In this document: positions 1-64,000 of the stretch, piece by piece | Layout of the letters: every line of letters begins with the position of its first letter | Position numbering within the stretch: the first letter of the stretch is position 1 | Source: a virus | Length of the DNA stretch: 64,000 nt | IMG/VR virus record: IMGVR_UViG_3300045988_159959 | Direction: 5' to 3' (one strand) | Translations under genes and position numbers: made by a program | The notes under the pieces: model-generated | The model's input: the letters and a program-made list of their open reading frames with translations, nothing else | Told to the model about the DNA's origin: nothing | Databases searched by the model: none

Positions 1-647
1 CAAAAAGGCTGCTATATTTTTACAGTCCATAAATGGAATTTTTAATGGTTGTTATCAAATCGTTTTAATTCTCACAGTACAAAGAAAGCAAAAAAAAACA
101 ATAACAAGCAAACTAACATAAAAAAACTACGTTTCGCAACGTAGTTTCCCGTTTCATTTATAGAATATAAAAATATATCACTTTTGCCACAAAGGTACAA
201 CAAAAAACCGACAAAAACAAAGAACGGCGCGAAAAAGCACCACAGGGCGCATCGCCACAGCACCCGTCTCGCGCGCGCCCGTAGGGTTTCCTTCCCACCC
301 TCCATCCCTAAGTCTTGTTTTCCGATTTTCCCATTCAAGCGCGTATGCGCGTGTTTTCCTTTCCCTCTTTTCTTTAATAGGAGTAATCCTGTTTTTGTTC
401 TTTTCTTTTCACTTCTTTTTCTTTCTTAATAGGAGTATTCCTACTAAAAGAGAAATTTGTTCAGCAAATCGAAAATTCGAAATAATGAGGGAATACTCCT
501 ATTCCCGAATTTTCGAATTTCCAAGGATTATTATATACTACTTTTTTAAAAGTATGTATATATATAATCATGTTAATTATGTCGGGAAAATCCGGCATTG
601 AACGTAGTGTAAACGAGTGAAAATGAAGAGATTTTCTAAATCGACAA

Positions 648-675
648 AGAACCCCCGTAGGGGGTGTGGGGTTCT
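648..675 (-). terminator. Intrinsic-terminator-like GC hairpin downstream of the leftward operon 920-2603
   Basis: On the minus strand, CCCCC-TAC-GGGGG (652-664, extendable to AGAACCCC/GGGGTTCT at 648-675) is followed by TTCTTTGTCGATTT. Confidence 0.45.
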
Positions 676-919
676 TGAAATGGGGTGTGAAGCTTGTCAA
701 AAAGAGGTAGTGGAGATAAAGAAAAATGGGTAGCAAATCAAATGACTGCTACCCACCCATCGAATAGTAAAATAAGAATTTTGAAGAAATCGTTGAGGCT
801 TTGGCGAAAATTATGATTTAATACACTATGTCAGTTTTTGAATTTTGGGTAGGAAGGTATTTCTCAATAGTTCCTACCCTTTTTGATGATCAGAACTTAA
901 TCTTATACATATACCATGA

Positions 920-1363
920 TTAAAATTCTTGGTCTTTTGTTTCGTTTTCTACTCTTTTGCCCAAAGGTAGTAAAGATTCTACAAATGATTCGTCGAATTT
1001 GATAATTCCTTTTTCTTTTTGTTCTTCTATGTATCGTATCTTTTCTTCGTCTGTTACTTCTACAAGACCGGGAAAAGGATTTTGATCCCTGCCATATTCT
1101 CTTCTCATTCGTCTAGCAGCTCTCCAATTAGGATCACGTAGAATACCATCACCTATTCTTAATAGGAATCTCTTTCCTGGAGCAAACCCTACCATCAATA
1201 AATCTTCATTTGATCTGTTTTGTTCTTTGGGAATGACTTCCACATCCATACCTCGCAGAAAGAAGTTCGACAAGAACGCTTTCATCACATCTCCATCCCA
1301 TTCGTAATATAAATACAAAAGCCTTCTTCTTTTGCTTATAAAGTATTTTATTTTCCTTTCCAT
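920..1363 (-). CDS. hypothetical protein (147 aa)
   Basis: ATG ORF, last gene of a tightly packed leftward array (5-nt gap to the next ORF). No recognisable motif. Confidence 0.6.
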   Translation of the reverse strand: MERKIKYFISKRRRLLYLYYEWDGDVMKAFLSNFFLRGMDVEVIPKEQNRSNEDLLMVGFAPGKRFLLRIGDGILRDPNWRAARRMRREYGRDQNPFPGLVEVTDEEKIRYIEEQKEKGIIKFDESFVESLLPLGKRVENETKDQEF

Positions 1364-1367
1364 ATTC

Positions 1368-1961
1368 CTATTTCTTTTTCTGTTTGTTCATGTCGTAATA
1401 GTTGATAAAGATAATGTCAAATCCAATTGCTCCGTTTTGTTTCATTTCAATTGAACTGAATCCACCGTCCCAAATAAGGGCAATAAGTTTGTAATCTGGT
1501 TTATCTACAACCTCGGATATCCCTTCTTTCTTTAACTTTTTCTTTTCTTTCAGATAATCCAGAATCCCATCTATAAAGGTTTTTGTATCTTCCATATCAT
1601 AAATATCGAACTTTGCTTCGAGACTTGTATAAGGAACTATCCCTGATTTTTCATCAAAAACCTCGTTTACACTTAATTTATAACCTGTATTGAGGCTATA
1701 TTTTATAGCTTTTCCTCCAGTCTCTATAGCAACCTTTTCGCTGTAGGCTTCTTTTGGAATGAGTTTATCAGCTTCTTCAACCAAAAAATCTTTAGAAGAA
1801 GCATCCAATATTTTAAATTGAATATCCATAATTTGATAGATGTTCAATTCTTTGGAGGTTTCTTGCTCTTTGGTAATTTCTGATTCTTTAGAGGCTTCCT
1901 GCTTGCATCCACACGTCGAAATAAGTGTAAATAATACACTGATAAAAATTACTCTTTTCAT
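1368..1961 (-). CDS. putative secreted lipoprotein
   Basis: The track ORF is 1368..1988. The internal ATG at 1961 gives MKRVIFISVLFTLISTCGC, a signal peptide followed by Cys. Start choice is uncertain. Confidence 0.6.
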   Translation of the reverse strand: MKRVIFISVLFTLISTCGCKQEASKESEITKEQETSKELNIYQIMDIQFKILDASSKDFLVEEADKLIPKEAYSEKVAIETGGKAIKYSLNTGYKLSVNEVFDEKSGIVPYTSLEAKFDIYDMEDTKTFIDGILDYLKEKKKLKKEGISEVVDKPDYKLIALIWDGGFSSIEMKQNGAIGFDIIFINYYDMNKQKKK

Positions 1962-1962
1962 G

Positions 1963-2289
1963 TTATTTGTTGTTTTTAATGATTTCACGTTTGATATTGT
2001 TGTTTGTATCCTCTGCTAAAGGAACCGCTATCAGGATTGAGAAAATCCAAAATCCGGTAAACCAAAGTAGGTGTTCAACACAGTTCACTAAATCGACCTT
2101 AAATAAGGTCACTATAGCTCCTAAAATATTATACAGAGTACAAATGGTCAGGATGGATGCGATAATGGGTTTACCGGTATAATAAAGCCCAAATCCACCC
2201 CACATACAGGTCATGATAAAAGCCCGGAACGGCTTTTTCTTTCTTGCTTCGTAAAGCAACGCTTGTCTCTCTGTCATTTTTGTTTCCAT
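1963..2289 (-). CDS. small membrane protein, TM2-domain-like
   Basis: 108 aa with hydrophobic helices. WGGFGLYYTGKP resembles the TM2-domain core. Confidence 0.5.
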   Translation of the reverse strand: METKMTERQALLYEARKKKPFRAFIMTCMWGGFGLYYTGKPIIASILTICTLYNILGAIVTLFKVDLVNCVEHLLWFTGFWIFSILIAVPLAEDTNNNIKREIIKNNK

Positions 2290-2297
2290 ACTTCCTA

Positions 2298-2603
2298 TTA
2301 GTTTTTAATTATGTAATTGATCGTTGTATTTTTTTCTGTGCAAGATTGTGTCCAGAGTGAAGGAATTTCCGTTTCATCTTCTGTCATCATTAAATCTGCT
2401 TCAGATTCTTTACCAGTAACGAAAAACGTTCCACTTTCTGTAAAGGTAAATTCTTCATAATCATCTTTACCGAAAAATATTTTTGCCAAAATAGGATAGT
2501 TGTTGTTGCTCGGATTTTCAAAAGAAATGATTTCCACTCTTCTACCATCTCTTGTGCAGACGGGTTTGCCTGCTTTTGCTTCTTCTAAATTAAAAGGTTT
2601 CAT
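2298..2603 (-). CDS. hypothetical protein; N-terminus paralogous to 11514..11894
   Basis: MKPFNLEEAKAGKPVCTRDGRRVEI here versus MKEFDLEKAKVGHPVCTRDGKEARI in the other ORF. Confidence 0.6.
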   Translation of the reverse strand: MKPFNLEEAKAGKPVCTRDGRRVEIISFENPSNNNYPILAKIFFGKDDYEEFTFTESGTFFVTGKESEADLMMTEDETEIPSLWTQSCTEKNTTINYIIKN

Positions 2604-2640
2604 GATTTGTTATTTTTATTGTTGTTACTTGATTGTGTTG

Positions 2641-2648
2641 CAAAAGTA
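2641..2648 (-). promoter_or_regulatory. Bacteroides-type -7 box (TACTTTTG) for the leftward operon
   Basis: The minus strand reads TACTTTTG, a perfect TAnnTTTG match, 37 nt upstream of the ATG at 2603. Confidence 0.45.
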
Positions 2649-2697
2649 ATATCGTTTTTGTACAAAATGTAGTTATCTTAGTTAAATTACTTTAAAA

Positions 2698-2717
2698 TGT
2701 AACATTTTAGTGTTACA
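2698..2717. promoter_or_regulatory. Palindrome TGTAACA-N6-TGTTACA, site 1
   Basis: tgtaacattttagtgttaca lies in the divergent intergenic region between 2603 and 2819. Same 20-bp architecture as the sites at 7265, 7499, 16211, 17582, 26098 and 35040. Confidence 0.5.
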
Positions 2718-2818
2718 CTCTTGTTAATGGAAATAAAAACTCAAGCAATTATATATCAGTTTACAGAAATAATACAATTTAAATAGGAAATTTGGAATAT
2801 TCTATTTAAATTTGCACC

Positions 2819-4030
2819 ATGTATTTAGTAGAACAACATATTATTTCTGTAAATGATAAGAGATACAAAGATTTAGATCGAATTTGCTTCTTATCCAAAA
2901 ACTTGTATAATGCAGCTTTGTATGAGATTAAACAAGAGTTTCTTCGTACAGGTAAATGGATAAGATCAGGAGAACTTAATAAGAAAATGGTAGCAGAAAA
3001 CAATATAGATCATAGAGCTATGAGTGGATCATCCTCTCAACAAGTTCTTATGTCTTTGGATAAAAATTTAAAGTCTTATTTTTCTGCTATTAAAGCATGG
3101 AAAAGAGATAACAAGAAATTTACCGGTTGTCCTAAGTTTCCAAAATACAAACACAAGACTAAAGGTAGGAATGTGTTCTCTTACTCTTATGCACAGTTTA
3201 AACACAGAGGTAATTATATTTTCTTTCCTAAGAAAGAAGGTCTGTCGCCTTTGAAAACAAATTGTAAAGAAGGTTCTGTCAAACAAGTTCGATTTGTTCC
3301 TAAATCAGATTGTTATATCATAGAGGTTGTGTATGAATCAAAAATAAAAGAACAACTTCCTGATAATAATAGAGTTATGTCTATTGATTTGGGTGTAAAT
3401 AATCTTGCTTCTATTGTTACTAATGTAAGTAAGAAAGCTATTTTGATTGATGGAAGAAAATTAAAATCCATTAATCAGTATTACAATAAAAAGAAATCAA
3501 AAATTCAACAACAACTAAAAAAGACAAACGGAAAAGAAAATTCGAGACGATTAATTTATCTAACAAGAAAAAGAAACAATAAAGTAAAAGATTATCTTCA
3601 TAAAGCAAGCAAAGAAATTATCAATATTTGCTTGGAAGATAATATATCAACATTGATAGTAGGACATAATGATGGATGGAAGCAAAGCACCAATCTTGGT
3701 AAAAGAAACAATCAGAATTTTGTAAGCATTCCGTTTGAAACGTTTATATCAATGTTAAAGTATAAATCAGAAAGACAAGGACTAAGATTTGTTGAAGTAA
3801 ACGAATCTCATACGTCAAAATGCAGTTCTTTTGATTTAGAATCTGTGGAACACCATGATACTTACGTTGGTAAAAGAATTAAGAGAGGACTTTTCAGAAC
3901 CAAAGATGGAATCTTACTTAATGCAGATATCAACGGAAGTTATAACATCATGAGAAAAGTAAAAGGGGATGCAGTAATGCCACCCTATACAGGGTTTGGG
4001 TATAACCCAGTTAAGAAATTTATTAACTAA
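2819..4030 (+). CDS. tnpB: TnpB-like RNA-guided endonuclease; subgroup without canonical RuvC-II Glu or zinc finger
   Basis: RuvC-I is SIDLGVNNLA and RuvC-III is LNADINGSYNI. The segment LIVGHNDGWKQSTNLGKRNNQNFVSIP...VNESHTSKCSS replaces the usual xxEDL...TSQxCxxCG. Confidence 0.8.
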   Translation: MYLVEQHIISVNDKRYKDLDRICFLSKNLYNAALYEIKQEFLRTGKWIRSGELNKKMVAENNIDHRAMSGSSSQQVLMSLDKNLKSYFSAIKAWKRDNKKFTGCPKFPKYKHKTKGRNVFSYSYAQFKHRGNYIFFPKKEGLSPLKTNCKEGSVKQVRFVPKSDCYIIEVVYESKIKEQLPDNNRVMSIDLGVNNLASIVTNVSKKAILIDGRKLKSINQYYNKKKSKIQQQLKKTNGKENSRRLIYLTRKRNNKVKDYLHKASKEIINICLEDNISTLIVGHNDGWKQSTNLGKRNNQNFVSIPFETFISMLKYKSERQGLRFVEVNESHTSKCSSFDLESVEHHDTYVGKRIKRGLFRTKDGILLNADINGSYNIMRKVKGDAVMPPYTGFGYNPVKKFIN

Positions 4031-4062
4031 TGTGTATCGGTGTAAACTGACGTACAATTACC
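3900..4062 (+). ncRNA. candidate omega (right-end) RNA of TnpB copy 1
   Basis: Placed by analogy: TnpB guide RNAs overlap the 3' end of tnpB and the right end. A local hairpin GGGTT..AACCC and the conserved right-end motif are present. Boundaries are approximate. Confidence 0.35.
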
Positions 4063-4089
4063 AGAAGAACGGGAGAAAACATGAAAGAA

Positions 4090-5283
4090 TTAACTGTTTA
4101 AAGCAAGTGATTGGACTAACTTCAAGTAACATGACAAAGTTAGGAATTTGACGGGTGATTCCAACGAATTTTCGTCAAATTCATAGTCGTTCAACCATTT
4201 TTCTAACGCTTCTATGTCAATATATTGCCATTTTTCTTGTTTTAAACATTCTGCAAGTGCCGGGAAAGTGTATTCTTTATCCTTATTGAACTTTTTGCAT
4301 ACTCTTTTAAGGTAATTTTTTCTGCTGGCATACCAAACATCACCCGCAGAAGACATGCAATAATAGGAATTGTCTTTTCTTTTTACTCCAAATCGTGTTG
4401 TAATAGGATAATACACCCTATCAGCAAGGAAAATGAAAGGAATATACCAAACACTATACAAAAAGGTTGCAAATCTGTTCAATTTTGCTTCTGGAACAAA
4501 TTTTTTGAGGGTTTTTCTGAATCCATAAGCAAAATACCAGTTGTTCGCACCTCTTTTTACCTTTACAGTGTATTTTAAATGATCGTTCCTATCCTTTACT
4601 CTATCCCAGGGTTTCAATTTTTCTGTGTTCATGGACGGAAGATAAGTCCAAAAATGCTTCAATGCACTGAAATAGGGATTGTAAATGGTGTGTCCATGAT
4701 CGGAAACATAAGAAAGGATGTCATGTAGTATTTCTTTTACCAAATTTCCTATTTCCTGGTCTTTGAAAACGTCTATCAAAAGAGAAAGGGAGGGTAACAA
4801 GTTCCAAATTTGATCTTGCGATACGAAAGGAGAAAAGCAGGGGTCTTCGTTTTCAAGTTCGATCCCATTGGAATAACCACTTTCTACTTTTATAGCATCA
4901 AAAAGACCACAGGAAGCGGATGAAATATCGTCTCGAAGGAAAAACCCTTTTTCGTGTACAAAATACACTTTTGGATTTTTTGATTTTTCATCTTCATAGG
5001 CACTTACCGATAGCCTTTGAATGGATTTCAGACACCAAAGTATTTTGTCGTTACATGATTTATCTCCTAACAACGATTCTATCAAAAGGTAGTGAAGATA
5101 TTCGGCCATGTTGATAGTTCCGTCATACCAATATAGAGATTTCTTACCCAGTCTTGCGCTTTTTGTCACTTTACTGGCAGGAATATTCGTTCCTCTGCAA
5201 GTAGTTTCTTCTGTAGCGACAATAAAGTCTTTGAAGAAGATGTCTTTTAGCTTTGAGTATTTTTCTTCGATTGTCATAAGCAT
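4090..5283 (-). CDS. hypothetical protein (397 aa) sandwiched between the two TnpB elements
   Basis: Long ATG ORF on the opposite strand to both tnpB genes. No motif recognised. Confidence 0.7.
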   Translation of the reverse strand: MLMTIEEKYSKLKDIFFKDFIVATEETTCRGTNIPASKVTKSARLGKKSLYWYDGTINMAEYLHYLLIESLLGDKSCNDKILWCLKSIQRLSVSAYEDEKSKNPKVYFVHEKGFFLRDDISSASCGLFDAIKVESGYSNGIELENEDPCFSPFVSQDQIWNLLPSLSLLIDVFKDQEIGNLVKEILHDILSYVSDHGHTIYNPYFSALKHFWTYLPSMNTEKLKPWDRVKDRNDHLKYTVKVKRGANNWYFAYGFRKTLKKFVPEAKLNRFATFLYSVWYIPFIFLADRVYYPITTRFGVKRKDNSYYCMSSAGDVWYASRKNYLKRVCKKFNKDKEYTFPALAECLKQEKWQYIDIEALEKWLNDYEFDENSLESPVKFLTLSCYLKLVQSLALNS

Positions 5284-5362
5284 ATATATTAATGTATAAA
5301 ACTATGTTTTAAAGCATAAAGTAAATAGAGTCTATTTTACTTTAATTTTGTATGTTTGCACT

Positions 5363-6565
5363 ATGATTAAATCGTTCAAATATAGATTAAATCCTACCAA
5401 AAGTCAAATCGTTCAAATGGAAAAGACTTTTGGATGTTGTCGTTATATCTATAATTGGGCACTTGATAGGAAAATAAAAGCATATCAAGAAAGTAAAAAG
5501 TCTCTATCTGCTATTGACTTATGTAAAGAACTTACTTTATTAAAACAAAAAGAAGATCATCTTTGGCTTAAAGAAGTTTCAAACGAATCTTTACAGCAAT
5601 CTATAAGATGTTTAGATTCTGCTTTTACGAAATTTTTTAGAGAACATACTGGCTTTCCAAAGTTCAAATCCAAGCATCATGATAAATCAACTTTCAAAAA
5701 TATCGGTTCTGTCAAGATTGATTTTGAAAACAGTAAAATCAAAATTCCGATTTTAGGCTGGGTAAAGTTTTATAAAAACCGTTCTTTTGAAGGGAAAATA
5801 GGAACAATAACGGTTTCAAAATCTTCTACTGGTAAATATTATGTAAGTGTATTGGTAAAAGATGGAAATTCTTTACCCGAAAAGAATCCTATTACACCTT
5901 CTACTTCTGTCGGGATAGATGTTGGTTTAAAAGATTTTGCTGTTTTATCAAATGGACAAGTTTTTCAAAATCCAAAATATCTTGAAAAATTTTCTAAAAG
6001 ATTAGCTTGTTTGCAAAGAAGACTTTCAAGAAAAAAGAAGGGGAGCAATAGATACAAAAAGGCAAAATTGGCTGTTACTATCTGCCATGAAAGAATAAGA
6101 AACCGTAGACAGGATTTTCTGCATAAAGTTTCTAAAAGAATAATCAGTGAGAACCAAACTGTTATTATTGAAGATTTGAATGTAGAAGGTATGTTGAAAA
6201 ATCATTGTCTTGCAAAGGGTATTTCTTCCGTTTCTTGGAATGAATTTTTTAGAATGTTGCAATACAAAGCAGAATGGAATGGAGTAAATCTTATTAGAAT
6301 AGGAAGATTTGAGCCTTCTTCAAAGATGTGCTCTTGTGGGTATATCAATAAAGATTTAAAACTTTCAGATAGAAGGTGGATATGTCCTTGTTGTGGTTCT
6401 GAAAATGATAGAGATTTACTTGCAGCGCAAAACATTAAAAGATTTGGCTTAGAAAAACAGAATCTTTTAAGCCAAGAAAATATTTCACCGGTGGTAAACC
6501 GGGCAGAGGACGCGGAGTTGCCGACATTGGTCGGAACAGTGAAACGTCAAATTATATCGGTGTAG
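5363..6565 (+). CDS. tnpB: TnpB RNA-guided endonuclease (canonical RuvC plus zinc finger)
   Basis: N-terminus MIKSFKYRLNPTKSQ; RuvC motifs GIDVGLKDFA, VIIEDLNVEGM and DRDLLAAQNI; zinc finger CSCG...CPCCG. The track start at 5348 is a TTG; the ATG at 5363 is preferred. Confidence 0.9.
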   Translation: MIKSFKYRLNPTKSQIVQMEKTFGCCRYIYNWALDRKIKAYQESKKSLSAIDLCKELTLLKQKEDHLWLKEVSNESLQQSIRCLDSAFTKFFREHTGFPKFKSKHHDKSTFKNIGSVKIDFENSKIKIPILGWVKFYKNRSFEGKIGTITVSKSSTGKYYVSVLVKDGNSLPEKNPITPSTSVGIDVGLKDFAVLSNGQVFQNPKYLEKFSKRLACLQRRLSRKKKGSNRYKKAKLAVTICHERIRNRRQDFLHKVSKRIISENQTVIIEDLNVEGMLKNHCLAKGISSVSWNEFFRMLQYKAEWNGVNLIRIGRFEPSSKMCSCGYINKDLKLSDRRWICPCCGSENDRDLLAAQNIKRFGLEKQNLLSQENISPVVNRAEDAELPTLVGTVKRQIISV

Positions 6566-6581
6566 CTGATATATGATTACC
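6440..6581 (+). ncRNA. candidate omega RNA of TnpB copy 2
   Basis: A GC-rich segment with hairpin CCGAC-attg-GTCGG sits in the 3' end of tnpB and runs into the conserved right-end motif. Boundaries are approximate. Confidence 0.4.
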
Positions 6582-6827
6582 TCCCCAAGCAAACATACCA
6601 AGTCCGATACCAATTACCCAAGAAATGATCCGTTGAACCCATTCCGAAGGTTCCACTTTGAATAGTTTCTTGATAAACTCTGTCACGACTGCTGTAACAC
6701 CCACTACGCCTGCAAAAGTAGCGAAATTTGCAGCGTAATCTACTGTTTCTTCTGGAAGTTCCCCTTGTGCAAAAATACAGGCGACATAGGAGAACATAAA
6801 AGCCAATGTCAATAAAATTCTATTCAT
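6552..6827 (-). CDS. small secreted/membrane protein whose 3' end is supplied by the IS right end
   Basis: Signal-like N-terminus MNRILLTLAFMFSYVACIFAQ and a hydrophobic C-terminal half. The last 8 codons (NHISATPI-stop) are the reverse complement of the TnpB-2 right-end motif. Confidence 0.55.
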   Translation of the reverse strand: MNRILLTLAFMFSYVACIFAQGELPEETVDYAANFATFAGVVGVTAVVTEFIKKLFKVEPSEWVQRIISWVIGIGLGMFAWGGNHISATPI

Positions 6828-6971
6828 GATAAAATATATTTTGAGTTATATAACTGCGTCAAAGATAAAAGAAAAGAGGCACTTTCACAAGCACCCCTTT
6901 CGATCATTCTGTTTATCGCAATGAGAATAATATTAGAGAAATGTATCATCAATTGTCAATTCATTTTTCTT

Positions 6972-7211
6972 TTACACCCCAACTTTTGCTCGGTAAGCCT
7001 GACGAAGATTTTCTACTACGATTTCCAAAGCATTTACATTCATGCTTTCGACAATCCTTACACCCGGCACAACCGTTCTCCAAATAGCATTTCCGTTATC
7101 ATCAATAGTTTGTTCTATTGTTGCATCCGGATAAATCTTTTGCAGTTTTACTTTAGCTGCTTCCAGTCTTTCTTGATAAGTTGCCATAGCTATATTCTTT
7201 TTTGCTTTCAA
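6972..7211 (-). CDS. hypothetical protein (79 aa)
   Basis: ATG ORF downstream of a minus-strand -7 box at 7374-7381. Confidence 0.5.
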   Translation of the reverse strand: MKAKKNIAMATYQERLEAAKVKLQKIYPDATIEQTIDDNGNAIWRTVVPGVRIVESMNVNALEIVVENLRQAYRAKVGV

Positions 7212-7264
7212 AAGTAAGCCCTCTCCTATTCAAAAACAAATACTTTAACAAATGTTAATAATGT

Positions 7265-7294
7265 TGTAACATTATACTGTTACATATATCTTTG
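7265..7294 (+). promoter_or_regulatory. Palindrome site 2 plus -7 box TATCTTTG
   Basis: tgtaacattatactgttaca (7265-7284) is followed by TATCTTTG (7287-7294). Confidence 0.5.
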
Positions 7295-7373
7295 CACCGA
7301 CATGAGAAAAGATGGAAAGAAGAAAGCAGATTAATTAAGTCGGTAATGGTGTACCTTGCAATAGATGGATTTG

Positions 7374-7381
7374 CAAAGATA
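7374..7381 (-). promoter_or_regulatory. -7 box TATCTTTG on the minus strand
   Basis: Inverted copy of the 7287-7294 box, oriented toward 6972..7211. Confidence 0.4.
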
Positions 7382-7478
7382 TGTACCCTCGACAATGAGA
7401 TAATCATTGTTCCTATCACAGTCATTCTTGTTAGTGTTATTTTGACACTAAAGGTTTTTGACTGAATTTCGACAAAAA

Positions 7479-7522
7479 TGTAACATTATATTTTGTCATG
7501 TAACATTAAAGTGTTACATTTG
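7479..7522 (+). promoter_or_regulatory. Tandem operator/promoter upstream of the HTH gene
   Basis: A degenerate palindrome tgtaacattatattttgtca (7479-7498) is immediately followed by the perfect tgtaacattaaagtgttaca (7499-7518). The latter runs into TTTG, giving TACATTTG (7515-7522), 33 nt before the ATG at 7555. Confidence 0.6.
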
Positions 7523-7554
7523 TGGCAGAATAAAGAAAAACGATTTTAAACTTA

Positions 7555-7755
7555 ATGCAAAAAAATGGATTAAAAATTAAAGAGATCATGCAAGAAAAAG
7601 GTATTTCCGTAGCCCAGGTGTCAGAAAAATTGGGAGTAACAAGGCAATCTCTTTATAGGTGTCTGAACGGAAATCCTACCATGAACCGGTTAAAGGAAAT
7701 AGCTGATATTCTTGATGTTTCTCCAAAAGACTTATTTGAAGATGAAAATAATTGA
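7555..7755 (+). CDS. XRE-family helix-turn-helix transcriptional regulator
   Basis: 66 aa. IKEIMQEKGISVAQVSEKLGVTRQSLYRCLNG is a typical HTH_3 motif. Confidence 0.85.
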   Translation: MQKNGLKIKEIMQEKGISVAQVSEKLGVTRQSLYRCLNGNPTMNRLKEIADILDVSPKDLFEDENN

Positions 7756-7792
7756 ATTATTTATAGTAACAAACAATATTAAAAAGAAAAGT

Positions 7793-8365
7793 ATGGAAAC
7801 GAAATTTAAAGAAGGTGATGTTGTCCGAATCAAAAGTATTGAGTGGTACAACATCAACAAAGATAAAAGTGGGAGTATAAATGTAACCGGCTACTCTTGT
7901 TCATTCACAAAGGCGTTAAGCGAATTTTGTGGTAAATGTTTTGTCATTTCTAAAATAGAAGGTACGAATTTCTATTTAAACGATCTGTCTTTCGTATTTT
8001 ATGAATGGATGTTTAAACCGGGAAAATATGAATTAAAATCTTTGGATATAACCAAAAATTCTGTTGCAACCAACAATCCTTTTGTTTTCAATGCTGCAAA
8101 GAAACCTATTTCTGTTTGTGGTGTAATTTCAGTACCTTTATATATCGCAGTAAAGGTTCAGGAAGCACCAAAATTCCAGCCTTTTCAAAAAGTGCTTGTA
8201 AAGGATTGTGAAGAAGGAATATTTGGCGTTTGGCATTGTGATTTGTTTTCTCACATTTCAAAAGAAGGCAAATATTTCACTATTTCCGGTATGTGGGATG
8301 AATGTATTCCCTTTGAAGGAAACGAGCATTTGGTAGGAACGAAAGACGATCCTAAAGAACGATAA
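7793..8365 (+). CDS. hypothetical protein (190 aa)
   Basis: The ATG at 7793 (METKFKEGDVV) is preferred over the overlapping track start at 7712. Same-strand array. Confidence 0.6.
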   Translation: METKFKEGDVVRIKSIEWYNINKDKSGSINVTGYSCSFTKALSEFCGKCFVISKIEGTNFYLNDLSFVFYEWMFKPGKYELKSLDITKNSVATNNPFVFNAAKKPISVCGVISVPLYIAVKVQEAPKFQPFQKVLVKDCEEGIFGVWHCDLFSHISKEGKYFTISGMWDECIPFEGNEHLVGTKDDPKER

Positions 8366-8396
8366 CCCAGCGTTTCCATATATTTTTTAAGTTCCT

Positions 8397-8441
8397 CGGC
8401 GGGATAGTTCATCATCTTCCCGTAAAGATTGGCTCCCGCCG
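8397..8441 (+). terminator. GC-rich hairpin with a T-rich tail (terminator or attenuator-like)
   Basis: CGGCGGGA..(29-nt loop)..TCCCGCCG is followed by GGTTTTATCTCATTTTTT. The loop is long for a classical terminator. Confidence 0.35.
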
Positions 8442-8471
8442 GGTTTTATCTCATTTTTTAACTGTGTCGCA

Positions 8472-8855
8472 ATGGCTTATTTTATCTTACAAAATAGAAG
8501 ACTACCCAAACAAGCTGTTTCTTGTTTTAAATTCCAAGAAGGAACAGCAAATACTTCACCCTATCTTTCTATAAAGATCAGAGGGAAAGAAGAAATTATC
8601 CCCTTCAAAGACAATAAAGAAATAGTCCCGGTTAAAGAACGTTTGACAGCAACATTTCCGGATTTTGTAAAGGTAGGGAACAGTTATATCAAAAAGACTA
8701 TGTTCCGAGAATACAAACCTGTTTCCCGTCCTGATGAAAATGTGTGCTATATCCTATTCAAAACTTCTTTTGGCAGTATAAAAGTTAGATTCAATAATGA
8801 AGAAGATTTGAAAAAGGAACTTGCTTCTATGGATCAACTTTTCGATGTAGAATAA
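8472..8855 (+). CDS. hypothetical protein (127 aa)
   Basis: ATG ORF in the rightward early-type array. Confidence 0.55.
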   Translation: MAYFILQNRRLPKQAVSCFKFQEGTANTSPYLSIKIRGKEEIIPFKDNKEIVPVKERLTATFPDFVKVGNSYIKKTMFREYKPVSRPDENVCYILFKTSFGSIKVRFNNEEDLKKELASMDQLFDVE

Positions 8856-8881
8856 ACTAATCATCTCAAAAACAACAAAAT

Positions 8882-9391
8882 ATGGAAACGAAAGATAGAA
8901 CAAAAACAGAAGTCTCTATTGAATTAAGGGAAGTTCAAAGAGAAATCAGTAAAGCAAGAAGTACAAGAAATTGGGCAAAAATTTCTTTTCTGAATCAAAA
9001 AAGAATACGTCTGCAAGAAGAACTGGATTACTTAAAATCCAAAGACAAGTTCTATTATCAAGAACAAAATTTGGAAAAATCACTTGTTTCTTGGGCAGCG
9101 AAGACACTCAATCTTTCGCTCAATATGGCTGATTTGTCTGTATATTATCTGGACTTGTATTTGCTTCATTTTAAAGAAAGAGGCTTTGTTCCTACCGATG
9201 AATGGAAAGCTAAAGAAAAAGCATTTCATGAAGCTGCAAAAGAGCTTGCAGAATATATGAGATATTTCTTCAAAGGAAAATCCTCTGATGATAATTCTGA
9301 AAGCATGTCGGAACTTATGGATTTGATCGAAAGAGACTACTATACGGATAGAGAAAAAGTTCATCACAAACAATATGAAGAAAAGCTATGA
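8882..9391 (+). CDS. hypothetical protein (169 aa), coiled-coil-like
   Basis: ATG ORF in the same-strand array. Confidence 0.55.
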   Translation: METKDRTKTEVSIELREVQREISKARSTRNWAKISFLNQKRIRLQEELDYLKSKDKFYYQEQNLEKSLVSWAAKTLNLSLNMADLSVYYLDLYLLHFKERGFVPTDEWKAKEKAFHEAAKELAEYMRYFFKGKSSDDNSESMSELMDLIERDYYTDREKVHHKQYEEKL

Positions 9392-9556
9392 TAGACTGGA
9401 ATAAATTTTTGGGAAGATGCGGGATTGCGTTGTTATTCATATCGCTACCTGCAATTGGTTTTAAACTTTATTTTGGGTTGGAATGATCATTCTTGCTATT
9501 GAAATGATTGTCGTAGCTGTTATAGTAGATGAAAATTGTTAAAGTAACTGAACATC

Positions 9557-9901
9557 ATGGACAAATTATATTTTAAAACACGAAAAGAAGAAATTCAATC
9601 TAAGATTGATAGTTGTAAGAAAGAAATGAAAGAATTAGAGAATGAATACATAGTCTCTAATCAAAAATTCCCTATTGGGAGTAAAGTTTGTTTGACTATT
9701 CCCGCTTATGAACTCCGAGGTCTCGGTATTAATAGAATAAGAATAGTTCCAGAAGAAAAGAAATTTGCTTATGTAACTGGATATGAAATTGTGGCAAATG
9801 AAGTTGTTCCTATTCTTATGAAAGCAAAGAAGGATGGAACAATATCTAAATTGAGAGAATACACATCATTTAAACAGGTAACAATTGAATTAGCAGAGTA
9901 G
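9557..9901 (+). CDS. hypothetical protein (114 aa)
   Basis: ATG ORF with a 2-nt gap to the next ORF. Confidence 0.55.
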   Translation: MDKLYFKTRKEEIQSKIDSCKKEMKELENEYIVSNQKFPIGSKVCLTIPAYELRGLGINRIRIVPEEKKFAYVTGYEIVANEVVPILMKAKKDGTISKLREYTSFKQVTIELAE

Positions 9902-9903
9902 GT

Positions 9904-10239
9904 ATGAAAAGAGAAGATATAGCAAAAGCATCTTCTGTCTTTAAAAAGACAGTGAAAAGGGAAATAGGGAACTTTCATAATGATATAAGCCTAAACAGTG
10001 TTGCAGTTGCCTTTAGAGAGGGTGTTAATTGGTTTATAGATTTTGTATGGCACGATAAAACAGTAAAGCCTAAAGTCAGTGAACTTATTGTCTGTATCCA
10101 TGAGAAAGGGAAACTATTGGGTATTCTTCAAGAGGATCAAGTTTTTATATCGTCCCGTCCGGGATGTATTCTGTATGATTTCAATGAAACGATAAAATGG
10201 GCATACTTGAACGACTTGTTAGGTATTATGGAGGATTGA
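9904..10239 (+). CDS. hypothetical protein (111 aa)
   Basis: ATG ORF, tightly packed. Confidence 0.55.
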   Translation: MKREDIAKASSVFKKTVKREIGNFHNDISLNSVAVAFREGVNWFIDFVWHDKTVKPKVSELIVCIHEKGKLLGILQEDQVFISSRPGCILYDFNETIKWAYLNDLLGIMED

Positions 10240-10242
10240 ATT

Positions 10243-10641
10243 ATGACATTTACTAAAGCATGTTTTATACGCAAAAATACCCCAGAGCTTCGCAACAAAT
10301 TAAAAGAGTTGGGGTATGAACCGTCAGAAAGAGTATCTGATGATAATGAATTGTGTTTGGCTACAGGAATGGACAAATTCACTACCATTAAAAACGAAAC
10401 TTTTGATTCTTGTAATCCACATACGACATGGAATTGTGCCGGACGGATAGATTGCAATTATAATGAAGAACTTTTCTTGGCTATTGCCGCAATAAGAAAC
10501 GATACAGACGCAAACCAATGGTTTATATCTCGACAAGGACTTTTTGCTTTCAACAAACAGAATGAAAATATGTCGGAAGTATCTCTTAATTGGCGTAAAG
10601 CTACTGTTGAAGAATTAATTGAATATTTTAAGGAGAATTGA
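10243..10641 (+). CDS. hypothetical protein (132 aa)
   Basis: ATG ORF, tightly packed. Confidence 0.55.
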   Translation: MTFTKACFIRKNTPELRNKLKELGYEPSERVSDDNELCLATGMDKFTTIKNETFDSCNPHTTWNCAGRIDCNYNEELFLAIAAIRNDTDANQWFISRQGLFAFNKQNENMSEVSLNWRKATVEELIEYFKEN

Positions 10642-10644
10642 ATC

Positions 10645-11049
10645 ATGAAAAATCAAGTTTTATCAGTCGACCAGATGCAACGCCTTAAAGAGTTGGGTGT
10701 TGATACAAGCGATGCGAGTGCAAATGAATATGAAGTTTCAGAAGACGAAATATATTGTGGGCGTTCAAGAGAGGTAATAACGGTTGATAGTTACCTTACT
10801 GATTATATAAGTAAAAAGAAGGTATTCACTTTGCAAGATGTTATAGACATTCTCCCTAACTCTATAGACAATAATGTGCTGACTATTAGGAAACATGTCA
10901 ATGGTGTAAGTATTTCTTATGAAGATACCTATACCCGGTCTATTCTTAGTATCTTCGAAAAAGAAGATATTATTGAGGCTGCCTATGAAATGTTGGTGTG
11001 GTGTGTTAAGAATGGATATGTAAAAACAAATAATAAAAACAAGTCATGA
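10645..11049 (+). CDS. hypothetical protein (134 aa)
   Basis: ATG ORF with a 4-nt overlap with the next ORF. Confidence 0.55.
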   Translation: MKNQVLSVDQMQRLKELGVDTSDASANEYEVSEDEIYCGRSREVITVDSYLTDYISKKKVFTLQDVIDILPNSIDNNVLTIRKHVNGVSISYEDTYTRSILSIFEKEDIIEAAYEMLVWCVKNGYVKTNNKNKS

Positions 11050-11255
11050 AAAGAGGAATGCTGACAGCTATGTTAATGATGTTCATATTGGGTGTAAATG
11101 GAAGTACATATCCATTTAAAACGGGTAGCGGAATGAACCCCAATTACCGGAGGCCAGAGAAAAAGAAACAGGAAAAAGAGTTTTGTATAAAAGGAATAAA
11201 AGTAATGGCATATTCCAGAAAAGATGCCATTAAAAGATTAAAACATTTAAAATAA
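11046..11255 (+). CDS. small secreted protein (69 aa)
   Basis: N-terminal signal-like MKRGMLTAMLMMFILGVNG, followed by a basic tail. Confidence 0.5.
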   Translation: MKRGMLTAMLMMFILGVNGSTYPFKTGSGMNPNYRRPEKKKQEKEFCIKGIKVMAYSRKDAIKRLKHLK

Positions 11256-11513
11256 ACAGAATCAAAATGGAAAAGAAAATTTTTGTATTCAAGTATGCTT
11301 TAACAAAAGGTATCATAGAGGTAGATACTGAAATAAAATAAAGTACTTATGGAGAGTATGCTAAGTCAAAAAATCAGATGAATATTATGTGGACAAACAG
11401 AGATTATGTTCACACAAAAGAAGAAGTCTTGAAAAAGGTGGAAGATATGAGACTTAGGAAAATCGAGTCTTTGAAAAAGCAGATTGTCAAACTCGAAAAA
11501 ATGAAATTTTGAA

Positions 11514-11894
11514 ATGAAGGAATTTGATTTAGAAAAAGCGAAAGTCGGACATCCGGTGTGCACAAGAGATGGTAAGGAAGCGAGAATCTTGTGTTTTGAT
11601 AGAATAGGACATCATCCTATTGTGGCCTTAGTAAAAGAGGCTGGTGATGAAACTATCTTTTTTTATAACAAGAAAGGAAGATTCAGTAACGATGGAAGGG
11701 AATGTATGTGTGATCTTTTCATGAAAGCTGTAAAACGAGAAGCATGGATAAACTTGTACAAAGATAAAGATGAACGACTATTCCCAGGACTTAATCTTTT
11801 TGAATCTGAAAAAGAAGCAAAGGATAGAATGGAATCAGGTGAAAAGTCAAGTCGTTTATATTACAAAACAGTAAAAATAGAATGGGAAGAATAA
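11514..11894 (+). CDS. hypothetical protein; N-terminus paralogous to 2298..2603
   Basis: Shares (K/E)F(N/D)LE(E/K)AK.G.PVCTRDG with the 2298..2603 product. Confidence 0.6.
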   Translation: MKEFDLEKAKVGHPVCTRDGKEARILCFDRIGHHPIVALVKEAGDETIFFYNKKGRFSNDGRECMCDLFMKAVKREAWINLYKDKDERLFPGLNLFESEKEAKDRMESGEKSSRLYYKTVKIEWEE

Positions 11895-11912
11895 GGTAAA
11901 AACAAAAAAAGA

Positions 11913-12329
11913 ATGAATATGGAAACGAAGAAAAAGATATGTCCTAAGTGTGGGCAAGAAGATGGGTCGGGACAAAATAAAATCCATGATATGAACCCAG
12001 AGCATTTTGTCAAATGTGATATCCGTACAATCATGGAAAGAGATGGTGTTTGTTATCATTGCGGCTTCTGGATAAGAATGTACGAGCAACACAAAAACGA
12101 TCCCAATTGGCTAATTATAGATGGGGTCTCATACATTGCCAACCCATTCGTTCCTAATACAAATGACATGACAAGACGATTCATGGGTTTTGGTGGTAGG
12201 ATGATGGAAGCTATTAAAAACTCTGGCGAAAAGGTGATATCTAATGATTGGTGGTATCAAGGTGATGTGCCGGAATGTTTTAGAGATATAATGCCGGATA
12301 ACGCTAAGTGGAGCAACAACAAACAATAA
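11913..12329 (+). CDS. zinc-ribbon protein (138 aa)
   Basis: CPKCG ... CYHCG cysteine pairs. Last gene of the array. Confidence 0.55.
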   Translation: MNMETKKKICPKCGQEDGSGQNKIHDMNPEHFVKCDIRTIMERDGVCYHCGFWIRMYEQHKNDPNWLIIDGVSYIANPFVPNTNDMTRRFMGFGGRMMEAIKNSGEKVISNDWWYQGDVPECFRDIMPDNAKWSNNKQ

Positions 12330-12386
12330 AGATCATAGAAAGACTTTTTACTATGAAATAGGATATTGGTTTTTCAATAATCTTGC

Positions 12387-12404
12387 TATATTTGCAGTGC
12401 AAAT
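12387..12404 (+). promoter_or_regulatory. -7 box TATATTTG overlapping the 15-bp palindrome ATTTGCAgTGCAAAT
   Basis: TATATTTG (12387-12394) is a perfect TAnnTTTG match. The palindrome spans 12390-12404. Confidence 0.45.
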
Positions 12405-12472
12405 CATATTAATGTAAGTATAGTAGGTTTCGTAAATATAGAAAACCAATAACCGCTCTATTCATACATACA

Positions 12473-12556
12473 AAAACGGCTTTCGCCTTCCCAAAATTAA
12501 GAACCTTGCTACATTTCTTAATTTGATTTGCAAACCGGGAAAGGCAAAGCCGTTTT
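12473..12556 (+). promoter_or_regulatory. 84-nt nested hairpin (terminator/attenuator-like) in the leader of the Bro-N gene
   Basis: Outer stem AAAACGGCTTTCGCCTTCCC / GGGAAAGGCAAAGCCGTTTT (19 bp, 2 bulges). Inner stem AAATTAAGAA / TTCTTAATTT. Followed by TTTTCTTTTTGT. Confidence 0.5.
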
Positions 12557-12591
12557 CTTTTTGTCTACAAACACAATTAAAATACAAAGTT

Positions 12592-13392
12592 ATGGGTGAA
12601 TTAAAGATTTTCAAAAATGAAGAATTTGGAGAAGTAAGAACAATGTTAGTAAATGGCGAACCTTACTTTGTGGGAAAAGATGTTGCATCTGTTTTGGGTT
12701 ATTCTAACACCAGAAACGCAATTTTACAACATGTTGATAGTGAGGACGCCTTAAAACAGGGCGTCCCTGATAATCAAGGTTTTACACAACAAACAACTTT
12801 GATAAACGAAAGTGGGCTTTACTCTTTAATTTTCGGCAGTAAATTAGAATCTGCAAAGAGTTTTAAAAGATGGGTAACTTCTGAAGTGTTGCCCGCTATT
12901 AGGAAAACCGGAAGCTACAATTTACCATCCTATCAAATAGAGAATCCTATTCAGCGTGCTGAAGCATGGATTCAAGAAGAAAAAGAAAGACAGGCTCTAA
13001 AAGAACAAGCTAAACAGCTTGCCGAAGAAAACAAAATTCTGGAGAACCAGATAGAAGAGGATGTACCTAAAGTAATTTTCGCAATGGCCGTAACCGAATC
13101 CAAGCGTTCTTGTCTTGTTGCGGAGCTTGCAAAGATCATCTGTCAAAACGGAATGGAGGTAGGGCAGAACCGGATGTTTAAATGGCTCCGCAAACGCGGA
13201 TATCTTGGAACAAAAGGAGAATACTACAATCAGCCTATGCAAAGATGGGTAGAAGCAGGAATGTTCGAAATCAAGAAAAGAACGATTACAAAACCGAACG
13301 GTGATCTGATTACAGTAAGTACACCTCTTGTAACCGGCAAAGGGCAAGTGTATCTCGTGAACAAGTTCCTGAAAGAATATGTCTCAAAATGA
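12592..13392 (+). CDS. Bro-N domain / KilA-C-type phage antirepressor-like protein
   Basis: FKNEEFGEVRTMLVNGEPYFVGKDVASVLGY...SGLYSLIF.SKLESAKSFKRWVTSEVLPAIRKTG is a Bro-N signature. The C-terminal half resembles KilA-C. The ATG at 12592 is preferred to the TTG track start at 12523. Confidence 0.8.
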   Translation: MGELKIFKNEEFGEVRTMLVNGEPYFVGKDVASVLGYSNTRNAILQHVDSEDALKQGVPDNQGFTQQTTLINESGLYSLIFGSKLESAKSFKRWVTSEVLPAIRKTGSYNLPSYQIENPIQRAEAWIQEEKERQALKEQAKQLAEENKILENQIEEDVPKVIFAMAVTESKRSCLVAELAKIICQNGMEVGQNRMFKWLRKRGYLGTKGEYYNQPMQRWVEAGMFEIKKRTITKPNGDLITVSTPLVTGKGQVYLVNKFLKEYVSK

Positions 13393-13567
13393 AAATGAAA
13401 AATCATCCAATTTGTCGCAATATAATGTTACATTTTAGTCTGAAAATACTGTTTGACATATTATATTGTGACAAATTCACAAAAAGTTTGTTACTTATAA
13501 ACACTTCTGCCCACTATTTCACCTAAATGTTAAAATCAAAAATCTATATTTTAGACCTTAAAACCAT

Positions 13568-13760
13568 CCTATTTTCAATCAAAAATATACAATAAGTAAA
13601 TTCATTTTCGCCTATAGGGGAAGTCGGAAATTCAAAATTTATAAATCATTGATATTTAATTGTTTAACTTAAAAACTTACAAAAACAGAACTTTTCCACC
13701 TTATTGTAAAAATATACAATAAGCTCTGTAGTCATTTTCTTGTCTCATTTTACCTCAAAT
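13568..13760 (+). repeat. about 190-bp non-coding repeat unit, copy A
   Basis: Contains CCTATTTTCA, TATACAATAAG twice (13586, 13713), ATTTTCGCCTATAG, and the hairpin CTTATTGTA-aaaata-TACAATAAG (13700-13723). Homologous to 15290-15475. Confidence 0.6.
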
Positions 13761-14078
13761 GTTAAAACTAATCTGAAAAAGTAAAAGTAAAGTGTTACAT
13801 TTTGATGTGAAAACAGTTAAGGAAGGTAAAATAGGAGAAATTGTACTTTCAGAGGCTAAAAATTCATTCATTTAGGCGTAATTTGTAACAATCCAGTTGT
13901 GTCCATAGTAGGAGATTTACTCTATTTTGTAAGAATAAACCGTTACATTTTAGTCTGTTTTTGGACTTTTTGTTAGTATCATTTTAATAGGAACAATCTT
14001 TATTTACTTTACAAATAGTCAAAATTCAAAAACAATCGAAAAATAGGGTATGTGAGACCCATCAAAAATCACATAAGT

Positions 14079-14135
14079 CTGAAAATCAATAATTTAAATT
14101 TTTCAATTTTCGTCCACTCCCTTATAGCGAAAAAA
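14079..14135 (-). repeat. partial inverted copy (C) of the same repeat core
   Basis: The reverse complement TTTTTCGCTATAAGGGAGTGGACGAAAATTGAAAAATTTAAATTATTGATTTTCAG aligns at an eye estimate of about 75-80 percent to ATTTTCGCCTATAGTGCGTACTCGAAAATTTGATTCATTTAAAATATTGATTTTCAG in copy B. Confidence 0.5.
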
Positions 14136-14244
14136 GTTTTGAAAACCCGATTTTATTATTATCATTTTGATAGGGAGATTAATTTATTCCATATCATTTT
14201 GTCAAAATAGGGAGATTTTATGTATTGAGCGAAGCGATTATCCC

Positions 14245-14283
14245 TCGGAAGGGATGAAGAATCCGCAAGGATTCCCCTTCCGA
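14245..14283 (+). other. long coaxial hairpin capped by a GCAA (GNRA) tetraloop
   Basis: TCGGAAGGG-atgaa-GAATCC-GCAA-GGATTC-CCCTTCCGA: 9-bp plus 6-bp stems. GC-rich within AT-rich, ORF-free DNA. Confidence 0.5.
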
Positions 14284-15130
14284 AAGAAAATAGGATAGAC
14301 CAACCCACCAAAAATCGCCAATAGAAGTCCAAATCCATATTCTCGTACATACCAACAAAGAAAAACAGGAAAGTCAAACCCATAGGAAAGAAAAGAAATG
14401 TCCTACCCCTTTCTCAATAAAAAAACCAGCTAAAAAGAAAAAAGGAAGGAAGCCTCATATAAAAGAGATTTTCAAAATTTCTATATATGAGAGTAGTGTA
14501 ATTGAAGACAGTATCTATTGTATAGGAAAATAAATACCCTCTCTACCAAACTTCTTTTTGATAATATTTGTACAATATGTTGGTTTTCAAGAAGATAAAT
14601 ATAAACATATCTACAAAAATTTCGCCAGTAGGACACTATTTAGAGGCTTTGTCTTGTGGCATGAAAGAAATAAATGATCATTTGTAAAAACCGCTAATAA
14701 GAGTGTGTTTGAGAATTTTCTATACATAAGATATTGAAAACCAAGAGATTGAAAATATTTCTTTCTGTAAGAAATCCCTATATGGAGAGCAAAATAAAAC
14801 TTTTTCTTGTGACGTATTGGGCACGCCATCTCAATATGGAGAGTCCTCAAACAGTCCCTAAAGATACCCTACCAAAACAAAATACCCCGGATAACCTACT
14901 TTTCCGCTTATTTCTGACACTTTCTTTCCAAAATGATATACCACTACCGCACAGATAAAAACAAAGCTTTAAAAACGATTATTTGAAATCATAGGATCAG
15001 AGCATAGGAACCGGGAAAGGACAGCAACCACTATTCCTATTACATGGAGAAAAGAAAACGATCAGCGAACAGGAACAGAAATATGCGCGGGAAATAGAAG
15101 CGTTATACCGGACAGATCTCTACAAAGAAA

Positions 15131-15166
15131 TTTCTTATATATATAATATATTATATATATAAGAAA
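15131..15166. repeat. 36-bp perfect AT-rich palindrome
   Basis: TTTCTTATATATATAATA|TATTATATATATAAGAAA has 18-bp arms with no spacer or mismatch. Confidence 0.8.
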
Positions 15167-15289
15167 AATGAACAAATGAAGGGAATAACAAGGCAATGAA
15201 GAACAACGACACACGAAGGGTTGCACCCTATCAATGTGATAATAGAAGGGTATTTGTGTCAAATTTGAAAGTTTTTGAACTGAATTTTG

Positions 15290-15475
15290 CCTATTTTCAT
15301 TGTAAAAAATACAATAAGTCAAACTATTTTCGCCTATAGTGCGTACTCGAAAATTTGATTCATTTAAAATATTGATTTTCAGTTAATTAGCTAAATCTGA
15401 TTCGAAAACTCGATTTTTTAGAGTGATCAAAAAATTATACAATAAGTCATTTTGATAATTTTAGTGTCAAAAATG
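15290..15475 (+). repeat. about 190-bp non-coding repeat unit, copy B
   Basis: Same block order as copy A: CCTATTTTCA, (A)TACAATAAG at 15310 and 15436, ATTTTCGCCTATAG at 15326. Confidence 0.6.
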
Positions 15476-15533
15476 AAAGATTTTGAGGTTTTACAGGTGA
15501 AAATAGGTGCATTCCGGTATTAGTATAGCTCTC

Positions 15534-15580
15534 AAAATTGGGTCGTATATGGTGCGTTACAGCGCCGTAGACCCAATTTT
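15534..15580. other. 11-bp-stem hairpin
   Basis: AAAATTGGGTC ..25 nt.. GACCCAATTTT, perfect arms. Confidence 0.55.
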
Positions 15581-16090
15581 AAAAACAATAGATATATTAT
15601 CCCGGGAAGAAAGAAAGTAATATATAGAAGGCTAAAATAGCTGTAGAAGATGATCAACAGCTACAGGGAATAGAAGTGAAAAGTAGGAAGCAAACAAAAC
15701 TACAAACACTCAGAAAAGTGCATAAATAAAGGGGAGGTGAAGAATAAAGAGGGTAAAAGGGAAATGGTTTTGGCGTGTGGTAGTGGCAGGTGCGGCGAGA
15801 TAATCACATACACTATCATTATAAAACGCTTTTTATTCTTATTATCACGTCCAGGCATTACAAAAACAGTCAAATCACACACAATTCAAAAACTCTTTTT
15901 CTACTTACATACATATAACATTCTACTTCTTCCCTATTATGTTATATAGCTATCGTTTCCTATTCTTTTTTCTTTTATTTTGATAGGTATTTGTGTAATT
16001 TATTGATATTCAAATAATTGTGTATCATGCTATTTAGATTCATTCTAAATAAGGTTTTATTTATTGGTACGGGTTATTCCTATTTGTTTT

Positions 16091-16141
16091 AAATTAAAGG
16101 TTCCGCACGCGCTAAGTGCGCTTTCGCTCCGCCTTTAATTT
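16091..16141. other. nested GC-rich hairpin directly upstream of the 93-bp repeat
   Basis: Outer arms AAATTAAAGG / CCTTTAATTT. Inner hairpin CGCAC-gcgctaa-GTGCG. Confidence 0.55.
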
Positions 16142-16143
16142 GA

Positions 16144-16236
16144 TATAAGTAACAAACAAAACAAAGAAAAACAATCAAATTAACCTTTCTTAACTATAAA
16201 ACCTTTGGTATGTAACATTAAAGTGTTACATTTGTA
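16144..16236 (+). repeat. 93-bp perfect direct repeat, copy 1 (promoter module)
   Basis: Identical to 17515-17607 when read by eye. Begins TATAAGTAACAAAC and ends TGTAACATTAAAGTGTTACATTTGTA. Confidence 0.85.
16211..16234 (+). promoter_or_regulatory. Palindrome plus -7 box (TGTAACAttaaagTGTTACATTTG)
   Basis: Perfect 20-bp palindrome. Its 3' half forms TACATTTG (16227-16234), 46 nt before the ATG at 16280. Confidence 0.6.
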
Positions 16237-16279
16237 ATGTGATAAAGAAATAGTAATAACAACATAAACAATAAAGATC

Positions 16280-17086
16280 ATGAAAGCAACGAGAATCAAC
16301 GCAAACCAGGCACAGGAATTAATCAATAACGTAAAGTCTGTTATTCGTTTAGGCGGTTTTGAAACTGGATTAAGAACTAATCTAAATAAGGCAATTTCCT
16401 ATTGCAAAGGCGCATATTCAATGACTTATTCAAGTCCTGAATATTTATTTAAAAAAGAATATCAAATAGAGACAAAAGTACGTTTTACCAACTTTTTGGG
16501 CGAAAGTTATGAAATTTGGTTTGAAGAATCTAAAATCTATACTTTCGAGAACGAAGGCGAAAAATTTCTAATCGTTACCGGTTTGGGCTATTGTAACGTT
16601 TATCAGTTAATCCAAAAAGACGAAAACGAAAGTTTCGACGATCAGCCGGCAATAACTGATAACGGAGATAGTAAAGAAACTTCTATTTCCTACGAAGGCA
16701 AAACGATTAACATTAATTGCTTGCTATCAAATACGAAGGCTTGCGAATGGGATAAAAAATACCCGGAAAGTCACAATCACTATATAGTAACAGTGAGTTA
16801 TGAAGGCAAAAGATTATCTTTTAATTGGTTTGATAGCTTTTATAATTTTCGTTATGGTATCGTTGATAAAAACAGAAAAGAGATGATAGAAATGTTTTAT
16901 TCGTTTTTACAGGATATTATTTACAAAACGAATATTCGGATAAAAAACGACTTTTGTAAAGAAGAGGGAAATGTACCTACTTTATGGAGTGCATTATGCA
17001 AGCATGAAAATAAATATAATAGAGTTTTTGATAACGTAGATATTTACGAACTTGTAAATTATTTGCAAGAAACATTTGAATTATAA
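16280..17086 (+). CDS. hypothetical protein (268 aa)
   Basis: ATG ORF directly downstream of the promoter module. Confidence 0.65.
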   Translation: MKATRINANQAQELINNVKSVIRLGGFETGLRTNLNKAISYCKGAYSMTYSSPEYLFKKEYQIETKVRFTNFLGESYEIWFEESKIYTFENEGEKFLIVTGLGYCNVYQLIQKDENESFDDQPAITDNGDSKETSISYEGKTININCLLSNTKACEWDKKYPESHNHYIVTVSYEGKRLSFNWFDSFYNFRYGIVDKNRKEMIEMFYSFLQDIIYKTNIRIKNDFCKEEGNVPTLWSALCKHENKYNRVFDNVDIYELVNYLQETFEL

Positions 17087-17112
17087 TAACTTGAATATAT
17101 AAAGATAGTGCA

Positions 17113-17325
17113 ATGAAACGCGTATATAAGTGGATAGTTAACGGGCTGGAGTTCTCCAGCCTTCAAAAAGCAAAACAATTTTGCAGGGAAAGCGAAACAG
17201 GTGCAACCGGTATTTATGGAGTTGACAGGAACGGAAATAATGTAACTTTTACACCTATTGAAAATACAAAGCGCGGTATCTCCTTTGGAAAATCCTACAA
17301 AATAAATGTAAACAATACACTTTAA
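17113..17325 (+). CDS. hypothetical protein (70 aa)
   Basis: ATG ORF in the same-strand cassette. Confidence 0.5.
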   Translation: MKRVYKWIVNGLEFSSLQKAKQFCRESETGATGIYGVDRNGNNVTFTPIENTKRGISFGKSYKINVNNTL

Positions 17326-17347
17326 TAAACTGTAAAAGAGCAAAGTT

Positions 17348-17554
17348 ATGAAACTGAAAGTAATACAAACAATATTAGAAGGCTTGAAATTAGTATTTAT
17401 TTCCTTCGTTATCTCTTTGATTTTCTTGTATGTAGATAATAGCAACGTTTTACACGTTATCCTATCCATTCCAATGGTGATTATTTTGTTTTATATTCTG
17501 GTTGAAAAATCATTTATAAGTAACAAACAAAACAAAGAAAAACAATCAAATTAA
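17348..17554 (+). CDS. small membrane protein (68 aa)
   Basis: Two hydrophobic segments. The last 13 codons lie inside copy 2 of the 93-bp repeat. Confidence 0.5.
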   Translation: MKLKVIQTILEGLKLVFISFVISLIFLYVDNSNVLHVILSIPMVIILFYILVEKSFISNKQNKEKQSN

Positions 17555-17607
17555 CCTTTCTTAACTATAAAACCTTTGGTATGTAACATTAAAGTGTTAC
17601 ATTTGTA
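17515..17607 (+). repeat. 93-bp perfect direct repeat, copy 2
   Basis: Identical to 16144-16236. Confidence 0.85.
17582..17605 (+). promoter_or_regulatory. Palindrome plus -7 box
   Basis: TGTAACAttaaagTGTTACATTTG, upstream of the ATG at 17685. Confidence 0.6.
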
Positions 17608-17684
17608 TCAAAGAAAAACAAGTAATAACAGTAACTAAACTAATTAAACAAGGTGCGCAAACCTTGACAAAACGCAATCAAATT

Positions 17685-18650
17685 ATGGCAACTACAGTAA
17701 ATAACAGTAATGAAAGTAAAGTAGTAGTAAATAGTATTGGCTTTTCTGGATCATTTTCTAAGTTCTTCAAAGAGAACACACAAATAGATGATACCTTTTT
17801 TGAAGGCGGTAAAAATTATTTGTTCACCTATTCTATAAAATTAGATGATAATTGTAAAAACGGACATTTAACCTTTAGTTTTACGGGGGAAATCAAAGTT
17901 AAAAAAGGAAATGGAAGGCTTTACGATTATATAAGTGGCGCAATTGCTGATATAATTGTTTATTTTAAGCCGGAACTTGAAAAATTTAACCAGTTGCATA
18001 CTTGCAACCATTTAGGACAATTAATGTATATTGATGATATTAGATACTTCATTAATGAAGGTAAAACTAACAAGCAAATAGCGGAAATGTATAATATTTC
18101 GAATTTGGAAGCTATTGAAACGTTGCGAAATGCTTCCGACAATAAAGAACTATTCTATTACCTTGTTTTCCGCTTGGGTATCGCTGAAACCTGGGAAAAG
18201 CAAGCGAAAGAAGCTATTCGAGAAATGGAAGCAAAAACGGGCTTAACTTTGAAAATTGAAAATAAGGATAAAGTTTACAAGCAATTTGACGCAGAAAAGT
18301 GTAACGACATGGCCTATTTGTTTAAACATGGTTACGCGACAAAAGAAATGAAACAAGCGCGTGAAGAAACTGCAAGAACAAAGAAACGGTTAGAAGAACT
18401 TGCAGAGATTGAAAAAGAGTTTGCCAAAAGTGTAGAAAAAGCAAAAAGAATTTACGAAGTAAAAAAGGCGGTTGTCTCTTTCGGCATAAGTTGGGATAAC
18501 GTTACCCTTTACGATCATAGAAACGAGCTTTGTTTTAATTGGTTAGATTGCTGCAAAAAGGTTCCTTCTGATTTAATCAACGAACTTGTGTGCAGTAACA
18601 CCCTACCAGAAGGAATAGAGGTAACGAACCTGGACAAAGGTAGGGAATAA
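17685..18650 (+). CDS. hypothetical protein (321 aa)
   Basis: The ATG at 17685 (MATTVNNS) is preferred to the TTG track start at 17664. Confidence 0.65.
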   Translation: MATTVNNSNESKVVVNSIGFSGSFSKFFKENTQIDDTFFEGGKNYLFTYSIKLDDNCKNGHLTFSFTGEIKVKKGNGRLYDYISGAIADIIVYFKPELEKFNQLHTCNHLGQLMYIDDIRYFINEGKTNKQIAEMYNISNLEAIETLRNASDNKELFYYLVFRLGIAETWEKQAKEAIREMEAKTGLTLKIENKDKVYKQFDAEKCNDMAYLFKHGYATKEMKQAREETARTKKRLEELAEIEKEFAKSVEKAKRIYEVKKAVVSFGISWDNVTLYDHRNELCFNWLDCCKKVPSDLINELVCSNTLPEGIEVTNLDKGRE

Positions 18651-18731
18651 TGACCCTACCTATTTTATCAATCAATTTATAAAGCATAAACAATTTATTA
18701 ACAATAATATAAACTAATAGGAGATATTAAA

Positions 18732-20771
18732 ATGAAAGCAACTAATAATAACACAGATACTTTATTTATGGAAATTTTTGTTGAATTATTGACAATTGCT
18801 AAAGCATATTTTCAGGAACTTTTTAAAAACGAAAAACCGGGCGTATATACATTAAAGGACATTTATAACTATATAGCAAATTGTGATAGTCTTGAAACAA
18901 AACTAGGGAAAGCGGAAAGATTAACAGAGAGAGAAAAAGAACAAGCGATAAAATACTATACAAAAAGTCCTTACTATTCAAATATTAATCCTACTTTAAT
19001 AAACAGTATGCTATACTTGTGCAAAGTTTCAAATAACATTGTTTTTATTGAAAAAGGCAGTTTCAAATGTAGTTTTGATGTGATCAAAGTATTTGAATAT
19101 CTGGAAAGATTCAAACAGTTGTCGGGTGCAAAAGAAAAATTAGAATTTGTCAAAGAAGAAACTGGAAATAATGAACAAAACGAAAATAATTGTCTTTGCG
19201 CTTTTGACATCGCATTTGACAAGAAAGATAAAACGTTTCTAACTGCAAAAACCAAAAATTCAGCTTATTATTTTTGTAACAATGTTTTGATAGATATAAA
19301 TTTAAGCAAAATATATGCTACTGATTCGTTTATTTGCAAAAGTAGAAATGTGAGAATATCTAATCTTTCCGGTAGTTGGGATAAGCATGTATGTATATCT
19401 TTTAACGTTTTCAAAAAGGTAGTAGGGAAAAGTTGTAGAATTATGGTTGATCGCGACAACAAAGAAGATCAAGTAATTGTAACGATCAAAACAGCTAACG
19501 GTGAAATTTTCGAATGTCGCTACTATGATTTTGACAAGAACGTAAATATAGAGGGCGTTCGTCCTATTTTATACAAGGAATTAAAATTGACGGTTAAGGA
19601 CGGCAAACAGCTTGTAAAGGACTTAAAAACTATATCTAAAGTCTTTGAATTTGTTTCTTTCGAGGCAGAAAAGGGATCAGACCGGCTAAAAGTAAATTAT
19701 ATTACAGAGTTTGGCGCAAGCAACAAAAAAAATAAATACGGAGAGTTTTATGTACAATTGTCTGAACCTTCTAATTTTACATATAGAACGGATAACAAGA
19801 TAGATAGGATCATTTCTTGTTTAAATGATTGGAACGGCGAAATATACATTACAAAAGAAAGCTATTGTAACAAACTTTCTTTTGTCTCTGATAGTTGTGA
19901 TAATTGTTTTATGGTTGCCGGCAGTAAAATGAATTGTTTCGATCAGATCAGAAATAAAGCAGACTATTTCCCGAACCAATTAACGCCTGTTTATTGCGAA
20001 AAAGAAACAAAAGAGCCGGACACAAATATTAAGCCTGTAGGAATTTTGGAAAATCAAAACGACACAAACCTACAGGAAAGCAAAGAAAGTGCCTTAAATG
20101 CGATAGGAATAAGTGAAAATGAGTGGGGAAAGATAGAGTTATCTCTAAAAGATATTTACAATATAGTGTACGAAGACGGAATGATATCTTTTGTCACTAA
20201 AAATAGTAGCAACCTTGTAAGCAAAATTTATATCTGGACTTATACAAAACGTTTGGGGATATATTCAAAAGTAGGCGTTAGTTTGGAAAAGGATATAGAT
20301 ACAAGCATTCCTTTTGTTGAATTTTTAGAGCGGTCTTTGATGGATTTAAAGAGACACGCCACAAATAAAGTATTTTTCTTCATGGAGAAAGAGGGTTATC
20401 GTTGGAAACAACCGAACGCGCAAACATTCCACCTATTCAAGAACGGGAAAGAAAAGACGTTTGAAAATGAGTTTGAAGCATATAACTTTGTTCGAGACAA
20501 AGAGAATAAAAAATACTTTGACTTTAATGTCTCTGACTATACGGACGATATGATAGAAGTAACCGGACTTGACCCGGAAAGCATTACGTCTAAAGTAAAA
20601 CAGGATAGCCCAAAAGAGTTAAAAGTTATACAGGATATAAAGCTATATGATAAAACCGGAAAGATAGTGTTTATTTATGATAATGGAAGTGTAAGCACTG
20701 TAATAGAAACAACTTTCAACGGTGATAGTGTGCTGCAAAGTGTATTACAAAAGATAAACGAAAACATGTAA
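18732..20771 (+). CDS. 679-aa protein with a central DnaN (beta sliding clamp)-like two-domain region
   Basis: AYYFCNNVLIDINLSKIYATDSFICKS aligns by eye with clamp RYYLNGMLFE....VATDGHRLAV. Downstream patterns (..RYYDFDKNVNIEGVRP.., ..CFMVAGSKMN) parallel LVDGRFPDYRRVLP and YVVMPMRL. The N- and C-terminal extensions are unrecognised. Confidence 0.45.
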   Translation: MKATNNNTDTLFMEIFVELLTIAKAYFQELFKNEKPGVYTLKDIYNYIANCDSLETKLGKAERLTEREKEQAIKYYTKSPYYSNINPTLINSMLYLCKVSNNIVFIEKGSFKCSFDVIKVFEYLERFKQLSGAKEKLEFVKEETGNNEQNENNCLCAFDIAFDKKDKTFLTAKTKNSAYYFCNNVLIDINLSKIYATDSFICKSRNVRISNLSGSWDKHVCISFNVFKKVVGKSCRIMVDRDNKEDQVIVTIKTANGEIFECRYYDFDKNVNIEGVRPILYKELKLTVKDGKQLVKDLKTISKVFEFVSFEAEKGSDRLKVNYITEFGASNKKNKYGEFYVQLSEPSNFTYRTDNKIDRIISCLNDWNGEIYITKESYCNKLSFVSDSCDNCFMVAGSKMNCFDQIRNKADYFPNQLTPVYCEKETKEPDTNIKPVGILENQNDTNLQESKESALNAIGISENEWGKIELSLKDIYNIVYEDGMISFVTKNSSNLVSKIYIWTYTKRLGIYSKVGVSLEKDIDTSIPFVEFLERSLMDLKRHATNKVFFFMEKEGYRWKQPNAQTFHLFKNGKEKTFENEFEAYNFVRDKENKKYFDFNVSDYTDDMIEVTGLDPESITSKVKQDSPKELKVIQDIKLYDKTGKIVFIYDNGSVSTVIETTFNGDSVLQSVLQKINENM

Positions 20772-20775
20772 CACT

Positions 20776-21165
20776 ATGATTAGGTTAAATAAATTTCTTT
20801 CCTTGTTTGTCTCTAAAAAGGCAGATAAGGAAAGAGTAAAAGGAAAGAACAGAATGAAGTATTATACAAAAGACAATATCAAGTTTGTGACATGGAAATA
20901 CAACGCTGGCGTACCGTGTTTCTATCTGAACCAATCTGTAGATATTGTAAAGGTACTTCTACTGAACGATTCAAGAAAATTACAAGGTTTTTTCTGTAAA
21001 GGGTATTTTGTAAAGAATATTCTAAAGAAGAACAAGAAGAAATTTTTGCCGGGCAACTTTTATCAGTTCCTTTATAAATTGGTATATGTCGGCTACAAAA
21101 TAGAAAACGGAGAAAGACTGAAAATGTATCAGCTAAAAGAGGTTGCATGTTTTGAAAGTGTTTGA
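20776..21165 (+). CDS. hypothetical basic protein (129 aa)
   Basis: The ATG ORF starts 5 nt after the previous stop. An internal ATG at 20854 is also possible. Confidence 0.5.
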   Translation: MIRLNKFLSLFVSKKADKERVKGKNRMKYYTKDNIKFVTWKYNAGVPCFYLNQSVDIVKVLLLNDSRKLQGFFCKGYFVKNILKKNKKKFLPGNFYQFLYKLVYVGYKIENGERLKMYQLKEVACFESV

Positions 21166-21283
21166 CCCGACAAGAAAAGATTTGTATATCTTTGCTATGT
21201 GTAGAAAATTTTATGTTTGTTATATTATTAGTTTAGCTATCCAATTGGTATTTAGTAGTTTAATTAGTTTATGTTATTATTTT

Positions 21284-21316
21284 GTCCTTACTGGTACGCG
21301 ATGTATAGGTAAGGAC
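21284..21316 (+). terminator. intrinsic terminator-like hairpin
   Basis: GTCCTTAC..17 nt..GTAAGGAC is followed by TTTTGTTTTTG. It ends the 16.2-21.2 kb rightward unit. Confidence 0.5.
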
Positions 21317-21341
21317 TTTTGTTTTTGTCCTTTCTTTAGTG

Positions 21342-21349
21342 TAGCTTTG
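21342..21349 (+). promoter_or_regulatory. -7 box TAGCTTTG
   Basis: Perfect TAnnTTTG match, 30 nt upstream of the ATG at 21380. Confidence 0.4.
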
Positions 21350-21379
21350 CCATATAATAACCATTAAATTTTTGTCAAA

Positions 21380-21550
21380 ATGAAACTACAAAAGTCTGTA
21401 GACAAACCTTCTATAGTTTGCGATAACTGTAGATACAGAGTCGAATGTCCCTATGTGGACAAATCAGAATGTTTTGAATATAACAGTGCACAACTTTCCA
21501 AATCTCAAATAGAGGAATTAAACAATGAAGAAGGGGAAACAACTTACTAA
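21380..21550 (+). CDS. small Cys-rich protein (56 aa, not in the ORF track)
   Basis: Read by hand: MKLQKSVDKPSIVCDNCRYRVECPYVDKSECFEYN.. with 4 Cys. Overlaps the next gene start. Confidence 0.4.
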   Translation: MKLQKSVDKPSIVCDNCRYRVECPYVDKSECFEYNSAQLSKSQIEELNNEEGETTY

Positions 21551-22664
21551 TAAAGATTTACCGGCTATTTCCCAAAAGGACTTTGTGGAAATAATAGAAC
21601 AAGCTCCAGAAGTGATCCAGACCGCTTCCAGTGAACTGAAAAACGCTTTTGTTGCTTTGGAAACGGCGGAAAGGGCTCTCTCTGAATCGTCTTACCGTTT
21701 CTTTGTCTTTGAAGGCAAGGACGGGGAGGAGATTACAGCCGATTTGAAAAGCTATTCTGCGAAGGGTTTTATCCTTCGTCACGGTGGAAAAGAATCGGAC
21801 GTAAAGAAAGCACAACGACATAAAGAAATGTATGTTATGCCTCTCATAGAAGAAATAAAGAGGTGCAAAGAGGCATTCAACGACATTTATCGAAAAGAAA
21901 TGCTTTCTTCCGTCACGCCGGAGATCATGTCCTATATCGTGAAACTGTTTGGGGAGATGAACGGCGTTGATGATGTCCAGAAAATCCTAAAGGAAGAAAA
22001 GAAGATAAAACTTACCCAAAAGGAACTGCAAGCCATCTTCGCCAAAAAGAAAGCGGAAATTGAAAGCAAACGTGCCGTATTTCTTGCTTCATCCAATCAA
22101 TATAAGGTGGCAACGGAAGCCGGTAGGCTACAGATCATAAACACTATCATAATAGACCTACAGCACCGGTATCAAAAATACCTTGCAGAAGAAAAGGAAG
22201 AAAAGGCATTGATATTCGAGCGGGAAATAAGAAACATGCTCGAACAAGCCCGGAAAGAAGTAAAAGGCAATGAACTAAAGCTGACTGTAGACGGGAAAAT
22301 AGACATTGTCGCTACTTTGCACGGGCAGGAAAACGTTTCTCGTGTGTTCCGTACACTTCCCATCAATTCTATTATAATAGGTCTTGTCGCTGCAAAATCC
22401 GGACTTGATCCTACAGTATTGGTGCATCAGCTTGCAACAAGCTACTACAAGGACTTCAACGGTTTCAACAAAACTATTCTGGGTAGGGAAAAGATTATGC
22501 TTCCGGGCGATCTGATCCGTGCAGCCAATTGGGAAGAACTGGAAAAGCAAAACAAGAAGTTCTTAGACGAAATGACGCCTTATGAAGTGCAGGAGGCTAC
22601 TTATATAGATGATGAAAGAAAAGCCTCTGTAAAGGACAGATTAAAGGCTTTACGGCTTAAATAA
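21525..22664 (+). CDS. hypothetical protein (379 aa)
   Basis: Long ATG ORF, helical and charged. No motif recognised. Confidence 0.65.
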   Translation: MKKGKQLTNKDLPAISQKDFVEIIEQAPEVIQTASSELKNAFVALETAERALSESSYRFFVFEGKDGEEITADLKSYSAKGFILRHGGKESDVKKAQRHKEMYVMPLIEEIKRCKEAFNDIYRKEMLSSVTPEIMSYIVKLFGEMNGVDDVQKILKEEKKIKLTQKELQAIFAKKKAEIESKRAVFLASSNQYKVATEAGRLQIINTIIIDLQHRYQKYLAEEKEEKALIFEREIRNMLEQARKEVKGNELKLTVDGKIDIVATLHGQENVSRVFRTLPINSIIIGLVAAKSGLDPTVLVHQLATSYYKDFNGFNKTILGREKIMLPGDLIRAANWEELEKQNKKFLDEMTPYEVQEATYIDDERKASVKDRLKALRLK

Positions 22665-22676
22665 GAAAGGGAGGCT

Positions 22677-23192
22677 ATGACGAACAAGGAAAGAAAGATA
22701 AACCTCTATGTAAAAAGAGTGGAAAGGTTTAACGAGCTTTGCCCCTCCAATGGTTTCCTGTGGGGAAGCACGATCATAAAACCCATCACAAGGCGGAATT
22801 TGAAAATAGCTCTGTCGGAAGAAAAAGAAGAAAGCATAGACCGGAAGATAAAAGGAGTAGAAAAGTTTATAAAGTATCTGGAAGGGGATGCAGGCAGTGA
22901 CGGGAGAAAAAGAATGCTGCCGGAACTGAAAAAGTATCTGGTAAATGTAAAGGATGCGAAAATAAAAATATCCCCATCTATAAAAGTGTTTGTAAATGGG
23001 GATATAAGATCGCGCTTGTCTCTTTTGGAAAAGAAAGACGGAAAATGGACTGTATCGGATTATCGGGGAACAGTATTGAAACTGAAAAACCAAGAATCAG
23101 CCCTTCAAAGGGAAATCTTGTTCAGATTGAAAGCAAAATATGACCGGTCGATCATACCTAATACAAAAACTATTTTCCGGGCTTATTCTTAA
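22677..23192 (+). CDS. hypothetical protein (171 aa)
   Basis: ATG ORF, last gene of the rightward block. Confidence 0.6.
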   Translation: MTNKERKINLYVKRVERFNELCPSNGFLWGSTIIKPITRRNLKIALSEEKEESIDRKIKGVEKFIKYLEGDAGSDGRKRMLPELKKYLVNVKDAKIKISPSIKVFVNGDIRSRLSLLEKKDGKWTVSDYRGTVLKLKNQESALQREILFRLKAKYDRSIIPNTKTIFRAYS

Positions 23193-23344
23193 CCCAGATA
23201 CATCTCTCCATGAAGTTCGGGATATTTGGAATCACGCATAATGTTCCGTACCTTTGTCTTTGTCCAAGCAGGAATAGCATTCTTTACCGGGATGATTACA
23301 GGTTTCTTTTTGGGAGTTTCAACATTCTTCTTTTCGTGAAGCAT
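23189..23344 (-). CDS. small basic ORF (51 aa, not in the track)
   Basis: Read by hand: MLHEKKNVETPKKKPVIIPVKNAIPAWTKTKVRNIMRDSKYPELHGEMYLG. Convergent with 22677..23192. Confidence 0.3.
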   Translation of the reverse strand: MLHEKKNVETPKKKPVIIPVKNAIPAWTKTKVRNIMRDSKYPELHGEMYLG

Positions 23345-23610
23345 TACTATTAGTTTTTAAAGACGAAAGGGCTAAGAACCGATTTTTACAGATTGTGTTC
23401 AAAGCCCTTTCTTGATTAACGTAATTAATTAACAACGAGATTGTTAATGTGCCTACTCTGTTAAGGATTTTCGGCATCCTCCTTTATTAAAAACTTTAGA
23501 TTTATATAGAGGAATATAGAATAGATTTTATTATTTCATGATCTCACCTCCTTTCTTTAATAGGGTTTGCAACTCGATTGACTATGTGAATAATTATACA
23601 GGAAAATCAG

Positions 23611-24048
23611 TTATTCTATTGTGATCCAAATATCTTCCTCTTTGTCTTGCACTTCTTTTAGGATAGAGACAAGTTTTTGCTCATAGGGAGTGGAGTTGAT
23701 AACTTTCCCTTTTACTTTGTTTTCCCCCACAAGGATACATCCGGAACTATCCTTGTCTGTATTCCCTCTGTGGATTCTAATACCTTCAAAATGGGGAACA
23801 TTTAACAATAAGGGTAGTTCTCTTTTAAACCGGGGAGATATGTTCACGACAACTTTATATCGTCCGTAAGGAATAGCGGTTTCGCCAGCTATCTTTGTTT
23901 CTCCATTGTCGAATGTTCCGTTTTTGTTGATGTCCCTTACTTTGTCTTCCAGAGTATCGCAAAAATAAGTGCCATCAATATACATTTTTCCTATTGTGTA
24001 AGGATAATCAATAGGAGTTATTCTTTTCACTTTAATTTCCATAATCAA
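23611..24048 (-). CDS. DUF5675/YkuD-like (L,D-transpeptidase-fold) protein; candidate cell-wall enzyme
   Basis: GIRIHRGNTDKDSSGCILVGEN resembles the His...Ser-x-Gly-Cys catalytic signature of the YkuD fold. Family assignment is from memory. Confidence 0.45.
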   Translation of the reverse strand: MIMEIKVKRITPIDYPYTIGKMYIDGTYFCDTLEDKVRDINKNGTFDNGETKIAGETAIPYGRYKVVVNISPRFKRELPLLLNVPHFEGIRIHRGNTDKDSSGCILVGENKVKGKVINSTPYEQKLVSILKEVQDKEEDIWITIE

Positions 24049-24063
24049 TTGATTTTAAAAAGT

Positions 24064-24351
24064 TTATAGCAAATTAATCATATCGTCTATCGTCACTTCC
24101 TTTAGATTTATACCGGGGTATTCATCTTTGATCAGTTCATCTATGTATTCCACATCTTCAAACCTTTCTTGCTGGATCAAGAGGTTTCTAAGACCGATAA
24201 GGTAGTTAAGTCTTACGGAATCAATTCTTGAATCTATTGCCATGCAATAGTGTTTCAAATTCTTCACTCTCAACCAAAGAACAAATACAGTTCCCAATAG
24301 GAAAACCGTTATTATTCCCAGTAATACAATGCAAATTGTCGAAAATTCCAT
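24064..24351 (-). CDS. single-pass membrane protein (95 aa)
   Basis: N-terminal TM segment ICIVLLGIITVFLLGTVFVLWL, then a charged soluble tail. Confidence 0.55.
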   Translation of the reverse strand: MEFSTICIVLLGIITVFLLGTVFVLWLRVKNLKHYCMAIDSRIDSVRLNYLIGLRNLLIQQERFEDVEYIDELIKDEYPGINLKEVTIDDMINLL

Positions 24352-24356
24352 ATCTT

Positions 24357-24605
24357 TTATCGTTTGTAAGCCATTTTTTCTAACTCCACAGTAGTTATAT
24401 TCTCCGGGATTGTTTTAAGGCGTTTATAACGTCCTCTTTCAATCCGTTCTATAAATCCCGCTCTGTAAAGATAGGTAATAGTTTTCCTAAGTGTACCGTT
24501 AAAGAATAAATTGCATCTCGATACATCGAAAAACTCAAACGGACGATCTATGGAATTGATATGTCTAATAAGTTTTTGAAGTTCTGTTTCTTTCTTTCTG
24601 CTCAT
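24357..24605 (-). CDS. small winged-helix-like DNA-binding protein (82 aa)
   Basis: LRKTITYLYRAGFIERIERGRYKRL resembles a wHTH recognition helix plus wing. Confidence 0.4.
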   Translation of the reverse strand: MSRKKETELQKLIRHINSIDRPFEFFDVSRCNLFFNGTLRKTITYLYRAGFIERIERGRYKRLKTIPENITTVELEKMAYKR

Positions 24606-24713
24606 ATCTTGTTGTTTTTAAATTGTACTTGTGAAAAGTAGGGAAAGCATATCTTCATTAAAGCAAGATTTGGGTGTTTACTATCAACTGGAAATAAACC
24701 TATTCTGTCCATA

Positions 24714-25139
24714 TCAATCTATCTTTAGATACGTTTCTATTTCTGTAAGAGTGACAGATTTAATAACCAGATCGTTAATATCCGGCAGAAAATCAAAATA
24801 CAGTTTTGCCCTTTCAATAGCTTCTGTATCGGAACCTGATTGAACCATCAAAACAGCTTTTTGCATTTTTACTTTTCCTTTAGGCGTTGTTTCTGGATAA
24901 TAGGAAACGACTTTGAAAAATTTCTCTCCCTCTCCTACTACAGAAATAATATCTGTTTCCTTGATAGGAGAAATCCTAAAGTCTTCATTTGTTTCTTTCG
25001 CTCCCCAATCAGTAGTGATCGCTTCTACTTCCGTATAGGTGTAAGCCCTGACAAGAATAGTTCTTTTAACAGGTATTCTTGGCGGTTTAAAACCGTCTGG
25101 ATTGTCTGTCCAGTAATTTATAGTTGATTCGAAATACAT
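24714..25139 (-). CDS. hypothetical protein (141 aa)
   Basis: ATG ORF in the leftward array. Confidence 0.6.
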   Translation of the reverse strand: MYFESTINYWTDNPDGFKPPRIPVKRTILVRAYTYTEVEAITTDWGAKETNEDFRISPIKETDIISVVGEGEKFFKVVSYYPETTPKGKVKMQKAVLMVQSGSDTEAIERAKLYFDFLPDINDLVIKSVTLTEIETYLKID

Positions 25140-25146
25140 ACTGTCA

Positions 25147-25632
25147 TTAGATTAATGATTGTAAAATAATTCCTTTTGTAAAATCGCATTCTTCGCTACC
25201 TCTTGGAATGATAACGAAATTCTTAGACGGTGATTCTATCTTGAAATTGTAGGTTATCTCCGGGTCGGGAAGGAAAGATGCTTTTTCTATGTATAAAAAC
25301 TTTTTGGCTTTCTTTCTCCATGCGGAAAAATCGTAAGAAAAAAGCGGTATCCCCTCTGCCGATAACAAAGATATCCAGTTTCCCCACATATCCATTACAA
25401 GAAGTCCTGCTGTTGCTTTGAAACTGTCGCCGGTATTCAAAGTAAAATTCATTACATGGTTGTAACCGTCTTTGATACACTCTGCAAGTTCCCTTCCAAA
25501 TTCCGAATGGTTTTTTAGGGTAACCGCAAGAGCGAGATGCCCAGTTTCGTATATCTCGTCACATCTCATGGCTCTTGCGTCACTGTCTAAAGCAATAAGG
25601 ACATCTTTTGTGATTCCGTCATTCTTCCCCAT
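25147..25632 (-). CDS. hypothetical protein (161 aa)
   Basis: The ATG at 25632 (MGKNDGITKD) overlaps the upstream stop. The track start at 25671 is less likely. Confidence 0.6.
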   Translation of the reverse strand: MGKNDGITKDVLIALDSDARAMRCDEIYETGHLALAVTLKNHSEFGRELAECIKDGYNHVMNFTLNTGDSFKATAGLLVMDMWGNWISLLSAEGIPLFSYDFSAWRKKAKKFLYIEKASFLPDPEITYNFKIESPSKNFVIIPRGSEECDFTKGIILQSLI

Positions 25633-25942
25633 CTTCCTTTTTATTGGGAATAAGAAGAACAGACGGCACACCGTTACAGCCTTGGTTCAAAGGAATTTCA
25701 TTCCATTTACCTTTTGTAATGGCTTTCACTTTCAAGAATACATCCAAAGGAACACCCAACATTAACGGTTGCGGCTTATAAGAATTGTCCCTTTCCCATT
25801 TTGCTACTTGAAGTTCAATGTTTGTTTTTACAGCTTCCATAGACGGCAAATAGGGTTCCAACCCTTCTATTTTGCTTGCATTGAAAAGCGATACATTCCC
25901 ATTTTCATGAGGAACAATGGTGTAAAATTTATTCTTCTTCAT
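25619..25942 (-). CDS. hypothetical protein (107 aa)
   Basis: The ATG at 25942 (MKKNKFYTIV) is preferred over the low-complexity Lys-rich extension. Confidence 0.55.
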   Translation of the reverse strand: MKKNKFYTIVPHENGNVSLFNASKIEGLEPYLPSMEAVKTNIELQVAKWERDNSYKPQPLMLGVPLDVFLKVKAITKGKWNEIPLNQGCNGVPSVLLIPNKKEDGEE

Positions 25943-26072
25943 CTTCTTCTGTTTCTTTGTTTTGTTCAAGTTGTTCTATTTTATAATAGATGTAATTATC
26001 AAACATGCAATGTACTGTGATACAAATTGCAATTATGATAATTGTAAGAAAAATCCAACCTGTAGTACTCAT
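25929..26072 (-). CDS. small single-TM protein with an acidic tail (47 aa, not in the track)
   Basis: Read by hand: MSTTGWIFLTIIIIAICITVHCMFDNYIYYKIEQLEQNKETEEDEEE. First ORF after the promoter palindrome at 26098-26117. Confidence 0.45.
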   Translation of the reverse strand: MSTTGWIFLTIIIIAICITVHCMFDNYIYYKIEQLEQNKETEEDEEE

Positions 26073-26093
26073 GTCTTTTTATTTTTGATGTTG

Positions 26094-26117
26094 CAAATGT
26101 AACATTATACTGTTACA
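26094..26117 (-). promoter_or_regulatory. Palindrome plus -7 box on the minus strand
   Basis: The minus strand reads TGTAACAgtataaTGTTACATTTG, 21 nt before the ATG at 26072. A diverged copy of the 93-bp module extends to 26198. Confidence 0.6.
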
Positions 26118-26190
26118 TAATTATCCTTTTATAGTTAAAATATGTAAAATTGTTAGTTTTTATAGTGTTACACTTACAATTTTTTGTTAC

Positions 26191-27663
26191 TTATAAACGC
26201 CATTCTCCTGTATTTATATGACAATAAACCAATTCTTCTTTTGCTCTTGTAATAGCAACAAATTTCAAACATTCTTCTGCATACAGAGCTTTAGGTGTCT
26301 TTGCAAATTTAGAAGGAATGAGTTCAGGGTTTAAAAAGAAAACCCGTTTTGCTTCCAATCCTTTGCTTTTATGTATGGTAGAGAGAATGATGCCGGTTTT
26401 ATCATCAGAGAAAATGTTTTTGATCTTTTGTTTCAAAGCTAAAAAAGAACCGGGGAAACGCTTGTATAGAATTTCAATGATAGAAACTTTTTCTTTCAAA
26501 GCTACATAAGAAGCGTTGTTAGTTATAGCGATTTCAGACAAACCTCTTTTTTTTAGTTTAGAGGCTTTATCTTCCAATAGGAGGTATAGGTCGTCCAAGC
26601 GTTCCTGTCCATCTAAAAGCCGGCAAAGACTTTCCCCGAAGTCCCGTCCCATGATGGATACTTTCTTTCCTCTTTCCAGCAACATAATAAAAGTGACAAC
26701 TAAAGGATAATTGTTCCTACAAAGAATAAAATCCCCATTTTCAGCTTCAAAAATGTCACCACTTCTTACAATGCCTTCTTTTGCTGTGGGAACACATTCT
26801 GTACCGGGAAACACTTCATTCGCTACTTCGACAATTTTCTTTGCACATCTGTAAGTAACAGAAAGCGGTAGACAAATGGTATTCGGCATTTCTTTTATGG
26901 AATTAAACACATCCAAGTCAGAACCCATAAAATTATAAATAAGCTGTTTTGAATCTCCTACAGCAATAAATCTTCCTCTTGGCTTGATGTATCTTTGTAA
27001 AATTTCCTTTTGAAGTGTGAATAAATCCTGTCCTTCATCTGCCATAACAACTTGATACTTAGGAAAGTTTATTTCATCCACAAAATTATATGGAATCCAT
27101 AGCATGTCTGGAAAGTCCATTTTGAAAGATTTGTTGCCTTGTATTTTAGCACAATCTTTTCTCCATCTTTCATTGATTTTATTTAGATTACTTATCATTG
27201 ATTTTTCATAATCCAAATCATATTCAATACAAAGCGCAGAGATATTTTCTTCGTTGATTTCACAAAGCGACAACCTAATCTTTTCCCATAATTCTTGTAA
27301 GGCAAAATAATATCGCATTTTCTCTTTGTATTCTTTTTTCCTAAAATCAAATAATTCCATACAAAGAGAAAAACATTTATTCTCTTCAAGCTGCATACGG
27401 AACCTAAAATTTTTCATTAATGTACGAAGTCCCATTGAATGAAAAGTATTACATTCTACTGTAGTAGGCAGTTTTGTTTTTAATTCTTCTGCAATACTTT
27501 TGTTGAACGCCATAAACAAACAACTTGTTCCTGTCGGCGTTCTGTTGCATAACTCTTTTAGTGTAAAGGTTTTACCGCTACCCGCCGTTGCTTCTATTAC
27601 CATGTTTTTATTGGTATTCTCGTAAGCATCGAAAATAGCCAACTGGTACTTGCTCCATTCCAT
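26191..27663 (-). CDS. UvrD/PcrA-like superfamily 1 DNA helicase
   Basis: Walker A EATAGSGKTFTL; VMADEGQDL; TIHKSKGLEA; VAITRAKEEL. Confidence 0.85.
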   Translation of the reverse strand: MEWSKYQLAIFDAYENTNKNMVIEATAGSGKTFTLKELCNRTPTGTSCLFMAFNKSIAEELKTKLPTTVECNTFHSMGLRTLMKNFRFRMQLEENKCFSLCMELFDFRKKEYKEKMRYYFALQELWEKIRLSLCEINEENISALCIEYDLDYEKSMISNLNKINERWRKDCAKIQGNKSFKMDFPDMLWIPYNFVDEINFPKYQVVMADEGQDLFTLQKEILQRYIKPRGRFIAVGDSKQLIYNFMGSDLDVFNSIKEMPNTICLPLSVTYRCAKKIVEVANEVFPGTECVPTAKEGIVRSGDIFEAENGDFILCRNNYPLVVTFIMLLERGKKVSIMGRDFGESLCRLLDGQERLDDLYLLLEDKASKLKKRGLSEIAITNNASYVALKEKVSIIEILYKRFPGSFLALKQKIKNIFSDDKTGIILSTIHKSKGLEAKRVFFLNPELIPSKFAKTPKALYAEECLKFVAITRAKEELVYCHINTGEWRL

Positions 27664-27690
27664 AATTCTTTTCGTTTGCTTTTATTGTTG

Positions 27691-28038
27691 TTAATCTTCT
27701 TTCCTTAGATAATGAAGAAACTCGAATGGTTTTCTTGTTCCTTCCAGATAACGATCGTCTTTATCATTGGCAAAAGCCTCCTTTTCAAAAGAGATATTTT
27801 TGTAAGCCTTTTTAAAGCTCCAATAACGTATTGCTCTAAATAGGTATTCTGTTCTATACCAAATAAAGAACGGTATTACCAGTAATTCCATCTGTTGTCG
27901 CAGGTGTATGCTTTCATGATTGATCGTCCTCTTTCCTATTGGTTTATACTCTCTCCTTACAAAAATGAAAGGAAAGATGGTCATTGCTACATATCCCTTA
28001 AAGGGGATCAGCTTATTGTAAATAATTATCCCTTTCAT
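27691..28038 (-). CDS. membrane-associated HExxH protein (putative metallopeptidase-like)
   Basis: HESIH motif after a hydrophobic segment AMTIFPFIFV. The ATG at 28038 is preferred to the track start at 28119. Confidence 0.45.
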   Translation of the reverse strand: MKGIIIYNKLIPFKGYVAMTIFPFIFVRREYKPIGKRTINHESIHLRQQMELLVIPFFIWYRTEYLFRAIRYWSFKKAYKNISFEKEAFANDKDDRYLEGTRKPFEFLHYLRKED

Positions 28039-28510
28039 ATTCACTAAATTTCTTGTAATCCGCCAAATAGTCAGCAATGAAATTTCCGCAAACAATAGGG
28101 TCATTATAGTTTTTCCCATGTCCCGGGATCCATTTGACCTTTATTCTTAGTTTTGTGTGTTCCAAGACTTCCATGAAGATTTTCTCCCACAAATCCTGAT
28201 TTTCTACACGCAAGTCTTCTCTTACCCAATCTACAAATTTATACCTCAATTGATCGGCCACATACTGACTATCTATATAGAAGGTAACGGTTGCCCTTAA
28301 ATCCTTTCGAATAGCTTTTAAAGCCATTAAGACAGCTTCCGTTTCCCTTCTGCCTATAGTGGTATGAGAAAACCCTTTTCTTATGCTATATTCTTTGTCT
28401 TTCCATTTGATGTAAACAGCAGAACCACCCAATCTTTTAGGATGTTTTGCATAGCAGCTTCCATCTGTCCAAACTTCAAGAACCTTTCCTTTTCTTTGTT
28501 TTTTCGCCAT
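28013..28510 (-). CDS. rnhA: RNase H (type 1)
   Basis: VWTDGSC, ETEAVLMAL, YIDSQYV and WIPGHG..GN..AD: the DEDD catalytic pattern of RNase HI. Confidence 0.85.
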   Translation of the reverse strand: MAKKQRKGKVLEVWTDGSCYAKHPKRLGGSAVYIKWKDKEYSIRKGFSHTTIGRRETEAVLMALKAIRKDLRATVTFYIDSQYVADQLRYKFVDWVREDLRVENQDLWEKIFMEVLEHTKLRIKVKWIPGHGKNYNDPIVCGNFIADYLADYKKFSEYERDNYLQ

Positions 28511-30182
28511 ACTTCTTTAAAATCATCAAACTTGAATCATCCTCAAAACCCTTGTTCAACATATCGGTAACCGATTTCTTGTTTTTCAACATTTCCCATA
28601 AATCCTTGTCTATGGTAGAAGATGAAAGCAAGTATTGGATTGTGACCGGATTTTCCTGTCCGCTCCTTTCCAATCTTCCTATTACCTGTACAAGATCGCT
28701 TGGACGAGGTGGCAATTCCAAAATAGCCATGTTTGAGCAAACCTTTTGAAGTCCATCCACTCCTGTCCCCAAGCATCCCATATTGGCAAATAAAAGTCTC
28801 TTAGAAGGTTCGGAAGAAAAGTCGGATAATACCTTTTCTCTTTTCTTCCCGGTCGTCTCACCTATGACAAGCAGGCTGTTTTTGAAAAGTTTCTGAATGT
28901 CTTTCAAAATAGTGGAATGAGAACCGAATACGAGTAATTTGTCATCTTCGTTTGCTTCTAACCATTCTTCTATCCATTTTTTAATTGCTTTCACCTTTCC
29001 TTCCAAAGAAAGCTGTTTTAGAAGATTCATCTTTACCAAAAACTCCGCTCTTGCAGCTTTTTCCACCTTTTCTTCATCCTTGAAATGCTTAAAGATAAAT
29101 TCCAATAAATCTTCTTCCGCAGACTTGTAAGCCTTCTTGTTGGTTATCTCGCATTCCACCATGTTTTCGGTTACAGGCGGAAGCTCTTTTAAAGCATCCC
29201 GTTTACTTACATGGAAATAGCAACATTTGATGAGAAGGTCGTTCAGTTCCTTGATATTGGATGCACCTGTCACGTCCATTCCAAAAAAAGTTTCTTTCAT
29301 GTTGCAATATCTTTCAAAGAAATAGTGATGGTAAGGGTCATCCGGCGCAATCTCTTTCAATCTTCCTATAAGTGCAAGTATGTTCAACAGTTCTGACGGA
29401 CGGTTCATGATAAGCGTACCGGTTAACCCTATGATGGCAGAGGATTTTCCTGCCAGTTTTTTGAATGTCTTGCTCCGTATGGATTTTCTGTTTTTCAGAA
29501 AATGAATTTCGTCAGCTATAACAAGAGAGAATTTCTTTTTCTTCATCCCGTCCAGTCTTATTTCGATAGAGGTCTTGCCGTTCTTTTCTGTTCTTCTCCC
29601 CAGAATGTCGTAATTGATCACAAGAACATCGGCATCAAAATCTTCTGCCGGTGAAGTAGTGGAAATGACAGATACCCGTCTATTGGGATTTGTTTCTTTC
29701 CACTCTCTCAACCAACCGGATTTCACAGAAGCCGGACATACTACCATACAAGGGAAAAGATCAAGGATTTCTGCATAGAAAATGGACGAAGCGGTCTTCC
29801 CTGTTCCGACCGAAGAACCGTTTACATGGTTTCCGTGATTGATAGCGTAATAAAGATAGTCCATTTGATAGCTTCTCGGCTTTTTTAAGAGAGAAAGTCC
29901 TTCTATCAATAGTTCTATATCCTTTCTTGACAAAAGTTCCTTAAAAGGCTTTATTTCAGCTTTGCAACCTGTACGAACAATAGAAAGAGGATCAACTTCT
30001 TCTATTCCGCAATCCGATACAAATTCTTTGAGCAGAATTTCTTTAGCAGGATCAGATTTGATGTACAGTTCCTTGTTGGCAGAATTTCTTTTGTAAGAAG
30101 AAATGAATTTAAGCCTAAGTAACGCTTCCTTATCCAATCCGGCAAAATACCAATAGTCTTTTTCCTTGTAGTAGTACATCAT
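28476..30182 (-). CDS. SNF2-family (SF2) helicase/translocase
   Basis: GSSVGTGKTASS (motif I), VIADEIHFLKN (DExH), GTLIMNRP, and a C-terminal helicase lobe with GTGVDGLQ. Confidence 0.85.
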   Translation of the reverse strand: MMYYYKEKDYWYFAGLDKEALLRLKFISSYKRNSANKELYIKSDPAKEILLKEFVSDCGIEEVDPLSIVRTGCKAEIKPFKELLSRKDIELLIEGLSLLKKPRSYQMDYLYYAINHGNHVNGSSVGTGKTASSIFYAEILDLFPCMVVCPASVKSGWLREWKETNPNRRVSVISTTSPAEDFDADVLVINYDILGRRTEKNGKTSIEIRLDGMKKKKFSLVIADEIHFLKNRKSIRSKTFKKLAGKSSAIIGLTGTLIMNRPSELLNILALIGRLKEIAPDDPYHHYFFERYCNMKETFFGMDVTGASNIKELNDLLIKCCYFHVSKRDALKELPPVTENMVECEITNKKAYKSAEEDLLEFIFKHFKDEEKVEKAARAEFLVKMNLLKQLSLEGKVKAIKKWIEEWLEANEDDKLLVFGSHSTILKDIQKLFKNSLLVIGETTGKKREKVLSDFSSEPSKRLLFANMGCLGTGVDGLQKVCSNMAILELPPRPSDLVQVIGRLERSGQENPVTIQYLLSSSTIDKDLWEMLKNKKSVTDMLNKGFEDDSSLMILKKYGEKTKKRKGS

Positions 30183-30676
30183 TGATTCAATTTTATGTAT
30201 TTACCTGATAATGATAAATTTTTGAGAATATTGTCAGCTTTACTCCCATAAGCAACAAAGCAACTATCTGTTCCTGGACTTCCGCCTTCTTTTCCGTGTT
30301 CATCAATAAACTTGATTCTTTTCCTTAGAAAATAAATAGAAGAGGCTTTATTCCATACAAATTCATGAAACATTGTGTTTCCTACTCGTGCATAAATAAG
30401 AGCTATTCCATTGTTGTGTTCTGATAATTTTCCCATAAATAGCTTTATTGTAGGGTTTGAGTAAGGTGGATTAAGAAACACAAACCCTTTCCAATCCTGT
30501 ACAAGTCCATCATCTTCTTTGGTAAAGCATTTCTTTGCAGTGTACCAATCTTTTTTAGGAGCACAAGGATCAAGATCAAAATCATTTCCTAACGCTTCTA
30601 TAATGTAAGGTGGTGTGTACCATTCTACTGTTGCTGATTTACCACCTCCAAATTTTGTTTCAAAATTAGTGTTCAT
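30179..30676 (-). CDS. dam: phage-type DNA N6-adenine methyltransferase
   Basis: EWYTPPYIIEALG..DLDPCA...VFLNPPYS, the NPPY catalytic motif. No cognate nuclease is adjacent. Confidence 0.8.
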   Translation of the reverse strand: MNTNFETKFGGGKSATVEWYTPPYIIEALGNDFDLDPCAPKKDWYTAKKCFTKEDDGLVQDWKGFVFLNPPYSNPTIKLFMGKLSEHNNGIALIYARVGNTMFHEFVWNKASSIYFLRKRIKFIDEHGKEGGSPGTDSCFVAYGSKADNILKNLSLSGKYIKLNQ

Positions 30677-30924
30677 TTCTTTCTATTGTCTATAAATTCA
30701 AAATAATACTTGCCATTCTTACACTTAATCTTCTTAATGATACAGAAATTCTTAATATTGACTTTTCCATCTCTTTCCAGTTTGTCAAATATGACTTCAA
30801 AGAGTAGGGAGATAATCTTGTCTACAGACCGCATGGAAATAAAACTTCTGGCATTTGTTCTAAACCCGGCTTTATTCAATGCTTTCATGAAGTTGAAAGT
30901 TACCTCCCTGTAAATCTTACTCAT
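30673..30924 (-). CDS. small DNA-binding-like protein (HU/IHF-like, tentative)
   Basis: 83 aa, basic. The layout is reminiscent of the HU fold (..VNIKNFCIIK..). Weak call. Confidence 0.35.
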   Translation of the reverse strand: MSKIYREVTFNFMKALNKAGFRTNARSFISMRSVDKIISLLFEVIFDKLERDGKVNIKNFCIIKKIKCKNGKYYFEFIDNRKK

Positions 30925-31010
30925 TCGTTTTTATTTCAAATTAAACTACTCGAATTGATCGTCTTCATTAGGATCGCAATCTTCATCTTCGAAGTCGTTA
31001 ATCCAATCTT

Positions 31011-32939
31011 CTATATCTCTTTCCATCCTATTTTGATTTCAAACTCTTCCGGTGTCAAAATAGGAATGTTTAAATCCTTTGCTTTCTTCACTTTGGATGA
31101 AGAGCTTTCCTTGTCTTTTGTTACAAGAATTGTGGTGTTTTTAGATACGCCGGAAACAATTTTGTGGCCTTCTTTTACAAGACGTTCTTCCCACTGTTTG
31201 TTTCTGAATCCCGTAAAACAAACCGATTCGGGATTGTCGTTTTCTACCGTTTCTTCTTGGATAAAAGAAATAGAAACAGGTGTACCACTGCAAAGATCAA
31301 AGAATGCCTTTAGTCCGTCATTGAAAGATTTTGCAGTAGTCTCGGCAATACCATCAATAGAAAGCAAGTCTTTCATAGGAACTTCCTCGTTTTCGAACAT
31401 ATAATCTATCTGGTCTTTGGATAGACTGTTGAAAATCATCTGACAGGTCTTTTCTCCTATCACACCATTAAACACATTGTAAGCGGTCAAAATTCTTGCA
31501 AAAGGAACCCCATCATCTACATAGGAATCAAATTGCTTTCGCAGCTTTTTAGAAAGACTTTTTCCTATTCCTTCGATTTTTTCAAGTTCCTTTTCTGTTG
31601 CATTTACAATGTCTTCAATAGAGAAAAGTCCACCTTTATAGAGCTTTCTTACGGTTGCTTCCTGCATTTCTTCCGTACCCAATGTAGCAAAGAAATAGAC
31701 AAGTTGCTTCACTGCTTTTTCATCACAATTTGGGTTCACACAAACAAGATCAGTTAGATTTGCATCCCATCTCAATGGTTCTCCACAAGAAGGACAAAAC
31801 ATCATGCTATCACACATTCCCTCAAAACATTCCACACTATATTTTAGTGTTTCCAAGTGTTTAGGGATAACATCTCCGCTTCTTGTAACCACTATATAGG
31901 CATTAGGACAAATATGATTATCAGTAATGTATCTTGCATTGTAACCGGTACAACGTGTGACTGTAGCACCATCAAATTCAACCGGCTCAAAAACGATTAC
32001 AGGTTTGCTTTTGCCATCTTTTGAAATACTCCATTCAATAGAAGTAACTTTGGTTGTATATCTTTCTTGCCAATCCGGGTTTTTATAAGCAATAGCGTAA
32101 CGCGGGTTCCCATTAGGAAGTCTGCCTAAAGTATTACGAATGTTTTTGTTGTCCACTTCAATTACAAGACCGTCACATTTGAAATTTTTGGTAAGTTCAA
32201 ACAGTTCATTCAAGTAATTGAAAGCGGATTTTTCATCATCAAAAACAGAAGCGGAAGTCACCCAATACTGCGTAGCATACGGTTCGTAAGCATTGTAAAG
32301 CACTGCAAGCTGCATAGACTTATCTCTATCCAAGTCCATAATACCGTACCGGATATAAGCGGTGTTCCCTAAAACCTGCGGGTTTATTTCATCCGCATTG
32401 AAAGCTCCTGCCACAGAATTTCTTGCACTTTTGTAACCAAGTGGTTTTACGTTTTTCAAAAACATACCTACCGGGATAATGGCTTCACCGAAAGTAAACT
32501 TGTTCAAACGGTCAATCGGTCTACCAGAGTTGATATACTTATAATGCTCATTGCTTTTCTGTCCTTCTATTCCGTCACCCCTTGTCCAACAATCACCTAT
32601 GATTTCATCCACCAAAAGAGAAATACCGTCATATTTAGGTGTAATGACAATTTTATCATTTGGGTGAAGTTCCCACACATCTTTAACCCATCTTCTGATC
32701 TCACTGATTGTTTTTACCTTTTCCAAAGAAAACATAGGATACGGCAATCTTTCCATCCGATTACCCTTTTTGTTTTCTTCAATGATAGGCTTTGTCAGGA
32801 TTTCGCTATCAGGATATTCTTTTTTCAACTGGTCGATCAAAAGATCATACTCCTTATCACTCATAATAGGAGCACCTTCTCTGTATTTTTGGTTGGCTTC
32901 TATGATTTTGCCTTCCAATTCTTTTTGCTTCTTTGTCAT
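31011..32939 (-). CDS. ligA: NAD-dependent DNA ligase
   Basis: N-terminal Ia-like YREGAPIMSDKEYDLL, adenylation motif KYDG, four-Cys zinc finger CPSCG..CVNPNC, HhH region, C-terminal BRCT-like VCFTGFR. Confidence 0.9.
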   Translation of the reverse strand: MTKKQKELEGKIIEANQKYREGAPIMSDKEYDLLIDQLKKEYPDSEILTKPIIEENKKGNRMERLPYPMFSLEKVKTISEIRRWVKDVWELHPNDKIVITPKYDGISLLVDEIIGDCWTRGDGIEGQKSNEHYKYINSGRPIDRLNKFTFGEAIIPVGMFLKNVKPLGYKSARNSVAGAFNADEINPQVLGNTAYIRYGIMDLDRDKSMQLAVLYNAYEPYATQYWVTSASVFDDEKSAFNYLNELFELTKNFKCDGLVIEVDNKNIRNTLGRLPNGNPRYAIAYKNPDWQERYTTKVTSIEWSISKDGKSKPVIVFEPVEFDGATVTRCTGYNARYITDNHICPNAYIVVTRSGDVIPKHLETLKYSVECFEGMCDSMMFCPSCGEPLRWDANLTDLVCVNPNCDEKAVKQLVYFFATLGTEEMQEATVRKLYKGGLFSIEDIVNATEKELEKIEGIGKSLSKKLRKQFDSYVDDGVPFARILTAYNVFNGVIGEKTCQMIFNSLSKDQIDYMFENEEVPMKDLLSIDGIAETTAKSFNDGLKAFFDLCSGTPVSISFIQEETVENDNPESVCFTGFRNKQWEERLVKEGHKIVSGVSKNTTILVTKDKESSSSKVKKAKDLNIPILTPEEFEIKIGWKEI

Positions 32940-32943
32940 GTTT

Positions 32944-33498
32944 TTATTTGTCTAAGGATGAAAGAAATGCTCTGGTATTCTCTACAGAATCACACTTGTT
33001 TTCTTCTTTTTGTTTGCCCCTGATTTCTATCAAAATCTTATAGGCTTCCGGGAAGTTGTCTTGCAATTGCTTTTCTGTGTTGATATAGTCAAGAGCACAG
33101 GCAACCCTGTTTCTGGTTTCGTTTTCCAGTCTTCTAAATTCATACGCTTTCTTGCTCCATTCCAAAATATCTTTTTCAAAAAAGCATTTAAAATCGTCCA
33201 GATATTCACCATAAAACATTTTAGGCATCCCTATTCCATCCAAAGGAATGGGTTCATAGATACGAGCATCCTTTGTTGTTTTTAAAAGTTCATCCGTAGA
33301 GATGTGACTATAAAACAAAAGTGGTTTCATGGACGGGTATCTGTCTACAATGGATTTTATTTCTGGCGGCAGAATAGCATCCACTCTATTTTGCAATTGT
33401 GTTCCAATTCCCTCCAAATAATCACTTAATTTCTTTCTTGCTTTTTGGGCAAATTGATTTCTAATCATTTCTTTGTCCGCTACTAATAGTTTAGCCAT
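32944..33498 (-). CDS. hypothetical protein (184 aa)
   Basis: ATG ORF in the array. Confidence 0.6.
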   Translation of the reverse strand: MAKLLVADKEMIRNQFAQKARKKLSDYLEGIGTQLQNRVDAILPPEIKSIVDRYPSMKPLLFYSHISTDELLKTTKDARIYEPIPLDGIGMPKMFYGEYLDDFKCFFEKDILEWSKKAYEFRRLENETRNRVACALDYINTEKQLQDNFPEAYKILIEIRGKQKEENKCDSVENTRAFLSSLDK

Positions 33499-33502
33499 AA
33501 TC

Positions 33503-33985
33503 TTAAATTCTTTTCGTTATTTTTAGTAATATGAATAATGCAATCAAAACTGTAAAAGCACCTATCCCCATACCTCCCATAAAAGAAAGCAATCTATTAG
33601 GAGCCGCCTTTACTTCTTCTTTCAAGTTTTCGTTTTCTTTGCTTACTTTAGACAGCTTTTCTTTGAGGCTTTTTACAACCAATTCCAGACTATCGCAAGA
33701 AGCTACTATAACAATAGTGTCACCTTTCTTTTGAACTGAAAGGTTAGCTTGTCCTTTACTTGTTTCCCTTTTTTCTCCATCTTCCATTTTTTGAGGATTG
33801 ATAGTGAGATTTACAATTGAATAGGGAATCTTTACAAGCGTATCTGCTAACTCTCTTTCCCAGAATAGGGAATCTTTTAGTGTGAAGTTATAGTCTGTCT
33901 TTTGGGAAGGACGGGATTTGCACCCGCCCAAACCAATAAAACAACAAAATAACAAACAAAAAGCAATTACCGAATTTCTTTTCAT
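33503..33985 (-). CDS. lipoprotein with a C-terminal transmembrane anchor (u-spanin-like topology)
   Basis: Lipobox FIGLGGC after the signal peptide, a central coiled-coil, and a C-terminal TM GMGIGAFTVLIALFILL. Confidence 0.55.
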   Translation of the reverse strand: MKRNSVIAFCLLFCCFIGLGGCKSRPSQKTDYNFTLKDSLFWERELADTLVKIPYSIVNLTINPQKMEDGEKRETSKGQANLSVQKKGDTIVIVASCDSLELVVKSLKEKLSKVSKENENLKEEVKAAPNRLLSFMGGMGIGAFTVLIALFILLKITKRI

Positions 33986-34191
33986 ATACTTTCTTTTATG
34001 ATCGCTGACTTTAAAAATCCTGTTATTCCCATCCGAAAGGATTTCAATTTTCCGTTCCGAATAACATCCAGCTCAATGTTTCTAAAATCCCTTGCCACCC
34101 TCACACCTTTGATTGTAGCTTCTCCTATTCCGGGAAGTTCTATCGTCTTATCTCTTAATCTGTTTAGGATACAGTTATTCTTCGAGTTCAT
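33982..34191 (-). CDS. hypothetical protein (69 aa)
   Basis: ATG ORF with overlapping stop/start on both sides. Confidence 0.5.
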   Translation of the reverse strand: MNSKNNCILNRLRDKTIELPGIGEATIKGVRVARDFRNIELDVIRNGKLKSFRMGITGFLKSAIIKESI

Positions 34192-34495
34192 GCGGTTTTA
34201 GAACGCTTTTGTAAATCACGAAGTTATCATGCCCGAAACCGATAGAGACAGAATCGCATTCCTTTATCCACCCCCTTATTGTCCCTTCCGAATAATTAGA
34301 AAGATTGGCTTTCAAAACAATGCTTGTAACGTCTTGTCCAATTGCTTCATTTTGATAGAAGTCCCTTGTCTTTCCGTTGAAATTATCCAAAAGGATAGTT
34401 CTTTCCATCTTTCCGTCTGCCGACATAATAGCAAGAACAGGCTTCTTTCCTATTCGTTGCATGTGGCTAATAGCCATATAAAGAATATGTTCCAT
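34175..34495 (-). CDS. hypothetical protein (106 aa)
   Basis: ATG ORF in the array. Confidence 0.55.
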   Translation of the reverse strand: MEHILYMAISHMQRIGKKPVLAIMSADGKMERTILLDNFNGKTRDFYQNEAIGQDVTSIVLKANLSNYSEGTIRGWIKECDSVSIGFGHDNFVIYKSVLKPHELEE

Positions 34496-34501
34496 GATTA
34501 A

Positions 34502-34831
34502 TTACTTATAATTCAACATGTTCTTAATCGCTTTTTCTTGATAGAAGCGTTTCTTGTCTTCGCCTCCATCTTTCTTAGAAAAGTTGTTCGCCCTTTTCTT
34601 CAATATCTTTGCCTTGCTTTCGGTAGACATCATCTTAAATTCTCCTATAGAAATGTCGGGAACCTTTTCGTTCTTTTCTTCTTCATAAGAGACTTGCTTA
34701 CCGCATACCGGACATTTGGGAAGATTGGAAGGAACAAGTTTATTGTAACGAAAGACGAACTTTGCATTTGTCATGGGAGACTTTATCCCAAACCTTTCGC
34801 AATTTTCATTGCCACAATATATTCTTATCAT
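34502..34831 (-). CDS. zinc-ribbon protein (109 aa)
   Basis: CGNENC ... CPVCG cysteine pairs and a basic C-terminus. Confidence 0.55.
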   Translation of the reverse strand: MIRIYCGNENCERFGIKSPMTNAKFVFRYNKLVPSNLPKCPVCGKQVSYEEEKNEKVPDISIGEFKMMSTESKAKILKKRANNFSKKDGGEDKKRFYQEKAIKNMLNYK

Positions 34832-35000
34832 TCTGAATCTGTTTGATTTTATCCTTCAAAAGAAAAAGTTGCTTTTCCGCTTCTTCCAATCTTGAAGGGT
34901 CGTTTACATTGTTTTTGAGGTAGGAAAGATCGTGTTCAATACTTTCCAGTCTGTCCAAGAAAGACAAGACAAAAATGTTCAAATACTTATTACTCGCCAT
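34806..35000 (-). CDS. hypothetical coiled-coil protein (64 aa)
   Basis: First ORF after the promoter palindrome at 35040-35059. Confidence 0.5.
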   Translation of the reverse strand: MASNKYLNIFVLSFLDRLESIEHDLSYLKNNVNDPSRLEEAEKQLFLLKDKIKQIQNDKNILWQ

Positions 35001-35035
35001 AGTCTAAATTATTTGTTTGTTACTTATAACGGACG

Positions 35036-35059
35036 CAAATGTAACAATATACTGTTACA
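35036..35059 (-). promoter_or_regulatory. Palindrome plus -7 box on the minus strand
   Basis: The minus strand reads TGTAACAgtatatTGTTACATTTG, followed by TTATAAGTAACAAAC and then the ATG at 35000. Confidence 0.6.
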
Positions 35060-35104
35060 TCTCCAAGTAATTTTGTACATTTTTGTCTTGAAATTGTCAG
35101 ATTT

Positions 35105-35617
35105 CTAAATCAGCCCTTTTCGTCTTGCATATTCGGCAATCAAAATACCATCCCTATCCGGGTGTTTTATAAGTACTTCCGGGAACAACCTTTTCCCTAT
35201 ATCCAAAGAAGCCTTTTTAAGCTCTGGTGCACCTGTAATCCCCTTTGGTAATAGCTCTCTTTGCCATTCCTTAGAATCCACAAAAATGTATGGCACTTGG
35301 TAAAGCTCCAGTACGGTTAATTCTGCCTCCAATGCACGCATAGCAGAACAAGTCGCTTCAAAGCGTGCAGGATTCTTCATGGGACGTTCAACGATCGCAA
35401 CGCATGGTGCGTGTTCTTGTAGGTCTGCAATAATTTCCGCCAACACCTTTACATCCACACGAGAGATATTTTTCTTTGTTTTTGTATAATCCTGACCGGA
35501 AATAACAGGTGTTTTTACCATATTGTAATAGGTGAGGTCTTTCCCTACTGTTCCGATCGAACCGGTTACACCGTTGTCTATCCCAATGTAAAATTTCAAT
35601 TCTGTTTCTTTACTCAT
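35105..35617 (-). CDS. ruvC: RuvC-like Holliday junction resolvase
   Basis: YIGIDNGVTGS (first Asp), VAIVERP (Glu), C-terminal HPDRDGILIAEYA. Size and order fit the RuvC fold. Confidence 0.65.
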   Translation of the reverse strand: MSKETELKFYIGIDNGVTGSIGTVGKDLTYYNMVKTPVISGQDYTKTKKNISRVDVKVLAEIIADLQEHAPCVAIVERPMKNPARFEATCSAMRALEAELTVLELYQVPYIFVDSKEWQRELLPKGITGAPELKKASLDIGKRLFPEVLIKHPDRDGILIAEYARRKGLI

Positions 35618-38025
35618 TGTTCAATACGGCTTATACCGTTCTCCTTTATTATTTTAAGTGTTTTACACTTAGCGTTTTCATTCGAAATATGGGTAGTAAC
35701 CAAAATAGGATACTGAATAAATTCCAATGCTTCGATCACATCATACAGACTTTCTTTCGATAACCCTTCTGTGATTTCATCAATGGATAGGAATTGTAAG
35801 CCTCCCCATCTGTTTGTTTCGTTTATCATATTCTGGATAGCGATAATAAGAGCTATTTCTACCCTTGCACGCTCGCCACCACTGTAGTACCAAAAGTTTT
35901 CTGCTTCGTCCCGGACGACATACGGAGTTATTTCTTCTTTGATATCTCCGTCCGCTTTTGTCTTAAATCCTTCTATTAAGATACGAAGGTCGCTATTTTC
36001 TGCTTTCAGGATATTGTTCGCTCTTGATTGAATATTTTTCAACTGTTCCAACGCAAGGTACATTTTGAAAGACTTAAACCTACCGATCCATTCTTTTTTC
36101 TTGAATAGAAGGGCATCCAAATCGGAAAGCTCTTTGTCGTATCCGGCAATCGAAAGCATAGTGTCCTCTATTTGTTTTTCTTGTGAAGACACATCCACTT
36201 TCGTAGCTTTTTCTTTCTTGATTTCCTTTATCTGCTTTTCATTGTCTTTGATATCGACCAAGTTGGATTCAACCTTTTCAGACAAAGATTTCTTTTTTCT
36301 TTCCAAAAAAGAAATGGTACTTTTAGTCTGTTCAATATCATCATTGATCTTGTAAAGAGAAGTATTGATTTCTTGTGCCGACTGACGAATCTTGTCGATT
36401 TCATCTTCTTGTTCGTTTTTCAATTGAATGAAAGAAGAAATAAGTTCTTCATATTCTTTCAAAGATTCGTCCAAGGATTCCATCTCGGTAACAACTTCCT
36501 TCTCCTGTTTTCCTATTTTCACCTTCTTCTTTTCTTCCTGTTCCAGTGTAGTGTCTTTCAGTGTAAGGAATTTGTGCTTACATTTTGGGCAAGTAATCGC
36601 ACCGGATAAGTTTACAAGGACTTTTCTAAGGGACACTTTCAGTTCATCATGAATTTTTGAAAGTTCTTCTTTCATTTCCAACACTTCATTCTGATTTGCT
36701 TTTGTTTCCCCCAATTCCTTTTTAACAGATTCAATCACTTCCTGAATTTCTTTGGTAGAAGGAAGTTGGTTTTTCTTCTTTTCTTCTTCTTTTAAAAGAG
36801 CTTCCAGTTCTTCCAAAGTGGAATTATTTTCCTTGATGCTTTTGTCTGCACGACCAATTTCATACCGGAAAGAATCAATTTCTTCTTTCAGAGATTTTAT
36901 CATACCTTCTCTTTTTTCGATACGAAATAGTTTGTCGGCTTCAAAGTCAAAATTGGCAGCATCTTCTATTACCTGTTTTAGTGCCTCTATACTACCTTCC
37001 GCACGATCCTTTTTGCTTTGAATAGCAAGTTTTTGAGAAGATAAAGTATCCAGTTCTTTTTGAATGATATCTTTTGTTCCGTCCAAAAAGTCGTAATTAA
37101 TAAACCGGCTGATAAGAGCCAACTTATCCGTATTGGAGCTTTTAAAGAACGATTTGTAGTATTCCTTACAAATAAGGAAATAGCTTTTCAAATCTTCCGG
37201 AGAAATAGCGATCCAAGAAAGGATATAGTTATTCCCATCTTTTACGGTAGCAAGTTCTACCGGTTTACCGTTCAAAGACACATTTAGTTTACTGCTTCCT
37301 TTTAAGGGCAAAATGCGCTCGATAGAGAGAGTTTCTTTTCTTATTGGACACTCTATATCTAAAGAAACTTTTGCTTCCTTCTCACCCCTTCTAATGAGCT
37401 TTTTATCCACACTGCTTCGGTAATTGTTCCCGGTAACGGCAAAATAGACAGCTTGCTGCATGGATGAATTATGGGTAGGAATGTAGTTGTTTGTAACAAA
37501 CATACCGTCTTCACTGGAAACAGTTATGCACTGTTGTTCTTCCGCACCCAAACAAGTGAAGGCAATCATCTTTCGGGAAGGTTTACTCAAGCATTCCGGC
37601 ACTTCAAAAAAGACTTCTTCGTCTTTCGATCTTTTCATGATTTCTTCAAGCGAGATTACATACCAGTCTTCGCCTTTATGCAAACGTACTTTCCATAAGT
37701 GACTTCTGTTGCATTTGACTTCCGTCCCGTCAGAAAATGTAATCTTATAGGCAATGTCAATGTCATGGAAAGGAATAGCTCTTACCACTTGATACGCACC
37801 GGAAGGATGAAGGATAACATCTCCTACCTTTATTTCTCTCATTTTTACAAACCCATTAGGAGTAAGGATGTCTGCATCCATTGTTAAGGCTTTCCCGCTA
37901 CCATTACTTCCTTGATTGTCGTCTGTTTTATTTAACCCTACAAGTGCAGTTACCCCATCTTGAAATTCGTATTTAAAGTGTTCAAATGACACGAAATTTG
38001 TTGCTTCAATTCTAATCGGCTTCAT
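35614..38025 (-). CDS. sbcC: SbcC/Rad50-like (T4 gp46-like) ATPase, interrupted by a mini-intein
   Basis: The Walker A motif GSNGSGK|..|SS is split by an intein. Long coiled-coil with a CPKC zinc hook; signature YSGGERA; Walker B LQFLSIDE. The ATG at 38025 is preferred to 38100. Confidence 0.85.
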   Translation of the reverse strand: MKPIRIEATNFVSFEHFKYEFQDGVTALVGLNKTDDNQGSNGSGKALTMDADILTPNGFVKMREIKVGDVILHPSGAYQVVRAIPFHDIDIAYKITFSDGTEVKCNRSHLWKVRLHKGEDWYVISLEEIMKRSKDEEVFFEVPECLSKPSRKMIAFTCLGAEEQQCITVSSEDGMFVTNNYIPTHNSSMQQAVYFAVTGNNYRSSVDKKLIRRGEKEAKVSLDIECPIRKETLSIERILPLKGSSKLNVSLNGKPVELATVKDGNNYILSWIAISPEDLKSYFLICKEYYKSFFKSSNTDKLALISRFINYDFLDGTKDIIQKELDTLSSQKLAIQSKKDRAEGSIEALKQVIEDAANFDFEADKLFRIEKREGMIKSLKEEIDSFRYEIGRADKSIKENNSTLEELEALLKEEEKKKNQLPSTKEIQEVIESVKKELGETKANQNEVLEMKEELSKIHDELKVSLRKVLVNLSGAITCPKCKHKFLTLKDTTLEQEEKKKVKIGKQEKEVVTEMESLDESLKEYEELISSFIQLKNEQEDEIDKIRQSAQEINTSLYKINDDIEQTKSTISFLERKKKSLSEKVESNLVDIKDNEKQIKEIKKEKATKVDVSSQEKQIEDTMLSIAGYDKELSDLDALLFKKKEWIGRFKSFKMYLALEQLKNIQSRANNILKAENSDLRILIEGFKTKADGDIKEEITPYVVRDEAENFWYYSGGERARVEIALIIAIQNMINETNRWGGLQFLSIDEITEGLSKESLYDVIEALEFIQYPILVTTHISNENAKCKTLKIIKENGISRIEQ
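37468..37890 (-). mobile_element. 141-aa mini-intein, Ala1 with a WCT triplet (class 3-like)
   Basis: Starts ALTMDADILTPNG directly after GSGK and ends IPTHN|SS. Block B is NRSHLW (His then Trp two residues later). Block F is QQCITV (Cys where Asp is usual). Block G is THN. No endonuclease domain. Confidence 0.7.
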
Positions 38026-39094
38026 TTTCTTCTTCCTTGTTTTCAAATGTTGTTTCTTTCTTTCTGAACGTATCAAGAACGTCCTTTTTGATCTTTTCAA
38101 ACAGTTTTGTGTCTTCCAAAAGGCGTTTTCTTGCTTTCGGGAACCCGAATCCTATTTTTTCTTCCCCATAATAGATGTAGGTTCCCTTTTTGGAAAGCAC
38201 ACTCAAATCAAGTCCCATATTTACAATTTCCATCACCTTGTCAATACCTACCCCAAACCGGATAATGATTTGACAAGTTTTAAAAGGCGGTGCAACCTTA
38301 TTCTTTTTACAGGTTATTTTCACCTTATTGGAAACTTGCGTTTCCCCTTCCTTTTCCGATCCCACACGAGCAAGTTCAATTCTCTGACTTGCATAGAAAG
38401 GGATAGCAAAACCTCCCGGTGTTGTGGTGGCTGCGCCATATCCACCTATATTAGATCGGATTTGATTGATACAAAAAAGAATACATCCGGTCTGCTTACA
38501 GATATTTTTCAAAATATTTACCTGGGAACTTAAAAGGCGTGCCGTAAGCCCTATATGTGCGTCCCCTGCTTCTCCATTCAAAAGAGCGGTAGGAACAAGA
38601 CCGGCAATAGAATCAATCACAACAAGACCAATAGATTCTTCATTGCACATTTCCTTTGCTATTTCAAGCACTTCTTCTGCGGTAGAAGGTTGGGAAAGGA
38701 TAAACTTGTCAGGGGACAAATCAATTCCTATTGCTTGCATGTATTTTGGGTCAACAGCGTTTTCCGTATCAAGATACCCTACTGCTTTCCCTGATTTCTG
38801 CATTTCTGTTACCAAGTGAAAAGCAATGCTTGTCTTGCCGGAAGAAAAACCTCCATAGGCTTCCACAACACGACCTTTTGCCCATCCTCCACCAAGTATT
38901 TCATCCAGCAAATAAGAACCGGAATGAACAAACTCAACATCTTGCCTTCTTCCGGCTATAGCATCCTTACCAAAACGATCTTCTATTCTTGAAATAAGAT
39001 CGCCCAAACGATTAGGTTTTTTGACTTCTACAGGTTGTTCTTCTGTTACCGTCTGGACTTCTTCTACCTTTTTAGTTTCCTTCTTTTTCGACAT
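38012..39094 (-). CDS. recA: RecA recombinase
   Basis: Walker A GGFSSGKTS; VVIDSIAGL; GDAHIGLTARLLSSQ; CINQIR; TTPGGFAIPFYASQRIEL. Collinear with bacterial RecA. Confidence 0.85.
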   Translation of the reverse strand: MSKKKETKKVEEVQTVTEEQPVEVKKPNRLGDLISRIEDRFGKDAIAGRRQDVEFVHSGSYLLDEILGGGWAKGRVVEAYGGFSSGKTSIAFHLVTEMQKSGKAVGYLDTENAVDPKYMQAIGIDLSPDKFILSQPSTAEEVLEIAKEMCNEESIGLVVIDSIAGLVPTALLNGEAGDAHIGLTARLLSSQVNILKNICKQTGCILFCINQIRSNIGGYGAATTTPGGFAIPFYASQRIELARVGSEKEGETQVSNKVKITCKKNKVAPPFKTCQIIIRFGVGIDKVMEIVNMGLDLSVLSKKGTYIYYGEEKIGFGFPKARKRLLEDTKLFEKIKKDVLDTFRKKETTFENKEEENEAD

Positions 39095-40127
39095 ACAGCA
39101 ATTTGTTTAAAATTTCCTTTCCCTCTTTTTCGTCATATCCGTTTTCTTTACAGAAAGACGAAAATCTATCTTCTATGTCCTTTGTTTCCAAAGTCTTCAC
39201 TTCTACAGTAGGAGCAAGGACTTCCTTTATTTCAATTTCCTTGAATTTCTTTTTGATATCCACACCTTCTTTTGTAAAAGCATCTTTATCAAAAGCATCA
39301 AGTGAAGATTGCTCTCCCCAAACCTCTACCCTTACACGAGCGGTAGGGTTTTCTTTCTTGAACTTGTTAATAAGTGCCACCGCTTGCTTGTGTGGTGTTT
39401 CTTCTAAGTCAATTTCCAGTTTTTTGAATACTGTCCCTTTTGTGGAAGGGATAAGATCGACTTCCAAATCAGAATCCAGAAGCCAAAAACCCTTCTTTTC
39501 ATCTTCCCCAAAATTGTTCTGTTGGACACTTCCCAAATGGTAAATGTTACTACCTACGCGTTGGTAATTATGATAGTGTCCTAAATACACTTTTTTGAAC
39601 ATCTCAAACATGGAAGGCTTTAGTTCACTTTTTACTTCTGTTCCGTCCATGTTTTTACTACCGGTTACAGCAAAATGCCCAAATAGGATATTCTTCTTTC
39701 TCTTGTCCCCGATTTCTGCCAATTCGTCAAGTAAAATGTCATCAGTGAAAAATGGCAGGAAAAAGCAATAAACCCCTTCTATCTGCATACCGTCCAATTC
39801 TTCCACCAAAGTAAAAGAAGGATGATGTTTAAAGGCTGTAAGAAATGACTTTTGACTTGAATAGGATGTTTTGTCATGATTACCGGGAATACAAACTATT
39901 TGATGTCCGTTTTCATCATACGCTTCCAGTATTTCATGAAGTGTAGAAAGGCATACTTCCCTTTGAGATACCCTGTTGTCAAAAACATCACCCAGCCAGA
40001 TATGAGTTTTAATACCCTTTTTGTCGGCTATATCCATTTCTTCCAATAAAATATCTTTTATGGTAGAAGCGTTTCCCTCTGACAGATGATGGTCGGTTGA
40101 GATTATAGCTAAATATTTTTTGCTCAT
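39072..40127 (-). CDS. sbcD: SbcD/Mre11-like (gp47-like) nuclease
   Basis: Calcineurin-type phosphoesterase motifs: STDHH, GDVFD, GNHD, GHFAV, GHYH. Confidence 0.8.
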   Translation of the reverse strand: MSKKYLAIISTDHHLSEGNASTIKDILLEEMDIADKKGIKTHIWLGDVFDNRVSQREVCLSTLHEILEAYDENGHQIVCIPGNHDKTSYSSQKSFLTAFKHHPSFTLVEELDGMQIEGVYCFFLPFFTDDILLDELAEIGDKRKKNILFGHFAVTGSKNMDGTEVKSELKPSMFEMFKKVYLGHYHNYQRVGSNIYHLGSVQQNNFGEDEKKGFWLLDSDLEVDLIPSTKGTVFKKLEIDLEETPHKQAVALINKFKKENPTARVRVEVWGEQSSLDAFDKDAFTKEGVDIKKKFKEIEIKEVLAPTVEVKTLETKDIEDRFSSFCKENGYDEKEGKEILNKLLYVEKEGN

Positions 40128-40148
40128 GTTTGTTTTGTTAGAAAGGAA

Positions 40149-40170
40149 GGGGACTGTATTTCAAGTCCCC
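40149..40170 (-). terminator. intrinsic terminator-like hairpin after the SSB gene
   Basis: GGGGACT-8 nt-AGTCCCC. On the minus strand it is followed by TTCCTTTCT. Confidence 0.45.
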
Positions 40171-40209
40171 AACCAAATTAGAAAAATATGAAAAACTAAA
40201 AAGAAGAAA

Positions 40210-41643
40210 TTATTTCTTTTTCATTCTGGCTTTCAGAGCTTGCAATCTTGCTTTAGCCTTTGAAAGTTCTTCGTCCTTATCCGTAGCATCTTCATCGACC
40301 GGGGATTCTTCTTTTGATTCTTCCTCGTTTTCCGGTTCATCGTCCGACTCCGAATCGGCTGCCGTTTCCGTAGGAGCTTCATGAAGGGTAGAATCCATGT
40401 CTTCTTCTTCCGGGAAAGGAAGTGCCTCGCCAGCTTGTGCCAGATCATACCAAGAACGAACCTCTGCTATTGTCAGATCGTCCGGCAATTCAGCTTCCGG
40501 GTATTCTTCTCCAATATAATCTTCCAAGAACTTTTTCATCTTTGAAAGAGGTGGATAAGAAGCTACTTTTGCTGCTTTTTCTTTTGCCGGTGCACTTGCC
40601 GGATTCTTTCTCGGAGCAGATTTTTCTTCTTCCTCATCTTCGTTTTCCGGTTCTTCCGCTTTCTTTGACTTAGAAGTGGATTTTGTCTTTTTGGGAGCTT
40701 CATCTTCCCCCTCATCGTCTTTGCTACCCTCTTCCGGGATCAATGCAGCCATCTCCTCTATTTCAGTAAGGAAGCCATCATCAGCAAAAATATCGTATCC
40801 GTTTTCTTCGTCAAAACGCTTCAACCCGTCAAGAGCCATATTGAAATCTTTCTGTGAATAAACGTCCTTGTAGATTTCTTCCAGCGTAGGAACTTCATTC
40901 AAGAAATATTCCATGTCTTCGTCAGGAATAGCAGTTTCTTCAAAGAAATCATCCCAAGTTTGTCCTTTTTTTGGAATACCGGCAGACAAAGAGTAAGTTT
41001 TCTTTCCTTTGTCGTCTTCCCCCATTGTGATCACAAGCGGGTATGCTCCTTCCAATTGTGAGAAGATATCGAAAGAAACCGTTTCATCGTCTGACATCTC
41101 AACCGAGATTTCTTTTATGCGCTTCATCCATGTTCCATACAACTGCAAACGGGCAAAGTCTTTCGAGCCTTGATATACGTAGCAAACATACGCCAAAGTA
41201 GGATTAATACCCCACACAAACTTGTTTCCTTTCTTGTACCCCATGATAGGATTGAGGAACTTTCTGCGCTCTGCATCATCCTGATATTCTTCGGAAGCCT
41301 TTTTCCTCACATAGTCGCAGTACAGAACAATAGGGTCTTTCCCTTTCAAAAGACTATTTCCATGAATGTCGGCACAGAAAACATTCTTGTCTTTTACCTC
41401 CTTACCGGTCACTTTACCATTCTCGTCATAAGTAGGCACTTCTACACGTAATTTGGACATTTTGCAAGCTACATAAGCCTTGCCCATTGCCGGAACAACA
41501 CGGAATACGTTCTTTCCTTTCTGGACAGTCGCAAAGCCTGTATAGCTCTTATTGCCTTTGTACATTGTTTTTTCAGCCTGCTTTACTTCCGCTTCTACAT
41601 CTTCAATTGATTGCTTCTTGAATTTCGATTTGTCAAATTTCAT
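40210..41643 (-). CDS. gp32-like single-stranded DNA-binding protein with a long acidic tail
   Basis: The layout parallels T4 gp32: N-terminal basic region, VFRVVP strand, Cys/His cluster (FCADIHG..LYCDY). The C-terminal 150 aa are rich in D/E. Sits in the replication module. Confidence 0.55.
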   Translation of the reverse strand: MKFDKSKFKKQSIEDVEAEVKQAEKTMYKGNKSYTGFATVQKGKNVFRVVPAMGKAYVACKMSKLRVEVPTYDENGKVTGKEVKDKNVFCADIHGNSLLKGKDPIVLYCDYVRKKASEEYQDDAERRKFLNPIMGYKKGNKFVWGINPTLAYVCYVYQGSKDFARLQLYGTWMKRIKEISVEMSDDETVSFDIFSQLEGAYPLVITMGEDDKGKKTYSLSAGIPKKGQTWDDFFEETAIPDEDMEYFLNEVPTLEEIYKDVYSQKDFNMALDGLKRFDEENGYDIFADDGFLTEIEEMAALIPEEGSKDDEGEDEAPKKTKSTSKSKKAEEPENEDEEEEKSAPRKNPASAPAKEKAAKVASYPPLSKMKKFLEDYIGEEYPEAELPDDLTIAEVRSWYDLAQAGEALPFPEEEDMDSTLHEAPTETAADSESDDEPENEEESKEESPVDEDATDKDEELSKAKARLQALKARMKKK

Positions 41644-41679
41644 GATTCTTTTTAATTTAATTGATTGATAAATAAATCG

Positions 41680-42210
41680 TTATTTCTCTTTTATGATTAA
41701 AAATGTGTTGATCTCACCTTCTACCAGATTGTCCAGAAATTCTTCCGGTGTCACCTTCGGAACCAACCCTGTCAATTTCTTGTCCTTTGACTGTAAAGCC
41801 CAATAGAGACTGTCTATTTCCGCCAAATGCTTTTTCTTTTTGACCAAATCCTTTTGCATGGCATGTAGTTCCGGGTTGATTGTCAAAATATCGTCCAAAG
41901 AACTTTCCGTAAGTTTCACAAGTCCTATGTCTTCTACCTTCACCTTTCCACCGTTTACAATAGATTCACGTCTTATCTGTGTGGCAAGTTGCGCTTTATA
42001 GACATTAAATTCCACTTTTGCAGATTCATATTCCGATTCTGCTTGTGACCTAAGAAGCCCTACTTTATTCAGTAAGACGGAACAAGTAGCGATTTCTCCA
42101 TATAAATTAGCGTGATCTATGGAAGTTACTGCGTCCATGTCCAATTCGTTTTTCAAATCATTGGAGAGTAAAACTATTGCTTTATCTCCTATATTTCTTA
42201 CCAATTTCAT
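41680..42210 (-). CDS. hypothetical protein (176 aa) between SSB and DnaE
   Basis: ATG ORF overlapping the dnaE stop. Helical and charged. Confidence 0.6.
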   Translation of the reverse strand: MKLVRNIGDKAIVLLSNDLKNELDMDAVTSIDHANLYGEIATCSVLLNKVGLLRSQAESEYESAKVEFNVYKAQLATQIRRESIVNGGKVKVEDIGLVKLTESSLDDILTINPELHAMQKDLVKKKKHLAEIDSLYWALQSKDKKLTGLVPKVTPEEFLDNLVEGEINTFLIIKEK

Positions 42211-45101
42211 ACCCCAAGTTTTATGAATTTACTATTACTGTTTACTTGCAATACATATTCTTCTTTGAACTTGTCAAAGTTAGCCTTTCCGCTTAATAGG
42301 AGAAGGTTTTTCTTTGTGGACTGAAAGAACTCTGCGTTTTCCTCATAATCGTCCGGGAAAATGACTACACGAAGGAACTTGTAATTGCTTTCAAGCAAAA
42401 GATTGGCAAACCGTCCTTTCTTTCCTTCTCTTTCTTCCACTTCTAAAACGTAACCGCCTACCATAACCATTTCATAGGTTGATCCGTCATAGTTCTGCAA
42501 ATCTTCCACATTGTAGAAAACCCCATTTTTGACTTTTGGTTTTAAATATTCTCTTACCAGCTCTTCATAGTCGAAGAAAGCAAATCCGGACTTGTTCTTT
42601 TGCTGCAATAGCCACCACCAATCCTTACCAATCTTTTTCTTTTCAAAGGCAAGAAAATATTCATCCTTTTCTTTATCAATTTTGATCTTATTCTTTTCTC
42701 GGCACTTTCCAAGCATGAACTCCCTTGCAGAAAAGATATTGGAAAATTCCCTTGTTTCATCCATCATATCGAACGCACCAGAATAGATAAGATTTTCAAT
42801 AACGGATTTATTCACTGCCGATCCTTTGAACGTATGACGATCAATAAATTCAGCCAAAGAAAAATACTCCCCATTTTTAGAGCGTTCTTCCATAATCTGA
42901 TTCTGTGCCTTTTCTCCTACTTGTTTTGTTGCATTGATTGCCCAATAGATACTATTATCTTTTTTGTCAGCCACAATGTTTATATCAGACTTGTTGATAT
43001 TTACAGGTTTGATTTCGATCCCTTCTGTCTGCTGCATTTCATTGACGTATTGAGGAAAGTCATCTTCACTTGCACGGGACAGAGCAACCGACCAAAATTC
43101 CAAAGGATAATGCACTTTCAGCCATAAAGAATTGTAAGCATTAATAGCGTAACTTGCTGAATGACTGTTACATGTTATAATCCCTTGATCTGTACAATAA
43201 TTATGATTCGGATCATCTATTTCCACATCGTAAACATTTTCTATTTTATCCAGTTCAATACTTACTATTTTCGATAAAGCAGATGGATATCCTTTCTCAC
43301 CTCTTTTCATCCTGCCAAATTCACGATAATGAATTTTCTTGTGACAAGAAGGACAGATAGCAATAAGATTTTCATCTTCATTATTTCTCCTGTTCCCGTC
43401 TCTATGGTGAATTTCCAATCTGCCTTCTTTCCCACAATTTTTACAAACTCCAAATCCACCATTTTTCTCTCTGAAAGATCCAAACTTAGAAGATTCTCCA
43501 TTTGTTTTTACAAAACCCATGTGTCCTTTTTTAGAGTTTAAAGATTCCGGATTGTATTTACTCCAATTTTTACCCCTCATATCGGTAAAATTGTATCGCT
43601 GACTATCCGTTTTCTCATACGGCATTTGCACATACAGATTATCTTCTCCTACTCTCAAATCTTTGCACATAACTTTACCTCTTTGAGTAGGGAATTTATG
43701 GTTGTCTGTTACAGATACAAAACGACCGTCCTCTAAAGTTATTTTATAAGTTTGCCTTACCCCAGCAAACCTAATATCTTTAATTTTTCGATCTCTTATA
43801 CGTCCATCTTCACACATAGTAAGACAAGTTCCATAGCCAACTCTCAAATATTTACTCCTAAGAGGAGTCCAATTGTTTGCTTTTGCAAATGCAAGATCGT
43901 TCTTAATCAAATACATTTCTTCGATAGTAGGTTGTCTTTTGTTTTTGGGACAAGAGTTTCTTAAAATTCTGTAACTGCCTGATATACAGCGGTTAAAAGC
44001 ATACAAACCAAATTTTTCCATCTGTTTCCAGAGTGCTTCTGCGCTTTCTTTCGTTACCCCTTTTGAAGCAAATCTCTTTACATACCCATCCACAAATTTA
44101 GGATGAATTTTCTCTACTTTGTCCTTCTTTTTTTTTGCAATTGCAGCACGAGCAACATCTGCTTCTTCTTCCGAAAAACCAGCAAGAACTTGCACCATTT
44201 TAACGATCTGTTCTTGGTATACTTGCACAGAATAAGTATTTTTCAGAATTTCTTCCGCTCCAATAGGGTATTCCGGCTCTTTTTCTCCGTTTTTCAAAGC
44301 AATGTAGTCCATGTGAAAACCATTTTCCATTGGCCCGGGACGGAACAAGGAAAGTGCTGCCACTACATCATCCATGTTTTTAGGCTTCAATTTTTGAGTA
44401 TAAGCGCACAATCCTTTTGCTGAAAACTGAAATATATCGCTAAGCCAACCGTTTGCAAAATATCTGTAAACCTCTGGATCATCATATTCTATATCAGAAT
44501 AGAGATTGATTTTCCTACCCGTATTCTTTTCAATCAGATTCAGAATATCAGTGAATTTGTCCAATTGCTCAATACCAAGAATATCTTCTTTCAAAAAACC
44601 GGCTTCGTCCATTTCTCCACCTTCCCATTCACTGACAATTAAATCGCCTGATTTTCTAACCGGACACCACTCATACATTGTCTTTTCTTTTGGAAAGATC
44701 ATCATAGCACAAGCATGAATAGAAGCTGCCTTTTGTTGTCCAAGAAGAAGAAAAACAATATTCATCATTTCTGGATATTTATTCAGAAATTGATTTACTT
44801 CTGACTTCTTGCAAGCAAGTTTCAAAAAATCTTCTTCTGTCTTTACATCTTCTATCATTTTAGTAAGCCTCCTAAGAGTAGGAATTGAGACTCCATAGAG
44901 CTTTCCTACATCGTTTATAGCCTGTTTTATCTGTAAAGTGGTATATGTACCCACAGAACAAACTTGCGAAGCTCCAAAACGATTTTCCATATATTGTTTT
45001 ACTGCCGGTCGGTATTCTCCCGGCACATCTGTATCAATGTCTAACGCTCCCCCTTGTCCGAAAACAAGGGGGAAATTGATCGGGGAGCGATCCCGGTACA
45101 A
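42207..45101 (-). CDS. dnaE: DNA polymerase III alpha (DnaE-type), C-terminal fragment (palm catalytic Asp onward), containing an intein
   Basis: GGALDIDTDVPG..R..V..Y....FG...VCSVGTYTT aligns with DnaE PDFDVDF...YG...V..I.TFGT; later FN(R)|intein|SHSASYA. The track start is a TTG; homology begins near codon 18. There is no credible independent start. Confidence 0.85.
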   Translation of the reverse strand: MYRDRSPINFPLVFGQGGALDIDTDVPGEYRPAVKQYMENRFGASQVCSVGTYTTLQIKQAINDVGKLYGVSIPTLRRLTKMIEDVKTEEDFLKLACKKSEVNQFLNKYPEMMNIVFLLLGQQKAASIHACAMMIFPKEKTMYEWCPVRKSGDLIVSEWEGGEMDEAGFLKEDILGIEQLDKFTDILNLIEKNTGRKINLYSDIEYDDPEVYRYFANGWLSDIFQFSAKGLCAYTQKLKPKNMDDVVAALSLFRPGPMENGFHMDYIALKNGEKEPEYPIGAEEILKNTYSVQVYQEQIVKMVQVLAGFSEEEADVARAAIAKKKKDKVEKIHPKFVDGYVKRFASKGVTKESAEALWKQMEKFGLYAFNRCISGSYRILRNSCPKNKRQPTIEEMYLIKNDLAFAKANNWTPLRSKYLRVGYGTCLTMCEDGRIRDRKIKDIRFAGVRQTYKITLEDGRFVSVTDNHKFPTQRGKVMCKDLRVGEDNLYVQMPYEKTDSQRYNFTDMRGKNWSKYNPESLNSKKGHMGFVKTNGESSKFGSFREKNGGFGVCKNCGKEGRLEIHHRDGNRRNNEDENLIAICPSCHKKIHYREFGRMKRGEKGYPSALSKIVSIELDKIENVYDVEIDDPNHNYCTDQGIITCNSHSASYAINAYNSLWLKVHYPLEFWSVALSRASEDDFPQYVNEMQQTEGIEIKPVNINKSDINIVADKKDNSIYWAINATKQVGEKAQNQIMEERSKNGEYFSLAEFIDRHTFKGSAVNKSVIENLIYSGAFDMMDETREFSNIFSAREFMLGKCREKNKIKIDKEKDEYFLAFEKKKIGKDWWWLLQQKNKSGFAFFDYEELVREYLKPKVKNGVFYNVEDLQNYDGSTYEMVMVGGYVLEVEEREGKKGRFANLLLESNYKFLRVVIFPDDYEENAEFFQSTKKNLLLLSGKANFDKFKEEYVLQVNSNSKFIKLGV
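43167..43988 (-). mobile_element. 274-aa intein with an HNH endonuclease domain in DnaE
   Basis: Inserted between YAFNR and SHSASYA. Starts CISGSY. Block B is SVTDNHKF. HNH domain CKNCGKEGRLEIHHRDGNRRNN..NLIAICPSCHKKIH. Ends VYDVEIDD..GIITCN|S. Confidence 0.8.
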
Positions 45102-45109
45102 ATCGCTCC
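45049..45109 (-). other. two adjacent GC-rich hairpins at the downstream edge of the IscB insertion
   Basis: On the minus strand: GGAGCGAT-10 nt-ATCGCTCC (45109-45084), then CCCCCTTG-ttttcgga-CAAGGGGG (45072-45049). Perfect 8-bp stems in AT-rich DNA. Confidence 0.6.
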
Positions 45110-45170
45110 ACCTCTATTTCTTTAATTTTTTCTATTTTCATATACCAAAATATATTAAAATTAATAAAAA

Positions 45171-46400
45171 CTATTCATTTTCTTTAATACACATAGGATG
45201 TCTCTTCCCTCTGCATAATTTGATTTTCCTATACGAAGCATCTTTTGGATTATTCCCTTCGATATCCCGGATATTGAAACTACCTGTTTTTCTTCTACCA
45301 TATATAAACATTATTTTATTGTTATATAATACTTTATCAAATAAACGAAATCCAAAAACCTCAAATGGAGATTGATTCATACGTTTCAATCCTCCCTTCT
45401 GAATCTTTATTTTATGAATCTGGCGATTATGTCTTCTAATCAATTTTATCCTATAAAGGCAATTAATTCTATCAGCTTCGAAGTTCTTGGATATAATAAA
45501 AGCATCAGATGCATGAGATTTCTTTATGTTATGAATTATACGGTTGTGTTTCGTTACATAACCGTATGTCATGAATACGTTTGGATACAAACCTTTTAAA
45601 CAATCACACAACCTCCATCTCATTATCCCCATTACGGCAGCGTCGCGAAGCGACTTGCCTCTCCGTATCTTCAAGTCTATCTTACCTTTATGATAATCAT
45701 CATGACATGTCTCACATAAGGTTATTAAATTGGATGGAGAATCACCACCGGTTTTCCTTGATTCAATATGATGAACGTTAAGGACCTTGTTTTTTGACTT
45801 ACCCTTGCAATGACAGCATTTGTGACCATCACGGTATAAGACATATTCCCTTACGTTCCAAAAACCAAGTTGTTCTCCTTCTTGATATAATTTACCCTCT
45901 ATGTCAGGATTCTTGATCTTTTGTGTATCAAATTGAGCTACTTCAATAACGAGGCGAGTAATTGGCAAAATAGAATACACATTTTGAATAACGCGAATAT
46001 GAGCGTCTATCTTGTTCTGCACCGAAGGTGCTAACCATCCTTCACGTTTTGATTTTATCCTATTATCAAAACGAGGTTTTCTATACCTCAATCTTGACCG
46101 CCTTGTCCGTCTTAGCTCTCTCCTTGTAGACAAAAGATCTACCATATCACTTCTCAGAGTCACTTCACTCGCATAAAGCTCTTTGCTTTTCGTCGTTGCT
46201 GACAAACCAACATGTTTGGTTCCGGCATCAACGCCTAACGTAATTTCTTGTTTGTAACTATCGGATATGTACGTCAATCGGATGGTAAACGGACATAGGT
46301 TTACAACGACCGCCTGTTTTGTTTTAAGCAGTCTCCTAACCTTTCCATGCCTTGTTGTTGGCATAAGCGGTTTACCTTCTATGTTCTGTACATACACCAT
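45171..46400 (-). CDS. iscB: IscB RNA-guided nuclease (PLMP, split RuvC, bridge helix, HNH)
   Basis: EGKPLMPTTRHGKVRRLL (PLMP domain); LGVDAGTKHVG (RuvC-I); RRELRRTRRSRLRYRKPRFDNR (Arg-rich bridge helix); LVIEVAQFD (RuvC-II); CCHCKG..NVHHI..NLITLCETCHDDYH (HNH); SHASDAFII (RuvC-III); C-terminal FRLFDKV..GRRKTGSF. Confidence 0.9.
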   Translation of the reverse strand: MVYVQNIEGKPLMPTTRHGKVRRLLKTKQAVVVNLCPFTIRLTYISDSYKQEITLGVDAGTKHVGLSATTKSKELYASEVTLRSDMVDLLSTRRELRRTRRSRLRYRKPRFDNRIKSKREGWLAPSVQNKIDAHIRVIQNVYSILPITRLVIEVAQFDTQKIKNPDIEGKLYQEGEQLGFWNVREYVLYRDGHKCCHCKGKSKNKVLNVHHIESRKTGGDSPSNLITLCETCHDDYHKGKIDLKIRRGKSLRDAAVMGIMRWRLCDCLKGLYPNVFMTYGYVTKHNRIIHNIKKSHASDAFIISKNFEADRINCLYRIKLIRRHNRQIHKIKIQKGGLKRMNQSPFEVFGFRLFDKVLYNNKIMFIYGRRKTGSFNIRDIEGNNPKDASYRKIKLCRGKRHPMCIKENE

Positions 46401-46709
46401 TATTCACAAACAACATAATGTTTATTCAACATAAGTCAGGATAAAAATCCTGTTAGTACCCATCGCCAATGTTATCAAAGGTTTGTTGTAAGCAACACTG
46501 TTTCCCAAATACAAAAACTGTTTAATCACTTACCTTAGAACTACAGACTTGGGCAAATATCCGTAGGTAACTATCTATTCTTTAATAACGTAGTTCTTGT
46601 TTCAGAACTTAGGCTAATAACCAGATCCGATTTTACGGATGTATTAAAATGGGATAATGATTTTATCTGATTTTAATACTATTTGCGGTTATATTCTTGT
46701 TACTTGATA
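46401..46709 (-). ncRNA. candidate IscB omega RNA (HEARO-type) or other structured RNA upstream of iscB
   Basis: 309 nt without an ORF, directly 5' of iscB, where IscB guide RNAs are encoded. Minus-strand hairpins: ATCCG-taaaat-CGGAT, GTTCT-gaaaca-AGAAC, CAGGAT-tttt-ATCCTG. It may extend 5' to about 46829. Confidence 0.5.
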
Positions 46710-48263
46710 TTAGACTAAAATGTCATCTCCTACTTTCAACGCTTTAGTTGTTATATTGATAGGAAGGATTTTCTTTTTCCCGTCTGCAAGAGTTACCTCA
46801 TACATCTTTTTCTTTTCAAAATGTCCTAATCGTCCTCTTGTCAAAAATCTTTCAAAAAGTAAGTTAAACTTCAAAGGATGTGTATTTATGATACCAAAAA
46901 GATAAGAAATTAAAGAACCGCTTGCACTTCCGCGACCCGCACCTAACAAAATGTTATTCTTTTTACACCAATTGACAATATCACGCAAAATCAAAAAGTA
47001 ATCCACAACATCACCAAACTTAATAATCTTAGATTCTCTTTCGATCCTTTCCACAAGCACATCTTCCGAGTAATCTTCCAAAAGTTCCGGTTTGTTCTCC
47101 AACCCTTCATAAATCAAAGAATCAAACATATCTTCATTGGAAGTGTATTTTTTCTTTTCTTCTTTTGTCATTTCATAACGGGGAAGATGTCGACTGTCAG
47201 TAGGAATTTCAAAGTTGCAATTTTCCGCAATCATATCAGCGTTAGTCCTTGCTACCATATAAAATTCCTCCCCTCTTTCACTATCCCCGAACAAAGAAAG
47301 AAGTTCTTCCATGTAAGTCGCTTCATCTTTGAAATACTGATTGCCGGATTTGTAGTTTACTTTCCCGTCAATCTTATTTACGACTTCCCGAAGTATGGCA
47401 TATTCCGGCTCAATATAATAAGCATCACAAATAGCTACGGGCTTCATTTTGGACTTATAGAACTGTTCAAAGTTCATCAAATAGAAGGTATCCCTATCGT
47501 TCTTTGTGTATTTCACGGTATCTACTTGCCAAAACACATTGGGTTTGTTTCTCAAAAGGATAGGAACATCTTCAAGCTGTATTGTTTTTGGATCGAATAC
47601 AATGTACACATCTGAAACATGTTCCGACATGTCTTTTGGAGAAACGAATTTTCCATTATCACCACAGTTCAAAATCTTGTTTAATGCAAGCAAATGCTGC
47701 CAGCCCTTTTCATTCTTTGCATAGACTTTGTAAGTATAGACAATATCCTTCTTTTCATCCTTTACCGGGACTTCCAGACCAAACACAGGGATGATTCCTT
47801 CTGCCTTGCAAGCGTTTTGAAATTTGAGCGCACCTGCCAAAGTTGCTTTTTCAACAATCCCCAATCTTTCTATTCCTAAGAATTTGGCTTTCTTTACCCA
47901 ATCCGGGTACAATCCCGTACCATTCAAAAGTTCAAACGATCCATGTACTCCCAAAAAATTAGTGGAAAGACCTGCCATTTCACTTTGTCCTCTCCATTTT
48001 ACCCGGTTAAGTTTAGGCTCGTTTTCCTTCCCTTTGTCCAATGTGTACCATACACCACCAAGACGAAAGATGTAACCATCTTCTTCGGTGCGTTCACAAT
48101 CCCAACGAAAATCCTCTGAAAAGAAATATCCATCTTCGTTAGGCTCAAAAACTTCGTATGATTTTCCCTCAAAGAAAACAGTGTAATTTTCTTTGTCGAG
48201 AGAGTATTGTATGGTATTGGAAGAAAGGTATTCTTCCAACTCATTTAAAAGTCGATCCATCAT
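46710..48263 (-). CDS. dnaE: DNA polymerase III alpha (DnaE-type), N-terminal fragment (PHP domain to LFERFL), with a 39-codon read-through tail
   Basis: PHP-like LGVHGSFELLNG..AKFLGIERLGIVEK..GIIPVFGLEV; later GAGRGSASGSLISYLFGII..HPLKFNLLFERFLTRGR, then non-homologous LGHFEKKKMYEVTLADGKKKILPINITTKALKVGDDILV-stop. Confidence 0.85.
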   Translation of the reverse strand: MMDRLLNELEEYLSSNTIQYSLDKENYTVFFEGKSYEVFEPNEDGYFFSEDFRWDCERTEEDGYIFRLGGVWYTLDKGKENEPKLNRVKWRGQSEMAGLSTNFLGVHGSFELLNGTGLYPDWVKKAKFLGIERLGIVEKATLAGALKFQNACKAEGIIPVFGLEVPVKDEKKDIVYTYKVYAKNEKGWQHLLALNKILNCGDNGKFVSPKDMSEHVSDVYIVFDPKTIQLEDVPILLRNKPNVFWQVDTVKYTKNDRDTFYLMNFEQFYKSKMKPVAICDAYYIEPEYAILREVVNKIDGKVNYKSGNQYFKDEATYMEELLSLFGDSERGEEFYMVARTNADMIAENCNFEIPTDSRHLPRYEMTKEEKKKYTSNEDMFDSLIYEGLENKPELLEDYSEDVLVERIERESKIIKFGDVVDYFLILRDIVNWCKKNNILLGAGRGSASGSLISYLFGIINTHPLKFNLLFERFLTRGRLGHFEKKKMYEVTLADGKKKILPINITTKALKVGDDILV

Positions 48264-48288
48264 GTTTTCTTCTTTTCGTTTTCACAAG

Positions 48289-48320
48289 CAAACATACAAC
48301 TTTTGTATGCAATCATTGTA
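48289..48320 (-). promoter_or_regulatory. -7 box TATGTTTG within a 32-nt element that recurs inverted at 58056-58087
   Basis: Minus-strand TATGTTTG (48296-48289) lies 25 nt upstream of the dnaE ATG. Contains the hairpin CATACAA-ctt-TTGTATG. Confidence 0.45.
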
Positions 48321-48345
48321 TGTTTTTACAATCCTTAACCCTGTT

Positions 48346-48894
48346 TTAACCTAAGTTCATTCTTGTGCTAAGTACACTTTTTATAAACTTCAATCGATTA
48401 AAAGGAGTGTCATTTGGTACTACTTCATAAGATAATCTTCTTTCCATCAAAAACTTTCTTATTTCTGCATCCCAACATTTTCTTCTTTCTGCGTCCGCCA
48501 TTCTTTCCCCATCACTCTCTACTTCCCAATAAATAGGGAAATAAAAGATAACAGGAAGGAAATATTCACTAACGTTTATAAAATCCAATTGTCTTTTCAG
48601 TTCTACATCTCTTTGAATAGAAGCAGGTATTGTTTTTGTAAACGTATGCACATCTATTATACCTCTATCGGAAACATAGCAATCTGTGTTCAGTAGTTCC
48701 GCATACTTGTCAAAAATCAGTTTTTGATTTTGGACAGAAGTAAAGGAAGGTTCTATCTTCCCTTCCTTTACCAACTGTCTTGTTATGCTATCTATTTTGT
48801 CGAACCGGTCAAATGATCTGTCTTTCTTTAAAAGCTCAAACACAGAAGTTTTTCCAACACACGAAGCTCCCAAAAAAGTTATAGCCCTAACCAT
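48346..48894 (-). CDS. P-loop nucleotide/nucleoside kinase-like protein
   Basis: N-terminal Walker A FLGASCVGKTS, about 180 aa. Adjacent to MazG. Confidence 0.55.
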   Translation of the reverse strand: MVRAITFLGASCVGKTSVFELLKKDRSFDRFDKIDSITRQLVKEGKIEPSFTSVQNQKLIFDKYAELLNTDCYVSDRGIIDVHTFTKTIPASIQRDVELKRQLDFINVSEYFLPVIFYFPIYWEVESDGERMADAERRKCWDAEIRKFLMERRLSYEVVPNDTPFNRLKFIKSVLSTRMNLG

Positions 48895-49448
48895 TACCGA
48901 TTATCTCCGTCACCATGAATTTTGTTTTCTGCCTTTCTCTTTGCCAGCTTTTCTACATTCTGCTTTGCAATGGATACCAAAGACTGATCTTGTTCCTTCC
49001 CTTCAATGAAAGTAACAAGATTCTGTAATCCTACAAGAATCTGTTCCAACGCCATATGACAAAGTTCTTTTCTCTTTTCAGGGAAAGGTTTACTGTAATC
49101 ATCGTCCCGGAAGTATTTCTTCACCTGTCCGTTAATGATACCTACTTGTTGAAGCAAATAGGACGGGTCTGCCCTGCGAATATCTTCACCATCCAATCTG
49201 TCTATTCCAATGTGTAATTCTTTGGGGAACTCAACCGGCGGCAATTGCAATTCCTGTCTTGTCATAGCGACATACCAAAGGACGTCTCCTATTTCCTTCA
49301 TGATCTCCTTTGCTTCGGCAGCGTTATCTACCTTTTCATAAACTTCTGCCAATTCATTGGTAAGTCCCATTATCACATACGGGATAGCTACCTCTTTTGC
49401 ATAACACGCTGTTGAAGCCGCGTGCGCTTCATACTCTTTAAAAGTCAT
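48894..49448 (-). CDS. mazG: MazG-like nucleoside triphosphate pyrophosphohydrolase
   Basis: LTNELAEVYEKV ... EIGDVLWYVAM (the EExxE/D helix pair) and a C-terminal KLAKRK. Confidence 0.7.
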   Translation of the reverse strand: MTFKEYEAHAASTACYAKEVAIPYVIMGLTNELAEVYEKVDNAAEAKEIMKEIGDVLWYVAMTRQELQLPPVEFPKELHIGIDRLDGEDIRRADPSYLLQQVGIINGQVKKYFRDDDYSKPFPEKRKELCHMALEQILVGLQNLVTFIEGKEQDQSLVSIAKQNVEKLAKRKAENKIHGDGDNR

Positions 49449-49471
49449 AATACGAATTTAAATTAATTGAT

Positions 49472-49960
49472 TTACAACAACTTACCATCAAAACACATGA
49501 TAAGCCTTTTTATTTTGATGTTTGAATATTCCACATCTTTTTTCTTTCCGTTTACTTTGATAGTGACCGTTTGATTCTTTATATCGTTCTTCAAAATCCG
49601 ATACTCCTTGTCGTCATAAATGACAATCTGATCCTTCCCAAGTAAATAGATCATATCCCAAAACCACTGTGAGTTTCTTTTCTGCTCATTGGTGGAATAC
49701 TGGAAATTAGGAATACCAGTAGGGTTCAAAAATTCTTTCTCATAGAAAGAAAAGTATTCTTCTACTGAAAAGAAAATAGACCGTTTGAAATGTTTCTTTG
49801 CCAACAATTCAATCCGTTCTTTCTTAAATTCTGCAATATCATTTGCCATCTTGATAAATTCCGGCTTATCAAAGATAAGGCTCCTTACCTTATGGGTAAA
49901 GTATTCCAATTGGAGCACTTTCAAATATTCGTCTATCGACAATTCTCTGCTTCTATCCAT
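49472..49960 (-). CDS. hypothetical protein (162 aa)
   Basis: ATG ORF in the array. Confidence 0.6.
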   Translation of the reverse strand: MDRSRELSIDEYLKVLQLEYFTHKVRSLIFDKPEFIKMANDIAEFKKERIELLAKKHFKRSIFFSVEEYFSFYEKEFLNPTGIPNFQYSTNEQKRNSQWFWDMIYLLGKDQIVIYDDKEYRILKNDIKNQTVTIKVNGKKKDVEYSNIKIKRLIMCFDGKLL

Positions 49961-50002
49961 CTGATCTTATGATTTGTAGTTTTCAACAAAAGTAGGAATA
50001 AC

Positions 50003-51007
50003 CTACCACATTTTCTTGATTTTAGAGACGTAAAAATTAATAGGATCATACAAGTTACTTAACACATCGTCCAGATAATCCATATCCATATCTCCCGGAT
50101 CAATACCGGGCTTATAAAGATAAGCTATCTTAGTGTTGAATGTTTTTGCAAGCATTAGTCCTGCACTTTTGGATTCTTCAACAGTTGCATCATCATACAT
50201 CAAGATCACATTCTCTACTCCTTTTCTTTCCAAATAGGATATTTGTTCCTTGCTTATACTGTTTCCAAAAGTAAACACACACTTCAAATCCCTGCAATCC
50301 CAAAGTTTTAAAAGATTATCTATACCTACCTTGTCAAACAATCCTTCTACTATTATCACATCTTTTACAGCAGGAGAAAGCTCATTGTAACCACCTAATA
50401 TTTTTGTAAAGTTCGTGCCTATACTGTTTTCGTACCGTAAATGCGGCTTAGTTCCGGTTTCTTTTGCCCTCTCCAAGTCTCTTTTATGCCACTCTTTAGA
50501 ATGCCTGCTTCTACCGAGCCACCCTACCAACTTATCATCCATTTTCATTTTAAAAATGATGTAGTTTTTCAAATCCTTCTCTAAAATAGATTTGGTTTCA
50601 GAAGGTTCAAAAAGTGCATAATGATACGCCCTAAACCCTCTTTCGTCCAAATAAGGGTCAGATTTCAGTCTTTCAAGACGAAGGGGAAGTTTTACTTCCG
50701 GCAGTTCTTCGGACACATCTTCGTCCTCATCATCTTTCAAAGGTGTAAGTTTTACACTTAATGAATTTTGATATTCCATTCGTATAAGGTCTTTCCTTCC
50801 TATCTTGTCCAGAAAATCCTTCAATGGTTTTTTGCTACCACATTTCCAACAATGAAATACTCCCCCGTGAGGATTTAAAAGAATCCCCCATTTCTTCGAC
50901 TTCCCACAATAGGGACAATCCATGTTTTTATTGGAGAGCCACCCTTGCGAACCAAACAACCGAAGTCCAATCGCTGCTTTTACTTCTTCTTCGTCTATCC
51001 GTATCAT
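50003..51007 (-). CDS. DnaG-like DNA primase (zinc finger plus TOPRIM)
   Basis: CPYCGKSKK..FHCWKCG zinc ribbon. TOPRIM motifs VIIVEGLFD and ILMYDDA. Confidence 0.75.
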   Translation of the reverse strand: MIRIDEEEVKAAIGLRLFGSQGWLSNKNMDCPYCGKSKKWGILLNPHGGVFHCWKCGSKKPLKDFLDKIGRKDLIRMEYQNSLSVKLTPLKDDEDEDVSEELPEVKLPLRLERLKSDPYLDERGFRAYHYALFEPSETKSILEKDLKNYIIFKMKMDDKLVGWLGRSRHSKEWHKRDLERAKETGTKPHLRYENSIGTNFTKILGGYNELSPAVKDVIIVEGLFDKVGIDNLLKLWDCRDLKCVFTFGNSISKEQISYLERKGVENVILMYDDATVEESKSAGLMLAKTFNTKIAYLYKPGIDPGDMDMDYLDDVLSNLYDPINFYVSKIKKMW

Positions 51008-51011
51008 AAAC

Positions 51012-52445
51012 CTAAATGCTTTCCATTTTCTCTGCTTCCGCCTTTTTCTTACGTGCCTGTTTTTTTACCTCTTTCCTTTCGGAAATTTGATTGTACATTT
51101 CCATCGTCCGCCCTCTGTGATAGAATCGTCTTTTGTCATAATTGGTAGCAATTGTAATCACTTCTTGACTTTCCTTGTAATCACGGAGCTTATCGACATA
51201 AATACGGGCTGTTGCATTTTCCTTTTCTTCTATTGTCATGTTCAAAGTAAACACAAAAGAAAAAGGCTTTACAAGCGTTTTGTCACCCTCCGTATAAGAA
51301 CGGTCAATTACCTTATCTGGATTGTTCCATACTTCAAACGGAACATCACTTGTCTGTGTGGCCGTAATAATAGGAGCACCTATTTCATCAGCCAAGTTCT
51401 TTAATAACTGGGCACAAGTCTGTAACTTTTCTTTCTTGTGGTCGGGATCGGAATCTATCTTTTTGGATATACCGGTCTTTACCAAATCCAGAGAATCGAG
51501 TATTACCAATCCGGGGAACTTGCCATGTGTATTAAAATAGTCATAACAAAGTTGCCGGACATCCCCCATAGAAGCCTGTCCGAACTTTTTAAATCCATAC
51601 ACTTCAATATCAGAACTAAGTTCCTTTACTTCTTTGATAGCCTGTTCTATCTTCTTTCTGTCCTTTGGACTGATATTGCCGGATTTAATATCGGAATAGG
51701 ATTGGGCAGACCATAATTGATCGTATATTTGCATACAGGCTTTAACGCCTCCTTCCAATTGAATATGAAGAACCGGTACACCTCTAATAGCAGCAGAATA
51801 CCCATGCCATTTTAATACACTGCTCTTACCAACTCCGCTTCGAGCAATCCAAAGAGATGTATCTCCTATTTCCATCCCACCAAAAGAAACATCATCCAAC
51901 CTATCTATTCCAAAAGGCACTTTTACGGGCTTTTCAGAGGCAATATCTCCTTCCATGCGTCTTTCTACCATCCGTTCATGAAAACCTCCAAAAACAGACT
52001 GAAAACCACCTGATTTGGAACGAAACGACATTTCCAATATCCTTTGGGATTCTTCGGCATTGACACGTATTGCTTCTTCCTTCTTTCCTTCTTCGTACAA
52101 GTCATGCACTTTTCTTGAAAGAAGTTCAAATTCTGTTTCCTTGACAAAAGACTGCAATTGGTCTATTGCAATTTCCCTATCTATCAAAGCCGCCTTCTTT
52201 ATTTCCTTTGCCGCATCTTGTACGACATCTTCATCAGCAAATTTCTGACAAATAGCACCAATAGAAGGTAACTTATTCTTTTCTGTATATTGTATGATCG
52301 CTTCCCTAAGAATGAATTTATAGCCCGACCATTCTTTAGGAATCAATTCATATTTCAAATATTCCGAAGCTATACGCATTATGACTTCATCAGAAAACAT
52401 CAATTTAAAGATTTCTGCCATGAAGCCGGGATTCAGTTTGCCCAT
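51012..52445 (-). CDS. DnaB-family replicative helicase
   Basis: RecA-like C-terminal domain with Walker A ARSGVGKSS and Walker B LVILDSLDL. Located next to the primase. Confidence 0.75.
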   Translation of the reverse strand: MGKLNPGFMAEIFKLMFSDEVIMRIASEYLKYELIPKEWSGYKFILREAIIQYTEKNKLPSIGAICQKFADEDVVQDAAKEIKKAALIDREIAIDQLQSFVKETEFELLSRKVHDLYEEGKKEEAIRVNAEESQRILEMSFRSKSGGFQSVFGGFHERMVERRMEGDIASEKPVKVPFGIDRLDDVSFGGMEIGDTSLWIARSGVGKSSVLKWHGYSAAIRGVPVLHIQLEGGVKACMQIYDQLWSAQSYSDIKSGNISPKDRKKIEQAIKEVKELSSDIEVYGFKKFGQASMGDVRQLCYDYFNTHGKFPGLVILDSLDLVKTGISKKIDSDPDHKKEKLQTCAQLLKNLADEIGAPIITATQTSDVPFEVWNNPDKVIDRSYTEGDKTLVKPFSFVFTLNMTIEEKENATARIYVDKLRDYKESQEVITIATNYDKRRFYHRGRTMEMYNQISERKEVKKQARKKKAEAEKMESI

Positions 52446-52458
52446 TTCCTATATTGTT

Positions 52459-55248
52459 TTACACCATGTTTATGCTAAAACTATTGCCTGATCCGTTTTC
52501 TTCACGAAGGGTATGTATAGATAAAAAGTTTGACATCACAATGTCGTCATGTCCTGAACTCGCTTCCAATTTCCCTTTATCGCTTCTGAAAGTAACGGAT
52601 GCAAACTCACTAAACATCAACTCTATTTTTTGTCTTGTCTCCCCTTCCTTGTAAGGAACTTTAATCTGCCCTCTTTCAAACATAGCAGATAAGGATGGTA
52701 GACCGGAATAGAGGTCTTTCTTATTTCCTTCTGTTGTTGTAAACTGCTCGATATTGGAAAGCCCCCTTTCCCTTGCAAGTGCAGACAAAATTCCCTGAAA
52801 ACCATTTGATTCACATACTATTTTATCCGGTTTGTATAAGCGGTTAAAAAGAACAATCTTATCTACCTGTTCGTTATGAGACATTCCTTTCGCACGAAAA
52901 TAGTTTATCAAATAAAAATTATTCGAATAGTCGATACCCCAAACAGAATAAACAGTGTAGTCCGCACCAATATTACCGGATACAGCAAAGTCACATCCTA
53001 CCACTACTCTTTGAAGCTCAAACGGGAAAAATTCTATACTGTCAGCAAAAGAAACCTTGTCCATTCCCACAGTTGACCTTCTTAAATACTCATAAGGGAA
53101 AATGGTTGAGTTATCAGAAATAGGGATAACCAAATACTCACGAGCAAATACAATAGAACCAAGTTCTATTCTTTTTGTCTTTATATCTTCAAAGGTGTAC
53201 CTATCCGGTGCAAGTGGTCTGCCATCCGGGAAAACAATAGGATATTCAAACGAATAGAAGCGTTTATCACCTTTTATCACATTGTACAATTCATTCGGAG
53301 CAGTTGAGTAAGGTGTACCGGATACAATTAAATATCCGTATGGTTCTACAATAGGTGTAATCGTACCTCTAAAAACTTCTTTTAGTTTTTCCCTTTGCTC
53401 GTCACTATACAAAGAACTCTCGTCCGGCATATCGTCTATAATCGCCGCGCCAACGTGAAGCCCACGAATAAACCCATCCTTACCGCGAACATGAAGAATG
53501 GCTCCGTTCTCACCTTCTATCGCTGTTTCACCCAGCTTTGCTTTCCCATTCGGATCAATCTTTTCCTTTAGAATATCGTTAGTAGTGATTTCTTCTATGA
53601 TCTTGTTCACATGCACTTTTGCAAGTGTCATAGTGTTTGTGATCATAGCCGTCTCTTTCCGGTTCTTATTGTCAACCGTATCACCTCCATATAACATAGG
53701 ACGTGTGTAGGAATACAAACGCCACAAGGGGAAAGAGTAGCACCACATATAGCTGTTATGAACTACTGTACCGTCTGCAAGCAGAAACTTATGATCTCCA
53801 TCACAGGTAAAACCGTAATAGTCGTCATCACCAACTGGCGTTACCGTTAAAGATGAAACCTGCGTATCTTGAACTTGTTCTATAAATTCTACTTGCTTTC
53901 TTTTGATCTTTGTTGGCACGTTATGTAGCTTTCCAGAAATATGCAATCTATAAAAAACATAATCTTTCAAAACATATTCGCCTCTTTTTTCTGTTTTTAC
54001 TTTAATATCCTTTCTTTCTTCCGTTACGGTTTTACACCTTAAACCAAGTGACCATGCTAATTGCTGAACCTGATAAGCCAAAATTTTACTTTTAGAAGAA
54101 TATTCAAAACTTCTATTTGTTTTATTAAGTCCTTTCCTTTTGGCTCTGTCGGCATCACAACTTCCATCTGTATCTAATATTCCTGCCAATAGCTCCATTC
54201 TTTGCTGATAAGAAGCTCGCATATAAATATCCGGGATATGCTTGTTTTTTATAAGATCAAGTTCTTTCAACTCTTTGTTAAGATTGATATTTCCTTCGTG
54301 AATGGAAATAGACATCTTACTTGCTCTCGTCCCATCTTTCCAGCTTTTCACATATCCTCCAATCCTATCTGCATATCCTTTTATATATTCATATATTTCA
54401 TCATCTGGATTACAAATAACAGAATTGTCCGAATACCCATCACCCAGCCAAATTCCCAAAAAATAAGGCTCAATGGGAAGGCTCTGCTCTGGAAGTTCCC
54501 ATCCGTTTACTCTATACCCCAATACCTTCTTTTGAGAATACCCAACGTGTGTTGGTATCTTTTCAACAGGAATATCTTCATATTCAATAACGGTATGGCT
54601 ACGATATGGCTTAACTCCTTTTACTCTTTTTGTGTACCTTACTCTTGCGCAAACCAAATGACCTTCGTTTACTGTATAGGACATTGCGTAAGATTGATCT
54701 ACCCGATACATAGGTGCTCTACCTCTATGTAACTGCAATACCGTTCTTGGAGTTGAATCAACCCCCATCACCTTGTCCCCAACTTTAATATTTTGGATTT
54801 TCTCTATCGAACCATCCGCCATAACTATCGGAGTATCAATAAGATTGCACTTACCGGCTCCGCGCGCGCACAAATAACTACTCCACGGAAAGAGTTGTGT
54901 AAGGTTCCCCCATTCCAAATTTCTCCATCCTAAATTAAAATTAGAAAGGACAGTCGCATTGAAATAGTTATATGAAAGGATTCTTAGGTTTTCATCCATT
55001 GAAGCAAACAAATTATCCACATATCCCAATTTTTCAGTATCGAGAGATCGTCCAAAATTCATTGCATACTCTGTCTGATCTATAATAGTTTCAAGCATCT
55101 TGTCCATATCCCTTTTATATCCCCCTGAAAAGAGTTGAGATATAGTAGGAGAAGGAAGCCTGTCTATTATATCGTCCACAGTAGTAAACAACCTCTTTGC
55201 TTGCAAATCGGTCAGAATCCCACCTTTTGAATTATATACTATCGCCAT
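52459..55248 (-). CDS. terL: terminase large subunit, interrupted by an intein
   Basis: Walker A CARGAGK|intein|S; Walker B AAIIDDMPDE; VSGTP coupling motif; RNase-H-like nuclease motifs VVGCDFAVS..DYTV, CESNGFQ, GHDDIVMS. Confidence 0.85.
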   Translation of the reverse strand: MAIVYNSKGGILTDLQAKRLFTTVDDIIDRLPSPTISQLFSGGYKRDMDKMLETIIDQTEYAMNFGRSLDTEKLGYVDNLFASMDENLRILSYNYFNATVLSNFNLGWRNLEWGNLTQLFPWSSYLCARGAGKCNLIDTPIVMADGSIEKIQNIKVGDKVMGVDSTPRTVLQLHRGRAPMYRVDQSYAMSYTVNEGHLVCARVRYTKRVKGVKPYRSHTVIEYEDIPVEKIPTHVGYSQKKVLGYRVNGWELPEQSLPIEPYFLGIWLGDGYSDNSVICNPDDEIYEYIKGYADRIGGYVKSWKDGTRASKMSISIHEGNINLNKELKELDLIKNKHIPDIYMRASYQQRMELLAGILDTDGSCDADRAKRKGLNKTNRSFEYSSKSKILAYQVQQLAWSLGLRCKTVTEERKDIKVKTEKRGEYVLKDYVFYRLHISGKLHNVPTKIKRKQVEFIEQVQDTQVSSLTVTPVGDDDYYGFTCDGDHKFLLADGTVVHNSYMWCYSFPLWRLYSYTRPMLYGGDTVDNKNRKETAMITNTMTLAKVHVNKIIEEITTNDILKEKIDPNGKAKLGETAIEGENGAILHVRGKDGFIRGLHVGAAIIDDMPDESSLYSDEQREKLKEVFRGTITPIVEPYGYLIVSGTPYSTAPNELYNVIKGDKRFYSFEYPIVFPDGRPLAPDRYTFEDIKTKRIELGSIVFAREYLVIPISDNSTIFPYEYLRRSTVGMDKVSFADSIEFFPFELQRVVVGCDFAVSGNIGADYTVYSVWGIDYSNNFYLINYFRAKGMSHNEQVDKIVLFNRLYKPDKIVCESNGFQGILSALARERGLSNIEQFTTTEGNKKDLYSGLPSLSAMFERGQIKVPYKEGETRQKIELMFSEFASVTFRSDKGKLEASSGHDDIVMSNFLSIHTLREENGSGNSFSINMV
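53755..54849 (-). mobile_element. 365-aa intein with a LAGLIDADG homing endonuclease in the TerL P-loop
   Basis: Starts CNLIDTPIVMADG after GAGK. Block B-like TVNEGH. LAGLIDADG motifs LGIWLGDGY and LAGILDTDGS. Ends LLADGTVVHN|S. Confidence 0.85.
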
Positions 55249-55251
55249 GCT

Positions 55252-55908
55252 TTACAAAGCAAATTTTTCTCGGAAAGGATTCTTGACCGTCATACCAGCT
55301 TGTTCGGTAGCTGTTCCTTCTCCTCGAAGTTTCTTTACGAAATTTATCATAAGTAGTGCGTTTGCATAGGTATCGTCACCGGCGCGGTGAGCATGAACCA
55401 AATCAATGCCTTCTTTGTCACAAATGGTATGTAGTTGATAGTTTTCCGATTCTGTATAAGCCATGTGAGACAATTGCATCGTATCTACCGAAAACTTTAC
55501 ATACTTGCTTAGATCGTCTCCCATGAACTTGAAAAAGTTCTCCAAAAAAGCATTATCAAACCCTACTATATTGTGTCCACAAAGCGTACATAATTGACGC
55601 GGGTTTTTGTACCTTTTAAAAATCTCCAGACACTTTTTGTAAGCCTCTTTTAACGAAATTGCCTTTTCATTCTGGATAGATTCAGTAATGCCATGTATTA
55701 CTTCCGCTTCTGCGCTATAAACCAACCCTTCTTTATAGTCATGTGGCAAAATCATAGACACTTCTTCACATATCTCCAGTTTTTCCATATCTATGACCAC
55801 AAACGCAATTTCTATAAGTGCAATCGTATCAAAAGCCAGCCTATCCTTTGAAGGTAGACCTCCAGTCTCCACGTCATAACATATCAAATACTTACTCGAA
55901 CTTTTCAT
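55252..55908 (-). CDS. DEDDh 3'-5' exonuclease (DnaQ/epsilon-like)
   Basis: Exo I LICYDVETGG, Exo II GHNIVGFDNAFL, Exo III HRAGDDTYANA. Confidence 0.8.
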   Translation of the reverse strand: MKSSSKYLICYDVETGGLPSKDRLAFDTIALIEIAFVVIDMEKLEICEEVSMILPHDYKEGLVYSAEAEVIHGITESIQNEKAISLKEAYKKCLEIFKRYKNPRQLCTLCGHNIVGFDNAFLENFFKFMGDDLSKYVKFSVDTMQLSHMAYTESENYQLHTICDKEGIDLVHAHRAGDDTYANALLMINFVKKLRGEGTATEQAGMTVKNPFREKFAL

Positions 55909-55921
55909 TTTCTTCTCCTTT

Positions 55922-56149
55922 CTATTTTGTTTCTTTCACAAGTTTCCACAACCTTACATTGCTACCTGCCGGTACACAAGGAACAATACTCAACCCTTCT
56001 CCCAAATAGGAAGGGACTTTGCCCGTTGCCGCATAAGCCCTGATATTCCAGTATGAAAACTTTCCACCATCTTTCTTTTTATAATGCTCATTGAAATAGT
56101 CTGTCATTCCAACGAGATTCAAATTTTTTACTATAATTTCCGTTGCCAT
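55922..56149 (-). CDS. hypothetical protein (75 aa)
   Basis: ATG ORF in the array. Confidence 0.5.
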   Translation of the reverse strand: MATEIIVKNLNLVGMTDYFNEHYKKKDGGKFSYWNIRAYAATGKVPSYLGEGLSIVPCVPAGSNVRLWKLVKETK

Positions 56150-56155
56150 TAATTG

Positions 56156-56560
56156 TTAATTCAACACTAATTTCAGTCTATCGAAATCACGAGAACAAGT
56201 TTCCTCGCTTTCATACCGGACATGAATGTTTTTGTAAGGATTATCCTTTAACGTTACATCGTCCGGCATTCTATTTATGATTATTTCCGGTACACCTTCA
56301 TCTGTATAATCCATTTCTGCGGAAACAATAAATATCCTTGTCAGTGCCAATTTCCCATCAGAGAACACAAACATACGCTGTTTTTTTGTATAGTCTCTTT
56401 CTGACCACTTAATACATTCTTCGGTAAAGTCAACAATACTTTCCGTATCTTGAAGTACTATCACATCTTCCAGCTTTCCTTTCAGAACGTTTAACTTCAA
56501 ATCCCCAAATAAATTTGCAATGGATTGAAGTAATACCTCTATGTTTTCATCTATTCGCAT
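56156..56560 (-). CDS. hypothetical protein (134 aa)
   Basis: ATG ORF in the array. Confidence 0.6.
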   Translation of the reverse strand: MRIDENIEVLLQSIANLFGDLKLNVLKGKLEDVIVLQDTESIVDFTEECIKWSERDYTKKQRMFVFSDGKLALTRIFIVSAEMDYTDEGVPEIIINRMPDDVTLKDNPYKNIHVRYESEETCSRDFDRLKLVLN

Positions 56561-56715
56561 ACATCCAATTCAATTAAATGTTCATATTCTCTAAGGACTT
56601 CCCTTGTTCTCCCATTCTGTACTTTCACTACCAGCATAGTACCATCTTCCGTTTGATAGGAATCGGCTACCTCACCTTCAAAGTAGTAACATCCTTCTGT
56701 CCAACATACTGTCAT
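56551..56715 (-). CDS. small ORF (54 aa, not in the track)
   Basis: Read by hand: MTVCWTEGCYYFEGEVADSYQTEDGTMLVVKVQNGRTREVLREYEHLIELDVCE. Overlaps the next start by 10 nt. Confidence 0.4.
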   Translation of the reverse strand: MTVCWTEGCYYFEGEVADSYQTEDGTMLVVKVQNGRTREVLREYEHLIELDVCE

Positions 56716-56735
56716 GATATTTTTTAATTTAAAAG

Positions 56736-57080
56736 TTATACAATCTCTCTTTCGTTAAATTCATGTAATCTGTGGCAAGCGGAACAAAGAAGTTCAATAT
56801 TGTTCTTGTCCATCTTCAAATCCGGTCTTGCACCTCTTGATCTGATATGAGAAAAGAAAATAGCTTTCGGTTCGTCCCCTAAAGGCTTTCCACATTTTAC
56901 ACAAACATGTGGTCTTTCTTCCCATATCTCCATAAATAGGGATTGAAGATCGCCCCTGCGTTCTTTGGTTGTTTCCGTATCGCATTCCTTACAGAGCCAC
57001 TTCATCCTATTGTAGATATAATGGTTTTCACCACATCTTTTACAAGGACGATACTGCCATTTCTCTTTTTTTTTCAACAT
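56736..57080 (-). CDS. zinc-ribbon plus HNH-like nuclease (NinG-like)
   Basis: CKRCG..CKEC then CVKCG..FSHIRSRGARPDL..NNIELLCSACH. Confidence 0.5.
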   Translation of the reverse strand: MLKKKEKWQYRPCKRCGENHYIYNRMKWLCKECDTETTKERRGDLQSLFMEIWEERPHVCVKCGKPLGDEPKAIFFSHIRSRGARPDLKMDKNNIELLCSACHRLHEFNEREIV

Positions 57081-57081
57081 A

Positions 57082-57309
57082 TCACCAATTCCCCATTAAC
57101 TTACCATCTTTCACAAAAGCCCAAAAACCTACCGGTTCCTCCTTTGTCCGTAAAGGAATAAACAGTATATCGCCAGAAGTATTCCCTCTACATAAGACTT
57201 TCTTTCCATTATTAGCAGGAACGTATCCCCACATACCCCTTTCCAACTTTTCTTCTTCCGACAAAGAATCCAGGAATCTCTGTCTTGCTTTACGTTTTCT
57301 CTTTCCCAT
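57082..57309 (-). CDS. hypothetical protein (75 aa)
   Basis: ATG ORF with a 1-nt gap on both sides. Confidence 0.5.
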   Translation of the reverse strand: MGKRKRKARQRFLDSLSEEEKLERGMWGYVPANNGKKVLCRGNTSGDILFIPLRTKEEPVGFWAFVKDGKLMGNW

Positions 57310-57310
57310 A

Positions 57311-57532
57311 CTATCTGTTTTTGTTTTGTATTCTGTTAAACCTTTCTACAATTTTGCATACATAATCCAGCTTTGCTTCACTTTCTTTGCTTGAAAAATA
57401 GATGAATCCGTAACTTTTGATCCACAATGTATTTCCAAAGCAAGCGTACCTTACAACAAACAATTCAGCTCTTTTCGTATCATAAAAACAAGGAACGATC
57501 CTTACTTCCAATTCTTTTCCTTTCTTTCCCAT
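57311..57532 (-). CDS. hypothetical protein (73 aa)
   Basis: ATG ORF in the array. Confidence 0.5.
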   Translation of the reverse strand: MGKKGKELEVRIVPCFYDTKRAELFVVRYACFGNTLWIKSYGFIYFSSKESEAKLDYVCKIVERFNRIQNKNR

Positions 57533-57537
57533 ATTCT

Positions 57538-58035
57538 TTAGTTTTTGTACTTTTCTTCACACAGCTTTATATACCGACATCCCTTACATTTTTCGTCATG
57601 ATATAAAAAACCATCGTAGCTTTCACAAAGGATATAGCCTCTCGGAGAATTGAAATAAAGGCATCTTTCTTTGTCCAAATAGGATTCTGTGATACATTCT
57701 TCTTTCTTGATAGGATTGCAAAGATCATGCTCCATTACAAATTTAGAAACAAACCACATATCTCTTTGCGTTCGGTTTCTCCATCTTTCAATAGCTGCCT
57801 TTCCTATTACATTTGCAAGAGGAACCATGCTCAACTTTGACACTGACAAAAGAAAAACTTGTCTGTGGAATTGAAAGGTAAGATAGTTCCACAAATCGCC
57901 CACTATCTCGTTTTCAAGAAAATTACTTATCTTTTCCTTGTCTTTTCTTTTCATACGAAACTCGTACATAGGGTTGTTTGTCAGTTTCCCTTGTAAGTAT
58001 TCGTAAATCTCCTTAAATTCTTCTTTTCTTGTCAT
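57538..58035 (-). CDS. hypothetical protein (165 aa)
   Basis: ATG ORF, first gene after the terminator at 58101-58121. Confidence 0.6.
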   Translation of the reverse strand: MTRKEEFKEIYEYLQGKLTNNPMYEFRMKRKDKEKISNFLENEIVGDLWNYLTFQFHRQVFLLSVSKLSMVPLANVIGKAAIERWRNRTQRDMWFVSKFVMEHDLCNPIKKEECITESYLDKERCLYFNSPRGYILCESYDGFLYHDEKCKGCRYIKLCEEKYKN

Positions 58036-58055
58036 TGCTATCGAAATTAGATTTA

Positions 58056-58087
58056 TACAATCATTGCATACAAAAGTTGCATGTTTT
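58056..58087 (+). repeat. 32-nt intergenic element, inverted copy of 48289-48320
   Basis: TACAATCATTGCATACAAAAGTTGCATGTTTT versus the reverse complement of 48289-48320: 3 mismatches in 32. Confidence 0.6.
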
Positions 58088-58100
58088 AAGTGATAAAAGA

Positions 58101-58121
58101 AGGGGAAGTTTTTGTTCCCCT
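58101..58121 (-). terminator. intrinsic terminator-like hairpin
   Basis: AGGGGAA-7 nt-TTCCCCT. On the minus strand it is followed by TCTTTTAT. Lies downstream of 58152..58718. Confidence 0.5.
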
Positions 58122-58151
58122 ATCTCGTCAGCAAAACTACAACTTTTGTAA

Positions 58152-58718
58152 TTATTCCCAAACCAAATTAATGTTAAAAATCTCGTCAGTCTCTTTTTCA
58201 ACCTTCTTGTAGCGGTTTTGAGTGTTCGTATCTCTCTCTGCCACATTGTTATAATCTTCTCGGATAATTTTTCCGTCAAGCACCCGTGAAAACCACAAAC
58301 AAATTTCAGCGTCCGGTTCAAAATCACCCAATGTAACCTTATCTTCTTCTGTAGCATCATAGAGTTGAATCCAATAGGGCTTCTCGTAAATAGAAGACGT
58401 TCTTGGTGTAACAGGATTGTCGTTTTCATCCTTGTTCATCTCTATTGCTCCTACCATGATTTTTCCATACGGATTCTCTGTTACAGCAGAAAACCACATA
58501 TTGACGTTTTTAAGCGTTTCTGTGCCCTCATTTTTCAAAATGACAGCAATGTATTGATCGCGAGGATTCGCTGCCAAATTAAGGCTTATTTCATCAAATA
58601 AATTACTGAACATATCGTTAGGCACAGGGGTGGATGATTTGTACCCACCCAAAGAATCAGAAATCTTAGTCTGCTGATTATTGTACCCTGCGCTTGTTGT
58701 ATAATAAAACTTCAACAT
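58152..58718 (-). CDS. putative virion/tail-associated protein (188 aa)
   Basis: ATG ORF immediately downstream of the fibre genes. Function assigned by position only. Confidence 0.5.
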   Translation of the reverse strand: MLKFYYTTSAGYNNQQTKISDSLGGYKSSTPVPNDMFSNLFDEISLNLAANPRDQYIAVILKNEGTETLKNVNMWFSAVTENPYGKIMVGAIEMNKDENDNPVTPRTSSIYEKPYWIQLYDATEEDKVTLGDFEPDAEICLWFSRVLDGKIIREDYNNVAERDTNTQNRYKKVEKETDEIFNINLVWE

Positions 58719-58724
58719 AGTCCT

Positions 58725-59576
58725 TTAGCTTTTAGGAGTTGACATAAAGATGTTTCCCAGTGACCAATATTCACTTTTTACTTCATTGGAAACGGAAACT
58801 GTACCACCGGAATTTTGAACACGGGCAATATAATATTCATCCGCTTCTTTTTCAGGTGGTGTAGAAACACTTACTTCCGGCACTAAAGAAATAACATAAT
58901 CGTCATAGGTGTATAGCCCATTTCTTTGTTCAGAAGTTAAAACACCACCCAAAGGAAGTGTACCCAATACAATTACTCGAAGATTGGATTCTGCAACAAA
59001 AGTAGAAGCAGATGTAAGCAACAAGTTCTGATTGTCAATTACATTTACGATTTGATAAACCCCATTATTAATAGGAACGGAGCCATCTTGTTTTTCAAAC
59101 CGGATAGAAACGGGCGTTGATGAAGATTGTCCCCTTACCTTGCCTGAAAAGTTTACAGAACCCGAAACAACACCTTGTGAGTTGACACTCACGTAACCCT
59201 TTTCGTAATTGCGTGTTTGATATCCTATTTTAACCCAATAGAAGTTGCTGTCATTTGGAACAGCAATATTGTCCTCTACACCAATATCAATAAATTCTCC
59301 TTGACTTGTAAGAGCCATACCGGGAAGAATTTTAATTGTCCCGGAGTTCGTACCGGTTTCCACTTTGAAAGGATCAACCAAATTATCTTCATTCGTCGGC
59401 TTATTGACCGTATTCGGGCTAATCTTTGAAGGATCATTTGTTATCATCCCAAAAGAATAAGAAGCCTGTAGCACCGCCTTCATTAGCGGTGCTGTAGCAA
59501 AGAAAGACAACATATTCGTCAATTCCTCTCTTTCCAAAAACACATTTCTGCTGATGTTAATCTTACTCATTTTCAA
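58725..59576 (-). CDS. putative virion/tail-associated protein (283 aa)
   Basis: ATG ORF next to the large fibre gene, with beta-rich composition. Function assigned by position only. Confidence 0.5.
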   Translation of the reverse strand: MKMSKINISRNVFLEREELTNMLSFFATAPLMKAVLQASYSFGMITNDPSKISPNTVNKPTNEDNLVDPFKVETGTNSGTIKILPGMALTSQGEFIDIGVEDNIAVPNDSNFYWVKIGYQTRNYEKGYVSVNSQGVVSGSVNFSGKVRGQSSSTPVSIRFEKQDGSVPINNGVYQIVNVIDNQNLLLTSASTFVAESNLRVIVLGTLPLGGVLTSEQRNGLYTYDDYVISLVPEVSVSTPPEKEADEYYIARVQNSGGTVSVSNEVKSEYWSLGNIFMSTPKS

Positions 59577-59599
59577 TATCTTTTAAAAATTAATACTTA

Positions 59600-62500
59600 C
59601 TATTTCCAACCACTTGGTACATTCTCACAATTTGTACCATAGAATGTTTGTGAATGACTTGTCACACTACTATCCGTACTGTCTGTTATCAATCTATAGT
59701 TAGGCGAACCACTTGATAATTCGTAAACCGGTACAGTAGCCAATTTTGAACAATTATAAAACATTCTGTCCATATTCACTTTTCCTACGCCCGGTGCAGA
59801 AGCTCTTGCGAATAAAGAAGTATAAGATATCGCATAAGCACTTTGTGTTCCAAGTGAAAGATTGGTACAACCGGAGAACATTTCTGTACAATCCAATGTG
59901 TTACCTAAAATATCCATAGGTGTATTCTCAAACTGATTACCTCTGTCCACATTAATAGGTCTCATTGTTGTAGAAGGCATCCCCACATAATTCCCTGTTC
60001 TTCCAAAAGAAGTCAAAGAAGTACAACTTGCAAAACATCTTCTAAGGTTAGTGAGTGTTGTCATTCCGTTAAAGAAATTTGCCGGAACCTGCTGCACTCC
60101 TGATCCTTCAAACATACTTGCAGCATTTTGTAGCTTTCCATTCTTCATATTAAAAGAAGTAATGTCAGCTACACTCTTACAATTAGCAAACATTCTTGAA
60201 GCGTTTGTTACGCTTGACGGAAGTGCTTCTCCATACGGAATTGAAAGATATGTACAGTTCTCAAAAAGAGACTGCATGTTAGTTGCTTTCGTATTAAAAG
60301 CAAACATGGCAGTAGACCATAAATCAACAAGACTTGTACAACCCACAAAACATCCCACAAATGAAACGATATTCGTACAATTCCTAAACCATATAACAGG
60401 AAGCGAGCTTATCTTTGTACAGCCTTGAAACGTATATTGCATATACTTAGCGTTCGTAGCATTGCTAAATGGTGAAGATGTAGCAGAAAGCCCACCTGTA
60501 TTTGTCAAAGCTGTACAATCTGCAAATACTGCATGAAAATCATCTACTCCACCCCCTCGTCCAAAAGTGCCACTTCCAACACAAGAAGCCAAACTTTTAC
60601 ATTCCCGGAACATAGAAGAATGGTATATACAAGAAAGGGGAACAAGTTGCCCACCCGGAAGTGATGTTACTCCACTACCATAAAAAGCACCGGCGCAAGA
60701 ATTTCCTGTCATTTTAGTAAACAACCCTGACGGAATTGATTTCAAAGACGTACAGCCTCTAAACCAACTTATAACACCTCCTGAAATAGAAGGAATTGCA
60801 TTTGTAGCAATGGAAGAAAGACTTGTACAACCCATAAAAGCACCGGGGTTTCCACCTGTAGCATCAATATTAAATGTACCCGTACTTCCTTGAATAGAAA
60901 AAGATTCAGGCCACTGCTTGATTGCTGTAGCTCTTGTATGGTTTTTGAAATTGGCACGAACTGTACCGGGACTATTTGTATTTCTACTTCCAGCTTGTAC
61001 CCTCACTTCACTTCCTACAATTTCATACACACCACTTGAAACAGAAGGTGTCTGTGGTGAACCACTATAAGTAACAATAAGGGCTTTCCATAAATAGAGG
61101 TAAATACTGCTACCGCCTGCATCCGTAATTTCTTCCCCTGTACTCACACATTGAGAATCGGAAGCAGAAGCATATACATATCCGCCGGAAGGAGAAGAAA
61201 CAGTTACCCTACCACTACCATTTGTTTGTTCTGTAGTGTTAGAATAGGTTGATCCGTCCGGCGCAGTAGTTCTTACACTAACAGAAGTATAAGCCTGTAA
61301 TACATTTTCTTTTCTTAAATAAATGTAAGTGGTTACAAGATCGTAATCCAACACAAAATCAATGTACACGTCAGAACCGGACATCGCCACATTATACTTT
61401 GTCTGCGATTGATAATTGGTAGCCGTACAAGTTGCATCGTATGTACCTGATTGAATACCTGTAAGTGTAAGTAAACCGGATGAATTTGTGTAACCACTCT
61501 TTCCTCCATAAGTTACATACGCCCTATTGATATTGTAACCATTTCTTGATTTTACAGTAATATGTGCATTGTATGTCTTATTCGATATACCAACCCTTTG
61601 CTGCGGCATGGATTCTTGATTGACCGTTACCGAATAGGTTGTTGTCTGATAATCGTAAACAGACACTTCACACACATACGTTTTCCCCATTTGCATGGTA
61701 AAGGTAGTTGTACCATCCGATCCGGTATTCTGTGTACTTAACCCTTCGGGCTTAATAGAAGCACCAGACACCGGAAGTCCCGTGTCCGAATTGTAAACAT
61801 AGAATTGCACCCTTACTTCTTTTCGCGGCATTGCAACATATACCGTTTTTGGAAGATCGTTCGGTTGCACCACTCCTACTTGATTTTCAAAATATTGTTT
61901 ACTTGCGACCCAATTGTACAGATTTCTTGGAACTTTAAAAACAACTTGTCCATTATTCGTCAAACCTTCCTGTTCACCACTGTTCAAACTGATTTTTGTT
62001 CCATTTGAAACAGAACTATTATCTTCTGTTACCACAAAAATAAGGTTGTATAAAATTTGAGACATATCAATAGTGACAGTCTGCGCGGCTCTATTTACAG
62101 TAAAAGACTGCTCCTTGTCGTTGTATTCTTCATAAGAAGCTACCGCCTTATATGTACCATTTGGAAGGTCTAATACAATTCCAGAAGAATCTTTTTGAGT
62201 ATAGGTATGCGTTTCATCCACTACAACAGTAGCACCCGTCAAAGCTACACCACCTGCTCCGATCACTTTAATAGTGGTTTTGTATGTCAGCCTTGCCAAA
62301 TCAATAGTCAAATTAGCATCCCCATAAAACTCATAGTTCTCTACAGTTACTCTTTGATAGTCATTCGTATAGCGAATATCATAAGTATATTTACCACCTA
62401 AAACGCCTTCAAAAAGAGCCTGACCGCTATCGTCCGTTACCTTCGTAAGTCCGGCAAAAGAAACTGTAACACCCTGTAAAGGAACTTTTTCACCAGTAAA

Positions 62501-63982
62501 GGTGTTGTAGTCATTTACAGTAAACACCATGTTGTAAGTAGGCATAGGATTAAAGTCAATAGCTACTTCTTTGTCACTATCCAAAGTAAGATTTCCATTT
62601 ACAGGAATCCAATTCTGTTTTTCAACCAAATAAGAGTAACTACCACCTAACAAATCATTAAAAACAGCCTTACCGTCTGTTCCTGTTCTTCTACTTTGTG
62701 AAACTACCAATGCGTTTTCATCCGATCTTTCGTTTGACACCAAAGTAACGTTTGCACCTTCTACTGCACCGGTAGAAGCATTTGTTACTGTAAATGTTAA
62801 ATCATAAAGCGGAATCAAAATCATTTCAACCGGTTCAGATTGGTCGTCCTGTACATTGATATTCTTGTTTATGGTATAATATCCATCTTTTGTGACAGTG
62901 TAAGGATAAAGACCGGGAAAAGCATAAAACACCGCATTACCATAAGAATCCGTATTTTTAAACTCTCCATTAAAAACTATCTGTGCACCGGAAATAGGAA
63001 GTCCTTGTCCATTCCTTACAATGAAAGTGATTTTTCTTTCGTAAATATCGCCTTGCAGCAAGATATATTCGATTTGAGTATCTTCTTCATCTTCCAAAAC
63101 CGATAAAAGATTATCTTTTATCGGTAAGAACAAGTTTTTCTCCACATCAACAGAATAATCACCAGGGAACAAAACTATATCAGCCTCCCCGTTTCTATTG
63201 GTTGTAAGAACATCTTCCAGAATAGAAATTTTTGCTCCCTCGATATAAGAGCCCCTATCAGAAATAACCTTGAAAATAACTTTCTTTTGAACCAAAGGAC
63301 GTATTTCATTATCTCCTATTATGTTTTTATAAGCAACCAAATAGGTTTCCATAAAGTCTTTCACACCTTCATTGCTTACCAAAGAGTTGTTTTTATAATA
63401 GGCGGCTATCACATCCTTTTCTCCCAAATGCCCTTGATAAAACGGCAAGAAAATAGGTTTTATCTTGATATCATAGATATAAACACTACTTGATGCTTGC
63501 GATCTGTCTTGGGTGAGAGAAAGCGACAAATAAGAAGTTCCTTCTTTCATTTGAAGTCCTCTGCCGTATAGGAAGTTCAAATCTACAGGACTTGCATAAG
63601 CTCTGTCTTTTCTTGACAAAATACCTCTACATTCGTAATAAACACCCGCAAATGGCAATCTTAAAATACCGTCCGTTACAGGAGCCTGTGAAGTTGTAAT
63701 TTTACTTACTTCATTTATATTCAGAACCCAACTATCATAATTGCTTGTAGAAGCAGACGTAACTTCAATATATTCCATAAATACCATACCGGCAGGTATG
63801 TCATATTTTGTATCGTACAAAGTCATTTCTACAGGCATATTTCCAGCTTCAATCGTTACAGCTTCGATCGTTGTTTCTTGTGTTTGGAACCTTACCTTTC
63901 TTGTTAATGTAATAGGATATTTAAAACTGGGAATCCAAAAAGAATAAGTTACGGGCATCGGTTCAGCGGTAGAAGCTATCAT
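59600..63982 (-). CDS. giant tail fibre/adhesin: tandem prealbumin-like (carboxypeptidase-regulatory-like) domains plus C-terminal BspA-type leucine-rich repeats
   Basis: At least 8 successive 80-90-aa units of the type ..V.V.....G.P..GA.V.......T...G...F..L..G.Y.Y.V....Y. The C-terminal about 450 aa carry repeated (M)F..C..L motifs (FMGCTSLSSI, WFRGCTSLKSIP, MFRECKSLAS, LFENCTYLSIP, MFANCKSVADI, MFYNCSKLATVP). The frame stays open to the window edge, so the start may lie beyond 64000. Confidence 0.75.
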   Translation of the reverse strand: MIASTAEPMPVTYSFWIPSFKYPITLTRKVRFQTQETTIEAVTIEAGNMPVEMTLYDTKYDIPAGMVFMEYIEVTSASTSNYDSWVLNINEVSKITTSQAPVTDGILRLPFAGVYYECRGILSRKDRAYASPVDLNFLYGRGLQMKEGTSYLSLSLTQDRSQASSSVYIYDIKIKPIFLPFYQGHLGEKDVIAAYYKNNSLVSNEGVKDFMETYLVAYKNIIGDNEIRPLVQKKVIFKVISDRGSYIEGAKISILEDVLTTNRNGEADIVLFPGDYSVDVEKNLFLPIKDNLLSVLEDEEDTQIEYILLQGDIYERKITFIVRNGQGLPISGAQIVFNGEFKNTDSYGNAVFYAFPGLYPYTVTKDGYYTINKNINVQDDQSEPVEMILIPLYDLTFTVTNASTGAVEGANVTLVSNERSDENALVVSQSRRTGTDGKAVFNDLLGGSYSYLVEKQNWIPVNGNLTLDSDKEVAIDFNPMPTYNMVFTVNDYNTFTGEKVPLQGVTVSFAGLTKVTDDSGQALFEGVLGGKYTYDIRYTNDYQRVTVENYEFYGDANLTIDLARLTYKTTIKVIGAGGVALTGATVVVDETHTYTQKDSSGIVLDLPNGTYKAVASYEEYNDKEQSFTVNRAAQTVTIDMSQILYNLIFVVTEDNSSVSNGTKISLNSGEQEGLTNNGQVVFKVPRNLYNWVASKQYFENQVGVVQPNDLPKTVYVAMPRKEVRVQFYVYNSDTGLPVSGASIKPEGLSTQNTGSDGTTTFTMQMGKTYVCEVSVYDYQTTTYSVTVNQESMPQQRVGISNKTYNAHITVKSRNGYNINRAYVTYGGKSGYTNSSGLLTLTGIQSGTYDATCTATNYQSQTKYNVAMSGSDVYIDFVLDYDLVTTYIYLRKENVLQAYTSVSVRTTAPDGSTYSNTTEQTNGSGRVTVSSPSGGYVYASASDSQCVSTGEEITDAGGSSIYLYLWKALIVTYSGSPQTPSVSSGVYEIVGSEVRVQAGSRNTNSPGTVRANFKNHTRATAIKQWPESFSIQGSTGTFNIDATGGNPGAFMGCTSLSSIATNAIPSISGGVISWFRGCTSLKSIPSGLFTKMTGNSCAGAFYGSGVTSLPGGQLVPLSCIYHSSMFRECKSLASCVGSGTFGRGGGVDDFHAVFADCTALTNTGGLSATSSPFSNATNAKYMQYTFQGCTKISSLPVIWFRNCTNIVSFVGCFVGCTSLVDLWSTAMFAFNTKATNMQSLFENCTYLSIPYGEALPSSVTNASRMFANCKSVADITSFNMKNGKLQNAASMFEGSGVQQVPANFFNGMTTLTNLRRCFASCTSLTSFGRTGNYVGMPSTTMRPINVDRGNQFENTPMDILGNTLDCTEMFSGCTNLSLGTQSAYAISYTSLFARASAPGVGKVNMDRMFYNCSKLATVPVYELSSGSPNYRLITDSTDSSVTSHSQTFYGTNCENVPSGWK

Positions 63983-64000
63983 CTCTGGCGGAAGACCTTC

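Follow-up and report, generated by a model that had tools for sequence, protein, structure and literature searches.

Class 3 inteins are described as monophyletic. A list of 2009 held 36 of them, 'most inserted in an ATPase P-loop' (PMC2807308). The number counted in nr had grown to 1701 by 2020 (PMC7891396), and the insertion point between the P-loop Lys and the following Ser or Thr has been termed the 'classic' site (PMC5050341). The prototype is the DnaB intein of Mycobacteriophage Bethlehem (MP-Be DnaB), and other phage members occupy TerL, Cas4/RecB and helicase exteins. With the intein described here they share phage origin, the class 3 signature, Thr or Ser at position +1 and a preference for P-loops (PMC2807308, PMC5050341, bioRxiv 10.1101/2025.01.02.630785), whereas inteins of the MP-Be DnaB type mostly measure 225-360 aa, carry a LAGLIDADG domain and come from actinobacteriophages. 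Dependence on Cys F:4 and a branched thioester in block F have been shown for other class 3 members (PMC2807308, PMC5222942), and the rule for the class is Ser or Thr at +1, rarely Cys (PMC5222942).

Among the closest known counterparts of the present case are the DnaB inteins of Mycobacterium smegmatis (Msm DnaBi1, 6BS8) and M. chimaera (DnaB1, 6RIX/6RIY), class 3 mini-inteins that are likewise about 140 aa long and endonuclease-free. Msm DnaBi1 lies in the P-loop of DnaB, and its +1 Ser is the Mg-binding Ser of that loop (PMC6195587). A different type of relative is gp41-1, a compact cyanophage-like mini/split intein of class 1, which uses Cys1. When Ala1 and the Trp-Cys-Thr (WCT) triplet were grafted onto gp41-1, mainly C-cleavage rather than splicing was obtained (PMC7664689), and motifs alone are therefore no proof of class 3 splicing.

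In the 64,000-nucleotide stretch of viral DNA analysed here (the window; IMG/VR record IMGVR_UViG_3300045988_159959), an SbcC/Rad50-like ATPase gene carries an insert with these features. Our results indicate that it is very likely a class 3 mini-intein that is functional and has become fixed in a gut-phage lineage, at the classic site between Lys and Ser of Walker A. The phages of this lineage probably have Bacteroidota as hosts; extein relatives of this phage are found in phages of Bacteroides, Chryseobacterium, Tenacibaculum and Cellulophaga.

The insert and its host gene

The enclosing open reading frame spans 35614..38100 on the minus strand, and its true start codon, an ATG at 38025, yields an 803-aa precursor and is the start chosen by gene callers in homologues. 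Besides the motifs listed in Table 1, the precursor contains the TTH of the His-loop, and the CPxC of the zinc hook is invariant in the homologue alignment. The 662-aa product spliced in silico matches PHROG 77 ('SbcC-like subunit') over the whole length (E 3.6e-46) and also Rad50 ATPase structures (E 1e-5). A split ABC ATPase head, a coiled coil with a CxxC hook and an adjacent SbcD gene thus all place the protein in the SbcC/Rad50 family. The spliced ATPase would be expected to work with the neighbouring SbcD/Mre11-like nuclease, whose homologues carry a Metallophos domain in their gene tables.

Table 1. Coordinates of the ATPase precursor, its intein and the adjacent nuclease gene in the window.
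Feature	Position	Strand	Basis and residue codons
SbcC/Rad50-like ATPase precursor gene, including intein	35614..38025	-	803 aa and stop; homologues with the same gene model
N-extein, 45 aa, C-terminal end is the Walker A fragment GSNGSGK	37891..38025	-	Lys(-1) 37891-37893 (codon check)
Class 3 mini-intein, 141 aa (ALTMD...PTHN)	37468..37890	-	translation, alignment, fold model
Block A (ALTMDADILTPNG)	37852..37890	-	Ala1 37888-37890 (codon check)
Block B (GTEVKCNRSHLWKV)	37687..37728	-	codon check; Cys B:6 (C60) 37711-37713; His B:10 (H64) 37699-37701; Trp B:12 (W66) 37693-37695
Block F (EQQCITVSSEDGMFVT)	37492..37539	-	codon check; Cys F:4 (C121) 37528-37530
Block G (NYIPTHN)	37468..37488	-	codon check; Thr G:5 (T139) 37474-37476; His G:6 (H140) 37471-37473; Asn G:7 (N141) 37468-37470
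C-extein, 617 aa, first residue Ser+1	35617..37467	-	Ser+1 37465-37467 (codon check)
Zinc hook CPKC	36580-36591	-	codon check of precursor
Signature motif YSGGE	35872-35886	-	codon check of precursor
Walker B LSIDE	35776-35790	-	codon check of precursor
SbcD/Mre11-like nuclease	39072..40127	-	PHROG 100 SbcD-like, E 2.2e-49

The insert translates to 141 codons (ALTMDADIL...NNYIPTHN) and lies exactly between Lys and Ser of Walker A (GSNGSGK, then S), so that the coordinates and residues originally given for it proved exact. Other splice boundaries were rejected, as a shift of either boundary by one residue breaks the Walker A motif of the spliced product. Since position 1 is Ala, the intein has no N-terminal nucleophile, and the Cys, Ser or Thr that marks class 1 at this position is missing. 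Alignment to intein-less homologues puts no Cys or Ser at position 1, the point on which the Ala1 assignment had been staked. The predicted initiating nucleophile is instead Cys F:4, within QQCITV. At the other end, the intein closes with H140-N141, followed by the nucleophile Ser+1. Because the insertion falls between the Walker A Lys and Ser, this residue would serve both splicing and Mg/ATP binding, doubling as the Walker A Ser and, as predicted from the sequence, as the second splicing nucleophile. The absence of an endonuclease domain was likewise borne out: a Pfam scan found no LAGLIDADG or HNH match in the 141 aa, and the fold model is a single HINT domain in which a linker of about 50 residues, containing one helix, joins block B to block F, as befits a mini-intein.

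Relatives and fold of the intein

A phmmer search of PDB chains with the insert gave gp41-1 as the best sequence match for the N-terminal half (engineered WCT variant 6RIZ, E 1.6e-9; wild-type 6QAZ, 1.2e-7); the class 3 intein of Msm DnaB matched with E 4.8e-6. With gp41-1 the insert shares the Thr before His-Asn, and it differs from it in having Ala1 in place of Cys1. The alignment to Msm DnaBi1 (6bs8) pairs A1, HxW, Cys F:4 and PTHN, with C121 matching Cys118 of Msm DnaBi1. Both mycobacterial inteins share with the insert Ala1, His-x-Trp, Cys F:4 and PTHN or VTHN followed by Ser, and both likewise sit between the Walker A Lys and Ser. Their host protein, however, is an actinobacterial replicative helicase rather than a phage SbcC/Rad50-type ABC ATPase, and identity to them is just 20-22%. 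At B:7 the insert has Asn where Msm has Asp (DxxH), it has a Cys at B:6 where Msm has none, and none of its residues aligns with Cys48, the redox partner in Msm.

An exhaustive phmmer search of 1.84 billion representative proteins yielded 7712 matches at E<=1e-3, and the likeness of the insert to inteins is far beyond chance. Residues were counted in the related inteins among the best 150 of these 7712 matches, and nearly all of these inteins carry the class 3 signature. In this set, block B has His B:10 in 228/229, Trp B:12 in 221/228 and Cys B:6 in 154/229, and blocks F and G have Cys F:4 in 211/212, Thr G:5 in 209/211, His in 205/211 and Asn in 211/211. Residue 1 of the 197 related inteins in the same best 150 is mainly Ala (A 137, P 27, C 6), the +1 residue is T in 116, S in 69 and C in 12, and about half (97/197) directly follow G.GK and are thus sited in a P-loop. 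The mini-intein shows minority states at B:7 (Asn, 13/229 relatives) and G:4 (Pro, 26/211), again among the best 150 of 7712.

The WCT signature had been read from HLW, QQCITV and the Thr before HN. All of these residues are present, and in an alignment of 27 mini-inteins, 24 of them class 3 inteins from other proteins, the only invariant columns are H64, W66, C121, T139 and N141. A class 3 profile built without the insert's own family matches it end to end with 148 bits (E 8e-48), while generic Hint/intein models give 13-17 bits and the curated Pfam and NCBIfam models all stay below their cut-offs. A word-indexed protein search found 3 proteins with the intein alone and 9 with an intein profile. 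Kinship with the TerL P-loop intein of the same window was considered and rejected, the two sharing just generic HINT similarity (26% over 68 residues).

The fold agrees with this assignment. An AlphaFold2 model with the alignment of 27 class 3 mini-inteins as input reached a pLDDT of 96.8 and a pTM of 0.89; an earlier run on a shallow 15-sequence alignment of the whole protein (pLDDT 69, C-terminal blocks <50) was discarded. Ranked by E-value, the Foldseek matches are headed by the class 3 DnaB inteins 6bs8, 6rix and 6riy (E 6e-9, TM 0.76-0.86), followed by gp41-1, and all 42 PDB fold matches at E<=1e-3 are intein, Hedgehog or BIL structures. Ala1, Trp B:12, Cys F:4, Thr G:5, Ser+1 and the grouping by sequence with class 3 inteins, together with the independent profile and the fold matches, uphold the class 3 identity proposed in the original prediction.

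The mini-intein is nevertheless an ordinary member of a large, already described group. Class 3 inteins are not confined to the mycobacteriophage DnaB and the Deinococcus Snf2 named in the original prediction, and the claimed extension of host and extein range stands in part. Among the papers covered by the literature search, none describes an intein in SbcC/Rad50 or in phages of Bacteroidota or of the gut, and SbcC/Rad50 is absent from the exteins listed in three surveys (PMC2807308, PMC5050341, bioRxiv 10.1101/2025.01.02.630785). The novelty was overstated, because the prevalence of class 3 inteins in ATPase P-loops of phage-type proteins had been noted by 2009, their count stood at 1701 in 2020 and our own search yielded relatives by the thousand. 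From this case the documented class 3 range gains an extein family, the phage SbcC/Rad50-like ATPase, and a virus group, human-gut phages of roughly 100 kb with relatives that infect Bacteroidota. It agrees with the established picture of class 3 inteins as phage-borne and P-loop-targeting, and opens neither a new mechanism nor a new kind of element. A compact, endonuclease-free class 3 intein of 141 aa with Ser+1, from a mesophilic source, could serve protein engineering.

Alleles at the SbcC site

The intein-less homologues P0021, P0026 and P0094 have an unbroken NGxGKS(G/S), and the alignment gap comprises exactly the 141 residues of the insert. Among the best 120 homologue clusters, 95 are intein-less and have S or T directly after GK, 13 have a 141-aa insert and 4 have a version of 347-363 aa, assigned as LAGLIDADG-bearing via Pfam PF14528/PF05204. 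All 17 inserts of intein-bearing homologues start with Ala and end in THN before Ser. An empty locus with the same gene order is found in an intein-less phage contig (L003/L004), and the intein is present in all SbcC homologues at >=80% identity, including clusters of 829 and 658 member sequences.

The long versions (P0022, P0023, P0024 and P0040, from related metagenomic phages) occupy the same site, with NGxGK before an intein running from A to THN and S after it, and share A1, HLW, QC(I) and THN with the mini-intein, from which they differ in carrying an endonuclease. With the endonuclease region removed they are collinear with it, at 45-48% identity. The mini-intein probably descends from a LAGLIDADG-bearing homing intein of the same site by loss of the endonuclease. 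Taken together, the empty, endonuclease-bearing and mini alleles of this site lay out the life cycle of an intein as a neat natural series.

Proposed splicing and alternative explanations

Modelled on experimentally studied class 3 inteins, splicing would proceed as follows. The gene would be translated to the 803-aa precursor with a broken ATP-binding loop, in which the intein folds as a HINT domain. As position 1 is Ala, the attacking thiol would be that of Cys121 (F:4), which, aided by His64 and Trp66, would attack the Lys(-1)-Ala1 bond and form a branched thioester. Transesterification would then pass the N-extein to Ser+1, cyclisation of Asn141, aided by His140 and Thr139, would free the intein, and an O-to-N acyl shift would give GSNGSGK-SS, an intact Walker A. 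The result would be an active 662-aa ATPase working with the adjacent SbcD/Mre11-like nuclease. That the intein splices and rebuilds the P-loop is very probable, given the purifying selection on it (see below); each chemical step, including the branched thioester on Cys F:4, we infer from its membership in the family.

As far as Ala1 goes, a class 2 (KlbA-like) route would be as compatible as class 3, and the authors of class 3 studies note that, as long as Cys F:4 has not been mutated, both routes are in principle open to signature-bearing inteins (PMC5222942). Class 2 by definition lacks the WCT triplet (PMC2807308), which is present here, and its scheme has a +1 Cys attacking (PMC7891396) where this intein has Ser+1, a residue unable to initiate splicing in class 3 inteins in earlier studies (PMC5222942). 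The relatives of the mini-intein are moreover class 3 inteins, the KlbA structure 2jmz is just match no. 42 in the fold search, and the class 2 route retains very little probability. It is vanishingly improbable that the insert is another HINT-type module, such as a bacterial intein-like (BIL) domain, or an ordinary domain inserted in an ATPase subfamily. Its best Pfam matches, all sub-threshold, are Hint_2 and PT-HINT rather than intein models, and BIL domains occur among the fold matches (nos. 24, 29 and 30), but the top fold matches are solved class 3 inteins. The insert also lies within the most conserved motif of its host protein, is exactly present or absent in syntenic genomes, ends in His-Asn plus a nucleophile and has endonuclease-bearing versions at the same site.

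A class 3 intein could still be decayed and non-splicing, a dead insert, with SbcC either inactive or able to work despite a large loop within the P-loop. The loss of the homing endonuclease and the fast-evolving linker region would fit such a state, of which the class 3-like intein of Arthrobacter FB24 is a known pseudogene case (PMC3196547). We consider it highly unlikely, as the catalytic and signature residues are intact in 14/14 mini-intein alleles, down to 80% protein identity, and dN/dS comes to 0.06-0.08 in the intein, against 0.04-0.06 in the exteins. With dS saturated, these values indicate selection on the intein's own sequence. In the two terminal splicing regions, intein residues 1-70 at the N-terminal and 111-141 at the C-terminal end, the three computable subregion estimates lie at 0.04-0.07. 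The exteins are under purifying selection too, with Walker A and B, the signature motif and the zinc hook kept, and a P-loop intein of RadA is reported to block ATPase function (PMC6195587). Purifying selection of this strength argues that the intein very probably splices.

Under the preferred reading of a functional class 3 mini-intein, the element could be a passive hitch-hiker or, which we regard as unlikely, a redox- or metal-sensitive switch on the phage Rad50-like nuclease complex. In such a switch, oxidative stress might reversibly block the catalytic Cys121, for instance through a disulfide bond to Cys60 (B:6), and SbcC would then become active solely in an anaerobic host, where the cytoplasm is reducing. 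Cys B:6, found in 154/229 related class 3 inteins among the best 150 of 7712 matches, is absent in the studied mycobacterial ones.

Between near-identical (95%-identical) phages, intein residues ~51-117 are far more diverged than their flanks, so that some of this patch must be weakly constrained or exchanged. The pattern suggests that intein alleles are still exchanged, although this intein has no endonuclease.

Boundaries and alleles of the SbcC intein

The SbcC-like precursor, read from its ATG at 38025, comprises 803 amino acids, a gene model that independent gene callers also gave for the homologues. Codon-by-codon inspection, by which all residue positions were placed, found every residue quoted in the original prediction of an Ala1, class 3-like mini-intein within Walker A, each where the prediction had placed it, and the insert is flanked by GSNGSGK upstream and SSMQQAVYF downstream.

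Features of the SbcC-like precursor and of other genes carrying mobile elements
Feature	Position	Strand	Remarks
SbcC-like precursor ORF	35614..38100	-	real start ATG at 38025
SbcC intein	37468-37890	-	141 residues on translation, ALTMDADILTPNG...NNYIPTHN
Ala1	37888-37890	-	first intein residue
Block B, GTEVKCNRSHLWKV	37687-37728	-	His64 = B:10, Trp66 = B:12
Cys60 (B:6)	37711-37713	-	four residues before block B His
Block F, EQQCITVSSEDGMFVT	37492-37539	-	Cys121 = F:4
Block G, NYIPTHN	37468-37488	-	Thr139 = G:5, then His140, Asn141
Ser+1	37465-37467	-	first residue after intein
DnaE-type Pol III alpha gene, two ORFs	46713-48263 and 42210-45101	-	break within conserved FERFL...DID region
DnaE intein (third), 274 aa, HNH endonuclease	43167-43988	-	Cys1; Pfam Intein_splicing 4e-6, HNH 4e-5
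IscB-like (RRXRR+HNH) ORF, 409 aa	45174-46400	-	in gap between the dnaE ORFs (45174-46661)
HEARO RNA (RF02033)	46452-46661	-	97.9 bits; precedes IscB-like ORF
TerL (large terminase, 929 aa) ORF	52462-55248	-	contains second intein
TerL intein, 365 aa, class 1 LAGLIDADG	53755-54849	-	Cys1; Pfam Hom_end_hint 8e-22, LAGLIDADG_3

A homologue search was made using the whole precursor protein as query, and the top 120 homologue clusters were classed by insert. The 141-residue insert was common to 13 clusters of 803 amino acids (80-95% identical), an insert of 347-363 residues with Pfam LAGLIDADG/Hom_end domains occupied the same site in 4 clusters of 1013-1029 amino acids, and 95 clusters of about 650-670 amino acids carried no insert and had an unbroken Walker A motif, NGxGK(S/T). 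In this comparison, which had been proposed together with the prediction, the insert-free homologues lack precisely the 141 residues of the insert. Each of the 17 inserts begins with Ala and closes with THN before a Ser, and shifting either boundary by one residue gives GSGNSS or GSGKAS, neither of which is a Walker A motif. Ala1 is therefore not an alignment artefact; with the boundaries fixed by Walker A, the Cys or Ser at position 1 that would have spoken against it did not appear. Gene order is the same in a syntenic, insert-free phage contig (L003/L004), namely SbcD-like, RecA-like, SbcC-like, a small downstream ORF, and ligase, the small ORF standing where the window has its resolvase-like gene.

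Without their endonuclease segment, the long SbcC inteins are collinear with the mini-intein, including the short linker, at 45-48% identity. On these alignments, the best reading of the mini-intein is a class 3 homing intein of the LAGLIDADG type that has lost about 220 residues. The single SbcC site, which is empty in some homologues and holds an endonuclease-bearing or a mini allele in others, displays the classical stages of intein homing. Compared with the related phage contig L002, the exteins are 95.4% identical in DNA, whereas the figure for the intein is just 79.7%. The additional differences cluster in nucleotides about 288-486 of the gene (intein residues about 51-117, approximately 37540-37740 of the window), where identity is 62-72%, against about 85-95% at both intein ends, and synonymous sites have diverged too. 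This pattern suggests a recombination patch or an exchange of intein alleles, beyond relaxed constraint alone.

Class 3 membership and expected splicing

All sequence features that define class 3 inteins are present. Among PDB chains, phmmer matched the class 3 DnaB intein of Mycobacterium smegmatis (6bs8, E 4.8e-6), with Ala1, H-x-W, Cys, and PTHN pairing residue for residue. When 1.84 billion representatives were searched exhaustively with phmmer, 7712 proteins matched at E<=1e-3, 1055 of them at E<=1e-10. The best 150 of the 7712 were re-aligned and paired into 197 whole inteins. Within this sample, the aligned segments had His B:10 in 228/229, Trp B:12 in 221/228, Cys F:4 in 211/212, Thr G:5 in 209/211, and Asn G:7 in 211/211 cases. 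Among the 197 whole inteins from the same 150 proteins, residue 1 was A in 137, P in 27, and C in 6, and residue +1 was T in 116, S in 69, and C in 12; 97 lie directly after G.GK, and 166 are longer than 200 amino acids.

When the intein was aligned with 24 mini-inteins of this sample from unrelated host proteins, the sole invariant columns were H64, W66, C121, T139, and N141. A class 3 profile of those 24, which leaves out the intein's own family, matched it end to end with 148 bits, against 13-17 bits for generic Hint and intein models. AlphaFold2, run on the same alignment, gave a confident HINT-fold model (pLDDT 96.8, pTM 0.89), for which the best Foldseek matches by E-value were the class 3 inteins 6bs8 and 6rix/6riy (M. 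chimaera; E 6e-9, TM 0.76-0.86), followed by gp41-1 and then by class 1 inteins, Hedgehog, and BIL domains. The suggested search of profiles and databases, together with the PDB and fold matches, thus agrees with class 3 assignment at the sequence level.

Class 3 motifs by themselves are no proof. Ala1 and WCT grafted onto the class 1 gp41-1 intein gave no splicing (PMC7664689), and the N-terminal half of our intein has gp41-1 as its best phmmer match in the PDB. Here the whole sequence is inside a natural class 3 clade and under selection. In comparisons of the window with two homologous contigs, dN/dS was 0.06-0.08 for the intein and 0.04-0.06 for the exteins; the N- and C-terminal splicing regions (residues 1-70 and 111-141) gave 0.04-0.07 in three computable estimates, and the linker a higher 0.19. 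No mini allele at the SbcC site has lost a catalytic residue, and the whole-protein search found the intein in all SbcC homologues at least 80% identical, including clusters with 829 and 658 member sequences. As long as an intein occupies the P-loop, the ATPase should be inactive, an effect that is reported for RadA and has been argued for DnaB (PMC6195587). Together, these observations argue that the intein splices and regenerates GSNGSGK-SS.

By analogy with studied class 3 members, Cys121, assisted by His64 and Trp66, would attack the Lys(-1)-Ala1 bond and form the block F branched thioester, Ser+1 would take over the N-extein, Asn141 would cyclise with the assistance of His140 and Thr139, and an O-to-N shift would complete the peptide bond. 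Ser+1 would then be the Walker A serine, the same double role as in the M. smegmatis DnaB intein 1, Msm DnaBi1 (PMC6195587). A Cys at B:6 (here Cys60) occurs in all SbcC alleles and in 154/229 relatives from the best 150 of the 7712 proteins; the studied mycobacterial class 3 inteins lack it. A structural role, metal binding, or disulfide pairing with Cys F:4 is possible; such pairing would make a redox trap like the one that the non-homologous Cys48 forms in Msm DnaBi1 (PMC6195587).

Host protein, phage, and range of class 3 inteins

Spliced in silico, the product has 662 amino acids and over its full length matches PHROG 77 ('SbcC-like subunit of palindrome specific endonuclease'; E 3.6e-46); it also matches Rad50 ATPase structures (E 1e-5). 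A zinc hook, CPKC, lies midway along the coiled coil and does not vary among homologues, and the signature motif (YSGGE), Walker B (LSIDE), and His-loop (TTH) are present as well. Flanking genes encode an SbcD/Mre11-like phosphoesterase, a UvsX/RecA-like recombinase, and a RuvC-like resolvase. Relatives of the extein in cultured phages come from phages of Bacteroides, Chryseobacterium, Tenacibaculum, and Cellulophaga, and in GenBank its sole close match, a 'Bacteriophage sp.' from human faeces, is unannotated. Given these matches, motifs, neighbours, and relatives, 'SbcC/Rad50-like ATPase of a putative Bacteroidota phage' is a fair label.

Class 3 inteins are far more numerous than the two examples named with the prediction. 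The class-defining paper of 2009 already drew on 36 sequences and placed these inteins in phage terminases and helicase-like proteins, 'most inserted in an ATPase P-loop' (PMC2807308), and the position between Lys and Thr/Ser of the P-loop has been named the 'classic' intein site (PMC5050341). By 2020, nr held 1701 class 3 inteins, 82.5% with LAGLIDADG motifs (PMC7891396), and 287 are reported from actinobacteriophages alone (bioRxiv 10.1101/2025.01.02.630785); our phmmer search adds thousands of relatives. Exteins named in the published lists consulted are DnaB, RecG, Snf2, TerL, Cas4/RecB, PhoH, IcmO, NrdHF, DNA helicase, and a minor capsid protein, and a literature search brought up no account of class 3 inteins with SbcC/Rad50 as extein, or from gut or Bacteroidota-type phages. 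Of the predicted extension of range, SbcC/Rad50 therefore stands as a new extein, and the phage group is probably new; the intein represents no new mechanism and is unsurprising to a specialist.

Other mobile elements in the window and its relatives

The TerL intein also splits Walker A between Lys and Ser (ARGAGK/CNLID...TVVHN/SYMW) and shares just generic HINT similarity with the SbcC intein (26% over 68 amino acids), so that one genome holds P-loop inteins of two different classes. The DnaE intein, in the C-terminal dnaE ORF, ends in Cys-Asn, not His-Asn (YAFNR/CISGSY...GIITCN/SHSASY), and is absent from the 690-residue DnaE C-part of L004. That contig shows the same two-ORF split (516 + 690 amino acids, 53 nt apart) without the IscB-like/HEARO element, while dnaE is uninterrupted (1427 amino acids) in the related contig L005; Rfam found no group I intron in the dnaE gap of the window.

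In L005, a UvrD-like helicase (19898-22249, + strand, 783 amino acids) carries an intein in motif III (VGDKKQ/CQPKG...GILTHN/CIYNF). Its counterparts in the window (26191-27663, 490 amino acids) and in L004 (508 amino acids) are short enough to be intein-free, and the intein load thus varies between genomes of this phage group. A region that is otherwise phage-like contains, at 23450-23484 (- strand), an Rfam match to DUF805b RNA (RF02914) of 53.6 bits, above the gathering score of 35.6.

Follow-up and report, generated by a model that had tools for sequence, protein, structure and literature searches.

The window analysed here is a 64,000-nt stretch of viral DNA (IMG/VR record IMGVR_UViG_3300045988_159959), on the minus strand of which the polymerase gene dnaE is divided into two open reading frames (ORFs) with an iscB gene lying between them. 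The interval of interest, 46401..46709, coincides exactly with the gap that separates the stop codon of the N-terminal dnaE ORF (ORF1) from the ATG of iscB. ORF1 contains a PHP domain and, of the Pol III alpha catalytic domain, the first ~98 profile positions. The minus strand of the gap contains no ORF of at least 40 aa, and a 55-aa plus-strand ORF (46267..46434) overlaps its edge. The first-pass annotation had described this interval as the only sizeable non-coding gap; the description holds across ~55.9-35.1 kb, where no other gap longer than 120 nt separates long minus-strand ORFs, but not for the whole window. The coordinates of all features are collected in Table 1.

Table 1. Features of the split dnaE locus and its IscB insertion, in window coordinates.
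Feature	Position	Strand	Basis or remark
N-terminal dnaE ORF (ORF1), 517 aa	48263..46710	-	ends at the gap
ORF1 C-terminal extension, LGHFEKKK...GDDILV plus stop	46710..46829	-	part of the 219-nt cassette; found in 24 cargo-less alleles, lacking in 40 intact ones
Guide, 16 nt, ATCAAGTAACAAGAAT (5'-AUCAAGUAACAAGAAU-3')	46708..46693	-	adjoins 5' side of P1; flank DNA
Whole IscB-omega insertion, 1551 nt	46692..45142	-	occupied versus empty sites
Omega-RNA scaffold, ~275 nt	46692..~46418	-	covariation, Rfam
P1, AUAACCG/UGGUUAU	46692-46686 with 46623-46617	-	covariation, MFE
Enlarged hairpin, 39 nt	46679-46641	-	covariation
Hairpin b, ATCCG/CGGAT	46640..46625	-	covariation
Central domain (Rfam HEARO match)	46661-46452	-	
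Hairpin GTTCT/AGAAC	~46607..46592	-	covariation
Two covarying 3' hairpins, 3' of the Rfam match	46452-46437 and 46432-46418	-	
First of these two hairpins, CAGGAT/ATCCTG	46452..46437	-	covariation
iscB ORF, 409 aa	46400..45171	-	PLMP/RRXRR N-terminus, split RuvC, HNH, C-terminal region
Element tail after iscB stop, 29 nt	45142..45170	-	left end in transposase orientation; occupied versus empty sites
Target-adjacent motif ATGAAA (TTCAT on plus strand)	45136..45141	-	flank; doubles as dnaE ORF2 start codon
ORF2 N-terminal tail, 17 aa	45091..45141	-	
ORF2 start, MKIEKIKEIEVERFVPG then native SLPD	45079..45141	-	stem-loop 45109-45084; ends at candidate take-off codon GAT (45081-45079)
Non-triplet coding gap, 40 nt, between SLPD and IDTDV	45039..45078	-	hairpin CCCCCUUGU/ACAAGGGGG; ends in candidate landing codon GAC

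The iscB product contains the Pfam domains RRXRR (PF14239, 1.7e-58) and HNH (PF01844), and its comparison with the OgeuIscB structures (PDB 7utn and 7xht) gives an E-value of 2e-39. The motifs GVDAG, IEVAQ, VHHIE and HASDAF start at residues 56, 152, 209 and 296, placing the catalytic residues at D58, E153, H210/H211, H296 and D299; the last three motifs, which cover the HNH, RuvC-II and RuvC-III regions, align to equivalent residues of OgeuIscB. The ORF is intact, with both the RuvC and the HNH catalytic motifs present. A sibling phage has another IscB element, distinct from this one and with 65% identity across the available part (L008:1..470, corresponding to ~51010 of the window), just upstream of a primase-like gene, where the window has no insertion.

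The RNA encoded in the gap

The gap encodes the IscB omega (HEARO) RNA. The Rfam HEARO model (RF02033) matches 46661..46452 on the minus strand with 97.9 bits against a gathering score of 83, and the match covers model positions 1-211 of 211; the HEARO family now goes by the name of IscB omega RNA. HEARO was found at the same position upstream of iscB in all five relatives fetched via protein or DNA similarity, and in the window the RNA ends ~17 nt before the iscB ATG (46400) on the same strand. By MFE folding, the 294-nt RNA is more stable than shuffled sequence (z = -3.3), being equalled by one of 200 shuffles.

Homologues of the RNA were collected with a conserved 17-mer, which led to more than 120 phage contigs and 104 distinct homologues. 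A 30-sequence alignment threaded on a revised structure has 94.9% of its cells paired, and 32 of the 67 pairs show compensatory change; none of 500 shuffles scored as high, and slid controls reached 38-45% paired. The omega RNA proposed from the sequence in the first-pass annotation is confirmed by the full-length match above the gathering score together with this strong covariation. The three minus-strand hairpins named there (ATCCG/CGGAT, GTTCT/AGAAC and CAGGAT/ATCCTG) are all present, and each is a covariation-supported RNA helix.

The revision of the structure concerns its 5' end. Independent insertions that share the 5' architecture of the window become homologous at AUA(A/U)(C/U)C, which lies 31 nt upstream of Rfam model position 1, and their sequences upstream of this start are unrelated. 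The heptamer at the start, the 5' side of P1, pairs and covaries with a strand just 5' of UAGCC; besides the window pair (Table 1), the combinations AUAAUCA/UGAUUAU, AUAUCCG/CGGAUAU, AUAACCC/GGGUUAU and AUAGCCC/GGGUUAU are found. In a 22-sequence alignment of the 5' domain made without the window, P1 is 99.3% paired, with CG, UA and AU interchanging, and a covariance model of this domain, also built without the window, matches 46698..46607 with 88.7 bits (E 3e-15). The window RNA retains 100% of the paired architecture of the family, and single-sequence MFE folding recovers the same P1. Judged by this covariation, Rfam mis-threads the 5' end and the scaffold begins at 46692.

The position of the 5' end decides where the guide is sought. 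Rfam sets model position 1 at 46661, on which count the guide would be the 16 nt 5' of the Rfam match (46677..46662), internal to the RNA and fixed rather than flank-derived. This placement is rejected because the P1 threaded by Rfam has only 42% of its cells paired and zero compensatory change, against 99% for the upstream P1. Positions 46679-46670, moreover, form the 5' arm of a covarying hairpin that is conserved between independent insertions, and an internal guide is hardly credible.

The first-pass annotation had left the choice between an omega RNA and an intron core. On the latter reading, a group I (or II) intron would splice dnaE, with IscB as its homing endonuclease in the manner of an IStron, and a spliced junction from GGACGA to ATTGATACA would be expected. 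The insertion does interrupt an essential gene at a highly conserved catalytic motif, a typical intron site, and the downstream dnaE part is closely preceded by two strong GC hairpins; IStrons, in which an intron is joined to TnpB, are also known (PMC10690162). However, no Rfam covariance model other than HEARO, introns included, matches 44700-47100 at E<=10; neither a group I nor a group II model does so in the cargo-free allele L009:4540-4920, and none reaches its gathering score in ten cargo-free relatives. HEARO and its flanking hairpins fill nearly all of the 309 nt, and the GC hairpins are also present in alleles with other cargo or none. On either side of the IscB element, the sequence shows the signs of protein evolution: its changes are mostly synonymous, and it includes a stop codon and a distinct ORF with its own ATG. 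An intron core in this interval is thus very unlikely.

Other structured RNAs were met in the course of the analysis. A homologue of the omega RNA at L006:2420..2661 (MT838317.1), found also in L130, has a 5' hairpin loop, TAAAATCGATAAAAA, close to that of the window, TAAAATCAGATAAAA; the 5.4-kb L006 record yielded no IscB match along its whole length, and its omega RNA appears to be an orphan. Elsewhere in the window, at 23450..23484 on the minus strand, lies a full-length Rfam DUF805b RNA (RF02914; 53.6 bits against a gathering score of 35.6).

Element boundaries, guide and target

The extent of the element follows from the comparison of occupied with empty sites. The empty site in sibling phages reads TAATATCAAGTAACAAGAAT/ATGAAAATAG, that is, CAAGAAT/ATGAAA, where the slash marks the insertion point, and the cargo-less cassette sequence is GTCTAATATCAAGTAACAAGAAT/ATGAAAATAG. 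In the window, the junctions are CAAGAAT/ATAACCGC on one side and TTTTGGTAT/ATGAAAATAG on the other, with no target duplication and with an ambiguity of the junction within a shared ATAT. The boundary near 46829 that had been suggested from the sequence is the edge of a different, older cassette of 219 nt; the element itself starts at 46692. It consists of the omega RNA and iscB alone, no Y1 transposase TnpA being found within its 1551 nt, and its neighbours are the two dnaE halves. The omega-RNA end is highly structured. The iscB-distal end has no convincing subterminal hairpin; inspection by eye finds a weak AT palindrome alone, TATTAA..TTAATA.

The 16 nt 5' of P1 are flank sequence and are therefore taken as the guide. 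They coincide with 16 of the 19 nt of the spacer between the ORF1 stop and the ORF2 start, and the guide is thus inter-ORF spacer of the 219-nt cassette and not dnaE exon sequence as originally supposed. In the empty site, the guide match is followed by ATGAAA; with the element in place, the guide DNA runs into ATAAC instead, in which two of the five motif positions deviate from ATGAA. A second, independent insertion (L155 type) has 106 empty sites that read GAGTTTAAGGA(C/T)/ATGAAAGCC, the first part ending in GGA(C/T); its occupied copies start with ATAATC, and the ATGAA motif follows the guide match in their empty sites. A search for a third empty site, that of the L001-type element, found none, and the ATGAA motif is based on two empty sites and on analogy with ISGst5.

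A query with the N-terminal DnaE fragment retrieved 79 related phage contigs of ~100 kb each, among which dnaE is intact in 40, carries a cargo-less 219-nt cassette in 24 and holds a cassette with cargo in a few. The guide is matched at all 16 positions, followed by ATG(A/G)AA, in 11 of the 24 cargo-less cassettes; three others have one mismatch, and ten have a diverged spacer. Perfectly matching empty alleles thus occur in the closest relatives, which have 96-98% DnaE identity. The 40 intact alleles mismatch the guide at 9-12 of 16 positions, which speaks against the earlier proposal that uninterrupted dnaE is targeted.

Several sequence variants touch on the guide and its target. The only other near match in the window, 2633..2618 on the minus strand (15/16, ATCAAGTAACAACAAT), has no ATGAA motif and is not a predicted target; it belongs to an intergenic leader, precedes an ATG by 15 nt and may reflect a shared leader motif in this phage. 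Among the relatives, L010 (~4741) has ATGGAA in place of ATGAAA, and ten contigs (among L017-L025, L028 and L030) have the diverged spacer TAGATAGAACAGAAAAT. These alleles may be escape variants or may represent plain lineage divergence.

With a probability that we put at roughly 0.85, the gap is the omega RNA of a 1551-nt IS200/IS605-type IscB element, which has a 16-nt flank-derived guide and an ATGAA-adjacent site in the dnaE spacer, homing or retention being its likely role. Expression, cleavage and homing are what we infer from sequence, and the mechanism may be pictured as follows. The omega RNA would be made probably by read-through of the dnaE operon; a scan for sigma-70-like promoters gave a site count equal to chance, with no site upstream of the omega RNA. 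The RNA scaffold may substitute for the REC lobe that is missing from the 409-aa IscB, and the complex would recognise the guide match together with ATGAA, a combination expected only in cassette alleles that do not hold the element. Cleavage of such an empty allele, followed by recombination with an occupied genome, would copy the element in, and the outcome could be homing between co-infecting phages or restoration after excision. The first arrival of the element presumably needed a host TnpA acting in trans. The idea of homing or retention, put forward in the first-pass annotation, is in this form kept as a likely interpretation, but its target has shifted from uninterrupted dnaE to the cargo-less cassette.

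The distribution of the element bears on its role. The exact IscB occurs in two other assemblies, both 100% identical over the region, and thus in one strain only; a search for the insertion junction gave no match in IMG/VR and four chance matches in JGI contigs. With the insertion known from one strain, its spread by homing is putative. The same rarity, in the face of common targets, would suit IscB and its omega RNA being mainly a weapon against related co-infecting phages at the dnaE cassette, with copying incidental. The guide matches sibling phage genomes perfectly, and endonuclease-mediated competition between co-infecting phages is documented (cited in PMC13565253). The molecular act, however, is the same as in homing, so that sequence alone cannot separate the two, and phage recombination would normally convert the cut allele from the donor template; a role chiefly as a weapon is considered unlikely. 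Alternatively, the element could be an inert relic with no function in the phage, intact-looking because its insertion is recent. A single known carrier strain, no promoter found and no transposase nearby are in keeping with such a relic, but the ORF is full length with all catalytic motifs, the RNA keeps the complete paired architecture of its family, and more than 100 phage contigs keep both parts under compensatory evolution. We regard inertness as improbable.

The dnaE cassette and a candidate translational bypass

The 219-nt cassette predates the IscB element, from which it is independent, and it is the cassette that splits dnaE into two ORFs. Intact dnaE reads FERFL-KGR-VKVSLP-DVDTDV. 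The cassette adds to it a 39-aa ORF1 tail with a stop codon, the 19-nt spacer, a 17-aa tail that opens with a new ATG and leads into the native SLPD, and a 40-nt insert. Substitutions in the ORF1 extension relative to L005 are mainly synonymous, and the ORF2 extension is homologous to the contiguous MITIKTIKKEVVESTKLGSLPDIDTDF of L074, which has the split and the tails and lacks both the spacer and the gap. The spacer slot is used by other cargo in related phages: in the siblings L005 and L029, it holds a 290-aa ORF that falls in PHROG 'homing endonuclease' families, and in the distant relatives L076-80 an ORF resembling endonuclease VII/HNH (PHROGs). A Pfam search of these alternative cargo ORFs gave no match. 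The nearest cultured relatives of the phage infect Bacteroidota.

A split intein was considered as the origin of the two tails and rejected. The ORF1 tail starts with LGHF or FEKK and has no N-terminal Cys or Ser, the C tail ends in VPG before SLPD with no C-terminal Asn, and the tails measure just 39 and 17 aa; protein splicing is not expected.

The 40-nt insert lies early in ORF2 and is not a multiple of three. The codon before it is GAT in all sequences and the last codon within it is GAC or GAT, so that the putative take-off and landing codons both specify Asp. The take-off codon is followed by TAA in 13 contigs and by CAA in the rest. A stem-loop lies 5' of the gap, and a 9-bp GC hairpin lies within it (fold z = -4.6). 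The gap measures 39 nt in L023/L024, a length still compatible with bypass because a hop is frame-independent, and in distant relatives this position is taken by other short inserts (3, 5 and 24 nt) with a stop codon. A start of the C-terminal DnaE part at the in-frame TTG (45101) was also considered and found unlikely: changes that are synonymous in the ATG frame are non-synonymous in the TTG frame, and the latter is broken by a 1-nt deletion in L023/L024. The ORF2 gap is accordingly presented as a candidate that resembles the translational bypass of T4 gene 60, a lead and not a demonstration. In the literature consulted, gene-60-type bypassing has been described in topoisomerase genes only.

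Mobile elements have landed repeatedly in the dnaE gene of this phage group. The C-terminal dnaE ORF of the window holds a classical intein of 274 aa with an HNH endonuclease domain (43167..43988, minus strand; CISGS...ITCN followed by SHS) at a site between FN(K/R) and SH, and the sibling MT835601 (L005) has a shorter intein, which lacks the HNH domain, at the same site. In L068 (2106..3209) and L069 (4522..5625), a further insertion of ~1.1 kb interrupts the N-terminal dnaE ORF at a point corresponding to residue 174 of the query segment.

Comparison with known systems

The omega RNA itself is of the textbook kind; what is new is the corrected 5' boundary, the guide, the motif and the natural setting. 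As in the OgeuIscB-omega RNA complexes (7utn, 7xht), the RNA lies 5' of iscB and combines a multi-helix scaffold with a 5' guide, whereas the IscB of the window is shorter than OgeuIscB (409 versus 496 aa). Compared with the Rfam HEARO family, the window RNA belongs to an AT-rich phage subfamily in which P1 lies 31 nt upstream of the Rfam threading, the first internal hairpin is larger, at 39 nt, and the 3' end has two additional hairpins. The corrected 5' architecture applies to a large, phage-borne subfamily of such AT-rich omega RNAs and matters for the prediction of guides from Rfam coordinates.

The closest parallel in element architecture is ISGst5 of Geobacillus stearothermophilus (Meers et al., PMC10055086), in which the right end delimits the omega RNA and its flank supplies the guide, the TAM of IscB is TTCAT and lies directly at the left end, and the self site departs from the TAM in two positions, which provides a margin of self-avoidance. 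According to the same source, IscB elements are mostly non-autonomous (PMC10055086). On the opposite strand, the window element shows the ISGst5 order of TTCAT, left end, iscB, omega RNA, right end and guide complement. TTCAT is the reverse complement of ATGAA, the empty (donor-joint) site is the target in both systems, and the two-position difference of the self site is likewise shared. Unlike ISGst5, the window element resides in a phage genome, with no TnpA found in or beside it, and its matching empty sites are found in other phages instead of a sister chromosome. The occupied and empty phages thus provide a natural comparison in which the guide-plus-TAM logic of IS605 elements plays out on sibling phages.

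Viral IscB/HEARO loci as such are already documented, more than 16% of HEARO-encoding fragments being viral or prophage-derived (PMC9755519). OMEGA homing between phages, termed 'non-restorative homing', is treated as theoretical in a 2026 review (PMC13565253), and the situation at the window locus corresponds to it. The presence of an RNA-guided nuclease where relatives hold protein-only homing endonucleases exemplifies competition or replacement between kinds of selfish nuclease.

Two further systems share the placement of a nuclease within a divided host gene. IStrons, which unite a group I intron with an IS605/IS607 TnpB, resemble the locus in having an OMEGA-type nuclease inside an intervening sequence of a host gene, but no intron is detectable at this locus, which pairs IscB with a 5' omega RNA where IStrons pair TnpB with a 3' omega RNA. 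In the fractured genes with split inteins (Dassa et al. 2009, PMC2677866), an endonuclease gene likewise stands between two ORFs that encode one enzyme, and the dnaE ORF1 tail is similar to the opening strands of a Hint domain; the dnaE tails differ in their short length and in lacking the terminal Cys/Ser and Asn residues noted above.

The dnaE cassette finds its nearest counterpart in MobA/gene 60 of T4-like phages, where a split gene with conserved tails, a lost or swapped endonuclease and a bypass cassette have been described (Manning & Atkins, bioRxiv 10.1101/2022.08.31.505936). We tentatively suggest, as a possibility that the present evidence leaves rather doubtful, that IscB-omega took over the endonuclease slot of a gene-60/MobA-like cassette in dnaE, that it homes by means of the guide drawn from the 19-nt spacer, and that ORF2 would need a 40-nt hop from GAU to GAC. 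If true, the hop in dnaE would for the first time extend gene-60-style bypass beyond topoisomerase genes, and the candidate concerns an essential polymerase gene. In dnaE and gene 60 alike, the split of an essential gene falls at a metal-binding motif, both halves carry tails, a free-standing endonuclease lies between the halves, and a short non-triplet gap occurs early in the second ORF. The two are likened by these features, and they differ in that the divided gene of the window is dnaE and not a topoisomerase gene, the gap is 40 nt long and bordered by Asp codons, and the cargo is RNA-guided.
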